Source: an uncultured Pseudomonadales bacterium (GTDB lineage Bacteria > Patescibacteriota > Microgenomatia > UBA1400 > UBA12108). From it: a stretch of 64,000 nucleotides of DNA. The stretch lies in NCBI GenBank assembly GCA_964527065.1, contig CAZGNX010000001.1:45-64044 (forward strand), written 5' to 3'. The notes beneath the pieces are model-generated. The model searched no databases, had not been told where the DNA came from, and worked only from the letters and a program-made list of their open reading frames with translations. Both the position numbers and the translations under genes were made by a program. Below, in pieces: positions 1 to 64,000 of the stretch. How positions within the stretch are numbered: position 1 is the first letter of the stretch; the number at the start of each line of letters is the position of its first letter.

Positions 1-72
1 ACTTATACAAATGTTTGCTATTATGAAGAATGCGTATTATACTCGAGTCGAGATTAGGCTAGAATCCGGCGG

Positions 73-573
73 ATGAGTGAGAAGAATTTTGCAACCAGTG
101 GAGAAGCAAAGGTTTTTATTGAGGAGCTTGAGTGGGTAATGCTTGAGGCACTAGGAAATAGGGGAAGTAATTACTTACCCAAGTATCTGTCTTTTGAGGC
201 AATGATCCACTCTTTAACCTTAATGATTGACGAGGCTGTAAGAACGATATCTCCGGAGGAAGTTAGACCATTACGCTCAAGTGCTGTGGTAATTGACATG
301 GGTCTTGAATCTTGGCGAACTAGTTTGTGGGGGCCACTAAACATGGAACCTGAGAAAAATATGCATGAGCTTGAGAATGTGGCACGAATAGAATCAATAT
401 TAAAAGTTAGGGCTATACGAATACTGCTGGGGGAGAAGTTTGGGTTACGAGGATCTAGCGGTTTCGATGAGAGCTCTCAAGTATCCGCTCGCGCCCTGCC
501 CCGACTCCTCCCCCATTTTTTTGACGTATTGCTCCTGGGAGCTGGTGAGGAAGAGATTAAAGCGCCGGGATAG
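73..573 (+). CDS. hypothetical protein; the 3' end overlaps the opposite-strand ORF 445..1008
   Basis: 166-codon ORF with balanced, helical-looking composition. No recognisable motif. ~130 nt overlap with the convergent ORF leaves the true extent unclear. Confidence 0.35.
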   Translation: MSEKNFATSGEAKVFIEELEWVMLEALGNRGSNYLPKYLSFEAMIHSLTLMIDEAVRTISPEEVRPLRSSAVVIDMGLESWRTSLWGPLNMEPEKNMHELENVARIESILKVRAIRILLGEKFGLRGSSGFDESSQVSARALPRLLPHFFDVLLLGAGEEEIKAPG

Positions 574-1008
574 CAAGTCTTTTTTGGCCTGGGAGAGGAA
601 ATCCTCAATTATCACGTCGATTGAGGCGCGATTGTACTTGCCAGCGTGGAAATAGCGATTGTTAATTTTCTGACTAAAATCTTCGTGAATCGAGAGACAC
701 AGCACGTGCTTTTTGGCCTGCATGGCGAGGGTGGCCTCGTGACCGAGCTGAAAATCCTCGTGACTATTTTCGATAATGACAGCATCGGCCCACAAGATGC
801 CGCGACGGATGGCCTCGTAGTGCAGTAAGTCTGGTTGACTCTCTAGCTTGGCGCGGATGGTGGGAGGCAAGATGTCCTTATAGTTCCCCTTTTCGGTAGC
901 GACTACTTCTGAGTCTGGCTGCGCATCGATCGCCCTTCCTACCATGTCGTAGTATTTTTGATACTTTTGTTTGCCGTGATAGCTGGCGGTCCAGAAGATT
1001 TTGAGCAT
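445..1008 (-). CDS. hypothetical protein (possible nucleoside 2-deoxyribosyltransferase-like fold; tentative)
   Basis: 187-aa ORF with coherent globular composition ('ILWADAVIIENSHEDFQLGHEATLAMQAKKHVLCL'). No firm family assignment. Confidence 0.45.
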   Translation of the reverse strand: MLKIFWTASYHGKQKYQKYYDMVGRAIDAQPDSEVVATEKGNYKDILPPTIRAKLESQPDLLHYEAIRRGILWADAVIIENSHEDFQLGHEATLAMQAKKHVLCLSIHEDFSQKINNRYFHAGKYNRASIDVIIEDFLSQAKKDLLSRRFNLFLTSSQEQYVKKMGEESGQGASGYLRALIETARSS

Positions 1009-1104
1009 ATTATGTATATATGTATATCATACTATTGCCTATTTATCAATATAATTGTATGATTGTGGATAATTGTGTGTATAATTTGTGTAAAGGAGAG
1101 ACAA

Positions 1105-1556
1105 TGATTAAATCTATCGGAACACATATTAAGGCGAGGGATTATGCCAAAAGTCGGGCATTTTATGAGGGGTTTGGGTTCCCGGTCATCTTTGAGTACG
1201 GACCTAACAAAGAGGTCAAGGAAGACTATAGTGGGGTGACGTTTGCGGTGGGCAGTGCCAAGCTCGAGATCGCAGATGGACACAGGGCGGTAAAACGCGA
1301 GACTTTTCTGGAAGAAGTGAAGTCAAGCAAAATTTCTTTGATGGTCGAGGTGGAGTCGCTGTCGGAGATTATCGCTAGGGCCCAAAAGATGGGACTCTCC
1401 CCTACCACCCCCGTACGACACTACTACTGGGGTAAGTTAGAAGTCGTATACCGAGATCCAGACGGGGTGATTGTGGTTTTTACGCAAGCCTATAATGAGG
1501 ATGATGCTAAAAAGTTGGGGGCAGATGAGAAGTTTGGCAAGCCACCTAGCGCCTAA
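1105..1556 (+). CDS. VOC / glyoxalase-bleomycin resistance family protein
   Basis: 'MIKSIGTHIKARDYAKSRAFYEGFGF' N-terminus typical of the VOC fold. GGAGAG RBS 6 nt upstream of the ATG at 1105. AT-rich promoter-like tract 1010-1100. Confidence 0.65.
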
Positions 1557-1577
1557 ACCTTTTGTTATACTAATTCT

Positions 1578-1958
1578 GTGAAACAGAAAGTTTTAACTGA
1601 TAAAGCCCCCCAACCTGGTGCAATGCCATTTTCACAAGCAATTGTGGCAGACAAACTGGTGTTTACGGCGGGACAGATTTATCTCACGCCCGAGGGTAAG
1701 TTGCTTGAGGGTACGCTAGAGGAACAGATCCACCAGGTGATGAGAAATTTGCAGGCAATCCTAGAGGCGGCGGGGGTGACATTTGCCGAGGTGGTCAAGA
1801 CGACAATCTATGTGAGCGATATGAGTATTTACGGCAAAGTAAACGAAATTTATGGTAGCTATATGTCTGATCCCTACCCTGCGCGGGAGACGGTGTGCGT
1901 GAAAGAGCTCCCCCTGGGAGCAAAACTCGAGATTTCGATGGTAGCGGTCAAGAAGTAG
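1578..1958 (+). CDS. ridA: RidA/YjgF family reactive-intermediate deaminase
   Basis: 126 aa. 'PFSQAIVADKLVFTAGQI...TIYVSDMSIYGKVNEIY...PARETVCVKELPLGAKLEI' matches the YjgF/chorismate mutase-like family along its length. GTG start. Confidence 0.8.
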   Translation: MKQKVLTDKAPQPGAMPFSQAIVADKLVFTAGQIYLTPEGKLLEGTLEEQIHQVMRNLQAILEAAGVTFAEVVKTTIYVSDMSIYGKVNEIYGSYMSDPYPARETVCVKELPLGAKLEISMVAVKK

Positions 1959-1962
1959 CTGG

Positions 1963-2493
1963 TTAGATTAATTTGAGCAGCTTGGGAAATTGTTTGTAGC
2001 CGTCGGAGTCCATAAAGTGACCGCCTTGGCGGATAAAGACAAACTCGGCCTTGAGCCGACCGGCCATGTCTCCAGCAATCAACTTGGTCACATAGGGGTC
2101 GTTATCGGAATGGACGACAAAGCGCTTGGAGGTATTCTTGATTATTTTACTGTGGTTAAGAGGTGTAGGCCAAAATGATTCGATACCGGCGGTTAAATCG
2201 TTAAAGTCCCATCCGCCAACGAGAATCATGGTTTTGTAGGCGTGCCTCTCAGCAAGACGCATGGCTAGCTGGGTGCCCAAGCTGTGACCAATAATAACCG
2301 TGTCTTTGTCGATCTTTAGTAGTTTTTCGAGATATTTGAGCTGGGTGGGCATGTGTGGGGTTTTGCTGTACATGGTAGGGATGACGGGAAGGTAGACTTG
2401 GTAGCCCTTTTGCTTTAACTCTTTTTTGAGCCAGGGATACCAGTGGGAGGTGGTTTTTTGGGGCCACCCTTGGAGGATTAGGGCTTGTTTCAT
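1963..2493 (-). CDS. YdeN/RBBP9-family serine hydrolase (alpha/beta fold)
   Basis: 'MKQALILQGW' start, nucleophile elbow 'GHSLG', 'HSDNDPYV', C-terminal 'GGHF'. ~176 aa from the internal Met at 2493. The ORF extends upstream to 2598. Confidence 0.6.
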   Translation of the reverse strand: MKQALILQGWPQKTTSHWYPWLKKELKQKGYQVYLPVIPTMYSKTPHMPTQLKYLEKLLKIDKDTVIIGHSLGTQLAMRLAERHAYKTMILVGGWDFNDLTAGIESFWPTPLNHSKIIKNTSKRFVVHSDNDPYVTKLIAGDMAGRLKAEFVFIRQGGHFMDSDGYKQFPKLLKLI

Positions 2494-2574
2494 GGGGGTA
2501 TTATACCAACTGGGCGAGTTTGGCGCGGGAGAAGGCGAAGGCAACTTGACAAGCCATAGGTAACATGTTACTTT

Positions 2575-2835
2575 GTGCCTATGCAAACACTTACACATAG
2601 AACAAATGTATTATTTTCATCTGATGAATATAGGTTGTTATCCACGCTCGCGAGGCAGAATAAAAAAACATTAGGTGAGTTGATCCGCCACGCTGTCAAA
2701 AAAACCTATGCTGGTAATACGAGAGACTCATTTGAGGCATCGCTGGCGCGTATCCGTCAATTGACCAAGGGCGTCAAGATCAAGAAATCTGAGTATCGAT
2801 CTCTTGTGATTGAGGGTCGTAAGTATGAAGACTAG
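2575..2835 (+). CDS. ribbon-helix-helix antitoxin (VapB/CopG-like)
   Basis: 86 aa. N-terminal 'VLFSSDEYRLLSTLARQNKKTLGELIRHAV' RHH pattern. Overlaps the downstream PIN gene. Confidence 0.5.
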   Translation: MPMQTLTHRTNVLFSSDEYRLLSTLARQNKKTLGELIRHAVKKTYAGNTRDSFEASLARIRQLTKGVKIKKSEYRSLVIEGRKYED

Positions 2836-3181
2836 AGTTGTGGTAGATGCCTCTTACGTCCTGAGCTGGCTCATGCCAGACGAAAACCATCCCAAAACAA
2901 AGGTTGGACAGAAAATAGCCCCTACCCTACTACCGTACGAGGTAGTTAATGCACTAAAATCGGCAGTTGCTCAAAGAAGAATCACAGAGGAGCTGGCGCA
3001 GAGCTTGCTTGGCGAGTTTTTGGGTTGGCAGATTGATTACCAAGAGATTGATGCGGCAGGTGTGCTCCAGATTGCGGTTGCACATAAGTTGTCAAGCTAT
3101 GATGCGAGTTATGTGTATTTAGCAAGAAAGATGAAAAGTGCGCTACTAACCTGGGATAAGAAGCTCGAGAAGTTGGTTTGA
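2825..3181 (+). CDS. vapC: PIN-domain toxin (VapC-like)
   Basis: 'VVVDASYVLSWL' N-terminal acidic motif and 'SYDASYVYLA' C-terminal motif of PIN nucleases. Start codon overlaps the antitoxin gene. Confidence 0.6.
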   Translation: MKTRVVVDASYVLSWLMPDENHPKTKVGQKIAPTLLPYEVVNALKSAVAQRRITEELAQSLLGEFLGWQIDYQEIDAAGVLQIAVAHKLSSYDASYVYLARKMKSALLTWDKKLEKLV

Positions 3182-3225
3182 ACTAGCGTGGGGGTAGGCA
3201 CAGGTATCTGCGATATAATGGACTT

Positions 3226-4119
3226 ATGCAAGCGATAGATTTGAAACAGTTGGGCTATCAGATTAAGCAAGTATTTCTTGAGCAAGATACCTACGTCTTT
3301 GGCAAGCTGGTGACAGAGTTTGAGAAAGACGGCAAGTTTGGAGGGGATTTTGTCTACTTTGCCATGATTGATCCCTCAACAACACCCGCTACTTTTTATG
3401 AAGTTACCTCTCCATTTGATCTGGTTTCGGGCAAGGCGCCGCAGTTGGCTCTCGTGTTCCGCCACGGCAAGTGTGTTTTGAATACTGATTACACGGACTA
3501 TGCCGCGATGCGGACAGGAATAATGGACGGAGTGGTGATCGCACAAACCCAAATGGATAAAAAGGTGAGGGTGTTACTTTTTGGTTCCGGCAAGACGGCT
3601 AGCTGGTCAATACGCGGGCTGGCAGAGCTCACCCCGTGGATCAAACGAATAGACTACTATTCAAAAAGCGGCAAGAAGGCATCATTTGAAAGCCTGGGTA
3701 AAGAGGTGGGGATTGAGCTCGTATATACACAGGCTTGGCGTGAACAGTTGTCTAGCTACGATGTCATCATTTGTCACACTAACGCGAGCGAGCCAATTCT
3801 CACGGCAGCTGATATGGCAAGCGTGAAAAAGGGTGCTCAAATCCATAGTTTTATAGGGAGTACCGAGCACGGGGAGCTAGCGGATCAGTTTTATAGTGCG
3901 CAGGCTCAAATTGTCAGTGATTGGCCTAAGATCCTGGCAGACAACAAAATTATGCAGCGAGCAACAACTACGGGTGGGGTGGAGCCAGGGAAAATCGTTT
4001 ACCTCAAAGAGTTTTTTGGTAACAACTATCAATTCAAGGCCGGAGCCCCTTACACTATTTTTCAGTTTGGCGGGACGCCACTACAAAATCTGGCAGTTTT
4101 GCAGCTGTTGACCGGGTAG
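3226..4119 (+). CDS. hypothetical protein (possible Rossmann-fold, ornithine cyclodeaminase/mu-crystallin-like; tentative)
   Basis: 297 aa. 'VRVLLFGSGKTASWSIRGL' resembles a dinucleotide-binding loop. Otherwise no firm match. Confidence 0.45.
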   Translation: MQAIDLKQLGYQIKQVFLEQDTYVFGKLVTEFEKDGKFGGDFVYFAMIDPSTTPATFYEVTSPFDLVSGKAPQLALVFRHGKCVLNTDYTDYAAMRTGIMDGVVIAQTQMDKKVRVLLFGSGKTASWSIRGLAELTPWIKRIDYYSKSGKKASFESLGKEVGIELVYTQAWREQLSSYDVIICHTNASEPILTAADMASVKKGAQIHSFIGSTEHGELADQFYSAQAQIVSDWPKILADNKIMQRATTTGGVEPGKIVYLKEFFGNNYQFKAGAPYTIFQFGGTPLQNLAVLQLLTG

Positions 4120-4131
4120 TATACTCAACCA

Positions 4132-4611
4132 ATGAAAAAGACTGGTTCTTTCTGGCAGAGTCTTGAGATTTACACGTGGAAAGTAGTGGAGCGCAGTCCC
4201 CTCCCCTGGTCTTGGATAGGAATAGGAACAGTTGTTCTTATACTGTTGGCGTCTCTACTTAACAGGCAAAATAGTGTGGTTTCGGTGGGGAATATGCGGG
4301 AAGTGATTGTAAAAGCGGCGGAGCGAGGAGATTATGGACTGGCAAGAAAACTATTGGACCATTACACCAGTGAACCATTAGACCATTTAGTGCTGGGGGT
4401 GCAGAGCGAATTGGAGGACAAGGTTTACCCTGAGCGAGTGGTGGAGCGCAGGACACTCGAGCTGGAGACAAAACTAGGAGAGTATCCCGGGAACAGACAG
4501 ATTTACCTCATGCTGAGCGAGCTGTATCGACAATTGGAGAACCCAACTAAAGAAAGTGAATATCGTGAAAAGGCACGGGTTTTGGATCCGAACAATCTAG
4601 AATATCGGTGA
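4132..4611 (+). CDS. membrane-anchored hypothetical protein with helical repeat
   Basis: 159 aa. One TM segment ('IGIGTVVLILLASLL') followed by a charged helical region. Confidence 0.5.
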   Translation: MKKTGSFWQSLEIYTWKVVERSPLPWSWIGIGTVVLILLASLLNRQNSVVSVGNMREVIVKAAERGDYGLARKLLDHYTSEPLDHLVLGVQSELEDKVYPERVVERRTLELETKLGEYPGNRQIYLMLSELYRQLENPTKESEYREKARVLDPNNLEYR

Positions 4612-4620
4612 ATCACAAAA

Positions 4621-4671
4621 GTTCCGATCTCCTGCCTGCGCAGGCAGGCTCGCTCCGACAAGGATCGGAAC
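4621..4671. terminator. nested inverted repeat (bidirectional terminator candidate) between convergent genes
   Basis: GTTCCGATC(4621-4629)...GATCGGAAC(4663-4671) outer stem enclosing the perfect palindrome CCTGCCTGCGCAGGCAGG (4631-4648). Confidence 0.5.
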
Positions 4672-4684
4672 TAGGAACGGGAAA

Positions 4685-5386
4685 TTATTCTTTTTTAGCT
4701 TCTTTTTTCGGTGCCTCAGTAGGCTCGGCAGGTTTGGCACCCTCCCCTTCTGGTTTGGCATCACCCTCAACTGGTGCGGCACCTTCGGCGCCTCCGGCGG
4801 GCTCAGGGGCTACAACCACCTCTTCTTTGGCGGGCTCTTGGATGGTCGCGATCACCTCGTCGTCGCCCACGGTGAGGGTCACTTTGGTGCGATCAAGCTT
4901 GAGATCTCCCGCATGTATGGTGTTGCCTAGCTCTTTTAAGGCTGAAATATCTACTTCGATGAGGTCGGGAAGATCGGTGGGGAGTGCCTCTACGTCTAGA
5001 GCGTTCTTTTGCATAACCAAGACTAGCCCTGATTTGACGGCTTCGGACTCGCCCACAGCGCGTAATGGTACGGTCGCGGTGGTTTTTTGGGTCAAGTCGA
5101 CCTCGTGAAAATCGACGTGGAGCATAGCACCTGTCACTGGATCTTGGGCATAACCTGAAACCAGCACAGGATGCGGCTTGGTCTCACCCTTGATCATGAG
5201 CTCGATCAGTCCGGTTTCCCCTGCCAAGCGCATAGTGTCGAGGAGTTTGGCACTTGCAACTTCGATCGCAAGCGATTTGATTTTTTTGCCAAAAATATTG
5301 GCGGGGATGATGCCCCTTGCTCGGAGTTGTTTGGTCTTGCGACCCAGGAGGGTGCGGGGTGCAGCATCTAATGAGTAGGTAGTCAT
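4685..5386 (-). CDS. rplY: 50S ribosomal protein L25 / general stress protein Ctc
   Basis: 233 aa. N-terminal L25 beta-barrel region ('KTKQLRARGIIPANIFG', 'LHVDFHEV') plus an Ala/Glu/Pro/Lys-rich C-terminal tail typical of Ctc-form L25. Confidence 0.85.
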   Translation of the reverse strand: MTTYSLDAAPRTLLGRKTKQLRARGIIPANIFGKKIKSLAIEVASAKLLDTMRLAGETGLIELMIKGETKPHPVLVSGYAQDPVTGAMLHVDFHEVDLTQKTTATVPLRAVGESEAVKSGLVLVMQKNALDVEALPTDLPDLIEVDISALKELGNTIHAGDLKLDRTKVTLTVGDDEVIATIQEPAKEEVVVAPEPAGGAEGAAPVEGDAKPEGEGAKPAEPTEAPKKEAKKE

Positions 5387-5439
5387 AGAGGGATTATACC
5401 ACCCTTCGCCCTGTCGGGCTACGCAGTGGCGCAGCCATA

Positions 5440-8187
5440 TTATTGAGAGAATTTGACGGTGAGGCGACGATCCTTGTCGTTGGCCATATTAAATTTGAGC
5501 TGTTGAGTGGTGAGCTCGGCCAGGGGAGAAACAATCTCTGGTTTGAGGTAGAGAGGGTGGTTGAGATAGACAGTAAGTGGGTCAGTTGCGAAAGTTCCTG
5601 GTTGTTTTTGCCAGTACCAAGAATAGACAAACTCCCCTGACTCGGCTATTTGGGGTGTGGTATAGGTGACCTCTACGAGAACACTACTGCTTACAGGCAC
5701 TGTCATTAGGTGGCTGAGTACGACATAGTTTTGTTGTGAGCTGAGGGTGATCTCGGGGTTGGTAAGTATACGACCATCGACTTTGATTTCGCTGACATTG
5801 GTGCCTTGTGGCAAGTAGAGACGCTGATAATTTTTGTATGCTCCAGCGGGCCATGCGCTTGAGGTGGATGTGTTGTTGTAGCGGAGGCGGAGCGTATGGT
5901 TGACCAAGAGGTCTTTGTCAAAAGTAATAACTTGTTCGATGTTCCTTGTTACAAAATAGTTGGCTTTGTTGACTCCAAAGTTATTATCGACAACCATGGC
6001 ATAATCTTTGTGACAATGGTCGAGGGCTGGACATGGGAGATCGACAAGCGCACCATCCCAACCAAGGACTTCAAAGGCGTGCGCAGAGACGGGATTGATG
6101 AGTGAAATCAGTGTGTCTTTGGCTTCGATTGACTGGGCAAGCGCCATCATGAGTTTGATGCCCTCCCCCGATGAGACATGTGGCAAGCGGGCAAAGAGCG
6201 CGCTTGCGACGGTGCTAAGAAACTCTTTTTTTTGGGTCGAACCAGGGAAAAAATTGACTTCGGCGTGGAATTGAGCGCGCTCGTAGAGATTGCTTTCGCT
6301 AATTGTTTCTTCGTAATCAGGGATCTCCAGTGGTCCGGTGGCTTTGAGGATAGCCTTCAGGCTATTGACATTGACGGCTATGGTGCCGTCTAGTGTTTGT
6401 CCCAGTGATTTTTGGATAAACCATTCTGCTCGCCTGGCACTCGTGGGAAAATCTGGATCAAAGTTGCTGTCGCGTAGGTACCAATTGGCTTCTCCCAAAA
6501 TATCGCGGATGGGAGGAGGTGGTTCGACATGCCCCTTAAGTTGGCCATCGGCTTCGTAGACGTCAAAGATGGGCATATCGTAGAGTTTGCCGTTTTCAAA
6601 ACTCAAGAGCGCGAAGGAGCCGATAAACCCCCCCGTCGATCTAAGCTCCATATTGTTCTGAAACAAAACCACATATTTGCGCCGGCCGCCGAGGGCTATC
6701 ACGTCGGGAGCGCTCGCCAACAAAGCTTTGGCAGTCACCACTGAGCGTTTGAGATCGGCGAGCTTGGCTCTTCCTGCTTGGTAGTCCAGATCATAGCGCG
6801 TGGCAAGGACGTGGGGAGTTTGGGTGGGTAGGAGTCCTTCTAAAAGTGAGAGTTGGCTGTAGAGCTCCTCGGTAGCGAGCCGGCTTTGACTAAGCAATTG
6901 CACTGGATCGGCCTCACCACTTCCAAAAACGTAGTGCGCCAACTCTTTGGTTGAATTCTCTAGTGTTTGGGTGGTAGAGAGCGCGCGTAAGGCCTGCTCA
7001 TAGGCATCAAGGAGGAGGCTGATTTCTGACACAGGGCGTTGAGGCTTAATTCCTGGTAGTGAGCCGATTAGTGCCCAGTTGGCTCTGACGTAAGTGAGTG
7101 CAAAACTATTGAGCCCAGTAACGTGAGGAACCTCATTGTTGCTGAACTCCCGCAGGATGTAGCGGAGTGTCAACCCTGTTATGGTGGCAAAACAGGCTAG
7201 GGATCCTAGGTAAAGTGCGAAGGCGATTACCATCCCTCGACCAATAATCCATAACAAACGAGGGGGACTAGATTTGGGTGCTGGACGTTTGGGCCAGAGA
7301 AGCCTGGGCTTTGGCTTGGGGGTGGATAGGGGGACAAAGACAGGCGCCCTAGATTTGAGTGGGGCTAATTTGGGATTAGTCTCAGTTGCACTTGGTGGCG
7401 GTACGGGGACAGTAGGAGGAGTGGGTGGTTTGGCGTGTGTCTTGAAATATTTTTTGAGTAAGTCTTGGGGAAAATCATCTGGATGGTGGGACACTTTGTC
7501 GGGACTGGGTCTTGTGCTTGGTCTTTGTAGACGATAATCTTCTTGTTTGACGTTCTCAAACACGAGTTGAATTTTGAAGAGTAGACTCGTGCGGACAAGA
7601 TAAGCGAGATTGAGTAAAGAGGCAGAGGCACCTAGTATGGCACGGGACTCCCCCATTCGTTTTGAAGGCTCTAAGATGGCGGCGACTATTTGTCCCGCAA
7701 GCTCTCTGACCCCCAAGATGCTAACTTCTTGCAACCCATCCTCAGGGATGATTAAGGGCTTGCCACGATTGATGTCGTCTAACCATGATTGTAATTGTGG
7801 TGAGCACAGCTCCCTCTCTCCAACATAATCAGGGTAAAGTAGGTGCTTGGTAACAGGGGCCAGGTCTTGCGGCGGATGGTTGTATTGAGCGTGAGTAAGA
7901 GTGAATAGTTGAGAAGCGCCTGATTGGATGAGGGGAAGTAATGCCGCGATTAACTCTCTCCCCTCCCCCGCAAGCCAAGTAGGAGTCAGCGTGTCTGACA
8001 AGAGGATGACGTAGTCTGGATCGTGCGTCTTGCTCATGGCCTCAAGATCAAAAATACTCTCGAGCTGTTGCGCGTATACCCCCTTTGATTTGAGACTCAT
8101 AACCAAGGCCTGGGTAAGTTCGGTAGTTGCGCCTAAAACCACGGCGGCTTGTTCACGTGTTTCGACGGTAAAGCGTTGGGCAGTCAT
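5440..8187 (-). CDS. DUF4012-domain envelope protein: N-terminal cytoplasmic Rossmann-like region, Pro-rich linker, one TM helix, extracytoplasmic DUF4012
   Basis: 915 aa. 'LFQNNMELRSTGGFIGSFALL' motif characteristic of DUF4012. Pro/Lys-rich linker 'PPTPPTVPVPPPS...KPKPRLLWPKRPAPK'. TM 'MVIAFALYLGSLACFATITGL'. Confidence 0.55.
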   Translation of the reverse strand: MTAQRFTVETREQAAVVLGATTELTQALVMSLKSKGVYAQQLESIFDLEAMSKTHDPDYVILLSDTLTPTWLAGEGRELIAALLPLIQSGASQLFTLTHAQYNHPPQDLAPVTKHLLYPDYVGERELCSPQLQSWLDDINRGKPLIIPEDGLQEVSILGVRELAGQIVAAILEPSKRMGESRAILGASASLLNLAYLVRTSLLFKIQLVFENVKQEDYRLQRPSTRPSPDKVSHHPDDFPQDLLKKYFKTHAKPPTPPTVPVPPPSATETNPKLAPLKSRAPVFVPLSTPKPKPRLLWPKRPAPKSSPPRLLWIIGRGMVIAFALYLGSLACFATITGLTLRYILREFSNNEVPHVTGLNSFALTYVRANWALIGSLPGIKPQRPVSEISLLLDAYEQALRALSTTQTLENSTKELAHYVFGSGEADPVQLLSQSRLATEELYSQLSLLEGLLPTQTPHVLATRYDLDYQAGRAKLADLKRSVVTAKALLASAPDVIALGGRRKYVVLFQNNMELRSTGGFIGSFALLSFENGKLYDMPIFDVYEADGQLKGHVEPPPPIRDILGEANWYLRDSNFDPDFPTSARRAEWFIQKSLGQTLDGTIAVNVNSLKAILKATGPLEIPDYEETISESNLYERAQFHAEVNFFPGSTQKKEFLSTVASALFARLPHVSSGEGIKLMMALAQSIEAKDTLISLINPVSAHAFEVLGWDGALVDLPCPALDHCHKDYAMVVDNNFGVNKANYFVTRNIEQVITFDKDLLVNHTLRLRYNNTSTSSAWPAGAYKNYQRLYLPQGTNVSEIKVDGRILTNPEITLSSQQNYVVLSHLMTVPVSSSVLVEVTYTTPQIAESGEFVYSWYWQKQPGTFATDPLTVYLNHPLYLKPEIVSPLAELTTQQLKFNMANDKDRRLTVKFSQ

Positions 8188-8480
8188 TCTTTAATCCTAA
8201 CACGAGAGTTGTGCCTAGGTTTTTATATCTTTTTTTGTCTTATATAGTTACTGTTTTTACAATTCCTTTTTGTTTGTACGTTTTTTTGCGTCTTTTTTAT
8301 CTTGTCTTTTTTATATATTATTTCACCTGTTTCGTGTTCGTACTTTTTTTGCACGTTTTTTACCTGTCTTATTATCTCCTCGTACCTACAAAATTTCTCT
8401 CCACTATTTTGAGTCCTATAACTTATGATAATCAGACAACTCAGAGAGTCGGTAAATCAGAAGATTAGAGAATCGGAGAA
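8188..8480. repeat. ~290-bp strongly strand-biased pyrimidine-rich (T/C on +) low-complexity spacer with degenerate direct repeats
   Basis: e.g. 'cgtttttttgcgtcttttttatcttgtcttttttatat' and 'cgtactttttttgcacgttttttacctgtc'. Lies between rnhA and the DUF4012 gene, both on the minus strand, so it is a purine-rich leader on their mRNA strand. Confidence 0.5.
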
Positions 8481-8481
8481 G

Positions 8482-8889
8482 TTAGACTTGATGTGCATCG
8501 AGGGTCTGGTTGACGAGTTCATCTGCCTGGGCATTTTGGGCGCGGGGAACGTAAGAAATAGAATATTTTGGTAGTCGAGCAAGGAAAACCATTGCTTCCC
8601 GGTAACGAGGGATTATATCTGGATGTTTGACTTTGAACTCCCCTTTTATCTGGTTTACGATCAGCAATGAGTCCATCTGGATTGTCAGTTCTGCGAGGGG
8701 GTGGTGGTCGACAACCCACCTAACTCCCGCGATGAGACCAGCATATTCTGCTTGGTTGTTAGTAGTGACACCAAGATAATTACCGCATTTATCCAGAATG
8801 ATTCCCGCAGAGTCTTGGATGACAAAGCCGTAGGCGGCGGGGCCGGGATTGCCACGCGAGCCGCCGTCGCAATTGAGTAACAGTTTCAT
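8482..8889 (-). CDS. rnhA: ribonuclease HI
   Basis: 135 aa. 'CDGGSRGNPGPAAYGFV' (first Asp of the DEDD catalytic set) and 'NNQAEYAGLIAG' (catalytic Glu) of RNase H type 1. Confidence 0.8.
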   Translation of the reverse strand: MKLLLNCDGGSRGNPGPAAYGFVIQDSAGIILDKCGNYLGVTTNNQAEYAGLIAGVRWVVDHHPLAELTIQMDSLLIVNQIKGEFKVKHPDIIPRYREAMVFLARLPKYSISYVPRAQNAQADELVNQTLDAHQV

Positions 8890-8907
8890 AGATTTATGAT
8901 TCTCGAT

Positions 8908-10116
8908 TTAAGATTTATGAGTCGAATTGAATGAATAATACAGGAGGCCGGTGAGAATGAATAGTTCGGTGAGCCCTGTGTTGAGCGCGGCCACGGGAGC
9001 GCCAAAGCGGGGGATAAGGATTAAATTGAGGAAACCATTTAGAATAGCGGCTACGAAGTAAACTTGCAAAACCACCTTCTCTCGTTGTGCACTAATTAAA
9101 CCCCACATCAGGGGGGCGGTCATAAAAAAGACAGGGAGCGAAAGGGAGAGGAGTCGAAGAGAAGTAACTGACAGAGAGAGTCCTGGGCGGATAGACAAGA
9201 TCCAGGGTGCGGCCAGGTAGGTGAGGAGCGCAAAGGCGAGGCCAAATACAGCCAGACTAGTAAGTGATTGTTTGATGAGGCGGCTGGCTGTGGCAAGGTT
9301 GGCCTTGACTAGTTGTGGATACATTGCGTTCATAACAAAAACGGGTAAAACTAGGAGCACGTCAAAGATGCGATAGGCAAAACCATATTCTCCTACTTCT
9401 GCCGAGGAGCGAAACACGCCCAGGATAATTGTGTCCAATTTGCTGGCTATTACGCTCGCAAGCAAAATCCCCCCCAGCGTGAGGGAGTCTTTGAGCAGCC
9501 CTAGGATGCGCGCAAGGGAAAAGGTGAGGGTGACCAACCTTTTGGCAAACGCGACCGAGAGAAGGGAGCTAGTTGCATAACCGAGCGTGTAGGCGAGGAG
9601 GTAATGGAGGAGGGAGGGGGCTACGTAGGTGTAATAAGTCGTCAAACCCGCAACAATGAGGGCACCTGTGATGGTGGCAACAGTTGTAAACCAATAGTTC
9701 TGTCGATACTGAAAGTAGGCATTCATCGAAGTGCAGACGCCCTGGAAGAATATGGCCAAACTACCGACCCAAAAAACAGACTTGATCTCTGTGGAGTAAC
9801 CTCCGGGCAATACAAGAACAAAGGCGTTGAGTATGAGTATTGTCACGAGCGAAAGCGTGAGTCTAGTGTTGATAATGTCGGTGAGGATGGGGCGGGGGGA
9901 GGGGTTGCTGGCGAAAAGACGGACACCTGTGGCGTTGAGGCCAAAGTCGATAACTGTGAAACCAACGGCAACTAGTACGAGTGACTTGGTTAAATCTCCG
10001 TAGGCAGAGGGACCTGCTAAGCGGATGATAAAAAGCGTGGTAATAAAAGAGAGTCCTGCCCCCACAAATTTGGCAACTAGTTGGGCGAGGGTGTTACTTG
10101 CGATTATTTTGAACAT
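8908..10116 (-). CDS. polysaccharide/oligosaccharide flippase (Wzx/MOP superfamily)
   Basis: 402 aa, ~12 predicted TM helices. N-terminal 'ASNTLAQLVAKFVGAGLSFITTLFIIRLAGPSAYGD' typical of Wzx/MurJ-like flippases. Confidence 0.65.
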   Translation of the reverse strand: MFKIIASNTLAQLVAKFVGAGLSFITTLFIIRLAGPSAYGDLTKSLVLVAVGFTVIDFGLNATGVRLFASNPSPRPILTDIINTRLTLSLVTILILNAFVLVLPGGYSTEIKSVFWVGSLAIFFQGVCTSMNAYFQYRQNYWFTTVATITGALIVAGLTTYYTYVAPSLLHYLLAYTLGYATSSLLSVAFAKRLVTLTFSLARILGLLKDSLTLGGILLASVIASKLDTIILGVFRSSAEVGEYGFAYRIFDVLLVLPVFVMNAMYPQLVKANLATASRLIKQSLTSLAVFGLAFALLTYLAAPWILSIRPGLSLSVTSLRLLSLSLPVFFMTAPLMWGLISAQREKVVLQVYFVAAILNGFLNLILIPRFGAPVAALNTGLTELFILTGLLYYSFNSTHKS

Positions 10117-10200
10117 GAGAGTAGTTTAGCACTGGGGTGGGTACCCAAAGGGTCTGACCTTCCCGCCGTTGAGTCTGCGGGTTGGGCACTTCCTTTAAGG

Positions 10201-11451
10201 TCAGACCCTCTGATGGCGCGTTTTTTGCTCACTTGGTCGTTGCAGTCTGACCAGCCTTAGATACAGTAAAATTACAAACAATCCTTGAGGTGAGGTAAGG
10301 AAGTAGTGGTCTAGGAGGAGGAGGGGAATAAGAGGAATTAGAAAGTAGAAATTAGGAATTAGGTGGCGCAAGGTATATATAATCGCTAGCGCGCCGAGCA
10401 CGCCGAACCAGCTCAAGAAGAGAGTGAAGCTATTATGGTCTGGCTGGAGAAGGCGCGTGTTGGGTGCGACGGCTGGGTAGGTAGAAATACTAGCTTGGGC
10501 ACCCGTGCCAAATATGGGAAGTGACCGCATAACGGACAGCGAGACTCTCTGCAAAGTGCGGCGCTCAGAGAAGGATAGATCGGAGCGAGAGGGTGAGAGT
10601 AAAGTAGGAAATAGGAAATAGGAAATAGGAATAACTAGGAGGACAAAATACATAATTTTAGATTTTGGCGTTTTAATAAGATAGAAGGGGATCACGATAC
10701 CAAAGAGAGCAAGCGCGGCGGCGCGAGACTGGGTGAGGAGAACGCCAGCGACAGTTGCACTCGTTGAAATAATCAATAACCAATTACCAATAAGCAATTT
10801 TTTTGTTGGGGCTATTTTGATAAGTATAAGAAGTGAGACAACAAGCCAGCCTGCGAGAGTGTTGGGGTGAGAAAAGGTACCGTAAGCGCGGAGTACGACA
10901 GAGTCCATAAACGTGCCTAGGGCGACGGCAGGTTGACCCACAGCTATGGTTCGCTCGCCCAAGTAGTACAACAGTCTGTCGACGGAATGCCCGAGTGTAA
11001 CTTGGGTCGTGGCGAGGACGAGTTGGAATATCATGGAGGCGCCAAGAGGAATTAGGAAGTAGGAACTAGTAAAGAGGCGCAAGGAGAGGGTGTTAACAAA
11101 TAGCGTATAGAGTAAAAGGTGGAGTGACCAGGAGAGGGTGGAGAGAGCATTACTCGTGAACAGCAAGTTCACGAGTAAAACAATCAATAACCAATCATCA
11201 ATAATCAATTGTTGAACATTTTTATTGATAAAAAAATACACTAGAATTAACAAATCTAGAAAATATAGAGTGGGAGAGAGATAGTCGACGCGGATGCCGT
11301 ATACGAGACTAGTTTGGGGCCAGAAGTGTAGACCCAGCTGGGTCGCAGAAAAGAAAATAATCAGGCCGAGGAGGATGTTAGACAGTTTTGGTGGCGATAA
11401 ATAGCCGCCTGTCTTGTCCGTAGCCTTCGGAATAACTCGTGAATTCTGCAT
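10201..11451 (-). CDS. O-antigen ligase-like (Wzy_C family) polytopic membrane protein; start uncertain
   Basis: Polytopic membrane protein carrying 'LLTQSRAAALALFG' (the S-R-G/A...L motif region of the O-antigen ligase family). The upstream ORF extension overlaps jag, so the true start may be non-ATG. Contains an in-frame heptanucleotide repeat. Confidence 0.5.
   Translation of the reverse strand: MQNSRVIPKATDKTGGYLSPPKLSNILLGLIIFFSATQLGLHFWPQTSLVYGIRVDYLSPTLYFLDLLILVYFFINKNVQQLIIDDWLLIVLLVNLLFTSNALSTLSWSLHLLLYTLFVNTLSLRLFTSSYFLIPLGASMIFQLVLATTQVTLGHSVDRLLYYLGERTIAVGQPAVALGTFMDSVVLRAYGTFSHPNTLAGWLVVSLLILIKIAPTKKLLIGNWLLIISTSATVAGVLLTQSRAAALALFGIVIPFYLIKTPKSKIMYFVLLVIPISYFLFPTLLSPSRSDLSFSERRTLQRVSLSVMRSLPIFGTGAQASISTYPAVAPNTRLLQPDHNSFTLFLSWFGVLGALAIIYTLRHLIPNFYFLIPLIPLLLLDHYFLTSPQGLFVILLYLRLVRLQRPSEQKTRHQRV
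10607..10634. repeat. (GGAAATA)3 + GGAATAA heptanucleotide tandem repeat inside coding sequence
   Basis: Read directly from sequence. Encodes 'ISYFLFP' on the minus strand. The same repeat recurs at 31712-31746. Confidence 0.9.
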
Positions 11452-11830
11452 CGTCCTGGAGCATGACGTGAATCTGCCTTCGTTCAGTGGCTGAGAGGGG
11501 AGGGAGGGCACAGGGTAGGCCTGATATGCGCGCTTGTTCTTTGGCGTTTTTCATCATGGAGGCTAGAGTTTCGAGGCGGCGAGTGCGGTAGCCGGCAACG
11601 TCGAGCAAGACGTGGCGGTGTACGTCGCCGTGGTTGAGCATGAGCGAGATAATGAGCTGGAGCGAGTCAAGGGTTTGGGCAAAGCGACCGATTAAACGGC
11701 CGGCCTCGGTTTCTTCCATTTCGATCGTTACTTTGATGACATCCTCTTCTTCGACTACGCTGATTTGGGCGGCACTGATGTCAAAATAGGCTAGTAGTTG
11801 TTCAATTTTAGCTAAATCACTTGATTGCAT
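11378..11830 (-). CDS. jag: Jag/KhpB-like RNA-binding protein (KH + R3H domains)
   Basis: 150 aa. Sits immediately downstream of yidC in the conserved rnpA-yidC-jag arrangement. C-terminal 'SYSEGYGQDRRLFIA' resembles the R3H motif. Confidence 0.75.
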   Translation of the reverse strand: MQSSDLAKIEQLLAYFDISAAQISVVEEEDVIKVTIEMEETEAGRLIGRFAQTLDSLQLIISLMLNHGDVHRHVLLDVAGYRTRRLETLASMMKNAKEQARISGLPCALPPLSATERRQIHVMLQDDAEFTSYSEGYGQDRRLFIATKTV

Positions 11831-11839
11831 AAGGCCCCT

Positions 11840-12583
11840 TTATTTAAATAATTTAAACTTTCTGGCATATAGTGGGATGGCGCCTGGGCCAGAGACGAGG
11901 AGCTGTTGAATGAGAGAAAAGGCTGTGGTGATGACCCAATAGAGAGCGAGCCCTGAGGGGAACTGGAGTGAAAAAATCACCGTCATAATGGGCATCATAT
12001 AGACCATTTGTTGTTGCATAGAGGTAGCCATTTCGGCAATGTCTTGTTTGTCGTCTTTGGTGCCCTCGCGCCCAGCTGGCTCGTTCTCTACGGCAGGAAG
12101 AAGCGTGAGAGACATAACAAACTGGAGTATTCCAGCCAGGACCGGGAGAATATAGGTTTTGTCCTTGACTTTGAGGTCCCAGAGCAAAAAGTTTGTGATT
12201 ACTTCGCCCATACCATTGCCGCCGAGGGTGTTCATAAACACTTGATAGAGAGCGATGAGCACAATAAATTGAGCAATAAAGGGGAGACACCCGGCGGCAG
12301 GATTGACCCCGTGAGTTTTGTAGAACTCTAATTGTTTCTGCTGGAAGAGCTTGGCGTCATGTCCGTGCTTGCGCTTGAGAGCATCGAGCTCGGGTTTAAG
12401 TAAAGTCATCTTTTTGGCAGACTTGAGTTGCGGAAGCGTAAAGGGGATAAGCACGACGCGGACGAGCAGAGTGAGCACAATGATGGCTAGCCCTAAATTG
12501 TTGCCCAAGACACCATAAAGCCAGAGGAGAGTGTTAAGAATGGGTTGGTAAATGAATTGGTGATACATGCTGTTAATAATCAA
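11840..12583 (-). CDS. yidC: membrane protein insertase YidC (short form)
   Basis: 247 aa. 'LAIIVLTLLVRVVLIPFTLPQLKSAKKM...LKPEL' and 'GCLPFIAQFIVLIALYQ' conserved YidC/Oxa1 core. Confidence 0.9.
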   Translation of the reverse strand: MIINSMYHQFIYQPILNTLLWLYGVLGNNLGLAIIVLTLLVRVVLIPFTLPQLKSAKKMTLLKPELDALKRKHGHDAKLFQQKQLEFYKTHGVNPAAGCLPFIAQFIVLIALYQVFMNTLGGNGMGEVITNFLLWDLKVKDKTYILPVLAGILQFVMSLTLLPAVENEPAGREGTKDDKQDIAEMATSMQQQMVYMMPIMTVIFSLQFPSGLALYWVITTAFSLIQQLLVSGPGAIPLYARKFKLFK

Positions 12584-12607
12584 TAATCAAATAACAATAA
12601 TCAAACA

Positions 12608-12820
12608 TTATGGCACGGGGTCAAATCCGCCTGCAGACCATGGATGACATTTTAACAGTCTTTGTGCAGATAACCAAGCGCCAAAGATAAGGCCGTGTTT
12701 GTGGAGAGCCTCACGGGCATAGCGCGAGCAGGTGGGAGAGTAGCGGCAGCGGCCATGGGAGAGACCAAGATTGATGGCTATGGCTTTACTAATTTTCAAA
12801 ATCCATTTTACAATTTTCAT
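12608..12820 (-). CDS. yidD: membrane protein insertion efficiency factor YidD
   Basis: 70 aa. '[17 protein letters not shown]' conserved YidD core. Position between rnpA and yidC. Confidence 0.85.
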
Positions 12821-12827
12821 TTAATCT

Positions 12828-13154
12828 TCAATTGCCAAATTTCAAATTGCCCAATTCGGAAATGATTAATTGTTTGGTGGCGAGAGATTTTTTGAGCAGG
12901 AGCGGTTTGTAGATGATTACTACGTCGAGTTTTTTGTCTATTATTTGTGGCCAGAGGGTATCATAGGTCAGGCGCTTGAGCCAATTGCGTGAAGAGGCTA
13001 ACTTGGAAAGTTTTTTGGGGACGACGACCGCGAGGCGGGAAGGGGAGTGGGGCGCAAATAATGTGCGGAAATGAGGGGCGGCTGTTTGTTTGGCGCTTGT
13101 GCGGAAGCGCAGTAGCTCAGTGCGGAGGGGGAATTTACTTGATTTGGGGATCAT
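12828..13154 (-). CDS. rnpA: ribonuclease P protein component
   Basis: 108 aa, basic. 'RLKRLTYDTLWPQI' region. Synteny rpmH-rnpA-yidD-yidC. Confidence 0.8.
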   Translation of the reverse strand: MIPKSSKFPLRTELLRFRTSAKQTAAPHFRTLFAPHSPSRLAVVVPKKLSKLASSRNWLKRLTYDTLWPQIIDKKLDVVIIYKPLLLKKSLATKQLIISELGNLKFGN

Positions 13155-13192
13155 AAGACAATATTAAACCAATGCACCATTAAACCATTTGG

Positions 13193-13327
13193 TTAAACGG
13201 TGAGCTTGGCGCGGCCCGTGGCGCGGCGGCGGGAGATGACCAGGCGGCCTTTGTGGGTGGACATCCGCTTCATAAAACCGTGGACGTTGCGACGCTTGAT
13301 TTTTTTGGGCTGATATGTGCGTTTCAT
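13193..13327 (-). CDS. rpmH: 50S ribosomal protein L34
   Basis: Not in the ORF track (44 aa). Hand translation gives [44 protein letters not shown], canonical L34. Confidence 0.85.
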
Positions 13328-13457
13328 AAAGTAATTTACAAATTGTAATTTACAATTTACAAGTAAAGTGTATTTTAGCAGGGGAGAGGGGATTTGTCAC
13401 GGTGGGAGGTAGTTTGGATATATTGTGGTGTGTGGAAAAGTTGTGGATAATAAAGAT
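13328..13457. promoter_or_regulatory. rpmH/dnaA divergent promoter region with AT-rich direct repeats and a DnaA box (oriC part I candidate)
   Basis: 'aatttaca' x3 AT-rich repeats at 13330-13362. TGTGGATAA (complement of TTATCCACA) at 13441-13449, just upstream of the likely dnaA start at 13458. Confidence 0.5.
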
Positions 13458-14804
13458 ATGGATATCCTATCAGTATGGAAGGCGGTTTTAAGTGAGCTTG
13501 AACTCTCTATATCGCCCGTCTATTTCCCCACTTGGATTAAACCACTTTCGCTTGCATCGATTGAGCAACTCAGCGAGGAGACAATCCTGGTCACAATAAT
13601 GTGTCCGTCGGGCTATCACCAGTCAATGGTGTCCCAGCGATATCGCGGGCAAATTCAGAGGAGTTTAGAGCGAATTTGTGGGGGAGGGGTAGAGCTTGCA
13701 TTTGTAGTTGGTCGAGACGATCCTGGTCCCAGATCCTTGCCGAGTGCGCCTTTGTTTGCTGAACCCCTGGCGAAGGAAGTGGGTGCGGGGTCACATAATC
13801 TCAACCCCCGCATGACTTTTGAGGCTTATGTCGTTGGGGGGTCAAATAACTTTGCCTATGCGGCCGCGCAGGGAGCGGCCAAGAGCCCAGGTACAAGACA
13901 TAACCCGCTCTTTATCTATGGTGGGGTGGGGCTTGGGAAAACACACCTAATGCAGGCAGTGGGGCATGCGATCTACCACGACCACCCTGACTGGAACATT
14001 ATGTACATCTCGGCAGAGACGTTTGGCAGTGATTTGATTGCGAGCTTACAGAACAAAAAAACTCCAGCCTTTAAGAAAAAATACCGCGCGCCCAATGTTT
14101 TGCTTGTTGACGATATTCAGTTTATTGCCGGCAAAGAGTATATTCAAGAAGAATTTTTTCACACTTTTAATCAACTCTATATGTCTCAGCGCCAGGTGAT
14201 TTTGACCTCTGACCGGCCTCCGCAGGAGATTGTCAAGCTCGAGGAGAGGCTTTCGTCCCGCTTTATGGGAGGACTAATGGTAGACGTCCAGTCCCCCGAC
14301 TTTGAAACCAGGGTGGCGATCCTTACTCAAAAAAGCGAGACGCTAAAGATTTCTATTCCGAAGGAGGCGATTGCCTTGATTGCAGAGCGCACAACAACCA
14401 ATATCCGCGAACTGGAGGGCGCCCTCCAGGGAATTTATGCAAAGGCCTTGCCCGGCGGGGGAGAGATTACGAGCGACCTAGTGCGAGAGTATTTTGGTGC
14501 AGAGCGGGAGAGGCGAACCCAGCGGATTCGCCCCCAAAGCGTGATTGCCAAAACTGCCCAGTACTTTTCTTTTAAACCCTCCGAGCTCTTGGGGAGTAGC
14601 CGCAAGGCCCCTCTGATCGCTGCGCGACACGCGGCCATGTATGTCCTCTATAGCGACCTACGCTTGCCTTATGAGCAGGTAGGGAGGCTAATGGGGGGGA
14701 GAGACCACACCACAGCGATCCACGCGGTCGAGAAAATCACCCAACAACTCAAAACTGACCCCGCGATGGCAAAAATTATTGCCGACATCAAACATGGATT
14801 ATAA
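13458..14804 (+). CDS. dnaA: chromosomal replication initiator DnaA
   Basis: Walker A 'GGVGLGKTHL', Walker B 'LLVDDIQFIAGKE', sensor/box VII region, C-terminal DNA-binding 'AARHAAMYVLYSDL...IGRLMGGRDHTTAIHA'. N-terminus 'MDILSVWKAVL' is typical. The ORF extends to 13425. Confidence 0.95.
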   Translation: MDILSVWKAVLSELELSISPVYFPTWIKPLSLASIEQLSEETILVTIMCPSGYHQSMVSQRYRGQIQRSLERICGGGVELAFVVGRDDPGPRSLPSAPLFAEPLAKEVGAGSHNLNPRMTFEAYVVGGSNNFAYAAAQGAAKSPGTRHNPLFIYGGVGLGKTHLMQAVGHAIYHDHPDWNIMYISAETFGSDLIASLQNKKTPAFKKKYRAPNVLLVDDIQFIAGKEYIQEEFFHTFNQLYMSQRQVILTSDRPPQEIVKLEERLSSRFMGGLMVDVQSPDFETRVAILTQKSETLKISIPKEAIALIAERTTTNIRELEGALQGIYAKALPGGGEITSDLVREYFGAERERRTQRIRPQSVIAKTAQYFSFKPSELLGSSRKAPLIAARHAAMYVLYSDLRLPYEQVGRLMGGRDHTTAIHAVEKITQQLKTDPAMAKIIADIKHGL

Positions 14805-14965
14805 CTATGGGGAAAACTATGGTAAAAAATAGTTATCCACAACACTTAGGAGTTTTCCACATTGTTGTCCACTGGATTTTCCCCGAACCCTGCAGAGAAT
14901 TGTTCGACAATCCACCGGCTCTACTACTAATACCATTTAACTTAAGATATATTTAGTATTAGCTT
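14805..14965. promoter_or_regulatory. oriC candidate: DnaA-box cluster plus AT-rich unwinding element in the dnaA-dnaN intergenic region
   Basis: Perfect TTATCCACA at 14833-14841. Near-boxes TTTTCCACA (14855-14863) and TTGTCCACT (14867-14875). AT-rich 'taataccatttaacttaagatatatttagtattagctt' at 14925-14965. Confidence 0.55.
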
Positions 14966-16063
14966 ATGAAGATAGAAGTACTCCAGGAACAAATGATGTC
15001 GGGCATGACGACCGTGGCGCGGGCTGTGGCTAACCGCGCTCAACTGCCAGCACTTAGCCATATCCTGATTGAAGCAAAAAGGGAGGGGTTGATACTCTCC
15101 GCGACTGACCTGGAGGTGGGAATGCGCGTGAAGGTGGCGGCAAAGGTTGTAGTCGAAGGGAGGGTGGCTGTACCCGCCAAAATGCTCCTAGAGTTTTTGG
15201 GCTCGTTGAACCCGGGGCGCGTGGAGATTGTAACTCAAGGAGACTCCTTGTTGGTTTCTGCCCCTGGGTATAGCGCCAAGTTTCAGACCATAAGCCCCGA
15301 AGAGTTCCCTGCATTGCCTGAGATAGTGGGTGACACAGAGACGTGCGTACTCGAAGGGAAAGCCTTGGCAGAGGGGGTTGAGCGCGTAGCTTTTGCAAGT
15401 GCGCGCGATACACTGAGGCCCGTACTAACTGGCGTATTATGGGAAGTCTCCAAGAAAAAGGTGCGCTTGGTAGCGACCGACGGGTTTCGCTTGGCAATTG
15501 AGGAGATTGTAGCCGAAAACAAGGGAGAGGTCGGGGCCTTTTTAATTCCCTCCAGGGCCTTGGTGGAGGTTGTGAGATTGCCCACCGAAGGGAAGATCAG
15601 GGTGGGCAAGTTGAGTGCGACTAACCAGCTCTTTTTTGAGGTGGGGGACGTTCAGCTGATGTCGCAGTTATTGGATGGCAACTTCCCCGACTACCAAAAA
15701 ATCATACCCAAAGAATTTAGTACAGAGATTAAAGTAAATAGAGAGGAGCTAACGCAAGCAATTAAGGCAATGTACATTTTCGCCCGAGAGAACTCGAACA
15801 TGGTGCGCTTCCAGATTGAGAGAAACAAATTGGTACTTCTTGCCAGCTCGAGTGAGCGTGGTGAGTCGAGGGCGGAACTCCCCATAACTCTCTCTGGAGA
15901 GCCCCTTGAGATCATCTTTAATGCGCGATATGTGCTTGACTATCTATCAATTGTCGAAGGCGAGCAGGTTGAGATAGCGATGGGAGGGAAGCTCGCGCCG
16001 GGATTGTTTTGTCAATCTAATCGCGAAGGTGGGCAATACATTGTAATGCCGATTAACGCCTAA
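14966..16063 (+). CDS. dnaN: DNA polymerase III beta sliding clamp
   Basis: 365 aa. Three-domain clamp architecture. 'LLDGNFPDYQKIIPKE' conserved motif. Follows dnaA. Confidence 0.95.
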   Translation: MKIEVLQEQMMSGMTTVARAVANRAQLPALSHILIEAKREGLILSATDLEVGMRVKVAAKVVVEGRVAVPAKMLLEFLGSLNPGRVEIVTQGDSLLVSAPGYSAKFQTISPEEFPALPEIVGDTETCVLEGKALAEGVERVAFASARDTLRPVLTGVLWEVSKKKVRLVATDGFRLAIEEIVAENKGEVGAFLIPSRALVEVVRLPTEGKIRVGKLSATNQLFFEVGDVQLMSQLLDGNFPDYQKIIPKEFSTEIKVNREELTQAIKAMYIFARENSNMVRFQIERNKLVLLASSSERGESRAELPITLSGEPLEIIFNARYVLDYLSIVEGEQVEIAMGGKLAPGLFCQSNREGGQYIVMPINA

Positions 16064-17982
16064 TTTTTTTCTTTTGGAGCGGCAGGTAAACTTTGAGCAT
16101 TTAGAGGAGGAGGGGGTTGCTGAGCGTCAGCAGGAGGAGTAAGGGGCGACCTGGGAACACTATTTAACTTGGCAGTTAATGCATTTTGTTTGTCGAGCAA
16201 CTCTTGTGGGTTGGTGGTGATGAGCGCGTGTTCTTCGGGCGAGGCGACCACTTTCATGGCGACGTGGTTCTGACCGGCAAAGAAGAGGGCCTCTCCCACG
16301 TCGGCCGTGAGAAGGAGATGTCGCTCTCCTTGAGAGAGGAAAAAGGTGGTTGCCAGCTTTTCGATGGCGCTACTGCTCTGTTTCATGAGGACCTGAATAC
16401 TGGAGTTGCTGACTATGGCTTTGCCATGGTCGCTCTTGAGGAAGTCTTCAACATCCTGAGTAATGGTGGTTAAACCAAGGAAATATTTGCGGGCGCGTTT
16501 GGCGATGCCATAGAGAAAGGTGGCGGAGTCCTCTGATTTCATGAGGTACCAAGCCTCATCCACCACCAGGAGTCGGCGCTTTAGATCCCGCTTGACCTTG
16601 GTCCAGATGTAGTCGAGGATGATAAAAATGGCGGTGGGGCGGAGCTCATCCTGGAGATTTTTGATCCCAAAAACTGTGAGCTGGGTACCAAAATTGACGT
16701 TGGATTTTTGGGAGAAGATGCCCTGAAACGAACCCTTGACGTATTTCTCTAGGCGATCAGCGAGCCCGCGGGCCACGGCCTCTTCCATGCCGTTGAGAAC
16801 CTTGTAGAGATCTTCCATGAGCGGTGGCTCGAGGGTGTGGGTTGAGGGATCGCGAGTAATCCCCTTCATTTGATAAGTCATCACAAGGGCGCGGTCGAGG
16901 AGCGCTTCTTCTTGGGGCGTCATATCGCCCATCATAATTTTGAGAAGTGAGTGAAGGCTAATAATCTTCATGGCGAGCTCATTTTCGTCGGGCTCTTTCA
17001 TTTGGGGGAGTTCGAAGGGGTTGATGCGGTTGGGGGAGCTAAAGGAGAAGTCAATGTAAGTTCCCTTGATGGCGGAGGAGAGCTTGCGGTACTCGTCCTC
17101 GGGGTCGATGACGATAACCTCCGTGTCAAAGAGGAGCGAGCGCAAGATCTCGAGCTTGACCATGTAGGACTTGCCTGAGCCTGACTTGGCAAACACAACC
17201 ATGTTGGCATTTTCGAGGGTAAAGCGATCAAATACCACAAGACTATCATTGTGTTCGTTGATGCCATACATGAGGCCTTCATTTTGGGTGAGTTCACTAC
17301 TAGTAAAGGGGAAGGTGGTGGCGAGGGAGGTGGTGTCCATGTTGCGGTTCATTTTGAGCTTGTCGAGGCCGGTGGGGAGCGTGGTCTTAAAGCCATCCTC
17401 GATCTGGAGACTCGCGGTTTTGGCGACGATTAAGAGAGCGCCGAGCGCGGACTTGACGTGGTTGGTGACGCGGTCCAAGATATCTTTTTTGTCGTCGCGG
17501 ATCGTGATGTAGAGCCCAAACTGGAAAAAGCGCTCCGATCCTTTGGCCAGTTGTTCTTGGAGTGAGCGGGCGTCTTCGAGTTTGACTTGCGTATCAATAT
17601 TGATAATGCGACCCCGCTGAATGTCTCCTTGGAGCTCGGCCTCCATCTCGGCGATTTTGCGCCGCAAGTCTTCGATAACGCCCTTGCCGTCGACGGGGTA
17701 GATAAACATGGAGATCGAGAGGGAGTGGGGGAAGTTGATGAGCGGGGAGAGCCAGTTGGCGTTCACAAATCTGGGGTAGCCTGCGACGAAGAGAGTGCGG
17801 TAGTAGGTGTCGTTGATTTTGAGATCTGAGAAATCGACCTCGATGGCTTCGGGGGCGATGATATCTTTGACGTTGGTGGTGCCTTGGGACAAGATGGTGA
17901 CGGCGGGAGAGACCTGGGGGCCAGCATCTTTGTCACTCCCCTTTTTGGCACCAAAAAATGACGGCAGGTTCAGTTTGGGCAT
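16060..17982 (-). CDS. virB4: VirB4/TraE/PrgJ-family type IV secretion ATPase
   Basis: 640 aa. Walker A 'VVFAKSGSGKSY', 'NPFE', Walker B 'RLLVVDEAWYLM', C-terminal Pro-rich tail. The stop overlaps the dnaN stop. Confidence 0.85.
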   Translation of the reverse strand: MPKLNLPSFFGAKKGSDKDAGPQVSPAVTILSQGTTNVKDIIAPEAIEVDFSDLKINDTYYRTLFVAGYPRFVNANWLSPLINFPHSLSISMFIYPVDGKGVIEDLRRKIAEMEAELQGDIQRGRIINIDTQVKLEDARSLQEQLAKGSERFFQFGLYITIRDDKKDILDRVTNHVKSALGALLIVAKTASLQIEDGFKTTLPTGLDKLKMNRNMDTTSLATTFPFTSSELTQNEGLMYGINEHNDSLVVFDRFTLENANMVVFAKSGSGKSYMVKLEILRSLLFDTEVIVIDPEDEYRKLSSAIKGTYIDFSFSSPNRINPFELPQMKEPDENELAMKIISLHSLLKIMMGDMTPQEEALLDRALVMTYQMKGITRDPSTHTLEPPLMEDLYKVLNGMEEAVARGLADRLEKYVKGSFQGIFSQKSNVNFGTQLTVFGIKNLQDELRPTAIFIILDYIWTKVKRDLKRRLLVVDEAWYLMKSEDSATFLYGIAKRARKYFLGLTTITQDVEDFLKSDHGKAIVSNSSIQVLMKQSSSAIEKLATTFFLSQGERHLLLTADVGEALFFAGQNHVAMKVVASPEEHALITTNPQELLDKQNALTAKLNSVPRSPLTPPADAQQPPPPLNAQSLPAAPKEKN

Positions 17983-18134
17983 AATAGTCTCAGTATATCA
18001 GCTAGCTGGCAAGTCGGTAACTCAGTGAAATCGGTAGATTATTATTCAGTAAGCCAGCAGATCAGTGTTTCTGTTTTGCTGATGCACGGGGTGGCTGATT
18101 TGCCGAAAAACCGAATAACTGGTTTCACAGCTCA

Positions 18135-18776
18135 TTACTTTGCGGCGACGTTGGGGGCGACGATAGCCTGCTCGTAATCTGAGGCAGTGGTGAATTTTTG
18201 ACCCTTGACCGTGGAGTTGTAAAAACTGTGGAAGAGCTTCATCAAGCTCTGGGAGTTGATTTGTTGGGCGGTTAACCCAATGCGGGTGAGTTGTTTGATG
18301 AGATGATCGCGTTTGGGTTCAAGGTCGGTTTTGGCTTTGAGGATTAAGTCCTCGGTGATTTCGACTTTGCCGGAGAGGGTGACGAGTTGATAGGAGACGA
18401 CAATATAGAATTTTTTATCGAGCACGTTTTGTTCGGTGATTGTCGTTTCAATAAAACTGCGATATTGTTTCATGCGCTCCTTAAGGACTTCGTCTTTGAG
18501 TTTTTTCTCCTGGAGAGAAAGGAGTTCGATATAGGCGCTGATGTCTTTTTTCTCTGATTTGATCACGATTTGGATAGGGAAGGAGAGCGAATTGAGTAGG
18601 CCCGCGTAGGCATAGATGGTCGCGTCCTGCTCTTCTTCGGATAGGAGGCCAAAGTTGATGGCAGAGGTTTGGATGACCAGGCTACAAATGCCGTTTTTGA
18701 GAATGACCAAGTCGTCTTGAACAGTTTCGATGTCGAGATGATCTTGGGTGGTGGCGACAATGACTGATTCGGGCAT
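18135..18776 (-). CDS. hypothetical T4SS-associated protein
   Basis: 213 aa, no TM segment or signature recognised. Its position immediately upstream of virB4 in the same operon supports the call. Confidence 0.5.
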   Translation of the reverse strand: MPESVIVATTQDHLDIETVQDDLVILKNGICSLVIQTSAINFGLLSEEEQDATIYAYAGLLNSLSFPIQIVIKSEKKDISAYIELLSLQEKKLKDEVLKERMKQYRSFIETTITEQNVLDKKFYIVVSYQLVTLSGKVEITEDLILKAKTDLEPKRDHLIKQLTRIGLTAQQINSQSLMKLFHSFYNSTVKGQKFTTASDYEQAIVAPNVAAK

Positions 18777-18944
18777 GAAGCTAGTATAGCGGTTGTTCTC
18801 GCAATCTGCACGACCCCAAACGCAAAAGCGGTCTATCTGCGTCTGCTGACGCAGCGACCTAGAACTCGGCCTAACACGGCCTGCGTAGTTTTTGCAACTT
18901 GTGGCGCGCAGATCACTCGAACAATCTCTTATTAAGAAGGAGAT

Positions 18945-19946
18945 TCAACTACTTGCCCTGAGCTCAATTGGAGATAGGATGGTATTGTTAACGGCGAGCT
19001 GTTGAGGCGGGAAACTGAACCCATCTTTGTCGACCTCGATGACATAGGTCCCAGGACCAAGGGGGGTGGAGGTGTAGAACTGGCCGAGCGAGTTAGTCTT
19101 CATGGCCCTTTGGGGAATGCCGTCGCCGCTGACAATTTGGACGATTGCGTCTGGCACCAATTTGTCTCCTGCATCCACAACCACTCCGGTCACGAGGTTG
19201 GCAACCTTGGGGGAGGCGGGGAGGGTGATGTGTTTGGCAGAGCTAATCGGCACCGTCGCCGCTGATCTGGGGGCAGTGGGCTTGGAAGCGAAGACTATGT
19301 TTTCGGTGGTAGGGGGCGCAGAGACAGTGGTTGGGTTGGGCGCGGACTTGGGTATAGAGATCGGGACAGTTTTTGGAGTTTGGACGATCCGGTTGACCAC
19401 GGCTGACTGTGGGTTGAGTTTGCGGACAACAATTGAGGGCTTGACGACATCAACTGTTTTGGGGGGAGCTGGGGCGGTAGGGGTGACAGGAAGGGAGGTA
19501 AAGAGCGAGTCGAGAGAGGTAATCTTTGTTGATTCTTCAGCGCTCAAGTCTGAGATAGGCGTGCCTACCACTTGAGAGCTGGGAGCTTTGATGGTTTTGG
19601 TAATGGTGGTGACTAGGTCGGGGGGGTGGGCAGTGAAGAGAAACAAACTAGGGATTTTGTTGGTTTTTTGCCAGGTGAAGCGAGTGGGAGCATAAATTGC
19701 TTTGATAAAGTTGACAATCCACTGGTCAAGTGGGCGGTCTTCGATGGGGAAGAAGGCGAGGCCCACCCCCAAGAGGAGCGAGAGAATGACAAGTGGCCAC
19801 TTGAAGATGAAGATAAGGTTGCTGGCAAAGAAGAGGTAGGCAAGCACCATGCCCAGGGCCAGCTCCAAAAATTGCTTGAGCGTCATGTCTCCCACCAGGC
19901 GGAACTGGTACTGGGTCACGTTTTGGGGGATGGGGTGCTGCTGCAT
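18945..19946 (-). CDS. PrgI-like (VirB3-analogue) membrane protein with Pro/Thr-rich linker and C-terminal CarboxypepD_reg-like beta-sandwich
   Basis: 333 aa. TM 'FKWPLVILSLLLGVGLAFFP' + 'IEDRPLDQWIVNFIKAIYAPTRFTW' resembles the PrgI family. C-terminal 'VVDAGDKLVPDAIVQIV...GQFYTSTPLGPGTYVIEVDKDGFSF'. Confidence 0.45.
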   Translation of the reverse strand: MQQHPIPQNVTQYQFRLVGDMTLKQFLELALGMVLAYLFFASNLIFIFKWPLVILSLLLGVGLAFFPIEDRPLDQWIVNFIKAIYAPTRFTWQKTNKIPSLFLFTAHPPDLVTTITKTIKAPSSQVVGTPISDLSAEESTKITSLDSLFTSLPVTPTAPAPPKTVDVVKPSIVVRKLNPQSAVVNRIVQTPKTVPISIPKSAPNPTTVSAPPTTENIVFASKPTAPRSAATVPISSAKHITLPASPKVANLVTGVVVDAGDKLVPDAIVQIVSGDGIPQRAMKTNSLGQFYTSTPLGPGTYVIEVDKDGFSFPPQQLAVNNTILSPIELRASS

Positions 19947-19991
19947 ACAGTTTGAGTATACGGTATGCGGTAGAGAGTATGAAGTATGGGA

Positions 19992-20618
19992 TCAAGGAGA
20001 TGGAGACGGACTGGCAATAACATACCTGTGGGCTTCGGCGTCACCGCCCATGCTCTTTACCCACTCCTTGATTTCGTCAATGGCTTCTTGCGAAGTTATA
20101 TTGAGATTTTTGAGGGTGATCTCTAGTGTCATGGGGGAGGAGTAGACCACGCGGTAGAGTGGGGTGGTGTAGGGGGTGGATTGGGCAAGAGGATAGTCGC
20201 GCGCTAGCTCATCCTTCATGTTTTTGATGAGCAGCGGGTCGGTTTGAGAAGCTTGGGTGGTGAAGGAGTAGTCAGGAAGCTTTTGGTCTTTCCACTTGAT
20301 TTGCAGGAGATATTTTGTTTGTGGTTGAAGAAGAAGAGCAGGCTGTGCTCGTAGGCTTGTGGGGCTGCTTTGACTAAGCGTCCAGGAGATGCTTGGAACA
20401 GAGGCGAGTGTAAAATCAGCCGCAAAAACCTCTTCATCAAAAGTCAATAATGGTTTGATCTCGAGGCTTACGGCAAGGGCATTATGTGTGGGATTAGCTG
20501 CTACAATTTGGGGAGGGCTCGCCATCGACTTGTTCAAAAACACAAAAATAGCCAAAACGACCCCTAGGCCAACAGCCATGATTACATATAAGAGCCTTGA
20601 TCGTAAAAAGCGCTGCAT
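19992..20618 (-). CDS. membrane-anchored hypothetical protein (T4SS locus)
   Basis: ~208 aa. N-terminal TM 'LLYVIMAVGLGVVLAIFVFL', then a Ser/Thr-rich extracytoplasmic region. Translationally coupled to the upstream 945-aa gene. Confidence 0.5.
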   Translation of the reverse strand: MQRFLRSRLLYVIMAVGLGVVLAIFVFLNKSMASPPQIVAANPTHNALAVSLEIKPLLTFDEEVFAADFTLASVPSISWTLSQSSPTSLRAQPALLLQPQTKYLLQIKWKDQKLPDYSFTTQASQTDPLLIKNMKDELARDYPLAQSTPYTTPLYRVVYSSPMTLEITLKNLNITSQEAIDEIKEWVKSMGGDAEAHRYVIASPSPSP

Positions 20619-23455
20619 CATATTCTTCTTAGGTGTCCTGCCACACCAGTTTTAGGGAGACAATTATTGGCGCTAACACAACCATTGCACACTTGGTTGG
20701 CGTCTACCAGACAGACTAAGGCTCCCGCATCTTGCGACATTATACCAATATGGCCCGGGGCGCCGTCGCTACAAGTGCCTGAAGAATTAAAGACAATGGG
20801 GTCTCCGGGCCTGGCCCCACTGAGACCAGACACAAACTGGTATCCTGCGGCACCGCTTGTGTAGTTGCATGCATTTTTCCCTTCGAGACTCCCCCCAGCG
20901 CAGGCGATAGAAGCTTGGACAAAACCAACACATTGGAGATAGGTATAGGAGGTGGCAGAACGCTCGATGATTGCGGCAACTTCTGGTGCGACGGCCTTAG
21001 CGAGGAGGCAACCGATTCCTGTGGTTTGGATTCTTGCGCCTGTTACTGCGGGTCCGTAGCAGGCAGTAAGATAGTCGACGAGACAATTAGCACAACTCAA
21101 GACAGAGTTCCCTGGTGATTGTTCCACGGGGGCGGTCGTCTCTGCGCTTGCTTCGTCATCGTTACAAAAGATGGCGGCGAATAGTTCTGGTCCTGAATCG
21201 ATGTGAGAAGTTATGTTGAATACCTGGAAGAGTAGAAACACCCCTGCAATTAGGGCGCCAACGGCGATGAGAGCAGGGAGAAAAACAGTGGAGAAGAGGG
21301 TTGTTACTAATGTCCCAATAGCACCGATTAAGGCCGAGCCTGTGGCAATTACCCAGGCAACTACGGCGGCGGGAATTGCGACAACTGCGGAGGAAGCAAT
21401 GGATAAGATGGCTGGTAGGCGGCGGATGATCTTGTCTCGGAAGCCGTTTTGGTTGGTGATGAATTCCCAAATGCCCTTGAGACCTGCCCCAATCGCCATA
21501 AGCCCAGCTTGGATCAAAATAGTGGTTCCACCGGAAAGAGTTCCTGCCAGGAAAGACGCTACAACTTTGCCGATTGCGCCATTACTCAGCTTGGTGGCAA
21601 TCCCTGGTGCTATTTTTGTAAACCCACTCCATAACTTGGAGGCTACGGCGGCTTTGACAGCGGTAATGTCCTTTTTATTGAGTATCGTGCGCGCGCTCCA
21701 ATCTAAGATGTTTCCCCACTTTTTTTCGACAAAGTTAAAACTGGCATGACTCCAACTGCCGCCGGCCTGTACGAACCCTTTGGAAAAATCTGAGATGTGG
21801 GTAAAGATGCCGGCATACCACTTGCCGCTTGTACTGGCCTTGGTGGCGACCCCCGTAGACCAGTTAAGGATTTTGTCGGCGATCCAGAGCTGTCCAAGCG
21901 TTGTTTTGTCGGAGATAAGCCTGGCGGGGTTGAGCAGAGGAATCTTTTCTTCGAGCTGTTCCCACTTTTCTGCTAAGTAGTTGAAGGGAGAATGGATAAA
22001 ATCATCGACAGCCCAGATAGTTTTGCCGATTTTTTGAGAGAAACGATCGATGGGAGCTTTGGTGGCGGCATACGTCCCCCTGGCCCGACCAATCTTGTCC
22101 CGCACAGAGAAGAGCACGTCATGATCCAAGGCATATTTGTAGCGCTCGTATTCCGAGCGATATTTAAAGTGATGAACAATCTCAATAATGGCTTCAAAAT
22201 TGGCGTCTTTGCCTTCTTTTGCAAGCTCGGCTTGTAAGAATGCTGTGAGATCTTTGGTTTTATACTTCTCCTCTAGCATGAGACCACTACGGTCTAGGTC
22301 TTTACGCGACCGCCAAGGAGTGTCAAGGGAGACCCCAATGTCTCTGGTTAAACTAAGTGTATGGAGGAGGCGCGGATCACTTTCGAGTACGTTGCCACCT
22401 AAGATTTTGGCCACTTCGTTTTGACGCACTTCTTCGATCAGGGGAGCGAGTGAGGAGAGCTGGTCGAAGGCGGTATCAGGGAAACCGGCCGACTTGAGTG
22501 ACTCCCGGATAAGGACTTCGCCGGAGACAAATCCTGAGGTGGTGGTTGCGATGATGTTTTTACGAAGTGATTCAACGAGCTTGTCCTTGTTTAGATCATG
22601 ACCGGCGACAAGATCAACTAGAGTGGGGATGTCGGCAATGGTTGTTAGCTGGGGGAGGGAGGATAAGCGGGACATATCATCACGGAAGGCTTTTTGTCCT
22701 TCGGGACTACCCCCATACTCCTTTTGAATGACCGCCTCAATGGCGCTCGTGAGTTCGGGTAGCTCTTGATCGGCCTTGGCAGAGTAAGCAAGGTGGCTAG
22801 CATTGTTCAAGGCACCATCACCGGATCTCAGCTGGATTAACTGGGTAATCTCCTCGGCGATAGCGATGGTGCTCTTGCCTGGCGCCGGGCGCAGATTGGC
22901 GGCATCGGCTGCAAGGAGTGCTGAGAGCACCGAAAAAGTGTAGGGGTCTCCTGCAAAGCGCTTTAAGTACTGAGTTTGCTGGATGGCGGTCGTGAGTTTG
23001 CCGAGGATTTTGTCGTTGATTAACTTATATTGCAGATTACGGAGTTCGTTGGCTTTTTTATATGTCTGTCCTTCAGCTGTCTCAGGGCGTAAGTTCTTGA
23101 GAGGGGTGTCTTTGGCTGAGTCAAGAATGGAGCGGAAGTTAGCGGCGGCTTCGCGTGACTTGCCTTGTACGTTGATCTCGAGATAGTTAAGCAGTCGCGA
23201 TGCCCTGATTTTACGCGAGCCCCGGTCGCCCATTGGTAGACTAACCTCGTTGTCCCTTGCCCAAGCCGTAATCTCTTGCCAGGCTTCTTCGGGGGAGAGT
23301 TTGAGTTTTGTTTTATCTGGTAAGTCGAGTTCTAAGGGACGGTTGCTGAGGATGAGCTTGAGGTAGTAGGTGAGGAGCTGGTGGTTACTATTTAAGTCTC
23401 GAGCCAAGAGATCTTGGAGATAGCGACGTTGAACTTGTGAGATTGTACTGGCCAT
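20618..23455 (-). CDS. T4SS-associated membrane protein with C-terminal CHAP-domain peptidoglycan hydrolase (VirB1 functional analogue)
   Basis: 945 aa. ~640-aa N-terminal helical domain, then a TM cluster ('LPAILSIASSAVVAIPAAVVAWVIATGSALIGAIG...'). C-terminal 'YTYLQCVGFV' (catalytic Cys) and 'GAPGHIGIM' (His) of CHAP. Confidence 0.65.
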   Translation of the reverse strand: MASTISQVQRRYLQDLLARDLNSNHQLLTYYLKLILSNRPLELDLPDKTKLKLSPEEAWQEITAWARDNEVSLPMGDRGSRKIRASRLLNYLEINVQGKSREAAANFRSILDSAKDTPLKNLRPETAEGQTYKKANELRNLQYKLINDKILGKLTTAIQQTQYLKRFAGDPYTFSVLSALLAADAANLRPAPGKSTIAIAEEITQLIQLRSGDGALNNASHLAYSAKADQELPELTSAIEAVIQKEYGGSPEGQKAFRDDMSRLSSLPQLTTIADIPTLVDLVAGHDLNKDKLVESLRKNIIATTTSGFVSGEVLIRESLKSAGFPDTAFDQLSSLAPLIEEVRQNEVAKILGGNVLESDPRLLHTLSLTRDIGVSLDTPWRSRKDLDRSGLMLEEKYKTKDLTAFLQAELAKEGKDANFEAIIEIVHHFKYRSEYERYKYALDHDVLFSVRDKIGRARGTYAATKAPIDRFSQKIGKTIWAVDDFIHSPFNYLAEKWEQLEEKIPLLNPARLISDKTTLGQLWIADKILNWSTGVATKASTSGKWYAGIFTHISDFSKGFVQAGGSWSHASFNFVEKKWGNILDWSARTILNKKDITAVKAAVASKLWSGFTKIAPGIATKLSNGAIGKVVASFLAGTLSGGTTILIQAGLMAIGAGLKGIWEFITNQNGFRDKIIRRLPAILSIASSAVVAIPAAVVAWVIATGSALIGAIGTLVTTLFSTVFLPALIAVGALIAGVFLLFQVFNITSHIDSGPELFAAIFCNDDEASAETTAPVEQSPGNSVLSCANCLVDYLTACYGPAVTGARIQTTGIGCLLAKAVAPEVAAIIERSATSYTYLQCVGFVQASIACAGGSLEGKNACNYTSGAAGYQFVSGLSGARPGDPIVFNSSGTCSDGAPGHIGIMSQDAGALVCLVDANQVCNGCVSANNCLPKTGVAGHLRRI

Positions 23456-23498
23456 GGGGTTATTCTAGCATTGTGCTTGCCTCTGGTGTGATAGAATT

Positions 23499-26400
23499 AT
23501 GCCTATGGGTGAACATCTACAAGTTGGTATATCAGACAAACTGCGCGCTCTGGTTGAGAAAGCGAGAGGTGAGAAAAAACCCAGAGACAACGAAGATGCG
23601 CCGATTGGAGAAAAGAAGAAAAACATCCTCGAGTGGGCATTGACAGCGGCGGCAACGAGAATCGTGTTGGCTCGTGATGTAGGAGAACTTTCTGTTCAAT
23701 TGAAGGATATACAGAGTAGTTTGGCAGGTGGAAAAGATACTGCCGAAGTGGATAGGTTGCGAGCCGCCGTCATGGACAAGATGGATGAGCTCGTTCATGG
23801 GGAGGACTTGATTGAGGCGAACACCGCGATGAAGGGGTATATTTATAGCGGCAAAGTTGGGGATGCGGTTGCGCTATTGGAAAAAATGGCTAAACAGGAT
23901 AGGTATAAACTAACCACTGCTCAGCACAAAGAGGTTGACGAGTTGTTGGGGTCAGTGAAAGATCTCGATACTGAGAAGAGCGCGAATGATGCTGTAATAG
24001 AAGCCAAGATTAAGCAAGTTGAACAAAAGGGTGGCGCACTCAGCAAGACAGTGGACAAAGAACTGACATCTATCAGAGACAGCAGCAACGAGATAGAGAC
24101 GAGCGTGTCGGCAAAGAATTTGGAAAATGAAAAATTAAAACTAATCCCGAAGAAGCTAACTAAGAAGAAGATAGAGATCAAGCAGGCAGAGGTGGTAGAA
24201 ATAGCTCAACAAGCCGACAAAGTGGCCGACAAACACGACAAGGCCACGAAACATGATAATAGATTTATCAAAAAACTATTAGAAGGTGGAAATGATGGGT
24301 TTGGGGTAGTGGATGCAAGCGGGAATCTGGTTATTGAAATCGATAAATTGAGCCATCCTAAGGCAGAATATTTGTATGGTCGTGTGAGTACGGCTTTAGG
24401 GAGATATCAGAGCAAGCTAGGAAGTCCCGATAACGCTGAACTGAAGGCCTATCTAGAAGAAGTGGAGTTTGAATTGCGGGGGCGGCTCCATGACTTAGAG
24501 GACATAGATCGGGAGAAGTGGAGAGTAGAAGGTAAGACAGAGGATGAAATGAAGTGGGAAAAATTGCCAGCCATAGAAAAATCAAGGATTATAGAAAACT
24601 TTGACTTCATTGACAAGAATATGTCGGCAGAGCAGATGTTGCAACATGCAATGCGAGAGCGTCAGAATCAGGGTATTAGCATGAAGCGTAGTGAGGTGGC
24701 TTTACAAAATCTATTACGCGAGCACCCAGAAATCCGGGCAAAGTTTAATGAGAAGGGAGAGTGGGTGGGGACGGCGGAAGAGTTTTTTGAACTTTGCCGA
24801 CTCGAAATTTACAAAATTAGAGATAGTGTCCCTGAGGAGCGCTTGGGCAATTTGGTGTTTGAGGAAACGGCTGATATATATCTTGCCCTGATGGGAATTA
24901 GTACCAAGAATAACCCCGAGCTAAAAAACATGAAGGATGCGGTAACCAAGACTCTTTATCTGGAGTTTGTGGTTAAGTCTCTATGGAAAGCTGGGGGTAA
25001 CCATGAGGCCTGGCAGAGAGCGGCAGCACTCATTTTGAGAGAAGGGGCAGACACCAACTTTTTCTTGACAATGAAGGTCAGGGAAAAATTGCGCGGGAAG
25101 GATAAAAGGGGGAACGATATTCCTCCACTGCCAGGATTTAATATCGATGACATGATGACGCTTGGTGAGCTGAGGGCACCCAATGGTCAATCATGGCTGG
25201 CCTATATTTCTACTAACAATATTCAGCTGAATGAATCTAGATTACAGGAGATGGGTAATGCCCTAGCAAAACTTACCCTTGAAAAGGCAAAATTGCGCAA
25301 GAACAAGGACAGAAAGATGGAGATCTCTAGCGCTGACTACTCTACGTACCTGGCGATGTTAACTAATAAGGAAATCAAGTTTGACAAGGAACAGCTTGAT
25401 TGGGTGCGTAACTATATGCAGTATATCCATGTTGCCACCCTCAACGTCGGAGAGAAACTATGGCTGATGGATGGGACAGTCCCTGGTAGAAAAGGATTTG
25501 ATTACGCTAGTCTCCCAGGGGGCCAGTTTGCACAAAAGTCGGGGTTGTGGCCTATCTTATATTTTGCTAAATACAACGTGACGAAATATGGCTTTGAAGG
25601 GCTTGGTAAGTTGTTTATCCCTAACCCAGGCCTGTTGTCGTACGCAAGAGGAGAAACTTTAAGACACTTTATGTCGGCGAATGGGAGTGAGGACTGGTTA
25701 AGAGATCCAGAGGGGGATTTGTATAAACCGGGAGGAGGAGCGAGAGACTTTTTCTTTGAAGGGAAGACAAAGACCGATCAGGAAATGAAGGTGTTTACTG
25801 ACTTTTGGGAAGAGATATGGCTTGATTCGCGTACAGGAACTTCTTTTAAATCTAAAGGGATGCGCTCACTCCAGAATTCAAGAGATGTAGGGATGGAGCT
25901 GATTAAACTGAACAAACACAAAGATTTTATCGATGACATGAAGTTTGATCAATTAGAGAGACTCGTTGGTCACGAAATACCGGGTGCTACTAACGAGGAA
26001 AAACTTACTTGGGTAGTTGGAAACTTGGATTACGACATGATGGAGATGAGCACGATGCCATCTAAGCGGGAGGGAGACTGGGTAAATAAGTATTCTAAGA
26101 TTTATGTAGAAACGGTGAAGGCATTCCAAGACTTTTTGGATGCACCCACTTTGACTAACAAAATGAAGATCATTACATCAGTTGCACAATACAATAGTGA
26201 AGCTGTGTCCAACCTCTCGAAACAGTTGAATGATTTTATTGAGAATAAAAGTAAGTATAAAATCGGTCTTTTGAAGAGAAAGAATCCTAAAACTGGCCAA
26301 ATTGAGCTGGGGAACCCACTAAATCCTTTTCATTGGATCGGGCCAAAAACAGTGAGTGACGACCAGAAGGATCTCGTGCGATCGGCGGATGGGGACAATA

Positions 26401-26798
26401 TGGAGATGCCTGTCATGGGGAAAAGCGCCACAGATGGATGGTACCTAGGGAGAGGACTGAAATTCTCATTGGAAGAGGCCAAAGAGGGTAGGCGTAATCC
26501 CATGGTGATGAAGAAGATTGAGATCCAAAATGAGATTGCTTGGGGGATAGTGTCTCCGCAGGAAGGCGGCCAGAAAATGCGAGACTGGCAGAAAATGATA
26601 TATTTTGGCGATCAAATAGTCCTAGGAAAACTAAAACTGAGGCCTGGGATGATCCCCTTTTTGACCCCGTACTTTTTACTGCGAGGCTACTGGGTAGACA
26701 GGATGGGTTTTGATTGGGAGGACTTTAAGATGATTATGGCCAAGCAAAATGAAGAGACGTGGGAAAAGCTGAAGAAGTTACTGGGGATTGAAATATAG
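23499..26798 (+). CDS. large orphan protein (1099 aa), Lys/Glu-rich helical N-terminus, no recognisable domain
   Basis: Long uninterrupted ORF with protein-like composition. No TM, signal peptide, Walker or HUH motifs found. Embedded between the two T4SS operons. Confidence 0.7.
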   Translation: MPMGEHLQVGISDKLRALVEKARGEKKPRDNEDAPIGEKKKNILEWALTAAATRIVLARDVGELSVQLKDIQSSLAGGKDTAEVDRLRAAVMDKMDELVHGEDLIEANTAMKGYIYSGKVGDAVALLEKMAKQDRYKLTTAQHKEVDELLGSVKDLDTEKSANDAVIEAKIKQVEQKGGALSKTVDKELTSIRDSSNEIETSVSAKNLENEKLKLIPKKLTKKKIEIKQAEVVEIAQQADKVADKHDKATKHDNRFIKKLLEGGNDGFGVVDASGNLVIEIDKLSHPKAEYLYGRVSTALGRYQSKLGSPDNAELKAYLEEVEFELRGRLHDLEDIDREKWRVEGKTEDEMKWEKLPAIEKSRIIENFDFIDKNMSAEQMLQHAMRERQNQGISMKRSEVALQNLLREHPEIRAKFNEKGEWVGTAEEFFELCRLEIYKIRDSVPEERLGNLVFEETADIYLALMGISTKNNPELKNMKDAVTKTLYLEFVVKSLWKAGGNHEAWQRAAALILREGADTNFFLTMKVREKLRGKDKRGNDIPPLPGFNIDDMMTLGELRAPNGQSWLAYISTNNIQLNESRLQEMGNALAKLTLEKAKLRKNKDRKMEISSADYSTYLAMLTNKEIKFDKEQLDWVRNYMQYIHVATLNVGEKLWLMDGTVPGRKGFDYASLPGGQFAQKSGLWPILYFAKYNVTKYGFEGLGKLFIPNPGLLSYARGETLRHFMSANGSEDWLRDPEGDLYKPGGGARDFFFEGKTKTDQEMKVFTDFWEEIWLDSRTGTSFKSKGMRSLQNSRDVGMELIKLNKHKDFIDDMKFDQLERLVGHEIPGATNEEKLTWVVGNLDYDMMEMSTMPSKREGDWVNKYSKIYVETVKAFQDFLDAPTLTNKMKIITSVAQYNSEAVSNLSKQLNDFIENKSKYKIGLLKRKNPKTGQIELGNPLNPFHWIGPKTVSDDQKDLVRSADGDNMEMPVMGKSATDGWYLGRGLKFSLEEAKEGRRNPMVMKKIEIQNEIAWGIVSPQEGGQKMRDWQKMIYFGDQIVLGKLKLRPGMIPFLTPYFLLRGYWVDRMGFDWEDFKMIMAKQNEETWEKLKKLLGIEI

Positions 26799-26801
26799 TG
26801 C

Positions 26802-28376
26802 TTAGGCTGATTTTTTTGGTTTGCCACTGCCTTCTTCTTCGTATTTCTTCATAGCATCGACGTTGGCACGAGCTTGGAATTCTGCCATTGAGCGTTGCTC
26901 GCGGAGCGAACGAGCTTGCTTGCCCCAGCCCACAGGATAGCCCACACCGGTTGAAACAACCCCACCAAAGGCTTTGAGAGCCTCGGCACCATAGGGAGAT
27001 TCTTTGACTTGTAGCCATTCCTGAGCCATCTTGGCAGCTGAAGGGGTCATGAGGAAAACAAAAAACCCGATCAAGGCCAGGATATCCAGACTTTGGACAT
27101 CAGCGTTGGGACCTAAGGCATCGGTCAAGGTGAAGGGGGGGACCCAGACTTCTGTACGTCCAGCAATATCTCTCACCCCAAAAGGATTCTGTTGGCCGAT
27201 TGTGGAGGGACCGCCGTCGCCTGGCCACAGGTCATTGGCGACAATGGCGCTCGTGGGATTGCCAATCAAGATGGCAGAGAAAATAAACATACTCGCCACA
27301 ACGGGGAAGGGAATGAGGTAGCTAGCTGTGGTTTTGATCCAGGTAGAGAAGGCCTTACTCCCGGGCATGGCGTTCATCAAGATTTGAAGTGGGGCGGTGA
27401 TGGTTTGGACGATGAGCATGACGTAGGATTTAATGAGAGCAACCATTAATTTAAGCATAGCTATGATAAAACTAACCACCACAAACAAATAAAGGGGCGA
27501 AACCATTCCGAGAGTTAAAAACTGCGTGGCAGTGTCGAGAAAGTTGACGAGACCACCAACAATGCCAATACCACCAGTACCAAGGCTACCCAGTACTCCC
27601 TGAAGAGACCCAGTAACGGCTAGGATAATGCTGTTGCGGCCAGCAAAGACCACATTCCAGGCAGAATGAGTCATCAACCTTTCGATGGAGGCGCTTGCAT
27701 CAATGATCCCTACTGAGGCAATGAGATACACGACAAAGTAGATGAGAAAATACATGAGGTCGATCATAAAACCGACGATAGCGTAGGAGAAGGTGATGAG
27801 CAAGAGTGTCACGAGGAGGTTGGGGATGGCACTCTGAATGGTAATCACTGTCTGGGCATTCACCTTAGTGCGGAGCATAATCATGACGCCCACAACCACG
27901 AACATGATGATGTAGAGTGAGTAGGCGACATTGCGGAAGACTTTCCAGAATTCGAGAAATGGTTGCATTGCTGTGTAGCCCGTGCCTTGGGCGTAGGCCC
28001 GACTGACAGAGGGAATGCCAATGTTGTCAAGCAGATCGGCAACATATTCTCGGCTGGAGATTTGGTTGTTATAGATCATGGCGACAACCTTGCCTTGTGT
28101 GCCCAAAACACCGGGGCTGTAAATATAGCCGAGACCATCAGCCGAAGGGAGCTTGCCACCCAAAAAAGCAAATTGATTTTGTGGTACTGAGCTCAGGCGA
28201 TCTTTGATACAGGGATCTTCTGGGGTATTGGCAACGTTAAAGCTGGTGATAGTTAGGTTGCTGTTGATAGCGCAGATAAAGCCATTCAGTAGTCCAGGAG
28301 TGGCCTCTACGGCAGAGGCAGGGGTGGGACTGGTGAGGAAGAGAAACATAAGAAAGACGAGCAAGAGCTTTTTCAT
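26802..28376 (-). CDS. VirB6/TrbL-like polytopic membrane protein
   Basis: 524 aa. Signal peptide 'MKKLLLVFLMFLFLTSPTPASA', ≥6 TM helices, hydrophilic C-terminus. Placement within a T4SS-like operon. Confidence 0.5.
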   Translation of the reverse strand: MKKLLLVFLMFLFLTSPTPASAVEATPGLLNGFICAINSNLTITSFNVANTPEDPCIKDRLSSVPQNQFAFLGGKLPSADGLGYIYSPGVLGTQGKVVAMIYNNQISSREYVADLLDNIGIPSVSRAYAQGTGYTAMQPFLEFWKVFRNVAYSLYIIMFVVVGVMIMLRTKVNAQTVITIQSAIPNLLVTLLLITFSYAIVGFMIDLMYFLIYFVVYLIASVGIIDASASIERLMTHSAWNVVFAGRNSIILAVTGSLQGVLGSLGTGGIGIVGGLVNFLDTATQFLTLGMVSPLYLFVVVSFIIAMLKLMVALIKSYVMLIVQTITAPLQILMNAMPGSKAFSTWIKTTASYLIPFPVVASMFIFSAILIGNPTSAIVANDLWPGDGGPSTIGQQNPFGVRDIAGRTEVWVPPFTLTDALGPNADVQSLDILALIGFFVFLMTPSAAKMAQEWLQVKESPYGAEALKAFGGVVSTGVGYPVGWGKQARSLREQRSMAEFQARANVDAMKKYEEEGSGKPKKSA

Positions 28377-28399
28377 AGTTCACCTGATTTTATCATATA

Positions 28400-28909
28400 T
28401 TAGGGCTTGAGCTTGAGAGCGGTAATCCAGGCTTGGGTAGTATGTCTCACATATTCTTTGTCGCCGTAGATGAAAATGAGTTTTTTGGGATCAATATTTT
28501 GACCTTCAAGCATCTCCATAGCCTTGAGATAACTTTCTTTGAACGCTGTGACGTTGGGGTTCTTTTTTTCGTCTGCATCCGCGTTGAGATATGAGAGGCC
28601 GTAGATCTCGAGACGTACAATCTCGGCTTCGTCGTCGTCAAGGCGATAGAGGTTGATAGAAGTGGTGATGCCCACGGAGGTCTCGAAGGACTCGAGGTAG
28701 AGTGGGAGCTTGTTTTCAATCGAAGCAACATACACCATAGTGTCGCGGCGTTTTTCGGCTGAGAGATCGGCGAGTTCGATGCGGCTGGGTCCAGTTGGGA
28801 CGGGTAGTTCTGCAGGGTTGCTGACATTTTTACTTGGCGAGAGAAGTAGTACTAGGACGAGGAGAGAGATCGAGATAGCGGCGGCGATAAGGAAGAATTT
28901 GTTGTTCAT
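28400..28909 (-). CDS. membrane-anchored hypothetical protein
   Basis: 169 aa. N-terminal TM 'FFLIAAAISISLLVLVLLL'. Translationally coupled (3-nt gap) to the upstream 879-aa gene. Confidence 0.5.
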   Translation of the reverse strand: MNNKFFLIAAAISISLLVLVLLLSPSKNVSNPAELPVPTGPSRIELADLSAEKRRDTMVYVASIENKLPLYLESFETSVGITTSINLYRLDDDEAEIVRLEIYGLSYLNADADEKKNPNVTAFKESYLKAMEMLEGQNIDPKKLIFIYGDKEYVRHTTQAWITALKLKP

Positions 28910-28911
28910 AC

Positions 28912-31551
28912 CTAGAACCCTGGTAGCTTGATAATATCACCCGCGACAATACGCAAAATCGAGACCGAGAAAATAAGGAAGAGGAGTCCGGTGACGGCGG
29001 CACCAAAGAGTTCTTTGCCTTTTTTGAGTTTCTCGTCATTGTCTCTGGCGGTCATGATTTGGAAGATGGCGATAAACATCACCACGATAGCGATACCGCC
29101 GGCTAGGCCGACCAAGAAAGCAAAAAGCGCGGTGCCAAAGGCCTCTCTCGTGTAGGGGATACAACCCAGGGCGGTGGAGAGTGATTGCGGGCCACAACTC
29201 GTGGGGAAGAAGCCGAAGGTGCCAGGCTCGTTGTCTGGTGTTGTGGGGGGGATTAGTGGGGCGGGAGGGGGAGAGGGGAGCTCGGTATTTTCATAACCAC
29301 CCTTGGTCATGTTGTTATACACGCTGAGAGCAACAGTAAACGAACCAGGTCTTTCAAAGATTTGAGGGGCGCAGGCGGTGCGGTCGGCACAGTAGAGGAG
29401 ATACATCGAATCGTGTTTGCCATCGAGGAAGCTGGTCGGGTAGGGATCGTCCTCGCCTTCAAAAGCGCGGGGACAGCCGCCATAGGGGATGGGATAAGGA
29501 TAACCGAGTTGACAGTTACTGTTGCCACCACCGTTGTAGCGGGAGAGAGCGGTGATGGCAGTCTGCGCATCCCCAATTGCCCCGCCCACCTTGCCTTTGA
29601 GATGTTCACCCGCATAGACGGCAGTCTCAAGGAGGGAGCGGAAGATCTTACCGCCCGCATCGGGCTCGGGAGTGCCGAGAGCCCGCCCAGAAACGAGTGA
29701 GCCATTGGGGTTATTGGCCGCCTCGACAAAGTGGATACCCGCCAAGATTTCACACGGTACGCCGGTCTCCTTTTCGGCGGCGGCATAGGTGTTCATTAGT
29801 TCGGCGCTCAAATTGGGTTGGATAAACGTCGAGAAGTAGCTCTCGCCCTTGGCGCTCGCGCTCTGATAATTACTACTGCCAAGCAGTTCACCAAACAGCC
29901 GTCCGTCACATTTACCTTCTGGTACCACCTGGGCGGTATCGCAGCCATTGCGGGTACCCAGAGCGTACGCCTCAACGCTAGTCTCAAGCTGAGCGGAAAA
30001 CATGTTGTCAGCACAGGTGTAGTAGCCATAATGACGCCTACCATCGGCGGGACCTGAGTATTTGCCTGCTTTGAGAAGATCAAGGTTGTCGTCTACGACA
30101 TTGCTGAGTTTAACATTAAACTCTTTGACTGATTCTAGCTCGGCCAAGGTATCGCGAGTGTCGTAGGTGTATTGCTTAATCTCTGCGATACTTTGACCCA
30201 TTGCGTCTGGAATTGTCAAGAGGTGATAAACGACAGGTTCAACGTCGTCAATCTGAGCGCCCCAAATGAGATTGATGAGAGCTTGTAGAAGGTTGCCGGT
30301 GGGGAATGCCGCGGCCTTTTCTTTTTGTACCTCTGGTTGGAGGCGGTAGCCAGGGCAGTTTTTATCTCCTCCGAGAAAAGATGGTGTTTCCAAATAGTCG
30401 TAGATTTGGTAAAAGGCGCCGTAGGAACCAAAGTGATATTTGAAACAGGGATTGCTCGCCATAAGCTCTGGAATGAGGCGTGCCTTAATCTTTTTGGCGG
30501 TGGCGTTTGGCGCCGCAGAGCCAGCAAAGCGAATTAGCTGGTTGGACGAGGCAAGGTCGCGAATTATTTTGCTTGCCTCATCTAGTGGATAGGTGAGAAG
30601 TAGATCGTCAAGGGCGGCGCCAAAGGCTTGGGAGATAGAGATGTCGCCGTAGAGCGCGTTGGAGTTGCCCTCCAACGCAAGGCTGCTAAAGGGGCAGTTT
30701 TCTCCGGGGCAACAGCGATCCCAGACGCAGATACTGGCGTGGACATACCCCTGGCGAAACGAGGGGCTATACATCGGGACTTGGGAGAGGTCCCTAAACC
30801 ACTCAGGTGGGGTAGTTTGTGAAGCTGCCTCTTCTATAGCGTCACAGGCTCGTTTACGGGAGCTTGAGGCATCGGAGACGGCATCGAGATTGCCGGCGTT
30901 TAAGAAAAAATCGTCCGTTGCTTCCACTATCACCTGTCCAGCCCCTGCCAATCCTCCAGGTATTTCGTCGCGGATCTCGAGTAAGGTTTTGCCGTTCTGG
31001 GTTGTGTAGCCCCAGTCGACCCAGCCAAGTGGCCACTGCCCAGTCTCAGCTAGAGTGTTCTTGGTTTGCTTGGCACGAATCACGACCATGAGCTGTTTGG
31101 TCATGATCTCGCACTGAGTAAGCCCGAGGAAGTGGGTACCCCAAGTGATCGCGTTATCTGTACCCATGTTGCCATACAAGAGGGCTTCGTTTTGGATTTT
31201 GGGGAAAACGAGGCGAGTGAGTGGACGAGCGCCCGTCTCAGCTCCCGTTTCTTGATTCAGTGTCCGATTCTCAGCGGAAAAGTCCGTAGCTTTGATATCG
31301 GAGCCAACGCGGGGTTTTTTCTTGTACTCACATTCGCCCACGCTAACCCCACTCTTGGTAGGATCTTTGATGGCGGTACAACTACCATTGCCTGAAGAGA
31401 CTGTACTATGATAATCACCTCTGCCATTGGCCACCTTGCGCTCACAGAGATCAACCTCTCCACCATCACAGCCGTCAATGAGCTCGCCTGATTGATTATC
31501 GCGCTCACAATAGTCATCTCTACGATCAGCACCTTCGTACTCACAGACCAT
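28912..31551 (-). CDS. giant secreted fusion protein: Cys-rich region + SLT-like lytic transglycosylase motif + C-terminal VirB2/TrbC-like pilin module. Preceded in frame by a signal-peptide ORF cut off by TAG
   Basis: 879 aa from the Met at 31551. 'ILAGIHFVEAANNPNGSLVSGRALG' resembles the SLT catalytic 'ESSFNPNA...GA.GLMQ'. The last ~80 aa ('LGCIP...GLAGGIAIVVMF...KKGKELFGAAVTGLLFLIFSVSILRIVAGDIIKLPGF') are nearly identical to ORF 38811..39248. Confidence 0.7.
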   Translation of the reverse strand: MVCEYEGADRRDDYCERDNQSGELIDGCDGGEVDLCERKVANGRGDYHSTVSSGNGSCTAIKDPTKSGVSVGECEYKKKPRVGSDIKATDFSAENRTLNQETGAETGARPLTRLVFPKIQNEALLYGNMGTDNAITWGTHFLGLTQCEIMTKQLMVVIRAKQTKNTLAETGQWPLGWVDWGYTTQNGKTLLEIRDEIPGGLAGAGQVIVEATDDFFLNAGNLDAVSDASSSRKRACDAIEEAASQTTPPEWFRDLSQVPMYSPSFRQGYVHASICVWDRCCPGENCPFSSLALEGNSNALYGDISISQAFGAALDDLLLTYPLDEASKIIRDLASSNQLIRFAGSAAPNATAKKIKARLIPELMASNPCFKYHFGSYGAFYQIYDYLETPSFLGGDKNCPGYRLQPEVQKEKAAAFPTGNLLQALINLIWGAQIDDVEPVVYHLLTIPDAMGQSIAEIKQYTYDTRDTLAELESVKEFNVKLSNVVDDNLDLLKAGKYSGPADGRRHYGYYTCADNMFSAQLETSVEAYALGTRNGCDTAQVVPEGKCDGRLFGELLGSSNYQSASAKGESYFSTFIQPNLSAELMNTYAAAEKETGVPCEILAGIHFVEAANNPNGSLVSGRALGTPEPDAGGKIFRSLLETAVYAGEHLKGKVGGAIGDAQTAITALSRYNGGGNSNCQLGYPYPIPYGGCPRAFEGEDDPYPTSFLDGKHDSMYLLYCADRTACAPQIFERPGSFTVALSVYNNMTKGGYENTELPSPPPAPLIPPTTPDNEPGTFGFFPTSCGPQSLSTALGCIPYTREAFGTALFAFLVGLAGGIAIVVMFIAIFQIMTARDNDEKLKKGKELFGAAVTGLLFLIFSVSILRIVAGDIIKLPGF

Positions 31552-31644
31552 TAGTGGTTGATAGTCACGAGTGAGATCGCGGTTTTCGTAGACTTTGAAA
31601 TATGGTGCTCGTATGAAACGAAAGAGACTGAATAGCTCAAACTA

Positions 31645-31773
31645 CTCCTCGCGCTCGGGGTTGCCTTCAATAGAGAAGGGGGGGAAGGGGTCGATGGCCA
31701 GGGAAAGAGGAGGAAATAGGAAATAGGAAATAGGAAATAGGAATAATACGAAAAAACGCAAGAGCTTTTTCAT
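31645..31773 (-). CDS. signal-peptide mini-ORF (43 aa) in frame with the 879-aa gene but separated by TAG (31642-31644). Possible pseudogene 5' part or readthrough site
   Basis: Hand translation: MKKLLRFFVLFLFPISYFLFPPLSLAIDPFPPFSIEGNPEREE*. 'LA|IDP' matches the cleavage context of the 145-aa paralogue ('AALAIDP'). Frame stays open from 31641 to the Met at 31551. Confidence 0.5.
31712..31746. repeat. (GGAAATA)4 + GGAATAA heptanucleotide tandem repeat within the signal-peptide ORF
   Basis: Read directly. Same unit as 10607-10634. Encodes 'FPISYFLFP'. Confidence 0.9.
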
Positions 31774-31775
31774 AG

Positions 31776-32072
31776 CTAGTTAAAGCCAAATCTAAACTCA
31801 GTGACACTGGCTCCTGTTGTATTTTGGATGAATAAGAGGATGAGCCAGGAGAGAATTGAGAGCGCGATACCCACCACTGCGAGAGTAATTGTCTGCTTGC
31901 CTCCGGCCATACCCTTGGGATCACCACCTGAGGTAAGAATCTTGAAACCGCCAATGAGGAGCATGATAAAGGCAACTATGCCAATGAGGGGGATCATGGC
32001 CTCAAGGATGTTGCCGAAGTAGTCGGAGAGACAAGATAGTTCGGCGGCGGAAGCGGTATCGTTGCATGGCAT
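31776..32072 (-). CDS. VirB2/TrbC-like pilin family small membrane protein (paralogue 1)
   Basis: 98 aa. Two hydrophobic helices flanking 'LTSGGDPKGMAGG'. Same architecture as its neighbours. Confidence 0.5.
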   Translation of the reverse strand: MPCNDTASAAELSCLSDYFGNILEAMIPLIGIVAFIMLLIGGFKILTSGGDPKGMAGGKQTITLAVVGIALSILSWLILLFIQNTTGASVTEFRFGFN

Positions 32073-32280
32073 ATGGGATGATTATAGCAAAGAGCAAGGG
32101 TCGGATGATCACATTAATTTTATCTCACTGACTAAAATTGATCTCAAATACGATTGCTCGCAGGCTTCTCGTCTGCACCTGTTCGACTAGACGGCATACT
32201 CGCATTTTCAGGCGAATTTTCGCTCAATTTCTTAACGTATGTTCGTAAAATTAACGATGATCATCCTCACGCTAGGAGTC

Positions 32281-32631
32281 TTAGTAGGCTTTGGGTGGGG
32301 TGATGTTGTCGTTCAATATGCTGATACCGAAGAAGTATTGAATGACAAGCATGATGGCCCAGGCGCTCGCCACAACCGCCAAGCCAACGAGAGCGGCAGT
32401 GATACGATCACGAGCTTCCTGCGTTTTGCCTTTGTCACCGCCGGAGGTGATCCATTGGATGCCACCCCAAATAAGATACATGAAGACGAGCAGGGCAGAT
32501 ATAAGTAGAGCACCCTGGACAGCCCCTTTGATGAGCGTGCCAATGTTGGTGATGGCGACGTTTTCGGGTTTGCCAATTGAGAGTTCTGGAGCGCCTGGGG
32601 CTTGAGCGTAAACTTTGATTGAATCAAACAT
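32281..32631 (-). CDS. VirB2/TrbC-like pilin family small protein (paralogue 2)
   Basis: 116 aa. 'GGIQWITSGGDKGKTQEARDRI' loop between two hydrophobic helices. Confidence 0.55.
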   Translation of the reverse strand: MFDSIKVYAQAPGAPELSIGKPENVAITNIGTLIKGAVQGALLISALLVFMYLIWGGIQWITSGGDKGKTQEARDRITAALVGLAVVASAWAIMLVIQYFFGISILNDNITPPKAY

Positions 32632-32680
32632 ATCTTTCTCCTTATTTGTACTATCTAGTTATAGTGTAGTCAATTATTGA

Positions 32681-33049
32681 TTATTGTGCAATACCTATTC
32701 CAAAGAAATAATCTAGCAGGAGATAGACTGCCCAAGCAGAGGCGACAATGGCGAGTCCAATGATGCCGTTGGTGATTTTGGCGCGCGCTTCGTCCAGTTT
32801 GCCCTTGTCACCACCGGAACTAATCCACTGCAGACCTCCATAGATAAGATAGAGGAGCGTGGCAAGGCCAGCCACAAGAATAATGGCAGAGATGGTTTTG
32901 CTGACGAATGAGCCAAGATCGGTGTTGATGGCGACGCGTGATTCGACCTGATCACCTATACTGACGTTGAATGAGCCGGCTTGGGCATGAGCTGAGCTAG
33001 GAAAGAGGAAAGAGGAAAGAGGAAATAGATACAGTAAAATTTTTTTCAT
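32681..33049 (-). CDS. VirB2/TrbC-like pilin family small protein (paralogue 3)
   Basis: 122 aa. Signal peptide 'MKKILLYLFPLSSFLFPSSAHA'. 'GGLQWISSGGDKGKLDEARAKI'. Confidence 0.55.
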   Translation of the reverse strand: MKKILLYLFPLSSFLFPSSAHAQAGSFNVSIGDQVESRVAINTDLGSFVSKTISAIILVAGLATLLYLIYGGLQWISSGGDKGKLDEARAKITNGIIGLAIVASAWAVYLLLDYFFGIGIAQ

Positions 33050-33053
33050 ATGC

Positions 33054-33443
33054 TCAGCCGGCAGTGGGCCAGATTATATTGAGTATATTCATCCCGATGG
33101 CCATCTCAATAAACTTGATAATGACATAAGAGGCAGCGAGGAGGGCGAGTCCCACGAGACCTTGGGTGATTTTGCCCCTAGCTTCGTCGATCTTGCCTTT
33201 GTCACCCCCGGCCGTGATCCACTGTAAGCCGCCGTGCAAAAAGTAGAGGATAAACGCGAGCCCACCTACAAGAATGATGGTCTGCCAAAGAGTAGCGATC
33301 GTGATAGCAAATTGTTGTGGGGAAGCATCGGGTGAGTCACCTCCTGGTACGGCGGTGTTGGTGATGGCGGCATGCGCCAGAGACGCTCTTGTATAAAGTA
33401 TGGAGTATAGGGTATATAGTATCGGGACTATTTTGTTTGTCAT
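33054..33443 (-). CDS. VirB2/TrbC-like pilin family small protein (paralogue 4)
   Basis: 129 aa. 'GGLQWITAGGDKGKIDEARGKI'. N-terminus 'ILYTLYSILYT' is encoded by a degenerate AGTATRG heptamer repeat (33395-33425). Confidence 0.55.
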   Translation of the reverse strand: MTNKIVPILYTLYSILYTRASLAHAAITNTAVPGGDSPDASPQQFAITIATLWQTIILVGGLAFILYFLHGGLQWITAGGDKGKIDEARGKITQGLVGLALLAASYVIIKFIEMAIGMNILNIIWPTAG

Positions 33444-33445
33444 TT

Positions 33446-33805
33446 TTAGTTCACTGTAAGGCCGTTAATAAGTGCGCCAGGGTTGAGGATGTCGAGCCCC
33501 AGTGCTTTGCCCACAATCCAGACGATAGCATAAGAAACAGTGACTACAATGATGCCTGTTGCGCCTCCTGTCATCATGCTTTTGGCTTTGTCGATCTTGC
33601 CTTTGTCACCACCGGCCGTGATCCAATTGAGGCCACCCAGGAGGAAATAGAGGGCGAAGGCTATGCCAGCCACGAGAGTGAGGATTACAAGAATATTGCT
33701 GATGAGTTTTTCCACGGCACTTGTTGACCCCTCGATGCCTGTCCCTGGTTGGTAGCCACCGGGAGTGGTGATGTTGCCAAATTGGAGCGCGAGGTATTTG
33801 TTCAT
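33446..33805 (-). CDS. VirB2/TrbC-like pilin family small protein (paralogue 5)
   Basis: 119 aa. 'GGLNWITAGGDKGKIDKAKSMM'. Confidence 0.55.
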   Translation of the reverse strand: MNKYLALQFGNITTPGGYQPGTGIEGSTSAVEKLISNILVILTLVAGIAFALYFLLGGLNWITAGGDKGKIDKAKSMMTGGATGIIVVTVSYAIVWIVGKALGLDILNPGALINGLTVN

Positions 33806-33809
33806 ATGT

Positions 33810-34148
33810 TTAGTTGGGTGATCCTGGTCCGACTATATTGGGGGAGAGAATTGCGGTCGCAGAACCAAAGAGGAGGAAAGAGACTATGCCAGTGACGGCA
33901 GCCGCGGCTACCATGATGGCGAGGCCGATGAGGGACATGTTGATTGAGTAGAGCGCTGACTCGATCTTTTTAGTATCTCCGGCGGCGCTAATATAACTAA
34001 AACCAGCTATCATGAGGTTGAAGAAAGCGAATAGTCCGGCGGCGGCAAAAATAATCGTAATAACATTGGTTATAAAAGTAGGGAGGCCAGACTCAACGGA
34101 ACCGTAGGCGGTGATGGGGGAATCGATACTACCAAATGTGCTTGGCAT
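33810..34148 (-). CDS. VirB2/TrbC-like pilin family small protein (paralogue 6, divergent)
   Basis: 112 aa. 'SYISAAGDTKKIESAL' between two hydrophobic helices. Confidence 0.5.
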   Translation of the reverse strand: MPSTFGSIDSPITAYGSVESGLPTFITNVITIIFAAAGLFAFFNLMIAGFSYISAAGDTKKIESALYSINMSLIGLAIMVAAAAVTGIVSFLLFGSATAILSPNIVGPGSPN

Positions 34149-34152
34149 AAGT

Positions 34153-34473
34153 TTATATATTACTGTTTAGTATTGATAGTCCTGTCACCACTTGGATTAG
34201 TTGGATAATCCAGTAAGAGGCGAAGAGGACTAACAGCCCCATTATAGCAGAGGTGATAGTTTTGGTACCGTCTTTGATTTTGTCAGTGTTGCCGGCATTG
34301 CTGATGATGGTAAAGCCGCCAAAGAGGATCATAAAGAAGATGACAATACCTCCGGCGATATAGACATTGGGGAGAATGTTGTTGATAAGGGAGCTCGTGT
34401 CTGGATACTGGGAACTGGCGGGGGTACCCTGGAATTTGAGTTTTTCACCAATATTGACGGTAGAAACTGGCAT
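34153..34473 (-). CDS. VirB2/TrbC-like pilin family small protein (paralogue 7, divergent)
   Basis: 106 aa. 'GGFTIISNAGNTDKIKDGTK' between two hydrophobic helices. Confidence 0.5.
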   Translation of the reverse strand: MPVSTVNIGEKLKFQGTPASSQYPDTSSLINNILPNVYIAGGIVIFFMILFGGFTIISNAGNTDKIKDGTKTITSAIMGLLVLFASYWIIQLIQVVTGLSILNSNI

Positions 34474-34510
34474 GTCTCAAGTATAGCGTATCCAGTATAA
34501 TGTATATAGT
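34474..34510. promoter_or_regulatory. 37-nt divergent promoter region between the pilin array and the ECF sigma operon; GTATA-type heptamer periodicity
   Basis: 'gtctcaagtatagcgtatccagtataatgtatatagt'. Contains a TATAAT-like hexamer and AGTATAG / CGTATCC / AGTATAA / TGTATAT / AGTATGG 7-mers. Confidence 0.4.
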
Positions 34511-35047
34511 ATGGAGGAATTGGTTGAGAAAGTCTTGAATGGTCAGAAGGGGGCGGCGACGCGGTTTTACCACACCCTTTCGCCTAGCGTAAAGCGATAT
34601 TTGGCAGGCAAACTACCTGGGCATGAGGAGGTGGAGGAGCTAACCCAAGAAGTGTTTTTGTCGGCACTTGACTCGCTATCACTCTACCGTGGTGAGTCCA
34701 GTCTCAAGACCTGGATACTCTCGATTGCCCGCCACGAAGTGGCGGACTATTACCGCAAGCGTTATGTACGTGCCGTCATTGAGCAGACCTCCCCATTATT
34801 TGATGCGATCGTGGCAGATATCCATACCCCAGAATTTGAGATGAAGAAGAGCAAGCTTAGAGCCCGGTTTATGCGGGCATATCATGGTCTGAGTGAGCAA
34901 TACCGAGATGTTTTGAGTTTTCGCTTTGAGCTAGGGATGAGCGTCAAAGAGATTGCAGAGAGAATGGAAATGAGCGTCAAGGCGACAGAGTCACTGCTCT
35001 TTAGAGCACGAACAGCATTTAGAGTGGCTTATGAAACCAGAGAATAG
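34511..35047 (+). CDS. ECF-type RNA polymerase sigma-70 family factor
   Basis: 178 aa. Region 2 ('EELTQEVFLSALDSLSLYRGESSLKTWILSIARHEVADYYR') and region 4 HTH ('MSVKEIAERMEMSVKATESLLFRAR'). Confidence 0.85.
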   Translation: MEELVEKVLNGQKGAATRFYHTLSPSVKRYLAGKLPGHEEVEELTQEVFLSALDSLSLYRGESSLKTWILSIARHEVADYYRKRYVRAVIEQTSPLFDAIVADIHTPEFEMKKSKLRARFMRAYHGLSEQYRDVLSFRFELGMSVKEIAERMEMSVKATESLLFRARTAFRVAYETRE

Positions 35048-35267
35048 ATTTATCGCTGAGTTGGAACAAAAAGCCAAAGAACAGCAAAAATTGGTGGATA
35101 CTCAGATCATTCCTGGTTGGGCACGCGGCTTAGGTAATTGGCTGGCGGTGAACCCTTGGCGACTGGTAATACCAGTCGCCGGTATTGTGTATGGAGTATT
35201 GCGTATAGTGTACGGGGAACAATTTAGAGAATTAATATTAGGACTGTTTGGGGGATTTGCCAGATGA
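35031..35267 (+). CDS. putative anti-sigma factor (single-pass membrane protein)
   Basis: 78 aa. Overlaps the sigma gene end. Cytoplasmic helical N-terminus then TM 'LVIPVAGIVYGVLRIV'. Confidence 0.4.
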   Translation: MKPENRFIAELEQKAKEQQKLVDTQIIPGWARGLGNWLAVNPWRLVIPVAGIVYGVLRIVYGEQFRELILGLFGGFAR

Positions 35268-35569
35268 AAACACTTGTTTTGTGGATGAGCTATGTGTGGA
35301 GCGTGACACTGGCCGGACTCGCGATCCATCCTTACCAGTCGGTGAGGAGGATGGTGTTGGATAAGCCAGTATTGCTGCCAGTTACGCTTTCGCCAGTTCT
35401 GGGTCTTGTGGGACTATTTGTGGTTGGGAGGGTGTTTAGCTATGCATTTACCCTTGGCCCCATAGGACGTGAGCTCGCGGCCCTCGTGCTGGGGAGTACA
35501 CTGATTGGGCTCTTGTTGTGGCAAGGACTTCTCATTGCACTGGTTCTACGGTTTTGGCGCGCCCGGTGA
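35264..35569 (+). CDS. small polytopic membrane protein (sigma operon)
   Basis: 101 aa, three hydrophobic helices. ATGA overlap with the upstream gene. Confidence 0.45.
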   Translation: MKTLVLWMSYVWSVTLAGLAIHPYQSVRRMVLDKPVLLPVTLSPVLGLVGLFVVGRVFSYAFTLGPIGRELAALVLGSTLIGLLLWQGLLIALVLRFWRAR

Positions 35570-35760
35570 ATGATTAGCTGGACTTTGGCGACAATAGGGT
35601 GTGGAGCGAGAGGGTTACAGCGTACCCAAGATTTGGCGTTGGCATCAGAAATTGTGGGAGCTGAATAGAGCGACTCTGCAACATCAGATGGAGGAGGACA
35701 AGAAAGATTTGGAGAGGACAAGCGCGAATGATTTAGGGATAAAAGACGACTGTATTGTTT

Positions 35761-36309
35761 ATGCAAAACAGGCAAGTGGTCCTCGTGGATGAGCAAGATC
35801 TGGAGATAGGGACGGCTGATATATACGAGGCACACCAGGGCAAAGGTCTTAAACACAGGGCATTGTCAGTGATTTTGTATCGGAAGAAAAATGGCAAGAT
35901 AGAATTACTACACCAAAAGCGGGCAGAGGCGAAGCCAGTGTTTAAAATGCTCTGGAGCAATACGTGTTGCACCAACATGCGGCCAGGTGATGAATATTTG
36001 CCGCGTGCAGCCAGTCGGCTCGAAGAGGAGATGGGAATCAAAATTGGTCGAGAGCAGTTAAGAATTTTGTATGCGTTTAGCTATGAAGCGCCTGATCCTG
36101 CACAACCAGGTTGGTGCGAGAATGAACTAGATACAGTCATTGTGGGCGAGTGGGATGGAGAAGTGAAGATAAACCCAGAAGAAGCGGCCGATTATAAGTG
36201 GATAGAGCGGGACGACTTGAAGCGGGATGCCGAGCAACATCCAGAGATTTATTCACCCTGGCACAAGATCATTGTTAATGATCCACGATTTGGGGAGGGG
36301 CTGGGGTGA
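35761..36309 (+). CDS. idi: isopentenyl-diphosphate delta-isomerase, type 1 (Nudix fold)
   Basis: 'VVLVDEQDLEIGTADIYEAH...LKHRALSVILY' and the conserved 'WSNTCC' cysteine motif of IDI-1. Confidence 0.8.
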   Translation: MQNRQVVLVDEQDLEIGTADIYEAHQGKGLKHRALSVILYRKKNGKIELLHQKRAEAKPVFKMLWSNTCCTNMRPGDEYLPRAASRLEEEMGIKIGREQLRILYAFSYEAPDPAQPGWCENELDTVIVGEWDGEVKINPEEAADYKWIERDDLKRDAEQHPEIYSPWHKIIVNDPRFGEGLG

Positions 36310-36806
36310 GTGAAAAATGGGGCGTGGGAGGGATTGGGGTGACTATTGCAGGGGAAATTCTGTTATTCCCCCCAAATCCTGAGAATGCAGGGAAGTTAGA
36401 AAAAATTGAAGGCAATAAATCTGTATACGAGGATATAGAATATCTTTGGGAATCTTTTGGGGGGGCGGTTGATGCGGGAGATTGGGTAGGACTTAACTCT
36501 GTATTACAGTTTGCATTGATACGTGAATCCCTGGAAGAAAGAGGGGTCGATCTATCTCCAGACCAGTTAACACAGATGACTGAGGGATTCGTGGTTGAGC
36601 AACATAGAGAAAACAGAGATGTAAGTTTTTTAGTTGCCTGCTTTATAATCAGGTTAAACCAGGATCAAGAGCACTTCCTACGAGACAAGGGAGCTACTGT
36701 CTTAACAGAGTTTAAGGATTTGAGACCAAGAGATAGAGAAATGGTCAGAATGTATAAAGAAACTATCGGAATTCCAGTCGAGATACAACAAATGGTGTAC
36801 GCATGA
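36306..36806 (+). CDS. hypothetical protein with degenerate Nudix box (operon with idi and IPK)
   Basis: 166 aa. 'GGAVDAGDWVGLNSVLQFALIRESLEERGV' retains the R-E-x2-E-E-x-G-u part of the Nudix signature. Confidence 0.4.
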   Translation: MSEKWGVGGIGVTIAGEILLFPPNPENAGKLEKIEGNKSVYEDIEYLWESFGGAVDAGDWVGLNSVLQFALIRESLEERGVDLSPDQLTQMTEGFVVEQHRENRDVSFLVACFIIRLNQDQEHFLRDKGATVLTEFKDLRPRDREMVRMYKETIGIPVEIQQMVYA

Positions 36807-37597
36807 AAAAACTCATCTTACTTAAAATTGGCGGGGGGGTAATCACTGACAAGAATGTGCAGTATGGGTTGCGGGATGATATCTTATCTAGATTGGCAAG
36901 TGAGATTAGTGAAGGATGGAGGGAGTTGAAAAACACAAAAATAATTATTGGGAATGGGGCGGGGTCATTTGCACATTTTTCGGCCCATAAATATCGAACT
37001 ATCGAAGGATTTGTGGATGAAAATAGTCGAGTAGGTCTTGGGTGGGTGAGATATGATGCGGTTAAGTTAAATCAAATAGTGCTGGAGCAATTATTGTTGA
37101 GAGGAATACCAACTTTCTCTTTTTCTCCTTCATCGATGATGAGTGTTAAAAATGGTAAAACAAAAAAAGTCTTCATGGAATCAATGGTTGATGCTATGGA
37201 GCTAGATATGGTGCCTCTGGTTTATGGAGATCCCGTCATAGATGAGTCCAAGGGCTGTGATATTTACTCGACAGAGAAAGTATTTGATGAGTTGGCAGCC
37301 TACTTTGCCAAAAAGTATGAGGTAAGAGTAATTCATATAAGCTCAGAGGAAGGTGTCTACAAAAAAGGACAGGCAAGTGTATTTAATGTAATCACGAGAG
37401 ATAATTTTGCGGAAGTAAAGAATCATTTGGGTGGGTCAAACGGCGTAGATGTCTCGGGGGGGATGTTGCACAAGGTGGAGGAATGTCTTGGTCTAGCTAA
37501 GCTAGGGATCACAAGCCAGATAATTAGCGGGATGGTCCCTGGACGAGTTTCTGATGCTATGCTTGGTAAGAAAATTATTGGGACAACTATATGCTAG
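36803..37597 (+). CDS. ipk: isopentenyl phosphate kinase (amino-acid kinase fold; archaeal-type mevalonate pathway)
   Basis: 264 aa. 'ILLKIGGGVITDK' N-terminal kinase motif, 'IIGNGAGSFAH', 'VSGGM'. Confidence 0.7.
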   Translation: MKKLILLKIGGGVITDKNVQYGLRDDILSRLASEISEGWRELKNTKIIIGNGAGSFAHFSAHKYRTIEGFVDENSRVGLGWVRYDAVKLNQIVLEQLLLRGIPTFSFSPSSMMSVKNGKTKKVFMESMVDAMELDMVPLVYGDPVIDESKGCDIYSTEKVFDELAAYFAKKYEVRVIHISSEEGVYKKGQASVFNVITRDNFAEVKNHLGGSNGVDVSGGMLHKVEECLGLAKLGITSQIISGMVPGRVSDAMLGKKIIGTTIC

Positions 37598-38346
37598 ACA
37601 AGAATCGAGTACCCAGCCACGTAGGCATCATAATGGACGGGAACCGGCGGTGGGCCAAGAAGCAGGGGCTCGCGGCGGTGGCGGGACACGCGTATGCGGT
37701 CGATAACGTGGTAGAACAATTGATAGAGCACGCGGGGGAATTGGGCATCAAATATTTAACACTCTGGGCTTTTAGTACCGAGAACTGGGGGAGAGAAAAG
37801 GGGGAGGTTACTGCGCTTATGAACTTGTTCCGAAAGGCACTCGTGACCAAAGTTCAGAAATTTATTGAGAGAGGGGCAAGGCTCCAGATGATCGGAGACG
37901 TAACAAGTTTTGCGCCAGATATCCAGGAAGGGATGAAAAATGCCATGAAGGAGAGCGAGAAAAATGACAAAATTACCGTAACTTTCGCGCTCAACTATGG
38001 CGGGAGAGATGAGATCGTTAGAGCAGTGAATAGGATGGTGAGGAACCATGAGGAGACACCTTCCGCCTCTGGCGTCCCGACTCGAGATTCTCTCGCGTCT
38101 CCTGTTAAGGAGTCTCCTCTAATCACAGAATCCGAACTAGAGGGGTACTTAGATTCGGCGGGGACGCCTGATCCGGATTTCATCATACGGACAGGAGGAG
38201 AGAAGCGGACGAGTGGGTTCTTGATGTGGAGTGCTGCTTATGCAGAGTGGTACTTTACCGAGACCTTGTTCCCTGATTTTGGGCCAGCGCAGTTTGATGA
38301 GGCGATAGAGGAGTATCTGCGGAGGCAGAGACGGTTTGGGAAATAA
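37591..38346 (+). CDS. uppS: undecaprenyl-diphosphate synthase (cis-prenyltransferase)
   Basis: 'HVGIIMDGNRRWAKK', 'LTLWAFSTENWGR', 'RTGGEKRTSGFLMWSAAYAEWYF'. Carries a ~50-aa insertion (Ser/Pro-rich) before the final motif. Confidence 0.9.
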   Translation: MLDKNRVPSHVGIIMDGNRRWAKKQGLAAVAGHAYAVDNVVEQLIEHAGELGIKYLTLWAFSTENWGREKGEVTALMNLFRKALVTKVQKFIERGARLQMIGDVTSFAPDIQEGMKNAMKESEKNDKITVTFALNYGGRDEIVRAVNRMVRNHEETPSASGVPTRDSLASPVKESPLITESELEGYLDSAGTPDPDFIIRTGGEKRTSGFLMWSAAYAEWYFTETLFPDFGPAQFDEAIEEYLRRQRRFGK

Positions 38347-38493
38347 TTGAGGAGGATCGGCCAGACATATTTTGCTTTTGTGAAGCTCACTTCAGGAAAA
38401 ATTTTCTCGTGATGGTGTTCTCGTCATTTTTCTTGAAAGGTTCGACCCTACAATGCGCAAAATAGTCCCGTCCTGCACCTCGTTATTTGCATT

Positions 38494-38808
38494 CTATGAG
38501 ATGATGTTGACTTTGAAGATGACCTGGAGGATTTGAGCGATCCAGTAGGCGAGGAAGATGACAAAGAAGCCGGTGAGGGCGCCGGTCACCATTTTTTTAC
38601 CTTTTTCTTGTGACTCTTTGTCGGCGGCACCGGCGAGCATGGTAAAGCCTCCAAAGACTAGCATTCCAAGTAAGATTAGTCCTGCGATCGTCAGTAGATA
38701 AGGAAGAAAGCCACCAATGATGCCACCAAGGCTATCGGTGTCTGCAAGACTGCCACTGCCCAAGCCGATTGCTTTATTGAGAGATGTATAGTCGATGAAT
38801 TCTGGCAT
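38494..38808 (-). CDS. VirB2/TrbC-like pilin family small protein (second locus)
   Basis: 104 aa. 'GGFTMLAGAADKESQEKGKKMV' between hydrophobic helices 'LLTIAGLILLGMLVF' and 'GALTGFFVIFLAYWIAQIL'. Confidence 0.5.
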   Translation of the reverse strand: MPEFIDYTSLNKAIGLGSGSLADTDSLGGIIGGFLPYLLTIAGLILLGMLVFGGFTMLAGAADKESQEKGKKMVTGALTGFFVIFLAYWIAQILQVIFKVNIIS

Positions 38809-38810
38809 AT

Positions 38811-39248
38811 TTAATTAATGAACCCTGGTAGTTTGATGATATCACCTGCAACTATTCGTAGAATAGACACGGAGAAGATAATAAACAAAAGTCCGGTGAT
38901 CGCTCCAGTAAATAATTCTTTGCCCTTTTTAACTTGTTCGGCATTATTGCCACCAGTCATAATCTGGATAGTTGCAATGAGCATAATGATGATGGAGATA
39001 CCTCCCGCTAAACCTGTAAGAAAGGTGAGGAGGGCGGAGGAAAATCCGGCAGTAGAGGTGGGGATACAGCCAAGACCCGTGTTGATCTGTGGGTTTGTGG
39101 CGGAGCTACCGGGGCACCCACTAGTGGGGTCGATGGCGAGGGCCGCAGGGGCGAGTATAAAGTATAGAGTATAGAGTATGGAGTATAGAGCTGGGCGAGC
39201 GTGTGTTAGGATATGGGTATGGTTTCTCTCTGGAAAAAGCTTGTTCAT
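38811..39248 (-). CDS. free-standing pilin module paralogous to the C-terminus of the 879-aa protein
   Basis: 145 aa. 'GLGCIPTSTAGFSSALLTFLTGLAGGISIIIMLIATIQIMTGGNNAEQVKKGKELFTGAITGLLFIIFSVSILRIVAGDIIKLPGFIN'. Signal-peptide codons lie on an (AGTATAG)5-type heptamer repeat (39153-39189). Confidence 0.6.
   Translation of the reverse strand: MNKLFPERNHTHILTHARPALYSILYTLYFILAPAALAIDPTSGCPGSSATNPQINTGLGCIPTSTAGFSSALLTFLTGLAGGISIIIMLIATIQIMTGGNNAEQVKKGKELFTGAITGLLFIIFSVSILRIVAGDIIKLPGFIN
39153..39189. repeat. AGTATAA/AGTATAG/AGTATAG/AGTATGG/AGTATAG heptanucleotide tandem repeat in a signal-peptide coding region
   Basis: Read directly. Encodes 'LYSILYTLYFIL' on the minus strand. Confidence 0.85.
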
Positions 39249-40922
39249 ATAGTCACCGCAGTCGTTCTGATACTAGGCATGATTCTATCATACGAAGCGG
39301 TAGTGAAGGCGGAATCGCTAGAAGAAATTGAGAAACAAATGGCTGACTTGCAGCAGCAAATGGAGCAGTCGGTCAAGGCCACAACGCCGCTCGAGTCAGA
39401 AGTGGCCAAGCTTAACAAACAAATTGGCGGGATACAGGCACAAATCAAGGAATCAGGAATTAGAATAGAGGAACTAGAGGTAAGTGTCGCGGAGCGAGAT
39501 AAGGCGATAGCCTCGCAGTATATTGTGCTGTCGGCAAAAGTCCGGGACTTGTACAAAAAGACCAGCTTATTTTCTCCCTTGCTCGTATTTGTGTCCTCGC
39601 GCTCGGCAGGAGAGCTAACACGAGGGCTAGCCTATAAGTCGGCAACGGCAGATGAAGACAAAAATCTGATTGTGACTATCACAAGAGACATACTCCAGCT
39701 GGAGGATGACAAACAGAAGATTGAGGCAGATCGTATACGGCTCGCAGGACTCCAAAAGAAACTTGATAGCCAAAAAGCTTTCTTTGACCGTGAGATTGCT
39801 GGGGCAAAGAAATATCAGGCAGAATTATCGGGCAAAATTGCTGCTCTCTCGGCTAAACAGCAGGCAATCTTGTCGGAGAAATCAGGGACGTTCCAGACTA
39901 CTGTAGGAGATGTGCCGCTAGCGGATGACTCCGCGAGCCGCCCTGACTATAATCCAGGTTTTTCGCCGGCTTTTGCCGCGTTCTCATTTGGGGCACCTCA
40001 CTTTAAAGGCATGAGCCAATACGGAGCGTTTGGGCGTGCAAAACAAGGGCAAAGTTTTGAGCAAATTCTCAAAGCCTATTACGGAGGAGGGATCGAGATT
40101 AAAGATCATAACCCCGAAGCGCAGATTGTGGTAGAGGGTTATGGTACTTACTCACTCGAAGAATATGCCAAGCGCATCTATGAAATGCCAGGGTCATGGG
40201 GAGACGAGGGCGGTATGGAAGCACTTAAAGCCCAGGCAATAGCGGCGCGGAGTTATGCACTGGCGCGGGGAGGATCTATTTGTGCGACTGAGGCCTGCCA
40301 AGTGTTTAAACCAGCTCCAAAAGGGGGGAGGTGGGAACAGGCAGTGAATGAGACTCGCGGAAAAGTGGTTTATGCGGGAGGTGGGCCTTTTTCGACCTGG
40401 TATGCTTCGACTTCGGGAGGGTATCAAGAATCGTACACTAGCAATGGACATAACACCCCCGGATTTTGGGATACCCCTTCGGGCCAAGGTGGATGGACTG
40501 GGCAGGCGTATGAAAAAGTGGCGGGGAGTCCGTGGTTCTACAAAGCATGGTACAAAACCAGATCAGGAGACGCCTGCGGACGTAGTCATCCATGGCTCAA
40601 CTCAGAAGAAATGGCCGATATTCTGAATGCATGGGTAGTTTTGTTTCAAGGTGGGGGAGACTCGGGACGGGTGACACCAGAATCATCTTGCTGGGGGGGC
40701 AATCCATATAGCAAGGCCGATCTCCAGGGGATTGGCGGATTCACCAGTGTTTCTGGGGTGAGCGTGACATATGGGAATAACGGAGTCACAGCCAATGTGA
40801 CGTTTGAGACGAATAAATGGAGTACGACAATCTCGGGGGTTGATTTTAAAAAAGCGTTTAATCTGAGAAGTCCAGGGAGGATATCGCTTAAATCTGGTCT
40901 TTTCAATATTGAAAAGAAATAA
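39213..40922 (+). CDS. SpoIID/LytB-domain protein with N-terminal TM and coiled coil
   Basis: 569 aa. 'GMEALKAQAIAARSYALARGG' matches the conserved SpoIID/LytB core. Coiled-coil-like residues 30-220. Confidence 0.65.
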   Translation: MGMVSLWKKLVHIVTAVVLILGMILSYEAVVKAESLEEIEKQMADLQQQMEQSVKATTPLESEVAKLNKQIGGIQAQIKESGIRIEELEVSVAERDKAIASQYIVLSAKVRDLYKKTSLFSPLLVFVSSRSAGELTRGLAYKSATADEDKNLIVTITRDILQLEDDKQKIEADRIRLAGLQKKLDSQKAFFDREIAGAKKYQAELSGKIAALSAKQQAILSEKSGTFQTTVGDVPLADDSASRPDYNPGFSPAFAAFSFGAPHFKGMSQYGAFGRAKQGQSFEQILKAYYGGGIEIKDHNPEAQIVVEGYGTYSLEEYAKRIYEMPGSWGDEGGMEALKAQAIAARSYALARGGSICATEACQVFKPAPKGGRWEQAVNETRGKVVYAGGGPFSTWYASTSGGYQESYTSNGHNTPGFWDTPSGQGGWTGQAYEKVAGSPWFYKAWYKTRSGDACGRSHPWLNSEEMADILNAWVVLFQGGGDSGRVTPESSCWGGNPYSKADLQGIGGFTSVSGVSVTYGNNGVTANVTFETNKWSTTISGVDFKKAFNLRSPGRISLKSGLFNIEKK

Positions 40923-40988
40923 TCAATAATCAAATTCCAATCATCAAACAAATTCTAAGATTTAATGACCTAATTAGGTGATTAGATA

Positions 40989-41705
40989 TTGTTTGGAGCT
41001 TGGTTATTGATGATTGGTGATTATGTTAAAATTCAGATTATGGCGGACATTTATGTGGGGAAGGCGAGCGCACACAAACAAGCGGAAGTGATGAAAGAGC
41101 GCCTTTCGGTGACACAACTCAAGACATTGCTCAAGAAAACCGGTTCGGGGGGCTTGTTTACTTGCTATGCGACATTTCCCCCCAGCACAACATTTGAATC
41201 TCAGGAGGAGGGTGAGGAGGTTGTGTTATTTTTGCGCCAACATCTAATTGTGAATGTGCCGTGGATACTCCTTACTGTTTTTTTGTTGACCCTCCCGTCA
41301 ATTTTTACTTTTTTCCCGCCGTTTATTGCACTCCCTACCAGTTTTCAGTTTCTGCTTATACTTATGTGGTATTTGTTTGTGAGTGGATATGCCCTCGCCA
41401 AGCTGATGGGGTGGTTTTTTAATATATACATACTGACAGATGAGCGGATTGTCGACATTGACTTTGTAAATGTTTTGTTTCGTAAAGTTTCAACGGCTAA
41501 GATAGACGAAATCCAAGATGTGAACGTGGAGGCAAGTGGAGCGTTTCAGACATTCTTTAATTACGGAGGCGTCTTTATACAAACGGCGGCAACGGTTCCA
41601 GAATTTGATTTTGTAAATGTACCTCACCCCGACAAGGTGGCAGAGATTATTCACCAAATGATTGATATGGAAGAACAGGAAAAAATTGAGGGAAGGGTGA
41701 AATGA
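40989..41705 (+). CDS. membrane protein with bacterial PH (bPH_2/YdbT-like) domain
   Basis: 238 aa. Two TM helices, then 'YILTDERIVDIDFVNVLFRKVSTAKIDEIQDV' bPH_2-like. Confidence 0.45.
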   Translation: MFGAWLLMIGDYVKIQIMADIYVGKASAHKQAEVMKERLSVTQLKTLLKKTGSGGLFTCYATFPPSTTFESQEEGEEVVLFLRQHLIVNVPWILLTVFLLTLPSIFTFFPPFIALPTSFQFLLILMWYLFVSGYALAKLMGWFFNIYILTDERIVDIDFVNVLFRKVSTAKIDEIQDVNVEASGAFQTFFNYGGVFIQTAATVPEFDFVNVPHPDKVAEIIHQMIDMEEQEKIEGRVK

Positions 41706-41929
41706 ACTTACTCACTCTGCTTGAATCCATTACTTTTTTGTTAATTATTAAATTGCTAGTCGTGGTTTTGCTTGTAGTCTATACAATTTTTGCGTTTTTG
41801 ATGATGAAACAGATTAGTGCTATGACGCGGGCGGTGAGCATGAAAGATGATTTTGTCATCCGCATGCTCGGGGGGTTGCACTTTGCCTTCGCAGTTCTCA
41901 CATTATTGTTAGCCATAATGATGTTGTGA
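41702..41929 (+). CDS. small two-helix membrane protein
   Basis: 75 aa hydrophobic. ATGA-coupled to both neighbouring genes. Confidence 0.4.
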   Translation: MNLLTLLESITFLLIIKLLVVVLLVVYTIFAFLMMKQISAMTRAVSMKDDFVIRMLGGLHFAFAVLTLLLAIMML

Positions 41930-41930
41930 T

Positions 41931-43658
41931 ATGGTGCAACTCTCGTGCGTAAAAATAGTGGGATCTTCATCAAATACAACGTGGTTTCAGGCACAATCTT
42001 TCACGTGGGTTGGTAGAGAAATAATAGTAGTTTTGCAGCTTTCAATGGACGATCCAGCCTCAATGCTTGATTTGGCAACAATAGGAGCTGAGATGTTGAG
42101 GGAAATTGAGAGCAAGGGTGAGAGAATTTTGAACAGCAATCAGCTAGTAGAATTGATAGTATCTTTGATACAAAGTGTTGGCGAAGGACTCAAGATAAAG
42201 ATTATCACTGGACTATGGCAGGGAGAGACCCTTTTCCTGTATGGAACAGGTGATGTAGAGGCGTTTTTGGCCAGAGAGGGGAAATTGGCACGACTGTGCG
42301 AGTCTTGGGGTGCGGGTAGTAGTGTTGAAGGTCAACTGCAGGCGAAAGACATTGTTGTCCTTTCAACGAGCGAGTTTGTGGCGGGTGTAGGCTTAGCTAA
42401 AATAAAGGAAATTTTGCTCAGTGACGAAGAGCCAGCTGAGCTATTGACTCCCTTGGTCCATACACAAACAGACTCAAGTGGTGTGGCGGCGTTAATAGCG
42501 ACGGTCAATCCAGAGAAAGAATCACATCTTTGGATCCCAATGAAAATAGTCACGAGTGTGCCACGTAAGCTGAACTTGTGGATAGGAGCTCTCATTCTTG
42601 TATTACTTATAGTAATGATTGGAGTGGGTATGGTGAGGCGGGTCAAGCTCGTGGCGGAACGTAACATAGTAGAACTCCAATCCAGTGTGGCGAACAAGGT
42701 TGCAGAGGTGGCCGCGGTGGGTGATTTGAACCCGGAGCGTGCTCGTCAACTACTGACACAAAGTACACAAGAAGTGAATACTTATTTAGCGACCGAACCC
42801 AAGAAAGAATACAAGTTGCAAGCTGAGAGGTTGTTGCGCACAATCGCTGAGGCAGAAGAGAGGGTATTTAATAAAAGTGAAATTACGTTGACTACCGTGA
42901 CGGAACTATCTGTTTTGTCAGCTGGGCTCAATGCTGAGAGCATGAAGGGGGATGGGAAAGGAAACGTGCTTTTACTAGATACTCAAAATAAGGAAGTTGT
43001 GTCAATGCACTTAGCGGATAGATCAAGGCGAGTCATAGAGACAACAAATGAAAACATCGTCGACATTGCTGTGAATGAAACCAAACAATTCGGAGTAGAA
43101 ATCGGTGGTGTGTTTGAGTATTTTTGGGACAAAAAACCGGCAGTCAAGGTCATTGAAGCTGATGAGTTTTGGAAGGAGCCGACTCAAATCGATGTATTTG
43201 CAGGAAATATCTATGTGTTTGATAAAGCGCAGAGTGAGATCTGGAAATACCCTACTCTGGGGGCGACATTTGGGGGGAGGCGGCGATGGCTTGCCGCGGG
43301 GATTACCCCTGACCTCTCCAAAGTGGTGGATATGAAGGTGGTGGGAGATATCTGGCTACTAACCTCAACCGGTAAACTGGAGCGCTATAGACAAGGGGCG
43401 CCGGTGGCTTTTCTTATGGAAGGATTCCCTTCTCAGGGAGAAGGGAAGTTGCTGAAGGGACCTACTGCCCTGTGGGTTACTGATAGCTTGGTCTATGTAC
43501 TAGAGAGTGGAGCGGGGCGGGTAGTGGTGTTTAATGTGGACGGTCAGTATGAGGCGCAGTACGCCAACTCGGAGTTTGCGAGGGCGAGCGATCTCGTAAT
43601 TATAGATGATAAGGGGTATGTGCTTGTGGATAATGCGGTAAAGGAATTCGGACTTTGA
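41931..43658 (+). CDS. hypothetical protein with central TM helix and C-terminal beta-propeller-like repeats; start uncertain
   Basis: 575 aa. TM 'LWIGALILVLLIVMIGVGMV'. C-terminal repeated 'GNIYVFD', 'LWVTDSLVYVLESGAGRVVVFN', 'LVIIDDKGYVLVDN' strands. Confidence 0.5.
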   Translation: MVQLSCVKIVGSSSNTTWFQAQSFTWVGREIIVVLQLSMDDPASMLDLATIGAEMLREIESKGERILNSNQLVELIVSLIQSVGEGLKIKIITGLWQGETLFLYGTGDVEAFLAREGKLARLCESWGAGSSVEGQLQAKDIVVLSTSEFVAGVGLAKIKEILLSDEEPAELLTPLVHTQTDSSGVAALIATVNPEKESHLWIPMKIVTSVPRKLNLWIGALILVLLIVMIGVGMVRRVKLVAERNIVELQSSVANKVAEVAAVGDLNPERARQLLTQSTQEVNTYLATEPKKEYKLQAERLLRTIAEAEERVFNKSEITLTTVTELSVLSAGLNAESMKGDGKGNVLLLDTQNKEVVSMHLADRSRRVIETTNENIVDIAVNETKQFGVEIGGVFEYFWDKKPAVKVIEADEFWKEPTQIDVFAGNIYVFDKAQSEIWKYPTLGATFGGRRRWLAAGITPDLSKVVDMKVVGDIWLLTSTGKLERYRQGAPVAFLMEGFPSQGEGKLLKGPTALWVTDSLVYVLESGAGRVVVFNVDGQYEAQYANSEFARASDLVIIDDKGYVLVDNAVKEFGL

Positions 43659-43851
43659 TGTTTGAGAATCTTGTCTACCGTTTTTTTGTAAAACACGGAA
43701 TAATCGCCGGCGGCGATTTTCCTCTCGTGCAGTCAGGCGACCCTTCGCTACGCTCAGGGGCCATGCTCGCCTGAGCTTTGCACAATGGTTTTCAAAAAAA
43801 GATAGTCAAGATTCTCTTATTTATCAGATCCTTATTACCCTAGGGTAGAAT

Positions 43852-44295
43852 ATGGGTATGATAGTTAATAAACTGGCCAAGAGAGAGTATCAGATATCCG
43901 ACACGTGGGTGGCGGGGGTGATGCTCACAGGTGCTGAGGTCAAGACTCTGCGGGGCGGGCGGGGGAGTCTGCGGGATGCCTACGCCAAGCTGATTGGGGG
44001 CGAGTTGTTCCTGGTTGGGGCTGATATTCCGCAATACAGCCATTTTGCGGGGCAAGAATATGACTCTAAGCGGTCGCGTAAACTCCTCCTTAAATCAAGT
44101 GAACTTATTAAGATCCAGCAGAAAGTTGAAGGGAAGAATCTAACTCTTGTGCCGCTGCGGTTATTCTTTAAGGGGAGATGGGCTAAGTGTGAGATAGGAA
44201 TAGGTAAGGGGAAGAAAGAGTGGGAGAAGCGGGAGGATATCAAGCGGCGGGACGTGAACCGAGAGTTGGCCAAGGCCATTAGAAAAAAAGTTTAG
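43852..44295 (+). CDS. smpB: SsrA-binding protein
   Basis: 147 aa. 'YQISDTWVAGVMLTGAEVKTLRGG', 'LVPLRLFFKGRWAKCEIGIGKGKK', basic C-terminal tail. Confidence 0.9.
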   Translation: MGMIVNKLAKREYQISDTWVAGVMLTGAEVKTLRGGRGSLRDAYAKLIGGELFLVGADIPQYSHFAGQEYDSKRSRKLLLKSSELIKIQQKVEGKNLTLVPLRLFFKGRWAKCEIGIGKGKKEWEKREDIKRRDVNRELAKAIRKKV

Positions 44296-44298
44296 TGT

Positions 44299-44744
44299 GG
44301 AGACGGAGGGCAATGAGCCCTCGTCCGCGTACCGCTACTAACATCATCTACATACTTAGATAATTTTGGCCCACCTTCGCCGAGGCTTCGGCGGGTAAAA
44401 TTTTAACCTCTTTTATCTTTGGTAATTATCTAACCATCAGACCTAGGAGGGTAGTCTATGATATGGCTCTGAGCGACAACCCCAGAGTTACGTCTCGTGT
44501 GTGTTTCCACCTACGTCTTCCCCACGAGCAAGTGGGACGTAAATGTCCTGTTAGGCTCTATAACCCGCAAAGGTGTAGTTACCGATCAAGGAAGCAAACG
44601 CAGCATCAGCTTTCGCCAATACTTTGTTTACTGTCTGTGCAATTTTATTGACAGATTTTTTTTGACGCTGTTTGACAACTTCTCTCGTCAAAGTTGGTAT
44701 GCAGATGTTAATGAGCTGGTACACGTCAAAGCAAGACGTCCCCA
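44299..44744 (-). ncRNA. ssrA: tmRNA (ssrA) candidate, convergent with smpB; boundaries approximate
   Basis: 3' end reads GGAC-GAGGG-CUCAUUG-CCCUC-CGUCUCC-A (tmRNA-style GGAC + T-arm + 7-nt acceptor strand + discriminator A), ending 3 nt after the smpB stop. 5' GGGGACG at 44744 pairs with it perfectly and is followed by ...GCUUUGAC... (cf. GGAUUCGAC). Possible tag ORF ending ...FAGYRA-UAA at 44551, followed by hairpins. Confidence 0.4.
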
Positions 44745-44969
44745 ATAGATCAAAATATATCACAGAATCAGGCTAAATGCAAGATTGAAACAACAATCTT
44801 GCCGTAATCGCACAGAAAAACAGCGTCGATTGGCCAGCGCCAATCGCGCTTCTAACTCGATTTGGCGACTCCGCATCTGGCGGGACCGACTCGCCATGAT
44901 CTCGTAATGTTTTCTTACGCGAACATCGGCAAATTTGTTTGCCATTTTTTATTGTGGTACTTTTGTGAT

Positions 44970-45647
44970 ATGAGCATTATTGACCTCATTTTTCCAAGGA
45001 TTTGTGTGGGGTGTGGGAGAGAGGGGCAGTATATTTGTTCTGAATGCCAGAAGAAGTTGGTAGCTGTTGAGCAAATATGCCCGATGTGTTGTAAGCCGAG
45101 TTTAGACGGGTGGACGCACACGCGCTGCAAGTCACGATACGGGATGGATCGATTACTTGTGGGGCTTTCGTACCGTGGCATGGTGCAGGATTGCCTGAAA
45201 AGGGTCAAGTACAAGAGCGCATGGGAAATAATCGAGTTTCTATTTTCACTTTGCATCTTTGATTTGAAGGGGGAGATTGTCACCGCAGTACCTATGTTTG
45301 CACAAAAGGCGCGGGAGCGAGGATTTGACCAGGCAGAAATACTTGGGAAATTGGTCGCCAAAATTCACCGTGGGCGATTTTTAACTATGCTAGAGCGTGT
45401 GCGAAAAACAAAACCGATGTTTGGACTCACCCGACAAGCACGATCTGAAAATATTAAGGACGCTTTTCGAATAATCAATAACCATATTCCAATAAACAAA
45501 CAAATTCAAAATTCCAATGCCCAAATACCTAAACAAGTAATTCTGGTGGATGATGTGTGGACCACGGGAGCGACCATGCGGGAGTGCGCACAAGTATTGA
45601 AGAGAGCGGGGGCTAGAGAGGTGTGGGGAGTGACCCTCTCAAGGTAG
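44970..45647 (+). CDS. comFC: ComF family protein (ComFC: double zinc ribbon + phosphoribosyltransferase domain)
   Basis: 'CVGCGREGQYICSECQKKL...CPMCCKPS...HTRC' zinc ribbons and PRTase loop 'VILVDDVWTTGATMRE'. The ORF extends upstream to 44862. Confidence 0.7.
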   Translation: MSIIDLIFPRICVGCGREGQYICSECQKKLVAVEQICPMCCKPSLDGWTHTRCKSRYGMDRLLVGLSYRGMVQDCLKRVKYKSAWEIIEFLFSLCIFDLKGEIVTAVPMFAQKARERGFDQAEILGKLVAKIHRGRFLTMLERVRKTKPMFGLTRQARSENIKDAFRIINNHIPINKQIQNSNAQIPKQVILVDDVWTTGATMRECAQVLKRAGAREVWGVTLSR

Positions 45648-45656
45648 TACAATAGG

Positions 45657-47144
45657 GTGATGAAGATTTTGTTTGTGACGGCGGAGGCGGGGCCATTTGT
45701 GTCCGTGGGGGGGCTCTCCCAAGTGTCATATTTTTTGCCCAATGCACTACTGCAAGCTGGGGATGATGTGCGGATTTTTACTCCCAAGTTTGGGGCGATG
45801 GATCAGTCGCGCAAAAAATGGAAACTCGAGATGGAAGTCGAGGGACTCAGAGTGCCACTCTCTGACAAACCAGACAAAGATGATCTAATTTGTAACATCA
45901 AATCATTTGAGCCCAAAGGGAGGGTAAAGACTTTTTTCTTGGAGAACCGTGAGTATTATGAACTGCGGGCCAATGTGTTTGGGTACAAGGACGACCACGT
46001 GCGGTTTATGCTTATGTGCAAAGGGTGCCTGGAATGGCTCCTGCTGCAGAAAGAAAAGGGCGAGTGGTTCCCCGAAGTGATCCACTGCAACGATTGGCAT
46101 AGTGCGTATTTGATTGAGCTTGCGCGTAGATCAACACGATATAGGAGTGCGCTCGCTGAGGTCAAGATAGTGCTAACTGTACATAACTTTGTCTTTCAAG
46201 GGAACTTTGACTATAAATATTGCAGTATCGAGGACCGCGATGACGGGAAAAGCCCACTTGGATCGATTTTGGACGAGAGGCTCCATATGCAGAATGCTCT
46301 TCTGCGAGGAATACTAAACGCAGACGCCATCACAACCGTTTCACCTACTCATGCCAGAGAAGTGGTGACAGAAGAATACGGAGAAGGACTACAAAAAGTG
46401 CTTACCAAGAGACAGAGTGTGTTGAGTGGCATACTAAATGGTCTAGATGTATTGTCATTTAACCCTGCTAAGGACAAAACTCTTAAGGCACGCTTTAGTC
46501 AGGACAGATTTGTGGAAGAGCGCGCTATTAACAAGCGAGAGCTCCAAAAATTATTTAGTTTGCCTTTTAAACAAGGGAGCTTTTTGCTAGCTTTTAGCGG
46601 ACGGCTGACAGAGCAAAAGGGGCTTACCATGCTCATTAAAGCTTTGCCTCATTTACTTGTGGAGTATTCTGATATCCAGGTGATTTTTATGGGGGGCGGA
46701 GACGATAGCTACCGCCGAGCTCTGACTTTGTTGCAATCCAAATATCCTGAGCGGGTGGGCTTGCATTTAGTGTCCAACTTCTCTCTTCCTAGAAAAATCT
46801 TTGCGGGGGCGGATGCTCTTCTTATGCCCAGTATTTTTGAACCAGGTGGGATTGTGGCGCTTGAGGCTCTGCGCTACGGGGCAGTCCCTATTGTACGACG
46901 GACAGGGGGGTTGAGTGATATTGTTGTTGATTTTGATCCTGTCACTGCTACTGGCAATGGGTTCTCGTTCCATGACCGTGATGCTTGGGCACTCTACGGG
47001 GCCGTGATTGAGGCCAAAACAACCTTTAAGAACAAATCCTTGTGGAACAAGCTCGTGGAGAACTGTTTGGTCTGTGACTTTTCTTGGGAAGCGAGTGCCA
47101 AAAAGTACCACAAATGGTATAGCCAAGTGAGGATCGTATCATGA
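45657..47144 (+). CDS. glgA: glycogen synthase (GT5)
   Basis: 'KILFVTAEAGPFVSVGGLSQV' N-terminal ADP-glucose-binding motif. C-terminal 'PSIFEPGGIVALEALRYGAVPIVRRTGGL'. Confidence 0.85.
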   Translation: MMKILFVTAEAGPFVSVGGLSQVSYFLPNALLQAGDDVRIFTPKFGAMDQSRKKWKLEMEVEGLRVPLSDKPDKDDLICNIKSFEPKGRVKTFFLENREYYELRANVFGYKDDHVRFMLMCKGCLEWLLLQKEKGEWFPEVIHCNDWHSAYLIELARRSTRYRSALAEVKIVLTVHNFVFQGNFDYKYCSIEDRDDGKSPLGSILDERLHMQNALLRGILNADAITTVSPTHAREVVTEEYGEGLQKVLTKRQSVLSGILNGLDVLSFNPAKDKTLKARFSQDRFVEERAINKRELQKLFSLPFKQGSFLLAFSGRLTEQKGLTMLIKALPHLLVEYSDIQVIFMGGGDDSYRRALTLLQSKYPERVGLHLVSNFSLPRKIFAGADALLMPSIFEPGGIVALEALRYGAVPIVRRTGGLSDIVVDFDPVTATGNGFSFHDRDAWALYGAVIEAKTTFKNKSLWNKLVENCLVCDFSWEASAKKYHKWYSQVRIVS

Positions 47145-48760
47145 GTCGTCCGATTGCGTATTTTTCGGCTGAGTATGCATTGTCTGATGATCTACAGATT
47201 TATGCGGGAGGGCTCGGGATCCTTGCCGGTGACTATGTGAGGGAGGCGGGAGACCAAGCGATCCCACTTGTGGCAGTGGGGATGTATTATGCAGAAGGTT
47301 TCACCCATACTGAACTCTCGCCCGAGGGCAAGGTCGTCAATCTACACGAAGGTAAAACACCGCAAGAAGTAGGTCTTAAGTTAGCACAGGACTCAAAAGG
47401 TAAACCACTTATTGTGACACTACCTATTGGTGAAGATAATGTGGGGGTACGTGCGTGGATTTGGGAGTACAAAACGGTCAAAGTGTATCTGCTGGATACC
47501 AAGGTTGAGGGTAATAGTGAGCAAGATGAGCACATTACCGATACGCTCTATACAACTGATAAGGAAACGCGACTTAAACAAGAGATGGTGCTTGGAATTG
47601 GAGGCTTGCGAATGTTATTTGCGGCGGGTTATCACCCAGGTTTCTACCACTTGAACGAGGGACATTCGGCATTTTTAATTTACGAACTCATCCACCATGA
47701 GATGGTGGCGCATAAACTTGATTTTGAGGGAGCAAAAGAAAGGGCTAAAAACCGTGTGTTGTTTACAAATCATACGCTTGTGGCGGCGGGCAACGATGTT
47801 TTTAGTAACGACTTGGTTGCGCTCCTTTTGACCAAATATAGTGAAGAGATTGCCGTTCCTGTTAAACAACTTGTAGATCTAGGGCTTGTACAACAGTCCT
47901 CGACCTTCTCCATGACTATGCTTGCCTTGAGGGCCGGCGGCATAATAAATGCAGTATCAAAGCTGCATGCTAAAAAAGCTAAAGAAATTTGGGCAGATCA
48001 CCCGATGGTGGCTATTACCAACGGTATCCATCTGCCGACTTGGGACAAAATAGGGGAGGGGGAGATCTGGAGTCAACATCGTGAGAACAAGCGCAAATTG
48101 CTCTTTCGGATTGCACAGATGACTGGGGTGGTGTGGGAAGAGAACGCCATTCTTTTGGGTTGGGGGAGACGAATTGTGCGCTACAAACGCCCGCTCGCCC
48201 TTGTTGAGCGACTCAAACAATTTGGGGAGATGGCGAGGAATAGTGAGCGGCCGGTACGGATAGTCTATAGCGGGATTGCCCACCCGGCCGATGAAGACGG
48301 GCACAAGCTCCTAGAGGAGTTGCAATATCGGCTTAATTCAGATCTCAAAGGAGTGGCGGTATATTTGCCGCACTATAACATGGAGTTGTCGGGACTAATG
48401 GTTGCTGGATGTGACGTATGGATCAATACACCCGTAGTAGGATTTGAGGCATGCGGGACGAGTGGGATGAAGGCGGCACTCAATGGCGTATTACCGCTCT
48501 CGACTCGGGACGGATGGGTGGATGAGATAGAACTACTAGGGGTGGGGTGGGGACTAAATGATAGTGATCTCACAGAACATATACTGGAAACACTCAAATC
48601 ACAAGTCTTACCACTTTACTATGCGCGCAATGACCTAGGTATCCCTGCGGATTGGGTCACTATGATGCAAAACGCGAGGCAATTGATCCAGCGTGAGTAC
48701 GGGATGGGTCGGGCTATGCGACAATACCTAGATTTGATTGGACCGATTGAAACAGAGTAA
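47141..48760 (+). CDS. glgP: alpha-glucan (glycogen) phosphorylase, short GT35 type
   Basis: 'IAYFSAEYALSDDLQIYAGGLGILAGD' start typical of GT35 phosphorylases. PLP-lysine region 'GFEACGTSGMKAALNG'. Confidence 0.85.
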   Translation: MSRPIAYFSAEYALSDDLQIYAGGLGILAGDYVREAGDQAIPLVAVGMYYAEGFTHTELSPEGKVVNLHEGKTPQEVGLKLAQDSKGKPLIVTLPIGEDNVGVRAWIWEYKTVKVYLLDTKVEGNSEQDEHITDTLYTTDKETRLKQEMVLGIGGLRMLFAAGYHPGFYHLNEGHSAFLIYELIHHEMVAHKLDFEGAKERAKNRVLFTNHTLVAAGNDVFSNDLVALLLTKYSEEIAVPVKQLVDLGLVQQSSTFSMTMLALRAGGIINAVSKLHAKKAKEIWADHPMVAITNGIHLPTWDKIGEGEIWSQHRENKRKLLFRIAQMTGVVWEENAILLGWGRRIVRYKRPLALVERLKQFGEMARNSERPVRIVYSGIAHPADEDGHKLLEELQYRLNSDLKGVAVYLPHYNMELSGLMVAGCDVWINTPVVGFEACGTSGMKAALNGVLPLSTRDGWVDEIELLGVGWGLNDSDLTEHILETLKSQVLPLYYARNDLGIPADWVTMMQNARQLIQREYGMGRAMRQYLDLIGPIETE

Positions 48761-48762
48761 GA

Positions 48763-49389
48763 CTACTCTTCGGCTGGGACCATGTTCCCATATTGTTCTT
48801 GGAGCTTTTTGTAGTCGATCTGACCACCTTCAGGAGTAGTTAGCTGTTGCATCATTTGAGTGGGGTCGGTGAAGGTGACGTCTGAGGGAGGAGTAAAAAC
48901 AGAGTCTCCTACACTGCTGGTATTGCAGTTGATGGTGTAGCCTTGGCTTTTGAAAGATTCATAGTCTGCCTCACCCTCGAATTTGGGGGCAGCTGCCTGA
49001 TATTCTTTGGCTTTGTCCACCGCGGCTTGGGAATCTTCTTCGGAGGGGATAGACATTTTGACACCTTGTTTCTGAGTGTCGCTCCAAGTATAGAGATAAC
49101 TACCATCGTTGATCATGTGGGACAGCGTAGTTTTACCTTCGATGGTGGTCGAGATATCAGCTGCCATCATTTTACCTTTGATGTGATATTCCATGGAATC
49201 TGCCCCTTTGGTGAGGGTACAGGTGGTGGGGCGACCAGAGTTTATTGCCTCGGCAAATTGCATAGCTTCGCTTTGGGCTGAGCTCGCACTTTGCTTACCT
49301 ATCATGGAGGAGGGTTTCATTTTGAGGTAGTAACCGACGCCAGCCAGGAACAAGAGGACAATAACAATGGGGACGATTTTTTTGTTCAT
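48763..49389 (-). CDS. secreted/membrane-anchored hypothetical protein
   Basis: 208 aa. N-terminal 'KKIVPIVIVLLFLAGVGYY' anchor. Confidence 0.5.
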   Translation of the reverse strand: MNKKIVPIVIVLLFLAGVGYYLKMKPSSMIGKQSASSAQSEAMQFAEAINSGRPTTCTLTKGADSMEYHIKGKMMAADISTTIEGKTTLSHMINDGSYLYTWSDTQKQGVKMSIPSEEDSQAAVDKAKEYQAAAPKFEGEADYESFKSQGYTINCNTSSVGDSVFTPPSDVTFTDPTQMMQQLTTPEGGQIDYKKLQEQYGNMVPAEE

Positions 49390-49411
49390 AGAACTATCTC
49401 CGTACTAGCTA

Positions 49412-50014
49412 TTATTTAGATAATAACATTTTTTCTACAACTGGTCGCACTGCGTCAAAAATCTTCTGGTGGCCCAGGGTGTTTGGATGTACACCGTCGT
49501 CTATATCTTCTAAAGTGAGATAGGATGACAAGTCTATATAAGCAAGATGGTGCTTAAGAGAGTGTCTTTTGATTGCGAGATCATATTGGTGAGTTTGACT
49601 GGCGACAAAAGTGTTTTCGTTGTCAAAGGGGTGGGTCACTCGCTCGTCAATAGGCGTGAGACCGACAAATATTATTTGGTTGGTATATACCCTAGCTTGC
49701 TGAGTGAGTTGGGTGAGATTAGCCTGAAAGGCTTTGATTGGGACTAGCTGTTGACCACCAACATTCCAAAAACAGGAATCGTTAATGCCAAGGGCAAATA
49801 TGACAATTTCTGGTTCACGGGCTTTAAATTCGAGTTTGAACCGGGGGAGCAGACTAGATGTTGTTTCACCGTTGATGCCGAGATTATAAACAGATTTATC
49901 GTTGAGTCTATCCCACTCCCGTTCGACATAGTTGCGTAACAAGGTAACCCACCCGCCATTAACTGGATCGTAGGCTCCCCAGGCTATACTGTCGCCAAAT
50001 ACACACACGCTCAT
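49412..50014 (-). CDS. SGNH/GDSL-family hydrolase
   Basis: Block I 'VCVFGDSIAWG', block III 'GINDS', block V 'DGVHPN'. Confidence 0.75.
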   Translation of the reverse strand: MSVCVFGDSIAWGAYDPVNGGWVTLLRNYVEREWDRLNDKSVYNLGINGETTSSLLPRFKLEFKAREPEIVIFALGINDSCFWNVGGQQLVPIKAFQANLTQLTQQARVYTNQIIFVGLTPIDERVTHPFDNENTFVASQTHQYDLAIKRHSLKHHLAYIDLSSYLTLEDIDDGVHPNTLGHQKIFDAVRPVVEKMLLSK

Positions 50015-50018
50015 GAGT

Positions 50019-50609
50019 TTATTTTAGCAAAGTCTGGACAACAGACTTGACCGTATCGAATATTTTCTTATGGCCATCGGTATTGGGGTGGAGGCCGTCT
50101 TCAGCAATGTCACCCGACAGTAGTAGACTATTAATGCTGATGAATGTCGCCTGGTGAGATGTACAAAATGTCTTCAGGGACTCATTGAACTGTTTGGCGC
50201 TCGCATTGGTGTAGTATTTCTCTTTGTCCCATGGGATGGGGGTGGTTTTACTTTCTATAACCGAAGTGGGGCCGATAAATATAATATGTTTCGTGAATTC
50301 TTGACCAATACTCAACAACTTAGTTAAGTTATCTTGGAATTTTTGGGGCGAGACACGGGGTCTTTGCTCAGGATCAATAAGGGCTGAATCATTGAGTCCG
50401 ATGGAGAAGATGATTACATCAGGTTTCCTCATTTTGGCCTCTGATTTTGCGCGGCTCACCATCTCGTTGGTGGTGTCACCAGATATACCGAGGTTATATG
50501 TATAGATACGCTGTGGAGCGAGTTGATTGCGGAGTAGAGTGACCCAACCGCCGTTTACGCTATCGTCTTCTCCCCAGGTAGCGCTACCGCCAAAGACGCA
50601 GATGTTCAT
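50019..50609 (-). CDS. SGNH/GDSL-family hydrolase (tandem paralogue)
   Basis: 'ICVFGGSATWG', 'GLNDS', 'DGLHPN'. Shares 'NGGWVTLLRN' with the neighbouring gene. Confidence 0.75.
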   Translation of the reverse strand: MNICVFGGSATWGEDDSVNGGWVTLLRNQLAPQRIYTYNLGISGDTTNEMVSRAKSEAKMRKPDVIIFSIGLNDSALIDPEQRPRVSPQKFQDNLTKLLSIGQEFTKHIIFIGPTSVIESKTTPIPWDKEKYYTNASAKQFNESLKTFCTSHQATFISINSLLLSGDIAEDGLHPNTDGHKKIFDTVKSVVQTLLK

Positions 50610-50872
50610 AGGTTATTGATCCACCACTTTTTGATGAAGGGGAGTGAGAGGGTAGAGAGGAGGAAACCGAGCGTGGGGACGAGAGCATTGATGAATGGTT
50701 TTTCGACTTTGATGGTGAAGAAGAAGATGAAAATAGTCAGGTAGGTGAGTACGGCAACAGTACATTTACGTGCAAGGCTAGTTTCCCAGGCTTTGTCTTG
50801 TTCCACCCGCCGGTTGCGGAGCTTAATAGCTTCAAGTTCGTTTTGGAGACGAGACAAGGTTGGCTTTGTCAT
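50606..50872 (-). CDS. small membrane protein
   Basis: 88 aa. Charged N-terminus then two hydrophobic helices. ATGA-coupled to the downstream SGNH gene. Confidence 0.45.
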   Translation of the reverse strand: MTKPTLSRLQNELEAIKLRNRRVEQDKAWETSLARKCTVAVLTYLTIFIFFFTIKVEKPFINALVPTLGFLLSTLSLPFIKKWWINNL

Positions 50873-50904
50873 ACTGGGCGGAGATGCTTTTACGCTATTA
50901 GAAC

Positions 50905-51651
50905 CTACTGGGAGGCAGAAATAGTCAAGGTGTCTAGCATTTGGTCATAGATATCTTCAAATTGTTCTTTGGTTAGAGTAAATACTAGAACTTTCTCTGA
51001 CATTTGGATTAGAGTGGTTTTGTAAAATTGTCCTTCAAGCATTCCGGGTCCAAATTTTCCGTTGAGTTGATAGGCTTTATGATTGCCAACAGCGATTTGT
51101 TTTTCTTGGATATTTTCACCATACACACTTTCCTTATATCTAGATAAGGCTTCTTCTACTGTAGTTTCTGTAAAGTGATAGGTATTATCTCTGGTATCCA
51201 TATATTCATTGAAGGCCAGACTGATGGTAGGCAAAAACTCTGTACCTTCTGGAATTACGAAATTGTGATCATCAAAAGCAGTATTAAACGACCAATCAGA
51301 TAGCGTTTGGTTGTACCAATTATGTGGGTATTTGATTGATACGCCATATTTATCGTTATTATATTTCTGCCAGTTGGCGGTTGAATTAGTGACAGGAGAT
51401 GGTTGAGTAGCTCTTGTGCTTTGTGTGGGAGTAGGGGAGGGTTGGCTAGTTAGCTGTTGTTTGAGCGATTGGGTTTGGATGTAGAAATATACGAATCCAG
51501 ACAAAGAGATGAGAGAGACTAGGACAAGAAGGATGACTGGGAGCTTGGAAGTATTTGGTTGTGGAGTCATCGTTGGAGTTGGGGGGACAGCTGATTGAAG
51601 AGGTGTTGGAGGGAGAGAAGTTGGTTGCTCGACTGGTTGATTTGGCTCCAT
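50905..51651 (-). CDS. membrane-anchored hypothetical protein with Pro/Thr/Gln-rich linker
   Basis: 248 aa. TM 'LPVILLVLVSLISLSGFVYFYI'. Globular C-terminal domain. Confidence 0.5.
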   Translation of the reverse strand: MEPNQPVEQPTSLPPTPLQSAVPPTPTMTPQPNTSKLPVILLVLVSLISLSGFVYFYIQTQSLKQQLTSQPSPTPTQSTRATQPSPVTNSTANWQKYNNDKYGVSIKYPHNWYNQTLSDWSFNTAFDDHNFVIPEGTEFLPTISLAFNEYMDTRDNTYHFTETTVEEALSRYKESVYGENIQEKQIAVGNHKAYQLNGKFGPGMLEGQFYKTTLIQMSEKVLVFTLTKEQFEDIYDQMLDTLTISASQ

Positions 51652-51736
51652 ATGGAGGTACTATCTCAAACTAGGTGAAATATATCAAGAGGATTTATAA
51701 CGGATTTATAAATTACTCTGGGGATTTTATAAACTG

Positions 51737-51820
51737 CGGAGGAGGTGGGATTCGAACCCACGAGACTCTTACGAGTCGAAGGTTAGCAACCTTCTCGAAT
51801 GGCCACTATCGGACTCCTCC
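51737..51820 (-). tRNA. tRNA-Ser (anticodon GCU), class II long variable arm
   Basis: Hand-folded: acceptor GGAGGAG/CUCCUCC, anticodon stem GAAGG/CCUUC, loop UUGCUAA, variable arm GACUCGUAAGAGUCUC, T-arm GUGGG-UUCGAAU-CCCAC, discriminator G. Confidence 0.85.
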
Positions 51821-51860
51821 AGTAGCAAGGATTATATCAGGGAAAAATAAATAAGAGGGG

Positions 51861-51948
51861 CGGAAGGGGAGGGATTCGAACCCTCGGTAGGCTATTAACC
51901 CACAGATGTTTAGTAGACATCGGCACTCGACCACTATGCGACCCTTCC
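51861..51948 (-). tRNA. class II tRNA (Ser-like, discriminator G) with anticodon loop CUACUAA, i.e. canonical anticodon ACU
   Basis: Hand-folded: acceptor GGAAGGG/CCCUUCC, D-stem GCAU/GUGC, anticodon stem GAUGU/ACAUC, loop C-U-A-C-U-A-A, long variable arm, T-arm GAGGG-UUCGAAU-CCCUC. Confidence 0.65.
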
Positions 51949-51959
51949 AGGTTTGAAAA

Positions 51960-52586
51960 TTATATCAGGCTGTGAGTGATCTGCTTTGATACCTGATCAT
52001 AGCAACCCATTATACGGATTAACAAACTGTAATCATGATATCTAAGGCCACACGTGCCATTGTATATTTTTCGATATCTCCCACCCTTTTTTATGGTTAT
52101 GTGGGGCTTAATAAATTGTTTTTCAGGAATATGTAATAGTTTTGACCAGTAGCCAATGGAGCTTTTTACATCATGAGTTGTATGTAATTGGAGAAATACT
52201 CTAAATTTACCTTCGTCAATTTCTCCTTTAAAGGCAAGTCTAAAGAGTTTAATAAACGTTGTTTGCATTCTTTCATCACTACTAACGAATTCTAGTGTGT
52301 TACTTCCGGGGTATTTGGCTCCTTCGCACCAATAGAATATCGATAGCAAGGTTTTGGCAGTATTCTGATCTAAACTATTTACTCGAAGCTTATCTAAGCT
52401 GTATAAATGGTTTCTTTTTCTCTCAAAGTGGTTTGTAGGTTCTTTCTGGTTATATATGCCAGGGGATTCTCGACACCAACGACTTATGTTGCTAGTGCTT
52501 TGACCTAGTTCTTTGGCGATTTCAAATTTTCTCTTTCCTGATTGATATAGGCCTTGTGCTTGTTCAACAATAGTTCGATTTCTCAT
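51960..52586 (-). CDS. HTH + LAGLIDADG-like homing-endonuclease-like protein (putative), AT-rich gene abutting the tRNA pair
   Basis: 208 aa. N-terminal HTH 'KFEIAKELGQSTSNISRW'. 'LLSIFYWCEGAKY' resembles a single LAGLIDADG motif. Visibly more AT-rich than its neighbours. 12 nt from the tRNA. Confidence 0.4.
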   Translation of the reverse strand: MRNRTIVEQAQGLYQSGKRKFEIAKELGQSTSNISRWCRESPGIYNQKEPTNHFERKRNHLYSLDKLRVNSLDQNTAKTLLSIFYWCEGAKYPGSNTLEFVSSDERMQTTFIKLFRLAFKGEIDEGKFRVFLQLHTTHDVKSSIGYWSKLLHIPEKQFIKPHITIKKGGRYRKIYNGTCGLRYHDYSLLIRIMGCYDQVSKQITHSLI

Positions 52587-52647
52587 ATCTCTATGCTAAT
52601 AAAACCCGAATAATATGTCAAGCAGGAAGGAAAAAGGACGAGATGGG

Positions 52648-52947
52648 CTATTTACGTGGAGGTTCGGCCAGCTGGCGGATGATGGACTCGAGGAGGACAC
52701 CAACAAAAGCATAGGTGATGAGGGCAAAGAGGGTGGAGATCTCAAGCACTAGACTGGTCGAGAGTGATGAGGTGGGGAACATACCCTCAAAGGGGGCAAG
52801 AAGTGGGTTTGTTGTCTCGTAGACCCACTGCACAAATGGCGCTTGGGTGGAGGCTCCAAAGAGTTTGAGAAGTATGCGGAGCGAGAGTAGGAATTCGATG
52901 ATACCAAGGACTGTATCGCTCAAGGTAAGGATATAGCGCTTGAACAT
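52648..52947 (-). CDS. YggT family membrane protein
   Basis: ~100 aa from the internal Met. 'LSDTVLGIIEFLLSLRILLKLF...NPLLAPFEGMFP' YGGT pattern. The upstream ORF extension overlaps the divergent FkbM gene. Confidence 0.6.
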   Translation of the reverse strand: MFKRYILTLSDTVLGIIEFLLSLRILLKLFGASTQAPFVQWVYETTNPLLAPFEGMFPTSSLSTSLVLEISTLFALITYAFVGVLLESIIRQLAEPPRK

Positions 52948-52965
52948 GGCTCTATAATAGCAGAG

Positions 52966-53670
52966 ATGGTCAAGTTGCAAAGCTCTAAGCTTGGTAAGTA
53001 CACCATGTGGTACGAGAACAGCGAGGAGTTCCATATACTCAAACGCGAAGTTTTTGGGCGCAATGATTACTATGTTCAGCTTGAGGGAGAGCACCCAGTG
53101 ATAGTGGATGCGGGGGCGTATATTGGAGACACAACTCTCTACTTTAAACTGCTGTACCCTAGTGCGCGGGTAATAGCGCTCGAGCCCTATCCCCACAGTT
53201 TTGAGTTGCTTAAGCGCAACGTAGAGGAGAATCAATTGACAGGAGTGGATCTGGTACAGGCGGCGCTCGCGCCCAAATCGGGTGAGGTGACACTACATGC
53301 GGACAACTCGGGACACGACTGGTTCACCACAGTCAGCGCTAGCCTAAGCGGGTGGGATAAGCGGCAGACAACAACACCTTTACAGGTGAGGGGAGTGACA
53401 TTGACAGAAGTGGTGCAAGGCGAGATAGACCTGTTAAAGATGGATATTGAGGGGATGGAGGGGACAATCCTCAAGTCGCTTAAAAGCGAATTCCCCCGCA
53501 TCAAAAATATCGTGATGGAACTACACCCCGTAGGAGGGAGGCTGCCCCAGGAGATACTGACACTGCTTACACAATCAGGGTACAGCGTCGAGGTGCGGGT
53601 AGAGGGACAGGTGGTAGAACACCCTGAACAGGTCAGGGAATTGGCGATCCTGACGGCGACGCGCCAATAA
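52966..53670 (+). CDS. FkbM-family SAM-dependent methyltransferase
   Basis: 'VIVDAGAYIGDTTLYF' SAM-binding motif, 'LLKMDIEGMEGTIL' FkbM signature. Confidence 0.8.
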   Translation: MVKLQSSKLGKYTMWYENSEEFHILKREVFGRNDYYVQLEGEHPVIVDAGAYIGDTTLYFKLLYPSARVIALEPYPHSFELLKRNVEENQLTGVDLVQAALAPKSGEVTLHADNSGHDWFTTVSASLSGWDKRQTTTPLQVRGVTLTEVVQGEIDLLKMDIEGMEGTILKSLKSEFPRIKNIVMELHPVGGRLPQEILTLLTQSGYSVEVRVEGQVVEHPEQVRELAILTATRQ

Positions 53671-54011
53671 TGTTGATGGTACACTATAGTTACGATATGA
53701 AGTGGCAGATGACGTTTAATCGGGTATCAACGAGCGGGGATACAAAAGAAAAGGTAATCAAAAAATTCGCAGGTCTTGAGACGTATTTGGGTCGCATGAA
53801 AACCAAGTTAGAGCGAGGATTTGTCACTCTTTCCCGCGGAGAGCGCTGGGGATATAGAGTTAAGACAATGTTCCGCCTGCCAGGTCGTGAAATTGTCGCG
53901 GAGGGGAAGAGTAAGACACTTCTCTCGGCTATTGATGAAGCGTATGGCAAGGCTGCCTCGGAAGTGAAAAAATATTTGGAGCGGCTACGGGATAAGCGTA
54001 GGCGTGGTTAG
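53670..54011 (+). CDS. hpf: ribosome hibernation promoting factor (HPF/RaiA family)
   Basis: 113 aa. 'GREIVAEGKSKTLLSAIDEAYGKAASEVKKYLERLRDKRR' matches the HPF beta-alpha-beta-beta-beta-alpha C-terminal consensus. Confidence 0.7.
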   Translation: MLMVHYSYDMKWQMTFNRVSTSGDTKEKVIKKFAGLETYLGRMKTKLERGFVTLSRGERWGYRVKTMFRLPGREIVAEGKSKTLLSAIDEAYGKAASEVKKYLERLRDKRRRG

Positions 54012-54297
54012 GGGAATTATGTCGCTACAACAGCTTTATAGTTGGGCAAAAAAAATTCACAAAATCGTGATGTGGGGCGTCGTGGCTCTAGGGTTGTGGA
54101 TGATGATCTCAGGATACCTCATGCACCACGAACTAGAGGGAGATCTGACACTCGCCGTTGATATGGACTTCGTCAGGTACTGGCACAATGGCATCTCCCA
54201 ATATTTCTTGGTGACGCTCCTCCTACAAATGATCACGGGGCTGACGATGTGGGTAGTGCCAAAAATGCTGAGTAGAAGTAGTTCTAATAGAGTCTGA
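54004..54297 (+). CDS. small membrane protein
   Basis: 97 aa, three hydrophobic helices. Confidence 0.4.
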   Translation: MVRGIMSLQQLYSWAKKIHKIVMWGVVALGLWMMISGYLMHHELEGDLTLAVDMDFVRYWHNGISQYFLVTLLLQMITGLTMWVVPKMLSRSSSNRV

Positions 54298-54313
54298 CTG
54301 ATACAATCCTGAT

Positions 54314-54922
54314 ATGAGATTGGTTGTTTTTGACGTGGAGACCAAGAAAGCATTTGATGAGGTGGGTGGATACTATCCAGCAAAGCTTGGAGTGTCGGTA
54401 TCGGGTGTGTGGTGGGGAGAGTATGACCCCACTTCGCCTGTGGCTTCGCTCGGAACAGGAGGGGAGCTCAGGGCATTCCGTGAAGAAGAGTTTGGCGAAA
54501 TGTTTAAGATTTTTGAGAGAGCAGACAGAATTGTTGGGTTTAATAGTATAGATTTTGATTTGCCAGCGCTCTCACCCTACTATGTGGGAGACCTCTTCAC
54601 GCTACCCAATTTTGATATTTTGCAAAAAGTCGAAGAACGAGTTGGCTATAGGGTCAAACTGGATGCACTGGTCAAAGAAACCCTTGGGCTACAAAAGGGA
54701 GGGAGCGGACTCGATGCCCTCACCTACTACCACGAGGGTAACTGGGACAAGTTGATCAATTATTGCTTGCAGGATGTCATGGTTACGCGTGACTTATATC
54801 TCCAAGGAGTCAGGACAGGAGAGCTCCAGTTTAAGAATAAATGGAATGAGCGAATCAACGTCCTCGTTGATTTTGGATACCAAGCTAAACAAGACACAAG
54901 TGTGCAAGTGACCCTGTTTTAG
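54314..54922 (+). CDS. DEDDy-type 3'-5' exonuclease (RNase D/YprB-like)
   Basis: Exo I 'LVVFDVET', Exo II 'VGFNSIDFDLPAL', Exo III 'YCLQDVMVTRDLY'. Confidence 0.55.
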   Translation: MRLVVFDVETKKAFDEVGGYYPAKLGVSVSGVWWGEYDPTSPVASLGTGGELRAFREEEFGEMFKIFERADRIVGFNSIDFDLPALSPYYVGDLFTLPNFDILQKVEERVGYRVKLDALVKETLGLQKGGSGLDALTYYHEGNWDKLINYCLQDVMVTRDLYLQGVRTGELQFKNKWNERINVLVDFGYQAKQDTSVQVTLF

Positions 54923-54957
54923 TGCTAGAATAGCCAGACTAATTGCTCTGGAGATAT

Positions 54958-55617
54958 ATGGCCTTGCTCAGTATCAAACAATTGAATGTCTGGGTAGGGG
55001 GTAAGCAGGTGCTGAGAGATTTTGACCTCCTGGTAGACAAGGGCGAGGTGCATGCTCTCATGGGTAGTAATGGAAGCGGAAAAAGCAGTTTGGCGAACGC
55101 CTTGATGGGCAATCCAAACTATGGAGTAGAGGGAGGTGTGATTACCTTCGCCGGGGAAGATCTACTGGGAATGACGAGCAATGAGCGTGCGCGGGCAGGG
55201 CTGTATGTAGCTTGGCAAACCCCGGTTATCATACCGGGCGTGTCAGTATTCAGTTTGTGCAAAGCAAGCTATGAGGCGCAGGGGAAGACGATCGGGAAAC
55301 TCACGCAGTTTAAGCAGACTCTAGAAAAGTTGGCAGTACGAGTAGGGCTGACTAAGGAATATGTAGGGAGGGGAGTCAACGAAGGATTCTCTGGTGGTGA
55401 GCGAAAGCGACTCGAACTGTTGCAGCTACTTCTCCTTGCGCCCAAACTTGCCATACTCGATGAGATAGACTCGGGACTTGACGCTCGTGGTGTGAAGATC
55501 CTGACTCAGATTGTGCAGGAGATGAGAGAACAAGGTACGAGTTTCCTCCTCATAACCCACAACAAACGATTACTCGAGTCAGTATTGGTTACAAAAGTAT
55601 GGAAGATTACCAACTAG
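54958..55617 (+). CDS. sufC: Fe-S cluster assembly ATPase SufC
   Basis: Walker A 'GSNGSGKSSL', ABC signature 'FSGGERKR', Walker B 'LAILDEIDSGLD'. Overlaps the sufB start. Confidence 0.85.
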   Translation: MALLSIKQLNVWVGGKQVLRDFDLLVDKGEVHALMGSNGSGKSSLANALMGNPNYGVEGGVITFAGEDLLGMTSNERARAGLYVAWQTPVIIPGVSVFSLCKASYEAQGKTIGKLTQFKQTLEKLAVRVGLTKEYVGRGVNEGFSGGERKRLELLQLLLLAPKLAILDEIDSGLDARGVKILTQIVQEMREQGTSFLLITHNKRLLESVLVTKVWKITN

Positions 55618-58094
55618 GCTTTAGCAGTGAGACAGGGGGCTACGCGTACAAAGCGAAGAAGGGCTTGTCGGAGAGCGTGGTGCGTGAGATCTCGGGACAA
55701 AAACACGAACCAGCATGGATGCTTGATTTACGCCTCGCGGCACTGAATCAATACGAGAGTATGCCGATCCCGCAGTGGGGTGCAGATCTGAGCGCTATCA
55801 ACTGGGACGATATCCACTACTACCTACGCCCAGTTGAAAAAGCGTATAAGAGTTGGGACGAAGTACCTGACTCGGTGCGACAAGTGTTTGATGCGATCGG
55901 AGTGCCTGAGGCTGAGAAGACCATGCTCGCGGGAGTGGGTGGGCAGTATGACAGCGAAGTGATCTACCATTCATTGCAAAAAGTATTGGCCAAGCGGGGG
56001 GTCGTGTTTCTCTCGATGGATGAAGGACTCAAACAATATCCCGAGATTGTTAAAAAATACTTTGGCACTGTCGTGCCATACGGTGACAATAAGCTCGCTG
56101 CGCTCAACGCGGCCGTATGGAGTGGGGGGAGCTTTGTGTATCTCCCAAAAGGAGTGGCGGTGGATCTGCCGCTACAAGCCTATTTCCGTATCAACGCAGA
56201 GAACGCGGGACAGTTTGAGCGAACGTTGATCATCGCGGAAGAGGGATCATCTGCTCACTATGTGGAGGGTTGCAGCGCTCCCGCCTTTACGAGCGCCTCA
56301 CTGCATGCGGCAGTTGTCGAAGTGATAGTGCACGACCGCGCCAAAGTGCGCTACACCACAGTGCAAAACTGGTATAAGACTGTCTACAACCTGGTGACTA
56401 AAAGAGCAAAAGTTGCGAAAGAGGCTAGAATGGAATGGGTGGACTGTAATCTAGGGTGTTTAACTGGCGATACTCAACTGCTCTCTCCATCTGACGGAGT
56501 AGTTAGGATGGACGAAATCAAGATGGGACAGACTGTTTTTGCATACGATTTCGACATATCTCAATTTGTAGAGCGTAAGGTTACTGGCTGGCAAAAAACT
56601 GGACATAGGAAGGTGTGGGGGGTGTTGTTAGAGGGTAGGCGGCTTCGGGCGACAGATAATCATCCATTTCTGGTTTTGGAGAGACAAGATAGGTTAGGAA
56701 GTAAAAGCAATGCCGGTGTTCGTTCTTTTGCCATGCAATGGAAACCACTGCGAGACTTATCTCGAGGAGATATGGTGGCGTATGTAGGAGGATTACCTGA
56801 TCTTGGTAAAACAAGAAAGTTAGAGTTTGAGTTTGTTAGTCGTGGCAGTGGTGGATATGTGAAATACCGTCCTCATTTGCCAAAAAAGACTAACGAAGAG
56901 TTGTTGTGGTTGCTCGGTGCGTATTTGGGCGATGGATATATGGAACGAGATTCCAAGACTAAAAGATTGCGAAGAGTTTACTTTGCTGTGCCTCCCAAAG
57001 ATAAAGCGCGTCAAAGATTAATTGATACACTTAACAAGTTATTTGGGGACGTGGTGACCACTAAGGGTATATGCGTGACGATTAACTCGACGGCGATAGC
57101 ACAGTTTTTTGAGTATCTGGGAATGAAGGGAAATGCTCATACAAAGCGCGTGCCTTCGTGGGTATTTACCTTGCCGTTTCAAGAACGGTTGGCCTTGCTT
57201 GAAGGATGCTTGGATACAGATGGCAACGTGCGGCGACTGACCCACCAAATAACCTTTACAAGCGCAGGGAAAGACTTGATGCTTGATCTACAGCAGTTGG
57301 CTATAAGTTGTGGACTCAAGATATACAAAATTCGCAAGCAGACCTTAGTTAGAACTCTGCCGCTTGGTAAAGAGCAAAAAGAATATACTTCGTATCAATT
57401 TTGCCTCTCAAACAGTGATTTAGGAGCCCTCAGGAGTCATCGAGTCAATAGTACAAGCAGATTGGTTTTTGCTCGCGTAACCAGTGTTGAAGTGATTGGA
57501 GAAGAGGATGTATACGACATTGAGGTAGAAGGGTCGCATAATTTTGTAGCTAACGGGATAGTCGTTCATAACAGCAAGGTCACCATGAAGTATCCCTCAT
57601 GCTTACTAGAAGGTGATAGAGCACATGGGGAGATGCTCTCGATTGCGGTGGCAGGAGTGGGCCAGCATCAAGATGCAGGTGCCAAGATGATCCATATGGC
57701 GCCCAACACCACGAGCAAAATCACCAGTAAGTCGATTAGTCGGGGCGGGGGGCGCAGTAGTTATCGGGGGCAAGTGAAGATCATTCCCACAGCCACAGGG
57801 TCGAGGAGCAAGGTGGTATGTGACGCGCTCATAATGGACGCGCAGAGCCGCTCCGATACCTATCCGACCAACCAGATTATGACAGGGGAGGCAACGCTCG
57901 AGCATGAGGCATATGTGTCACGGATCGGGGAGGAGCAGATACTCTACCTCATGTCGCGGGGACTAAGCGCCAAGGAAGCGGAGGGGATGATTATTCGTGG
58001 GTTTATAGAGCCAGTGATACAGGAGCTGCCGATGGAGTATGCGGTGGAGCTTAATCGTCTCGTGAAACTTGAAATGACAGGATCTGTAGGATGA
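55599..58094 (+). CDS. sufB: Fe-S cluster assembly protein SufB interrupted by an intein with LAGLIDADG homing endonuclease
   Basis: N-extein ends '...EWVDCNLG'. Intein starts 'CLTGDTQLL' and ends 'VVHN'. C-extein begins 'SKVT...' and carries SufB C-terminal motifs ('MSRGLSAKEAEGMIIRGF'). Exteins total ~459 aa. Confidence 0.9.
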   Translation: MEDYQLGFSSETGGYAYKAKKGLSESVVREISGQKHEPAWMLDLRLAALNQYESMPIPQWGADLSAINWDDIHYYLRPVEKAYKSWDEVPDSVRQVFDAIGVPEAEKTMLAGVGGQYDSEVIYHSLQKVLAKRGVVFLSMDEGLKQYPEIVKKYFGTVVPYGDNKLAALNAAVWSGGSFVYLPKGVAVDLPLQAYFRINAENAGQFERTLIIAEEGSSAHYVEGCSAPAFTSASLHAAVVEVIVHDRAKVRYTTVQNWYKTVYNLVTKRAKVAKEARMEWVDCNLGCLTGDTQLLSPSDGVVRMDEIKMGQTVFAYDFDISQFVERKVTGWQKTGHRKVWGVLLEGRRLRATDNHPFLVLERQDRLGSKSNAGVRSFAMQWKPLRDLSRGDMVAYVGGLPDLGKTRKLEFEFVSRGSGGYVKYRPHLPKKTNEELLWLLGAYLGDGYMERDSKTKRLRRVYFAVPPKDKARQRLIDTLNKLFGDVVTTKGICVTINSTAIAQFFEYLGMKGNAHTKRVPSWVFTLPFQERLALLEGCLDTDGNVRRLTHQITFTSAGKDLMLDLQQLAISCGLKIYKIRKQTLVRTLPLGKEQKEYTSYQFCLSNSDLGALRSHRVNSTSRLVFARVTSVEVIGEEDVYDIEVEGSHNFVANGIVVHNSKVTMKYPSCLLEGDRAHGEMLSIAVAGVGQHQDAGAKMIHMAPNTTSKITSKSISRGGGRSSYRGQVKIIPTATGSRSKVVCDALIMDAQSRSDTYPTNQIMTGEATLEHEAYVSRIGEEQILYLMSRGLSAKEAEGMIIRGFIEPVIQELPMEYAVELNRLVKLEMTGSVG
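56457..57572 (+). mobile_element. SufB intein (372 aa) with Hint block A/B and G residues plus LAGLIDADG motifs
   Basis: Cys1 (TGT at 56457-56459), 'ATDNHPFLV' block B (Thr-x-x-His), LAGLIDADG-1 'LLGAYLGDGYM', LAGLIDADG-2 'LLEGCLDTDGNV', terminal 'HN' + Ser(+1). In frame. Confidence 0.8.
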
Positions 58095-58266
58095 AAATAA
58101 TAATGTTGGAGACCCTCCTTAGCTCTATCGAGCTTCGGCGGGGCAAGGTGGTGGGGAGTGTAGGATGATATGCAAATAATCAATAATCAAATTCCAAACA
58201 TCAAACAAATCCAAAATTCTAATTGCCAAAAGTTTAATTATTTTGTTATTAATTATTGTTTGAATA

Positions 58267-58758
58267 TTGGTTATTGTTGATTGGATGTTTATGAAACGAG
58301 AAGTAGTCAAAATAAGTAATCCAGGTGTATATAACTTTGTTGTGAATTTTGACAGAGTAGGTCAGGAGATAGAGTGGGTGGGGATAGTTGATGGGAGAGA
58401 ACCAGGTGAGTATGAGCTACGAGTGACAGCTGACCACAGCGCAGTAGGCACCAGCGGGCGGATCACTGTGCGGGGTGTGGCGGGGCCAGGATCGGTCGTG
58501 AAAGTGTATGGCATGATTAAGATCTACAATGTGGCACAGAGGACCGACGACTTCCTCGAACTGCGCGTGCTGACGCTTGATAAAACCGCGCGGGCGGTGG
58601 CAGAGCCCATGCTTGAAATTGAAGCCAATGATGTGAAAGCGTCGCACGCGGCCAGTGTGGGAATGGTAGATAAAGAACAGGTACTCTATCTAATGAGTAG
58701 AGGATTGAGTGAGGGCAAGGCCCAGGATGAAATAGTACGGGGATGGTTGAGCGTATAA
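58267..58758 (+). CDS. sufD: minimal SufD-like protein (SufBD C-terminal domain only)
   Basis: 163 aa (start may be Met at 58285/58291). C-terminal 'VDKEQVLYLMSRGLSEGKAQDEIVRGW' parallels the SufB C-terminus. Confidence 0.55.
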   Translation: MVIVDWMFMKREVVKISNPGVYNFVVNFDRVGQEIEWVGIVDGREPGEYELRVTADHSAVGTSGRITVRGVAGPGSVVKVYGMIKIYNVAQRTDDFLELRVLTLDKTARAVAEPMLEIEANDVKASHAASVGMVDKEQVLYLMSRGLSEGKAQDEIVRGWLSV

Positions 58759-59993
58759 TCACTACTATGATTGATCCAAAGGTAGTTAAGAAAGATTTTC
58801 CAATTCTTTCGCGCGAAATAAATGGTAAGCCACTGGCGTATCTCGATAGTGGAGCGACGAGTCAGAAGCCGAGACAAGTATTGGATGCTGAGCGAAGTTA
58901 CTACGAACAGCACAACGCTAATGTACATCGCGGAGCTCATACGCTTGGAGATGAATCGACTAAGGTGTATGAAGAAGCACGGCACAAAGTGGCACATTTT
59001 ATCGGTGCTCCACGAGTAGAAGATGTTATATTTGTCCGTAATACCACGGAAGCAATTAATCTGGTTGCGTGTGCATGGGGAGTGGATAACATCAAAAAAG
59101 GTGATGTGGTGATATCAACTCTCATGGAGCACCATGCCAACATGGTGCCGTGGCAAGAAGTAGTGCGAGGGCTTGGGGCACGACTTGAACTGATAGGATT
59201 GACTGAGGACGGACAGCTCGATATGGGTGACTACAAGGCAAAGCTCAAACTAAAACCGAAGATGGTGGCGTTTACCCATGTGTCAAATGCGCTGGGCACC
59301 ATTAACCCAGTGGTGGTAATGACAAAATTAGCACACAGAGTAGGGGCACTAGTCCTGATTGACGGAGCTCAGGCGGTGCCGCATATGCGGGTGGATATCA
59401 AGGCAATTGGGTGTGACTTTTATGCATTCTCTGGTCATAAAATGCTTGGTCCAATGGGGATCGGGGTCTTGTGGGGGAGAAAAGAGCTACTTGAGAAGAT
59501 GTCTCCATTCCTTACGGGAGGTGGGATGATCAGCGAGGTCTACACTGACCACGCCACGTGGGCGGAGCTGCCTGACAAGTTTGAAGCTGGGACACCAAAC
59601 GTAGCAGGGGCGGTAGGACTGGCGGCTGCGATAGACTACCTCGAAAAACTGGGATTAGAAAATGTGAGGGAGCATGACAAAATGATTGTCAAATATGCAC
59701 TGCAGGAACTTTGCAAGGTACGGAACCTTGTAATACTTGGACCTACGGATTCGAGCGTGAGATCGGGATCTGTGAGCTTCACCTACACTGGCGTACATGC
59801 GCATGATGTGGCGACCATCCTGGACTCGGAGGGGGTGGCAATCCGGTCCGGCCACCACTGCACGATGCCACTCCACAACCACATGCATGTGATGGCCTCG
59901 ATCCGCGCAAGTTTTAATGTGTATAGCACCAAGGAGGATATAGATCAGCTGGTAAGGGCACTCGCAAAAGTTAAAGCAGTTTTCAAGAAATAG
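58743..59993 (+). CDS. sufS: cysteine desulfurase SufS (class V aminotransferase)
   Basis: 'NANVHRGAHTLG', PLP-lysine 'FSGHKMLGPMGIGVLWG', active-site Cys 'RSGHHCTMP'. Confidence 0.9.
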   Translation: MVERIITTMIDPKVVKKDFPILSREINGKPLAYLDSGATSQKPRQVLDAERSYYEQHNANVHRGAHTLGDESTKVYEEARHKVAHFIGAPRVEDVIFVRNTTEAINLVACAWGVDNIKKGDVVISTLMEHHANMVPWQEVVRGLGARLELIGLTEDGQLDMGDYKAKLKLKPKMVAFTHVSNALGTINPVVVMTKLAHRVGALVLIDGAQAVPHMRVDIKAIGCDFYAFSGHKMLGPMGIGVLWGRKELLEKMSPFLTGGGMISEVYTDHATWAELPDKFEAGTPNVAGAVGLAAAIDYLEKLGLENVREHDKMIVKYALQELCKVRNLVILGPTDSSVRSGSVSFTYTGVHAHDVATILDSEGVAIRSGHHCTMPLHNHMHVMASIRASFNVYSTKEDIDQLVRALAKVKAVFKK

Positions 59994-59994
59994 T

Positions 59995-60372
59995 ATGGAT
60001 TTGTACAAAGAAGAAGTGATGGATCACTATAATAACCCGAGGAACCGGGGGAAGCTCTCGGGTGATGATGTGGTGACAGGCAAGGAAAATAACGCTAGTT
60101 GTGGGGATATGGTCGAGTTCTATCTCAAGATCAAAGAGGGGAGGATAGTTGAAGTGAAGTGGGAGGGGGCAGGATGTGCCATTACGACAGCGAGTGCGAG
60201 CAAGCTGAGTGAGTATCTGCATGGTCGATCCCTCAAGGAGTTGCAGAAAATGGATGAGAAGGGGTTGGCGAGAGAGGGAGTGGGATTTGAGGTGAATGCA
60301 GGGAGAAGCAAGTGTTTAATGTTGCCAGTTACAGCAGTGGAGAAGCTTTTGACCCACACGCCAAAAATTTGA
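59995..60372 (+). CDS. sufU: SufU/IscU-like Fe-S scaffold / sulfur acceptor
   Basis: 'MDHYNNPRNRG', 'NASCGDMVEF', 'GAGCAI' conserved Cys motifs. Confidence 0.85.
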   Translation: MDLYKEEVMDHYNNPRNRGKLSGDDVVTGKENNASCGDMVEFYLKIKEGRIVEVKWEGAGCAITTASASKLSEYLHGRSLKELQKMDEKGLAREGVGFEVNAGRSKCLMLPVTAVEKLLTHTPKI

Positions 60373-60409
60373 CTTGGCGCTTTGTAGGCTTATTCAGCCA
60401 TATCGCCAT

Positions 60410-61477
60410 TCAGATTTTGACGAGGGGCGACAAAGTTGTATCAGGTTTGTCGAAATTGAGGTTAGGCAGGCGGTCTAGTTTGGCTGAGTTGGCAAAATCT
60501 TGGCGAAGATATTGATAGTAGGCGCTGATGCCGATCATGGCGGCGTTATCGGTGATGAGTTTCTGGGAGTAGGGGATGTGAACAGGGAGACCATATTCTG
60601 CCGCGACGGATCTGGTCAGGGTACGAAGTGCGACATTGGAGACGACTCCACCCCCGAGGAGAATCATGCGCGGTGAGTAGAGATCGATGGCGCGGCGGAA
60701 CCGTTTCATCAGATGCTTAAACACAGCCTTTTGAAAACTGGCGGCAAAGTCGGCGATAAACTCATGGGTTAGCTCGGGTTTTTCTGTTTCGAGAAAATAG
60801 CGGGCTTTGGTTTTTAAACCGGAAAAAGAGAAATTGAGATCTTTGCGCATCGTCATGGGCTCGGGGAGGTGGTACTTGGGGGTGCCCGCCTTGGCCATTT
60901 CTGCCAAGATGGGACCGCCAGGGTAGCCAAGCAGCAACATGCGGGCGACTTTGTCGTAGGCCTCCCCGGCCGCATCGTCGAGTGTCTCACCCAAAAGTTC
61001 ATAGTCACCGATGCCTCGCATAAGCACGAGCTGCGTGTGGCCGCCGGAGATGAGGAAGCCGAGCGCGGGGTATTGTGGATTTTTGAGCCCGCGCGTACCC
61101 GTTTTGGCTTGGGCAAAACTAGACAGCAGATGCCCCTCCATGTGGTTGACGGCGATTATGGGAAGGTTATAGCTTTTGGCTAATAGCTTGCAGTAAGCAA
61201 TACCTTGTTCGAGTGAAGGGGCGAGGCCGGGACCTACGGTGACGGCAATGGTGTCCAGATTGGGCGAGCCAGCTTGACGGAGGGCACGGTCGACAACTCT
61301 AGGTAACCATTCTTGGTGCAGCCGCTTGGCAATGTCTGGTACGGTTCCCCCCCAGTCTGCGTGGTAGGACGCTTGGGAGGAGACGATGTTGCTGATGACG
61401 CGCAGCCCGCGCGTGACTGCAGCGCAAGTGTCGTCGAGGCTGGTTTCGATTGCGAGGATGGTTGGGTCGCTTGGCAT
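60410..61477 (-). CDS. tsaD: tRNA N6-adenosine threonylcarbamoyltransferase TsaD (Kae1/Gcp family)
   Basis: ~355 aa from the internal Met ('MPSDPTILAIETSLDDTCAAV'). 'HMEGHLL' metal-binding, 'SGGVVSN'. The ORF extends 50 codons further upstream. Confidence 0.85.
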   Translation of the reverse strand: MPSDPTILAIETSLDDTCAAVTRGLRVISNIVSSQASYHADWGGTVPDIAKRLHQEWLPRVVDRALRQAGSPNLDTIAVTVGPGLAPSLEQGIAYCKLLAKSYNLPIIAVNHMEGHLLSSFAQAKTGTRGLKNPQYPALGFLISGGHTQLVLMRGIGDYELLGETLDDAAGEAYDKVARMLLLGYPGGPILAEMAKAGTPKYHLPEPMTMRKDLNFSFSGLKTKARYFLETEKPELTHEFIADFAASFQKAVFKHLMKRFRRAIDLYSPRMILLGGGVVSNVALRTLTRSVAAEYGLPVHIPYSQKLITDNAAMIGISAYYQYLRQDFANSAKLDRLPNLNFDKPDTTLSPLVKI

Positions 61478-61509
61478 GTCTGGTATTATACCTGTAGAAG
61501 GGAAAATGT

Positions 61510-61875
61510 ATGACTGACTGTATCTTTTGTAAGATAATCGCGGGGGAGCTACCAAGCTACAAGATCTATGAGGACGAGAAATATCTCGCATTCTTGGATA
61601 TCTTTCCTTCTGCCGAAGCCCATACACTGGTGATACCTAAACAACATACGGAGTGGGTTTGGGATCATGATGATGTTGAGGGGTATTTTGCACTGGTGGC
61701 AAAGATAGCGCGGCACTACAGAGAATTGAGTGGCGAGGTGGTGCGCTCAAACATTGATGGATGGCAGGTGCCACATGCACACATTCACCTCAAAATAGGG
61801 AAGGTTAGTGATCCTAACCCAAAGCAGGGTGATCCGGTTAGACTTCAAGCTACTTGTGAAAAATACCGACTTTAG
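61510..61875 (+). CDS. HIT (histidine triad) family protein
   Basis: 'CIFCKIIAGELPSYKIYEDEKYLAFLDIFP' and triad 'HAHIHL'. Confidence 0.8.
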   Translation: MTDCIFCKIIAGELPSYKIYEDEKYLAFLDIFPSAEAHTLVIPKQHTEWVWDHDDVEGYFALVAKIARHYRELSGEVVRSNIDGWQVPHAHIHLKIGKVSDPNPKQGDPVRLQATCEKYRL

Positions 61876-62957
61876 GTCCACTCGGGTATGGAAAGTGAGT
61901 ATTGAATAGTCCTGGTATTTTCGTCTAATTCTTTGATATCGATCAATAAAACTGGATAGTCAATTTTGTATTGATCGAGATAGCTTTTGGCTTTGCCGGC
62001 CCATTCGATTGTGACGATATTTCCCGGTCTAAGCAGCTTGGAGAAGTGTAGCGTGGACTCCAGCTCCGAAATGTCGGCAAGCCGCCAAGTATCGAGATGA
62101 TAGAAAACGCCGGAATATTTGGGTAAGGGAAAAGGATATTCTCTGAGGAGAGTATAGGTGGGTGAGGTGATAGTGTTGGTGATACCAAGTGCTTGAGCGA
62201 TGCCTTTACTAACTACTGTTTTGCCGGCGCCGAGCTCACCCTGAAGAGCAATGATGAGCGGATAGCGGTGGAGGAGATTGAGGTGACGGCTCACTAAGCT
62301 TTTGGCAAACTCCTGGGTTGCAGCGGGTGAGGTGGAGGTAAAGGTGGGAGCAGAAGAGGGAAGAACGAGCTCGCCCTGGCGCAAGATCACTGGATCGTTG
62401 AGGGTCGTGTCGACGACGGTACTGGTCGGGCGCTCCAGGAGCTTGCCAGCATCGAGAAAAAGGGCGACCATGTGTTGTTTGCTCTTGCTTGTATATTTTT
62501 GCCAGTCGGTGAGGCTATATGGCTCTTTTTTACCACTGGTATTGGCGCTTGTAGCCGTGATAGGTTTTCCATACACTTGGATAAGCTCAAGTGCAAAGTC
62601 ATGCTTAGGAATACGGACACCGAGCGTGCCGGTTGTGGATTCCAGACGCTGATCTACGGCGTGTTTTGACTCTGAAATGACCGTGATGGGGCCAGGGAGG
62701 AAGTGAGTGTAGAGATTGTCTGCTATCTCATTGATCAATACATATCGTTGTGCCATTGCACGGTCTGCGACCGCAATCGACACTTGGCGGTGGCGGTCAC
62801 CTTTGTAGGCGAGGAGATTGGAGACGGCATTGTTATGAGTGGCATCCACGGCAATACCGTAGCAAGTTTCGGTAGGGTAGATCACTAGCTCGCCACGAGA
62901 CAATGCCAAACATGCAGAATCGATGGCGGAGGGATTGTCAGTTTGGATAATTTGCAT
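61872..62957 (-). CDS. fused TsaC/Sua5 (YrdC domain) - TsaE (P-loop) t6A biosynthesis protein
   Basis: N-terminus: YrdC motifs 'YPTETCYGI', 'LPGPITVI', 'GVRIPKH', 'TSANTSG'. C-terminus: TsaE 'ALQGELGAGKTVVSKGIAQALGI', 'TSPTYTLLREY', 'YHLDTWRL', 'IEWA'. Confidence 0.75.
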   Translation of the reverse strand: MQIIQTDNPSAIDSACLALSRGELVIYPTETCYGIAVDATHNNAVSNLLAYKGDRHRQVSIAVADRAMAQRYVLINEIADNLYTHFLPGPITVISESKHAVDQRLESTTGTLGVRIPKHDFALELIQVYGKPITATSANTSGKKEPYSLTDWQKYTSKSKQHMVALFLDAGKLLERPTSTVVDTTLNDPVILRQGELVLPSSAPTFTSTSPAATQEFAKSLVSRHLNLLHRYPLIIALQGELGAGKTVVSKGIAQALGITNTITSPTYTLLREYPFPLPKYSGVFYHLDTWRLADISELESTLHFSKLLRPGNIVTIEWAGKAKSYLDQYKIDYPVLLIDIKELDENTRTIQYSLSIPEWT

Positions 62958-63022
62958 GAGGTGGATTATACAAGGTAGGATGAAAGCATATGCACAAAAT
63001 TGTTTTCCCTCATCTCAGCAGT

Positions 63023-64000
63023 ATGTGGCTACGGGTAGGGCCATTCCTCGTTGTCATGTTTTTTATCCTGCTCTCCGACGCCATTCTCTCTGATTTTGTC
63101 CCTGGCTATATCCAGGAGATTGTAGGATCTCCCCTTGGCATGGGACTCGTAATGGCGACTTCCTCGGTTGTTGGATTGCTGGTGGATCTGGTCTTTCCAC
63201 AACTTTTGAGAAGTACTAGTGTAAGCAAATTGGCACTTATGGCGATGTTTTTTGCGAGCTTATTCCTCATAACACTCTTGGTCTCAACCTGGATACCCTA
63301 TGTGTGGCTGTTGGTTATTGGGATGGCAGCGTGGGGAATCTACTACGAACTTGATGCGTTTATGACCAGACAGTTTGTGACCGATGTGGCTCCCTCACAT
63401 AGTCGAAGCTCGGTGTGGGGAGTGGTGGGGACCTTCCGCAATCTCGCCTATTTCTTGGGTCCTCTTCTTGGTGCCCAGATTATATGGAGTGGAAATCGGG
63501 GAGTTGTGATAGTGGCGGGTGTCGTTTTGATTGTGGCTTATGTGTTCTTTTTGTGGATGAGACTTGCGCAGTTGGAGAGCGATGATGATACTCCACACGG
63601 AGTGCATCTCTTAGCCGAAATTCAGCACTGGGTTAGCCTCGAACAACATGTTTGGCCAGTCCTCATTATGAGTTTTATGGCTGGGCTCATTGATGCTAGT
63701 TTTTGGACCACCGGAACAGTGGTCACAGATGTACTAGCTGAGACACACCCTGCTGGAGGGTGGTTTTTGTCACTGTATATGCTACCCTCACTCTTTATCG
63801 GATTTATTATCGCCAAGTGGGGTGTTTATCAGGGAAAGAAGCGGTGGGCAGAAGTGTTTTTGGCACTAGGTGGGTTAGTACTCATGGGGGTTAACTTAGT
63901 AGACTCTCTGTGGTGGGTACTCAGCGTGGTTTTGTTATCAAGCGCCCTCTTTGGTATGTCGTGGCCACTGGTCGATGCCGTCTACTCCGACTTTATGGCG
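63023..64000 (+). CDS. MFS-type transporter (partial, runs off the window end)
   Basis: Hand-translated from the ATG at 63023: polytopic 'MWLRVGPFLVVMFFILLSDAIL...'. No stop before 64000. Absent from the ORF track because it is incomplete. Confidence 0.55.
   Translation, partial: MWLRVGPFLVVMFFILLSDAILSDFVPGYIQEIVGSPLGMGLVMATSSVVGLLVDLVFPQLLRSTSVSKLALMAMFFASLFLITLLVSTWIPYVWLLVIGMAAWGIYYELDAFMTRQFVTDVAPSHSRSSVWGVVGTFRNLAYFLGPLLGAQIIWSGNRGVVIVAGVVLIVAYVFFLWMRLAQLESDDDTPHGVHLLAEIQHWVSLEQHVWPVLIMSFMAGLIDASFWTTGTVVTDVLAETHPAGGWFLSLYMLPSLFIGFIIAKWGVYQGKKRWAEVFLALGGLVLMGVNLVDSLWWVLSVVLLSSALFGMSWPLVDAVYSDFMA

Follow-up and report, generated by a model that had tools for sequence, protein, structure and literature searches.

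The 64,000-nt stretch of DNA analysed here (hereafter the window) carries, at positions 51861–51948 of the minus strand, an 88-nt gene that is very probably a functional and conserved tRNA-Ser(ACU). It is an ordinary serine tRNA throughout, except for a supposedly nonexistent anticodon that has been retained across a clade, Ser(ACU) being common to a whole group of ultra-small Patescibacteria (Microgenomates). We consider it likely that the product is an elongator seryl-tRNA which originated by a G34A change, reads AGU through a most probably unmodified A34 and is tolerated without TadA or inosine.

ARAGORN reports tRNA-Ser(act) at 51858–51949 together with a second tRNA-Ser(gct) at 51736–51820, and the general tRNA model of Rfam matches 51861–51948 over its full length with 51.5 bits (gathering score 29; E 3.8e-08 for the window). 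In the Rfam model alignment the anticodon stem GAUGU/ACAUC encloses the loop CUACUAA (51910–51916, minus strand), which direct reading of the sequence and loop counts also give; A34-C35-U36 in standard numbering correspond to window positions 51912–51914. The minimum-energy fold computed without constraints is likewise this cloverleaf, and its variable arm is long. The earlier note had described a class-II, Ser-like tRNA with this loop, A34, anticodon ACU and discriminator G, and had proposed tRNA finders as the check; ARAGORN, Rfam and free folding concur in that description, and no other stem register of 51861–51948, the outcome the note had named as contrary to it, gives a conventional anticodon. 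The cloverleaf has the stems of a class-II tRNA-Ser (acceptor 7 bp, anticodon and T 5 bp each) and its 7-nt anticodon loop, along with the elongator features G18G19, T loop GGUUCGAAUCC, 7/5 acceptor/T stack, U33, A37 and A38; no CCA is encoded by the gene. With 7/5 rather than 8/5 geometry and ACU rather than UCA it is distinct from tRNA-Sec, and it is the Rfam tRNA model that scores best.

The open reading frame (ORF) next to the tRNA gene, which encodes a 208-aa protein, has 26 homologues. Contigs for three of them were examined for tRNA genes, and Ser(ACU) was found also in the relatives with neighbour proteins of 56% and 49% identity; the anticodon stems vary between these relatives and the window gene yet stay complementary (GAUGU/ACAUC, AAAGU/ACUUU and GAGGU/ACCUC). 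A scan of one genome per species by the D-arm motif alone, leaving the anticodon free, returned at least 119 loci, the motif being common to many Ser tRNAs. Among the matches listed, the ACU form occurs in five more genomes, labelled Levyibacteriota, Woesebacteria, Microgenomates group, Patescibacteria group and, in one case, a Pseudomonadales MAG, a label that we suspect to be mistaken. A metagenome scan with an ACU-specific pattern yielded at least 120 loci. In total, ARAGORN recognizes Ser(ACU) in at least 127 loci, corresponding to at least 114 distinct sequences (mean column identity of 83% across 114), so that the comparison with orthologous loci suggested by the earlier note shows the gene to be no one-off. 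The metagenome pattern fixed the anticodon arm, and conservation of the anticodon in those loci is therefore by construction; only eight sequences, from the relatives with the neighbour protein and the anticodon-free genome scan, are unbiased in this respect.

Covariation was counted on an alignment of 113 sequences for a specified cloverleaf. Standard pairs make up 99.7% of the cloverleaf pair cells, and compensatory changes, in which both sides of a pair differ, occur at 15 of the 26 pairs, in 452 cells where shuffled alignments have 124. Covariation scores 0.448, compared with 0.151 for the shuffles and at most 0.088 when the partners are slid. Compensatory changes occur in all helices other than the D stem, whose sequence was set by the search patterns, and the variable stem of 5–6 bp covaries at all five pairs. 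As the search patterns fixed the D arm, and likewise the inner part of the anticodon arm, invariance in these parts is uninformative, and the covariation evidence is drawn from the acceptor stem, outer anticodon stem, variable arm and T stem. At anticodon-loop position 32 the window gene has C and 111 of the 113 aligned family members have U.

Throughout the 113 sequences of the Ser(ACU) family, G1-G2-A3, G73 and a long variable arm occur without exception, and the same identity features are found in the other Ser isoacceptor genes of these loci, Ser(GGA), Ser(CGA), Ser(UGA) and Ser(GCU). An altered amino-acid identity, which the earlier note had entertained, finds no support, given this agreement with four other Ser isoacceptors. 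SerRS does not read the anticodon; with the serine identity features in place, charging with serine is thus the natural expectation, and judging from its sequence Ser(ACU) would be a serine acceptor like the other members of the set.

The body of the tRNA shows its GCU ancestry. Over the 5' 45 nt, the Ser(ACU) consensus agrees at 44 of 45 positions with the Ser(GCU) genes found at three Chloroflexi loci, and the sole difference is G34A. Co-resident GCU genes share on average 73% identity with the ACU consensus over the first 45 nt, and the two Ser genes of the window are 70% identical to each other. The antisense strand of Ser(ACU) matches the Rfam family Plastid-psbl-rps4 with 40 bits; we take this family to be the antisense of plastid trnS-GCU. 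In full Ser/Arg tRNA clusters the ACU gene adjoins Ser(UGA) (locus L107), as does the ancestral-type GCU gene in a Microgenomates genome without ACU (L113). Compared with the canonical bacterial tRNA-Ser(GCU), which reads AGY, Ser(ACU) has the same class-II architecture, G73, GGA acceptor start, anticodon stem-loop context and D arm (GCAU-AGUGGUCKA-GUGC); it differs in A34, which is Watson-Crick complementary to AGU and not expected to read AGC, and in its coexistence with a second, divergent GCU gene. Ser(ACU) therefore keeps the ancestral, widely conserved Ser(GCU) body, and the adjacent GCU gene is the divergent one. In the simplest history, the ancestral GCU gene would have become ACU and a second, divergent GCU gene would supply G34. 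The earlier suggestion of a diverged G34A duplicate of Ser(GCU) thus holds for the substitution and for the GCU body, and fails for the relationship to the neighbour: a recent duplication of the adjacent GCU gene is ruled out by the 70% identity and by the ancestral body of the ACU gene. Microgenomates have a single compact tRNA cluster in which Arg(GCG) and Arg(CCG) lie in among all the Ser isoacceptors, Arg(GCG) standing in for the Arg(ACG) that is usual in bacteria (L005, 2328–6695; L107, 716–5155; L113, 4208–7895; L127, 11318–13339).

The co-resident tRNA-Ser(GCU) of the window, called by ARAGORN at 51736–51820 (minus strand), has a divergent body with a 3-bp D stem and a normal loop, UUGCUAA. 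It falls below the Rfam threshold, its best score in the tRNA clan being 36 bits to the tRNA-Sec model (threshold 47), probably because of the 3-bp D stem and long D loop. Ser(GCU) lies in the same locus as Ser(ACU) in 66 of the 127 loci listed, a count limited by locus length. U33 is near-universal in tRNAs, and among the distinct co-resident Ser(GCU) genes 14 of 54 have C33 in its place (loop UCGCUAA), as against none of the 23 GCU genes in loci without ACU (Fisher p 0.007). These C33 genes have intact stems and belong to two different tRNA bodies (L002, 6755–6841; L005, 6610–6695; L107, 716–800; and 11 further loci). Should C33 make the reading of AGU by wobble less efficient, there would be a use for an ACU partner; the GCU gene of the window has U33, however, and C33 cannot therefore be a general explanation for ACU.

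A sequence resembling an extended −10 promoter motif, TGATATAAT, is found 10 nt upstream of position 1 of Ser(ACU) (51959–51967, minus strand), where it overlaps the 3' end of the upstream ORF. A second copy lies 10 nt upstream of the GCU tRNA (51831–51839, minus strand), and the two Ser tRNA genes of the window thus have an identical motif at exactly the same spacing. Both copies were read from the sequence, and they might act as promoters; a two-hexamer promoter scan flagged neither of them, and no terminator was found.

The upstream ORF (51960–52586, minus strand) is AT-rich, with a GC fraction of 0.36 where the window has 0.48, and encodes the 208-aa protein, with an N-terminal helix-turn-helix, a LAGLIDADG-like domain and an invariant YWCEGAK motif. 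A Pfam search with the protein returned no family; its AlphaFold model is confident (pLDDT 85.6), and the predicted fold is LAGLIDADG-like. Members of the family (L005, 6001–6624 and 2398–2808; L006, 5743–6390; L243, 10719–11363; and that of the window) lie immediately 5' of a tRNA gene, either Ser(ACU) or Ser(GCU), in every locus found, with a distant paralogue 5' of Ile(UAU) and a weak one 5' of Ser(GGA). In L005 and L006 the ORF runs into the 5' half of the tRNA, and that of L006 ends at the TAA contained in the anticodon loop. The family behaves as a tRNA-gene-associated, possibly mobile, LAGLIDADG-like element. The gene is absent from all five genome loci and from most metagenome loci that carry Ser(ACU); it is thus an accessory neighbour rather than an obligate partner of Ser(ACU), and with so many loci lacking it, it is uninformative on the origin of the tRNA. 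The earlier note had seen in this homing-endonuclease-like neighbour a sign of horizontal origin. The AT-richness and the LAGLIDADG-like fold are borne out, and the conclusion is not: at least 114 distinct sequences are vertically conserved, most of the loci are without the LAGLIDADG-like gene, and arrival of the tRNA by horizontal transfer together with it was rejected on account of the same absence.

Several other features of the window may be recorded here. An intein that bears an endonuclease domain of LAGLIDADG type interrupts SufB (55599–58094, plus strand), as it does in the relative represented by L002/L003. A one-piece tmRNA (44295–44743, minus strand; 68.4 bits in Rfam) abuts the SmpB gene (43852–44295, plus strand); ARAGORN reported no tmRNA in the window, though it found one in the relative L005. 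The strand asymmetry of the window is unusually strong and uniform, GC skew being positive in every 2-kb bin of positions 1–64000 (0.09 to 0.31) despite the presence of genes on both strands.

ACU is complementary to the serine codon AGU, and AGU and AGC align with Ser in orthologues. In orthologue alignments of the window, AGA codons align with Arg in 42%, with Lys in 17% and with Ser in only 7% of cases, a profile like those of AGG and CGC. Among 63 ORFs, TAA ends 28, TGA 19 and TAG 16. With AGA aligned to Arg and all three stop codons in use, there is no sign of recoding, and reassignment of AGA to Ser, which would make an ICU anticodon harmless, is ruled out by the alignment of AGA with Arg and Lys. 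The earlier note had also suggested an analysis of AGU and AGC usage. The AGT/(AGT+AGC) fraction is 0.50 in the window and 0.62 in the ACU loci, compared with 0.64–0.76 for other NNY boxes in these AT-rich genomes. AGU accordingly shows no enrichment over the overall bias towards codons ending in U, and an explanation by codon demand was rejected for this reason, as it does not account for the gain of an ANN tRNA in the AGY box alone.

Of the roles proposed in the earlier note, that of a dedicated AGU reader is the one we favour, considering that AGA is still Arg and that an engineered ACU anticodon reads AGU. An orthogonal E. coli tRNA with ACU read AGU at 9.4%, with AGC and AGA below detection (PMC11066159), and E. 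coli grew better when Ser-tRNA(ACU) was overexpressed, an effect that few two-codon-box ANN tRNAs had (bioRxiv 10.64898/2026.05.15.725136). Genes for t6A37 synthesis, TsaD and TsaE/Sua5, are encoded in the window, and these enzymes would be expected to act on U36-A37-A38 of Ser(ACU). It is rather likely that Ser(ACU) works as an AGU-only reader with unmodified A34.

The alternative that survives best is that A34 is deaminated to inosine or otherwise modified, giving a broad AGY reader that possibly takes in AGA as well. The substrate loop of TadA in tRNA-Arg(ACG) is CUACGAA, and the YUACUAA loop of the family differs from it at position 36 only, with U33, A34 and C35 in common and U instead of G36. 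The A34 of the tRNAs in which TadA makes I34, namely tRNA-Arg(ACG) and tRNA-Leu(AAG) of Lactobacillales, is moreover gene-encoded as in Ser(ACU). E. coli turns an introduced Phe-tRNA(AAA) into the I34 form, and 88% of bacteria with non-ACG ANN tRNAs encode TadA (bioRxiv 10.64898/2026.05.15.725136). Among the 127 ACU loci listed, however, Arg(GCG) was found 26 times and Arg(ACG) not once, in keeping with reports that the radiation lacks Arg(ACG) and that some deep-branching bacteria do without inosine wobble (PMC8629427). The premise of the earlier note that A34 is tolerated only if edited to inosine is probably inapplicable to a radiation that uses Arg(GCG) and not Arg(ACG).

A tblastn search for TadA with an approximate E. 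coli query, covering about 0.8 Mb of fragments, gave no match in the window or in the fragments of carrier loci; the same query matched only five loci, all from outside the Patescibacteria: Omnitrophota, Planctomycetales, two Chloroflexi and Fimbriimonadaceae (L020, 2985–3407; L114, 2041–2463; L042, 6447–6893; L032, 2411–2827; L100, 7334–7657). These loci had been fetched via the Ser D-arm motif. Each of the TadA homologues shares a locus of at most 8 kb with a Ser tRNA gene, in four of the five cases Ser(GCU); no TadA homologue is present in the corresponding neighbourhood of ACU carriers. The co-occurrence with tadA and tRNA-Arg(ACG) that would accompany an inosine tRNA is thus not seen in the locus fragments, which is suggestive and fits the reported lack of the wobble-inosine system. 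In addition, AGA is a frequent Arg codon in the carrier loci (about 15 per 1000 codons) and, as described above, aligns with Arg and Lys, so that an ICU anticodon would misread it and cause Arg-to-Ser errors. We regard inosine or another modification at A34 as unlikely.

It is also conceivable that A34 bars the tRNA from translation and that its role lies outside decoding, for example in supplying serine to tRNA-dependent transferases, whether of the cell envelope or others, or in regulation. Such a role would accommodate the apparent redundancy with Ser(GCU) in the same locus (66 of the 127 listed) and the lack of special enrichment of AGU, and reviews have proposed non-canonical functions for 'missing' tRNAs (PMC8007984). 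Ser(ACU) nevertheless has the full set of standard elongator features and is placed within a Ser/Arg tRNA cluster, no transferase partner is conserved beside it, and the engineered ACU anticodon does decode AGU (PMC11066159); a non-decoding role is accordingly quite improbable. A decaying or neutral G34A duplicate, that is, a pseudogene, would agree with the usually sporadic occurrence of two-codon-box A34 tRNAs (bioRxiv 10.64898/2026.05.15.725136). The earlier note had named a pseudogene score as evidence against its reading; the gene scores well over the Rfam threshold (51.5 bits against 29), has a promoter-like motif or tRNA-cluster context upstream and belongs to a family of at least 114 distinct sequences with 99.7% of stem cells paired, and covariation in the stems that were free to vary rules out a pseudogene, to which we give hardly any credence. 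An amber (UAG) suppressor or shifted register using the CUA at loop positions 32–34 or 35–37 of the window gene, which the earlier note had rightly rejected, can be set aside practically altogether, as covariation fixes the 7-nt loop and 5-bp stem with ACU at positions 34–36, the first CUA is not conserved (U32, giving UUA, in seven of the eight loop-unconstrained sequences and 111 of 113 overall), and TAG terminates 16 of the 63 ORFs. Two pairs of same-frame ORFs separated by TAG are present in the window; one consists of two genes, for a ComF-like phosphoribosyltransferase followed by glycogen synthase, and the other of an OCD-like protein followed by an ORF without a Pfam match.

For the dedicated AGU reader the following course of events may be envisaged. 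An ancestral bacterial tRNA-Ser(GCU) would have acquired G34A in the Microgenomates lineage of the Patescibacteria. The encoded elongator tRNA would be charged with serine and pair Watson-Crick with AGU through A34, which would most probably be left unmodified, and the divergent second Ser(GCU) would go on reading AGC, plus AGU by wobble. In an ordinary bacterium the U33-A34-C35 loop would likely be a target of the deaminase, and the resulting ICU would read AGA (Arg) as Ser; G34A could have been fixed and kept because the TadA/inosine system is not used in the radiation. We infer the charging with serine, the unmodified state of A34, the restriction to AGU and this release from TadA from the evidence assembled above.

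ANN anticodons other than Arg-ACG have been described as missing from bacteria, and the eight of two-codon boxes, Ser-ACU included, as 'universally missing' (PMC8007984). A survey of 4,047 bacterial genomes in GtRNAdb found two-codon-box ANN tRNAs to be sporadic, always beside a GNN tRNA and never retained by a clade; Patescibacteria are not mentioned in that preprint (bioRxiv 10.64898/2026.05.15.725136). Ser(ACU) is likewise not mentioned in a 2026 study of the tRNA genes of 95 complete Patescibacteria genomes, and no description of a bacterial Ser(ACU) was found in the literature searched, which is absence of evidence and not proof. Natural unmodified A34 is described for Mycoplasma tRNA-Thr(AGU) and yeast mitochondrial tRNA-Arg(ACG) (PMC11066159; PMC3711424). 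Those two tRNAs resemble Ser(ACU) in having a genomic A34 in a reduced genome without a wobble deaminase. They serve, however, four-codon boxes, in which 'superwobble' is harmless, and replace other isoacceptors, whereas Ser(ACU) is additional to a GNN tRNA and belongs to the AGN box, which is split between Ser (AGY) and Arg (AGR) and in which AGA is still Arg. Engineered E. coli tRNAs (Schmitt et al. 2024; Raval et al. 2026 preprint) have the same anticodon, are AGU-selective and are tolerated or beneficial; they are laboratory constructs, unlike Ser(ACU), which is natural and retained across a clade. We propose tentatively, at somewhat less than an even chance, that Ser(ACU) is the first natural, clade-wide and long-retained split-box A34 tRNA, that its A34 is unmodified and that the near-universal bacterial ban on ANN anticodons stems largely from the wobble deaminase rather than from the ribosome.

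If this is true, the persistence of Ser(ACU) in Microgenomates devoid of inosine would be direct natural evidence on the cause of the bacterial ANN ban, and C33 in some of the partner Ser(GCU) genes is a hint that the two tRNAs have come to share the AGY codons in a different way. For annotation it implies that tRNA scanners will report Ser(ACU) and that curators may discard it as a pseudogene. The scarcity of A34 tRNAs in bacteria and archaea has been an open question since Crick's wobble paper of 1966 and was still being studied in 2024–2026. Kept by purifying selection alongside Ser(GCU), and in the apparent absence of TadA, Ser(ACU) is a natural test bed for the decoding by unmodified A34 in vivo, for its cost in accuracy at AGA and AGG, and for the loss of the deaminase as a permissive condition.

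What the first reader, a model, noticed from the sequence alone, without database searches (positions are those of the whole stretch)
55599..58094. SufB carries a 372-aa intein with an apparently intact LAGLIDADG endonuclease
Hint boundaries are clean: Cys1 after '...NLG', a TxxH block B, and a terminal His-Asn followed by Ser+1. Both LAGLIDADG motifs are present with their acidic residues (LGDGYM / LDTDGNV). This suggests an active or recently active homing element inside an essential Fe-S biogenesis gene. SufB inteins are known in Actinobacteria. Their presence in a reduced genome is notable, and it makes Fe-S assembly dependent on protein splicing.
Basis: partly seen in the sequence, partly recalled or inferred. 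Interest (0 to 1): 0.55.

Follow-up and report, generated by a model that had tools for sequence, protein, structure and literature searches.

The report
Ordinary homing intein inside SufB
The iron-sulfur assembly gene sufB of this small-genome (Microgenomates-like) bacterium is interrupted by a textbook self-splicing intein with a LAGLIDADG homing endonuclease; the same spot in SufB holds related inteins in at least 107 other species, so this is a real but ordinary mobile element.

Summary
ORF 55599-58094 (+) encodes an 831-aa SufB precursor. Residues 287-658 (window 56457-57572) are a 372-aa in-frame intein. It has Cys1, block B T66/H69, block F D354/H361, terminal H371-N372 and Ser+1. It also has both LAGLIDADG motifs (D159, D255) and the block D lysine (K230). 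Pfam and NCBIfam intein models score above their cut-offs. An AlphaFold model (pLDDT 83) matches endonuclease-containing inteins such as TliVMA, PI-SceI and PI-PkoII.

The insertion site, NLG|SKVTMKYP (E. coli SufB G322|S323), is not the M. tuberculosis site (HYVEG|C), which lies 62 residues upstream. Homologous inteins occupy our site in at least 107 species-level genomes, including Chloroflexota, Acidimicrobiia, Patescibacteria and DPANN archaea. Some of those are endonuclease-less mini-inteins.

All 120 closest SufB exteins listed (76-88% identity) lack the intein, and one of them sits in a syntenic locus. The nearest intein relative is only 52% identical and sits in a much more distant SufB. 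This points to horizontal gain by homing, though not demonstrably recent.

Splicing and endonuclease activity are inferred, not shown. This is a new member of a well-known kind and of low interest.

The parts
55599..58094 (+). sufB precursor ORF (831 aa including the intein; overlaps the end of sufC by 19 nt)
   Evidence: TIGR01980 sufB 661 bits; PF19295 SufBD_N and PF01458 SUFBD_core split by the intein
55599..56456 (+). N-extein (286 aa), ending ...MEWVDCNLG; GC 52.3%
   Evidence: aligns without gaps to intein-less SufB of L121
56457..57572 (+). Intein, 372 aa (Hint splicing domain plus LAGLIDADG endonuclease); GC 44.1%, GC3 41%
56457..56474 (+). Block A: Cys1 (CLTGDT), nucleophile of the N-S acyl shift
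   Evidence: TIGR01445 intein_Nterm match to residues 1-73; aligned with CL(T/A)GD in relatives
56646..56669 (+). Block B: RATDNHPF with T66 and H69 (TxxH)
   Evidence: the (T/S)xNHPF motif is kept in every relative that covers this region in alignment A1
56901..56942 (+). Block C, first LAGLIDADG motif: LLWLLGAYLGDGYM, catalytic Asp159
   Evidence: G158, D159 and G160 at least 90% conserved in A1; aligns to LLGYYVSEGY of PI-PkoII
57141..57167 (+). Block D: TKRVPSWVF with Lys230
   Evidence: K230 and P233 invariant in A1; aligns to KRIPEFVF of PI-PkoII
57189..57230 (+). Block E, second LAGLIDADG motif: LALLEGCLDTDGNV, catalytic Asp255
   Evidence: D255 and G256 invariant in A1; Pfam LAGLIDADG_3 match to residues 244-288; aligns to LEGYFIGDGDV of PI-PkoII
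57276..57320 (+). Block H-like helix of the endonuclease (LMLDLQQLAISCGLK)
   Evidence: L274, L281 and G286 invariant, and L275, A282 and C285 nearly invariant, in A1; helix 272-284 in the model
57510..57557 (+). Block F: VYDIEVEGSHNFVANG (D354, H361)
   Evidence: D354, E356, N362, F363, A365 and G367 invariant in A1; aligned to the C-terminal halves of DnaX and DnaB mini-inteins
57558..57575 (+). Block G: IVVHN (His371, Asn372) plus the first C-extein residue Ser+1
   Evidence: H371 and N372 invariant in A1; TIGR01443 intein_Cterm 38-41 bits; DNA read
57573..58094 (+). C-extein (173 aa plus stop), starting SKVTMKYPSC; it keeps the residues that align with E. coli SufB Cys405 (VVCDAL) and Glu432-His433-Glu434 (LEHEA); GC 54%
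   Evidence: residue roles from PMC6006206
54943..55617 (+). sufC (ABC ATPase), upstream operon partner
   Evidence: PF00005, E = 7.5e-22; same gene order in L120 and L121
58267..58758 (+). Short SufD-like gene (163 aa), downstream operon partner
   Evidence: PF01458, E = 1.2e-30; TIGR01981, 110 bits, below its cut-off
58743..60372 (+). sufS (cysteine desulfurase, 58743-59993) and sufU (NifU_N, 59995-60372)
   Evidence: PF00266, E = 7e-145; PF01592, E = 1e-24

Best explanation
This is a canonical class-1 bifunctional intein: a Hint splicing domain with a two-motif LAGLIDADG homing endonuclease nested inside it. It is inserted in frame into the conserved core of SufB at N-L-G|S-K-V-T-M-K-Y-P, which corresponds to E. 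coli SufB G322|S323.

Protein level. The gene is translated as an 831-aa precursor, and the intein then removes itself in four steps:
1. Cys1 makes a thioester with Gly-1, helped by block B T66/H69.
2. Ser+1 attacks this thioester to form the branched intermediate.
3. Asn372 cyclises, helped by H371 and H361, and releases the intein.
4. An O-N shift seals a normal peptide bond.
The product is the 459-aa SufB scaffold, which works with SufC, the short SufD, SufS and SufU encoded around it.

DNA level. The excised intein acts as a site-specific endonuclease (acidic residues D159 and D255, with K230). It cuts intein-less sufB alleles at this conserved sequence, and the intein is copied in during repair of the break. 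That homing cycle explains three things: homologous inteins sit at exactly this site in very distant bacteria and archaea; some of them have lost the endonuclease; and this genome's nearest relatives have none.

Shown here: the in-frame insert, all catalytic motifs, homology, the predicted fold, site occupancy elsewhere, and empty syntenic alleles. Inferred: actual splicing, actual DNA cleavage, and horizontal gain.
For: - Exact boundaries and a 459-aa spliced product colinear with intein-less SufB.
- Intein_splicing, intein_Nterm, intein_Cterm and LAGLIDADG_3 models above their cut-offs.
- In alignment A1 (22 inteins at this SufB site, 34-51% identical), K230, P233, D255, G256, D354, H371 and N372 are invariant, and G158, D159 and G160 are at least 90% conserved.
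- AlphaFold model with pLDDT 83.4 and pTM 0.83. Best PDB matches are endonuclease-bearing inteins TliVMA, PhoVMA, PI-SceI and PI-PkoII (E = 2e-19 to 1e-10, TM up to 0.70-0.71).
- The sequence alignment with PI-PkoII places D159, K230 and D255 on its two motif acidic residues and its block D lysine.
Of these, 107 are SufB inteins at this same site, 142-410 aa long, and our intein aligns end to end with most of them.
- The 120 best extein homologues listed (76-88% identity) all lack the intein. L121 is a syntenic locus with an empty site, 87% aa and 75% nt identity in sufB.
- Hosts of the closest inteins have far more distant exteins: 51-65% identity in the C-extein, against 80-90% for the intein-less relatives compared.
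- The extein keeps the residues that align with the critical E. coli residues Q285, W287, K303, C254, C405 and E432-E434.
- An identical precursor is present in an independent assembly.
Against: - No activity was measured.
- The nearest intein relative is only 52% identical (P0001). Nothing closer was found in the protein database, metagenome contigs or viral contigs, so there is no trace of a recent donor.
- No cluster of foreign substitutions flanks the junction at the protein level. Only 2 of 459 extein residues are absent from all 107 equal-length intein-less relatives compared. The single 90-nt window of lower nucleotide identity at the junction (0.61 against 0.67-0.83 elsewhere) is one comparison only.
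- The lower GC of the intein (44% against 52-54%) is also seen in most low- and mid-GC hosts of this intein family. It does not date the insertion.
- Conserved LAGLIDADG motifs do not guarantee a working nuclease, because DNA-contact residues cannot be judged from sequence.
Confidence: 0.85

Rival explanations
1. The intein still splices, but its endonuclease is no longer active. After fixation in the population there is no empty target left, so the nuclease is drifting towards loss while its motifs are still recognisable (the late stage of the homing cycle).
For: Both sampled assemblies carry the intein, with identical sequence. There is no close donor and no co-conversion tract. Endonuclease-less mini-inteins of 142-193 aa exist at the same site in L058, L090, L115, L001 and L069, and in P0029, which shows that this decay happens in the family.
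Against: The reading frame is fully open over 372 codons. D159, K230 and D255 and the structural residues of both LAGLIDADG helices match the family consensus. The endonuclease core is the most confidently predicted part of the model, with pLDDT 84-96 for residues 141-330. No deletions relative to the closest full-length relative P0001 (371-372 aa aligned).
Confidence: 0.3
2. The intein has been co-opted as a conditional splicing switch that gates the SufB scaffold in response to redox state or metals, as proposed for the M. tuberculosis SufB intein.
For: SufB splicing is required for SufBCD assembly in M. tuberculosis and is inhibited by oxidants (PMC8529194). The N-extein here has a Cys at -4 (EWVDCNLG|C), so a C-x3-C pair with Cys1 is conceivable.
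Against: The Mtu mechanism relies on a Cys1-Cys+1 disulfide; here +1 is Ser. Cys-4 is also present in intein-less relatives such as L121 and the clade consensus, so it did not co-evolve with the intein. Among intein-bearing alleles at this site it is seen in only 4 scanned loci (L006, L027, L028, L118). All 120 closest relatives listed manage without the intein.
Confidence: 0.07
3. The insert is a dead, non-splicing insertion (sufB pseudogene) or a chimeric assembly.
For: None specific. Activity is untested, and the rest of the genome, which could hold a second sufB, is not visible.
Against: All catalytic splice residues are intact. The exteins stay under strong constraint, with only 2 residues absent from all 107 equal-length relatives compared. 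The operon is intact. An identical gene is present in an independent assembly.
Confidence: 0.02

Closest known systems
Homologous SufB inteins at the NxG|S(K/R)xTMKYP site in uncultured Patescibacteria, Chloroflexota, Acidimicrobiia, Dormibacteria and DPANN archaea (for example P0001 Candidatus Chisholmbacteria, L055 Gaiellales, L027 and L061 Patescibacteria)
   Same: Same host protein, same insertion point, same Cys1...HN|Ser+1 junctions, same domain order. End-to-end homology at 34-52% identity. The endonuclease motifs are conserved.
   Different: No relative is closer than 52% identity. At 372 aa it lies at the long end of the 'CLTGD...ANGxxVHN' subgroup (337-373 aa), which is distinct from the roughly 395-410-aa 'CLAEGS...GFIVHN' subgroup. 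Its host clade is otherwise intein-free among the 120 nearest SufB sequences listed.
Mycobacterium tuberculosis SufB (Pps1) intein, 359 aa
   Same: Class-1 intein with an intact-looking LAGLIDADG endonuclease, inside SufB of a SUF operon. Splicing is needed before SufBCD can assemble (PMC8891592, PMC8529194).
   Different: Different insertion site: HYVEG|CTAP, which is after residue 224 of our extein, against residue 286 here (62 residues apart). The Mtu protein has our site uninterrupted. Mtu uses Cys+1 and a Cys1-Cys+1 redox switch; this one has Ser+1. No Mtu-like sequence appeared among the intein's homologues.
Structurally characterised LAGLIDADG inteins: TliVMA and PhoVMA (7qsu, 7qss, 7qst), PI-SceI (1vde, 1lws), PI-PkoII (2cw7)
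   Same: Same two-domain fold in the predicted model (Foldseek E = 2e-19 to 1e-10, TM 0.5-0.7). The LAGLIDADG acidic residues and block D lysine align with PI-PkoII.
   Different: Only 15-20% sequence identity, and different host proteins (V-ATPase, DNA polymerase). At 372 aa it is smaller than PI-SceI and PI-PkoII, whose crystallised chains here are about 400-450 and 537 residues.
Mycobacterium gastri / M. leprae Pps1 (SufB) inteins at alternative sites (PI-MgaI)
   Same: From memory only: three SufB/Pps1 insertion sites (a, b, c) were described in mycobacteria. Our site may be the most C-terminal one. PMC8891592 confirms that M. leprae, M. xenopi and M. triplex differ from Mtu in insertion site.
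   Different: Not tested. The original papers are not held, and no named Mycobacterium species appeared in the searches. Only an unnamed Mycobacteriales MAG (L098) has an intein at our site, and it belongs to the 407-aa subgroup.

Membership tests
Class 1 intein (Hint domain, standard four-step splicing) | Cys/Ser/Thr at position 1, directly after the N-extein, in frame | tested here: met
   Cys1 at 56457-56459, after ...NLG
Class 1 intein (Hint domain, standard four-step splicing) | Block B TxxH | tested here: met
   T66-D-N-H69; the (T/S)xNHPF motif is kept in every relative covering this region in alignment A1
Class 1 intein (Hint domain, standard four-step splicing) | Block F Asp/His and block G penultimate His plus terminal Asn, followed by a Cys/Ser/Thr +1 nucleophile | tested here: met
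   D354, H361, H371, N372, Ser+1; TIGR01443 above its cut-off
Class 1 intein (Hint domain, standard four-step splicing) | Removal restores a contiguous, full-length host protein | tested here: met
   459-aa product colinear, without gaps, with intein-less SufB of L121 and with the 107 equal-length relatives compared
Class 1 intein (Hint domain, standard four-step splicing) | Autocatalytic protein splicing actually occurs | not testable with these tools
   Needs expression of the precursor and detection of ligated exteins
LAGLIDADG homing endonuclease (two-motif, monomeric, intein-encoded) | Two LAGLIDADG helices, each ending in a catalytic acidic residue | tested here: met
   LGD159GY and LDTD255GN; conserved in the family; aligned to the PI-PkoII motifs; Pfam LAGLIDADG_3 above its cut-off for the second motif only
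LAGLIDADG homing endonuclease (two-motif, monomeric, intein-encoded) | Alpha-beta-beta-alpha-beta-beta-alpha pseudo-dimeric fold inserted between the Hint halves | tested here: met
   AlphaFold model with pLDDT 84-96 across residues 141-330; Foldseek hits to PI-SceI, TliVMA, I-DmoI and I-SceI
LAGLIDADG homing endonuclease (two-motif, monomeric, intein-encoded) | Site-specific cleavage of the intein-less allele | not testable with these tools
   Empty-site substrates are available in sequence (L121 positions 6001-7380), but cleavage needs an experiment
SufB intein family at the NxG|SKxTMKYP site | Insertion between the Gly of EW(V/I)DxN(L/I)G and the Ser of SKxTMKYP | tested here: met
   Same junction in 107 loci and in P0001-P0023
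SufB intein family at the NxG|SKxTMKYP site | Intein sequence homologous over its full length to the other inteins at that site | tested here: met
   BLASTP residues 1-372 aligned to most of them, E = 1e-97 to 1e-26; phmmer E = 3e-115 to P0001
M. tuberculosis-type SufB intein | Insertion at HYVEG|CTAP with Cys+1 | tested here: not met
   Our intein is 62 residues downstream and has Ser+1. The Mtu C-extein contains our site uninterrupted
SufB (Fe-S cluster assembly scaffold) | Equivalog-level match, and the residues critical in E. coli SufB (C254, Q285, W287, K303, C405, E432-E434) | tested here: met
   TIGR01980, 661 bits against a 346 cut-off. VEGC, TVQNW, VTKRA, VVCDAL and LEHEA are present and aligned to 5awf. 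Residue roles from PMC6006206

The most novel reading that the evidence does not exclude
In this Microgenomates-like bacterium the intein is not merely selfish. It acts as a post-translational gate on the SufB scaffold. For example, a reversible Cys-4/Cys1 (C-x3-C) disulfide or metal chelate could stall the first splicing step under oxidative or metal stress. That would be a redox switch built differently from the Cys1-Cys+1 switch of M. tuberculosis. Nothing here excludes it, but nothing supports it beyond the presence of Cys-4, which the intein-less relatives also have.
Probability: 0.05. Interest if true: 0.5.

Novelty: new member of a known kind. Interest (0 to 1): 0.2.

Why it matters
It matters little for biology at large. 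It does give three modest results.
1. It is a clean, divergent intein (at most 52% identical to anything found) that could be added to intein catalogues and tried as a Cys1/Ser+1 splicing tool.
It is distinct from the well-studied M. tuberculosis site.
3. It provides a natural pair of filled and empty syntenic alleles (the window and L121) for testing the endonuclease.

For annotation, it is also a reminder that intein-bearing SufB genes are often mis-called as truncated 'SufD family' proteins starting at the Met of MEW(V/I)D.

Tried and rejected
- Same site as M. tuberculosis: rejected, using the Mtu C-extein sequence in the supplement of PMC8891592.
- Site identity with the M. leprae or M. 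gastri Pps1 inteins: could not be tested. Topilina 2015 and Huet 2006 are not held. Searches for PI-MgaI and Pps1-c found nothing useful. A protein search with the Mycobacteriales-MAG intein (L098) returned no named Mycobacterium.
- A recent donor: the protein database, metagenome contigs and viral contigs gave nothing above 52% identity, or 45% for full-length hits in the contig scans. The viral hits are other inteins at 23-29% over long alignments, or match only a short stretch of the intein.
- A co-conversion tract in the exteins: no protein-level signal. There is one 90-nt window of lower nucleotide identity at the junction against L121 (0.61). It rests on a single comparison and was not pursued.
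- GC content as a clock: the intein is 8-10 points lower in GC than its exteins. The same offset is common in this intein family in low- and mid-GC hosts, and the exteins are themselves above the window average of 48%. It was rejected as evidence of recency.
- dN/dS was not attempted: at 52% amino-acid identity, synonymous sites are saturated. The second assembly has zero differences in sufB.
- Assembly artefact: rejected.
- Other inteins in the ten large ORFs of the window that were scanned (495-1099 aa): none found by Pfam.
Full report
**1. The observation**

The + strand ORF 55599..58094 encodes 831 aa. Its ends match SufB. NCBIfam TIGR01980 scores 661 bits against a cut-off of 346, matched in two pieces: residues 3-287, then resuming after the insert. 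Pfam gives SufBD_N and a split SUFBD_core.

Between ...MEWVDCNLG and SKVTMKYPSC... lies an in-frame block of exactly 372 codons, window 56457..57572. It starts with Cys and ends in His-Asn, and is followed by Ser. Removing it leaves 459 aa, the length of 107 of the 120 best intein-less homologues, and it aligns to them without a gap.

The insert matches these models:
- Pfam Intein_splicing, E = 1e-18.
- Pfam LAGLIDADG_3, 27.5 bits (cut-off 22.5).
- TIGR01445 (intein N-terminal region) and TIGR01443 (intein C-terminal region), both above their cut-offs.

A contig assembled independently from run SRR31850038 encodes the identical 831-aa protein and has no nucleotide difference in sufB. The feature is real.

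**2. Anatomy**

In intein numbering, the key residues are:
- Splicing: Cys1 (block A); T66 and H69 (block B, RATDNHPF); D354 and H361 (block F, VYDIEVEGSHNFVANG); H371-N372 (block G); Ser+1.
- Endonuclease: LLWLLGAYLGD159GYM (first LAGLIDADG motif); TK230RVPSWVF (block D); LALLEGCLDTD255GNV (second motif); and a block H-like helix.

I aligned the intein with 22 database proteins that carry a homologous intein, all but one at this SufB site, at 34-51% identity. K230, P233, D255, G256, D354, H371 and N372 are invariant. G158, D159 and G160 are conserved in at least 90%. The nuclease's catalytic positions have therefore been held constant across a deeply diverged family.

An AlphaFold2 model built on that alignment has mean pLDDT 83.4 and pTM 0.83, and the endonuclease core is its best-predicted part. 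Foldseek against the PDB puts endonuclease-bearing inteins first: TliVMA, PhoVMA, PI-SceI and PI-PkoII (E = 2e-19 to 1e-10, TM up to 0.70-0.71). These are followed by free-standing LAGLIDADG enzymes (I-DmoI, I-SceI) and mini-inteins for the Hint part. A direct sequence alignment with PI-PkoII lines up D159, K230 and D255 with that enzyme's motif-1 acidic residue, block D lysine and motif-2 aspartate.

**3. Surroundings**

The gene sits in a compact suf operon:
- sufC, 54943-55617, overlapping sufB by 19 nt.
- sufB with the intein.
- A short sufD-like gene, 58267-58758 (163 aa).
- sufS, 58743-59993.
- sufU, 59995-60372.

Named proteins among the best extein matches belong to the Microgenomates group of the Candidate Phyla Radiation: P0142, 'Microgenomates group bacterium GW2011_GWA2_46_7', at 80%, and P0120, ACD_40C, at 82%. 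The rest of the window looks the part. It has many large ORFs without Pfam domains, DUF4012 and a TraG-like ATPase.

**4. Insertion site**

Aligned to E. coli SufB (PDB 5awf), the site falls between G322 and S323. That is 19 residues after K303 and 35 after W287, both residues implicated in sulfur channelling (PMC6006206). It is a conserved stretch of the protein core.

It is not the M. tuberculosis site. The Mtu intein occupies residues 253-611 of an 846-aa precursor, with His-5 and Cys+1 (PMC8891592). The paper's supplement prints the Mtu C-extein as CTAPIY...EWIDGNIGSKVTMKYP.... The Mtu intein therefore sits at HYVEG|C, after residue 224 of our extein and 62 residues upstream of ours. Our site is empty in M. 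tuberculosis.

A third SufB site, QY(D/E)|SEV(V/I)YH after residue 118, is seen in P0013, P0021 and P0035. From memory, mycobacterial Pps1/SufB inteins were described at three sites (a, b, c), and ours may be the third, used by M. gastri PI-MgaI. I could not check this.

**5. How common it is**

I scanned one genome per species (185,579 species) for the DNA pattern His-Asn-xxx-Thr-Met-Lys-Tyr-Pro. Of these, 107 are SufB genes with an intein ending at this exact junction, and 12 are chance matches.

Hosts include Chloroflexota, Acidimicrobiia and other Actinomycetota, Dormibacteria, Armatimonadota, Patescibacteria (L027, L061), and DPANN and other archaea. Lengths run from 142 to 410 aa. There is a roughly 395-410-aa 'CLAEGS...GFIVHN' subgroup, a 337-373-aa 'CLTGD...ANGxxVHN' subgroup to which ours belongs, and several mini-inteins of 142-193 aa that have lost the endonuclease. 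Our intein aligns end to end with most of the full-length ones. This is one large family of homologous inteins at a single site, in all stages of the homing cycle.

**6. History in this lineage**

The 120 best hits to the spliced extein (76-88% identity) all lack the intein. One of them lies in a locus with the same gene order as the window: methyltransferase, S30AE, RNase H-like, sufC, sufB, short sufD, sufS, sufU, tsaD, and sua5/tsaE. Its insertion site is uninterrupted (L121; 87% aa and 75% nt identity in sufB).

The closest inteins, by contrast, sit in much more distant SufB proteins. Their C-exteins are 51-65% identical to ours, against 80-90% for the intein-less relatives compared. The best of them, in a Candidatus Chisholmbacteria SufB, is 52% identical in the intein. 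Gain by horizontal homing is the parsimonious reading.

I found no sign that the gain was recent:
- Nothing closer than 52% exists in the protein, metagenome or viral collections.
- The exteins show no foreign patch next to the junction.
- The GC deficit of the intein (44% against 52-54%; GC3 41% against 58-62%) recurs in most low- and mid-GC hosts of the family.

**7. Mechanism and rivals**

The most likely mechanism (confidence 0.85 for 'genuine splicing intein carrying a LAGLIDADG domain') is standard class-1 splicing, with Cys1 and Ser+1 as nucleophiles and Asn372 cyclisation. The excised protein then acts as the homing endonuclease.

- Whether the nuclease is still active is open. I put about 0.6 on active and 0.3 on splicing-competent but nuclease-dead, because both sampled genomes already carry the intein and decay is documented in the family.
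- A regulatory, conditional-splicing role is possible but unsupported (0.05-0.07). The Mtu Cys1-Cys+1 switch cannot operate with Ser+1. The Cys at -4 (C-x3-C with Cys1) is also present in intein-less relatives.
- Pseudogene or artefact is very unlikely (0.02).

That Fe-S assembly depends on splicing follows from the position of the insert in the SufB core, and from the M. tuberculosis precedent (Huet et al. 2006, as cited in PMC8529194). Whether SUF is this organism's only Fe-S system cannot be seen from the window.

**8. Verdict**

The element is a new, fairly divergent member of a well-known kind, at a site that public genomes show to be heavily used. It is not the M. tuberculosis site, and it is not unusual for small-genome lineages. 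Interest is low (0.2).

Noticed in passing
window 53520-53575 (inside ORF 52966-53670, Methyltransf_21): The window and the independent contig L120 are identical over about 8.5 kb except for 23 differences (substitutions and small indels). All 23 are packed into this 56-bp patch of the methyltransferase gene. It is a local hypervariable or recombined segment of unknown cause.
   Followed up: no
window 58267-58758: The SufD-like gene is only 163 aa. It covers positions 122-258 of the 275-position SufD model and scores below the equivalog cut-off. The syntenic relative L121 has a 155-aa version, so a minimal SufD seems to be a trait of the clade.
   Followed up: partly
window 58095-58266: There is an AT-rich spacer of 172 bp (local GC about 38%) between sufB and the short sufD, with no conserved ORF. 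In L121 a 61-aa ORF is called between the two genes.
   Followed up: partly
window 51736-51820 and 51858-51949 (- strand): ARAGORN calls two adjacent tRNA-Ser genes. The second has an unusual 'act' anticodon reported at position 36. Rfam at gathering threshold reports only the second one (51861-51948). This may be a mis-called anticodon or an atypical tRNA.
   Followed up: no
P0013, P0021, P0035 (database proteins); P0035 carries two inteins: SufB has at least two further intein sites: QY(D/E)|SEV(V/I)YH (after residue 118 of our extein) and YVEG|C (after residue 224, the M. tuberculosis site). The intein of P0021, at the first of these sites, is 36-40% identical to ours over about 60% of its length, which hints at movement between sites.
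   Followed up: partly
L058, L090, L115, L001, L069 (genome loci); P0029: Mini-inteins of 142-193 aa without an endonuclease occupy the same SufB site. They are natural deletion variants and could guide engineering of a mini version.
   Followed up: no
P0001 and many hits: Many public gene calls for intein-bearing SufB are 500-700 aa and are named 'SufD family protein'. At least some start at the Met of MEW(V/I)D just before the intein, and others are cut by contig ends. This looks like a systematic annotation problem for interrupted sufB genes.
   Followed up: no
window 16060-31551: A TraG/VirB4-like ATPase (16060-17982) lies next to four large ORFs without any Pfam match: 20618-23455, 23499-26798, 26802-28376 and 28912-31551, of 524-1099 aa. 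This may be a secretion or surface-protein cluster typical of CPR bacteria.
   Followed up: no
window 44295-44743 (- strand): A tmRNA gene, 68 bits, with a full-length model match.
   Followed up: no
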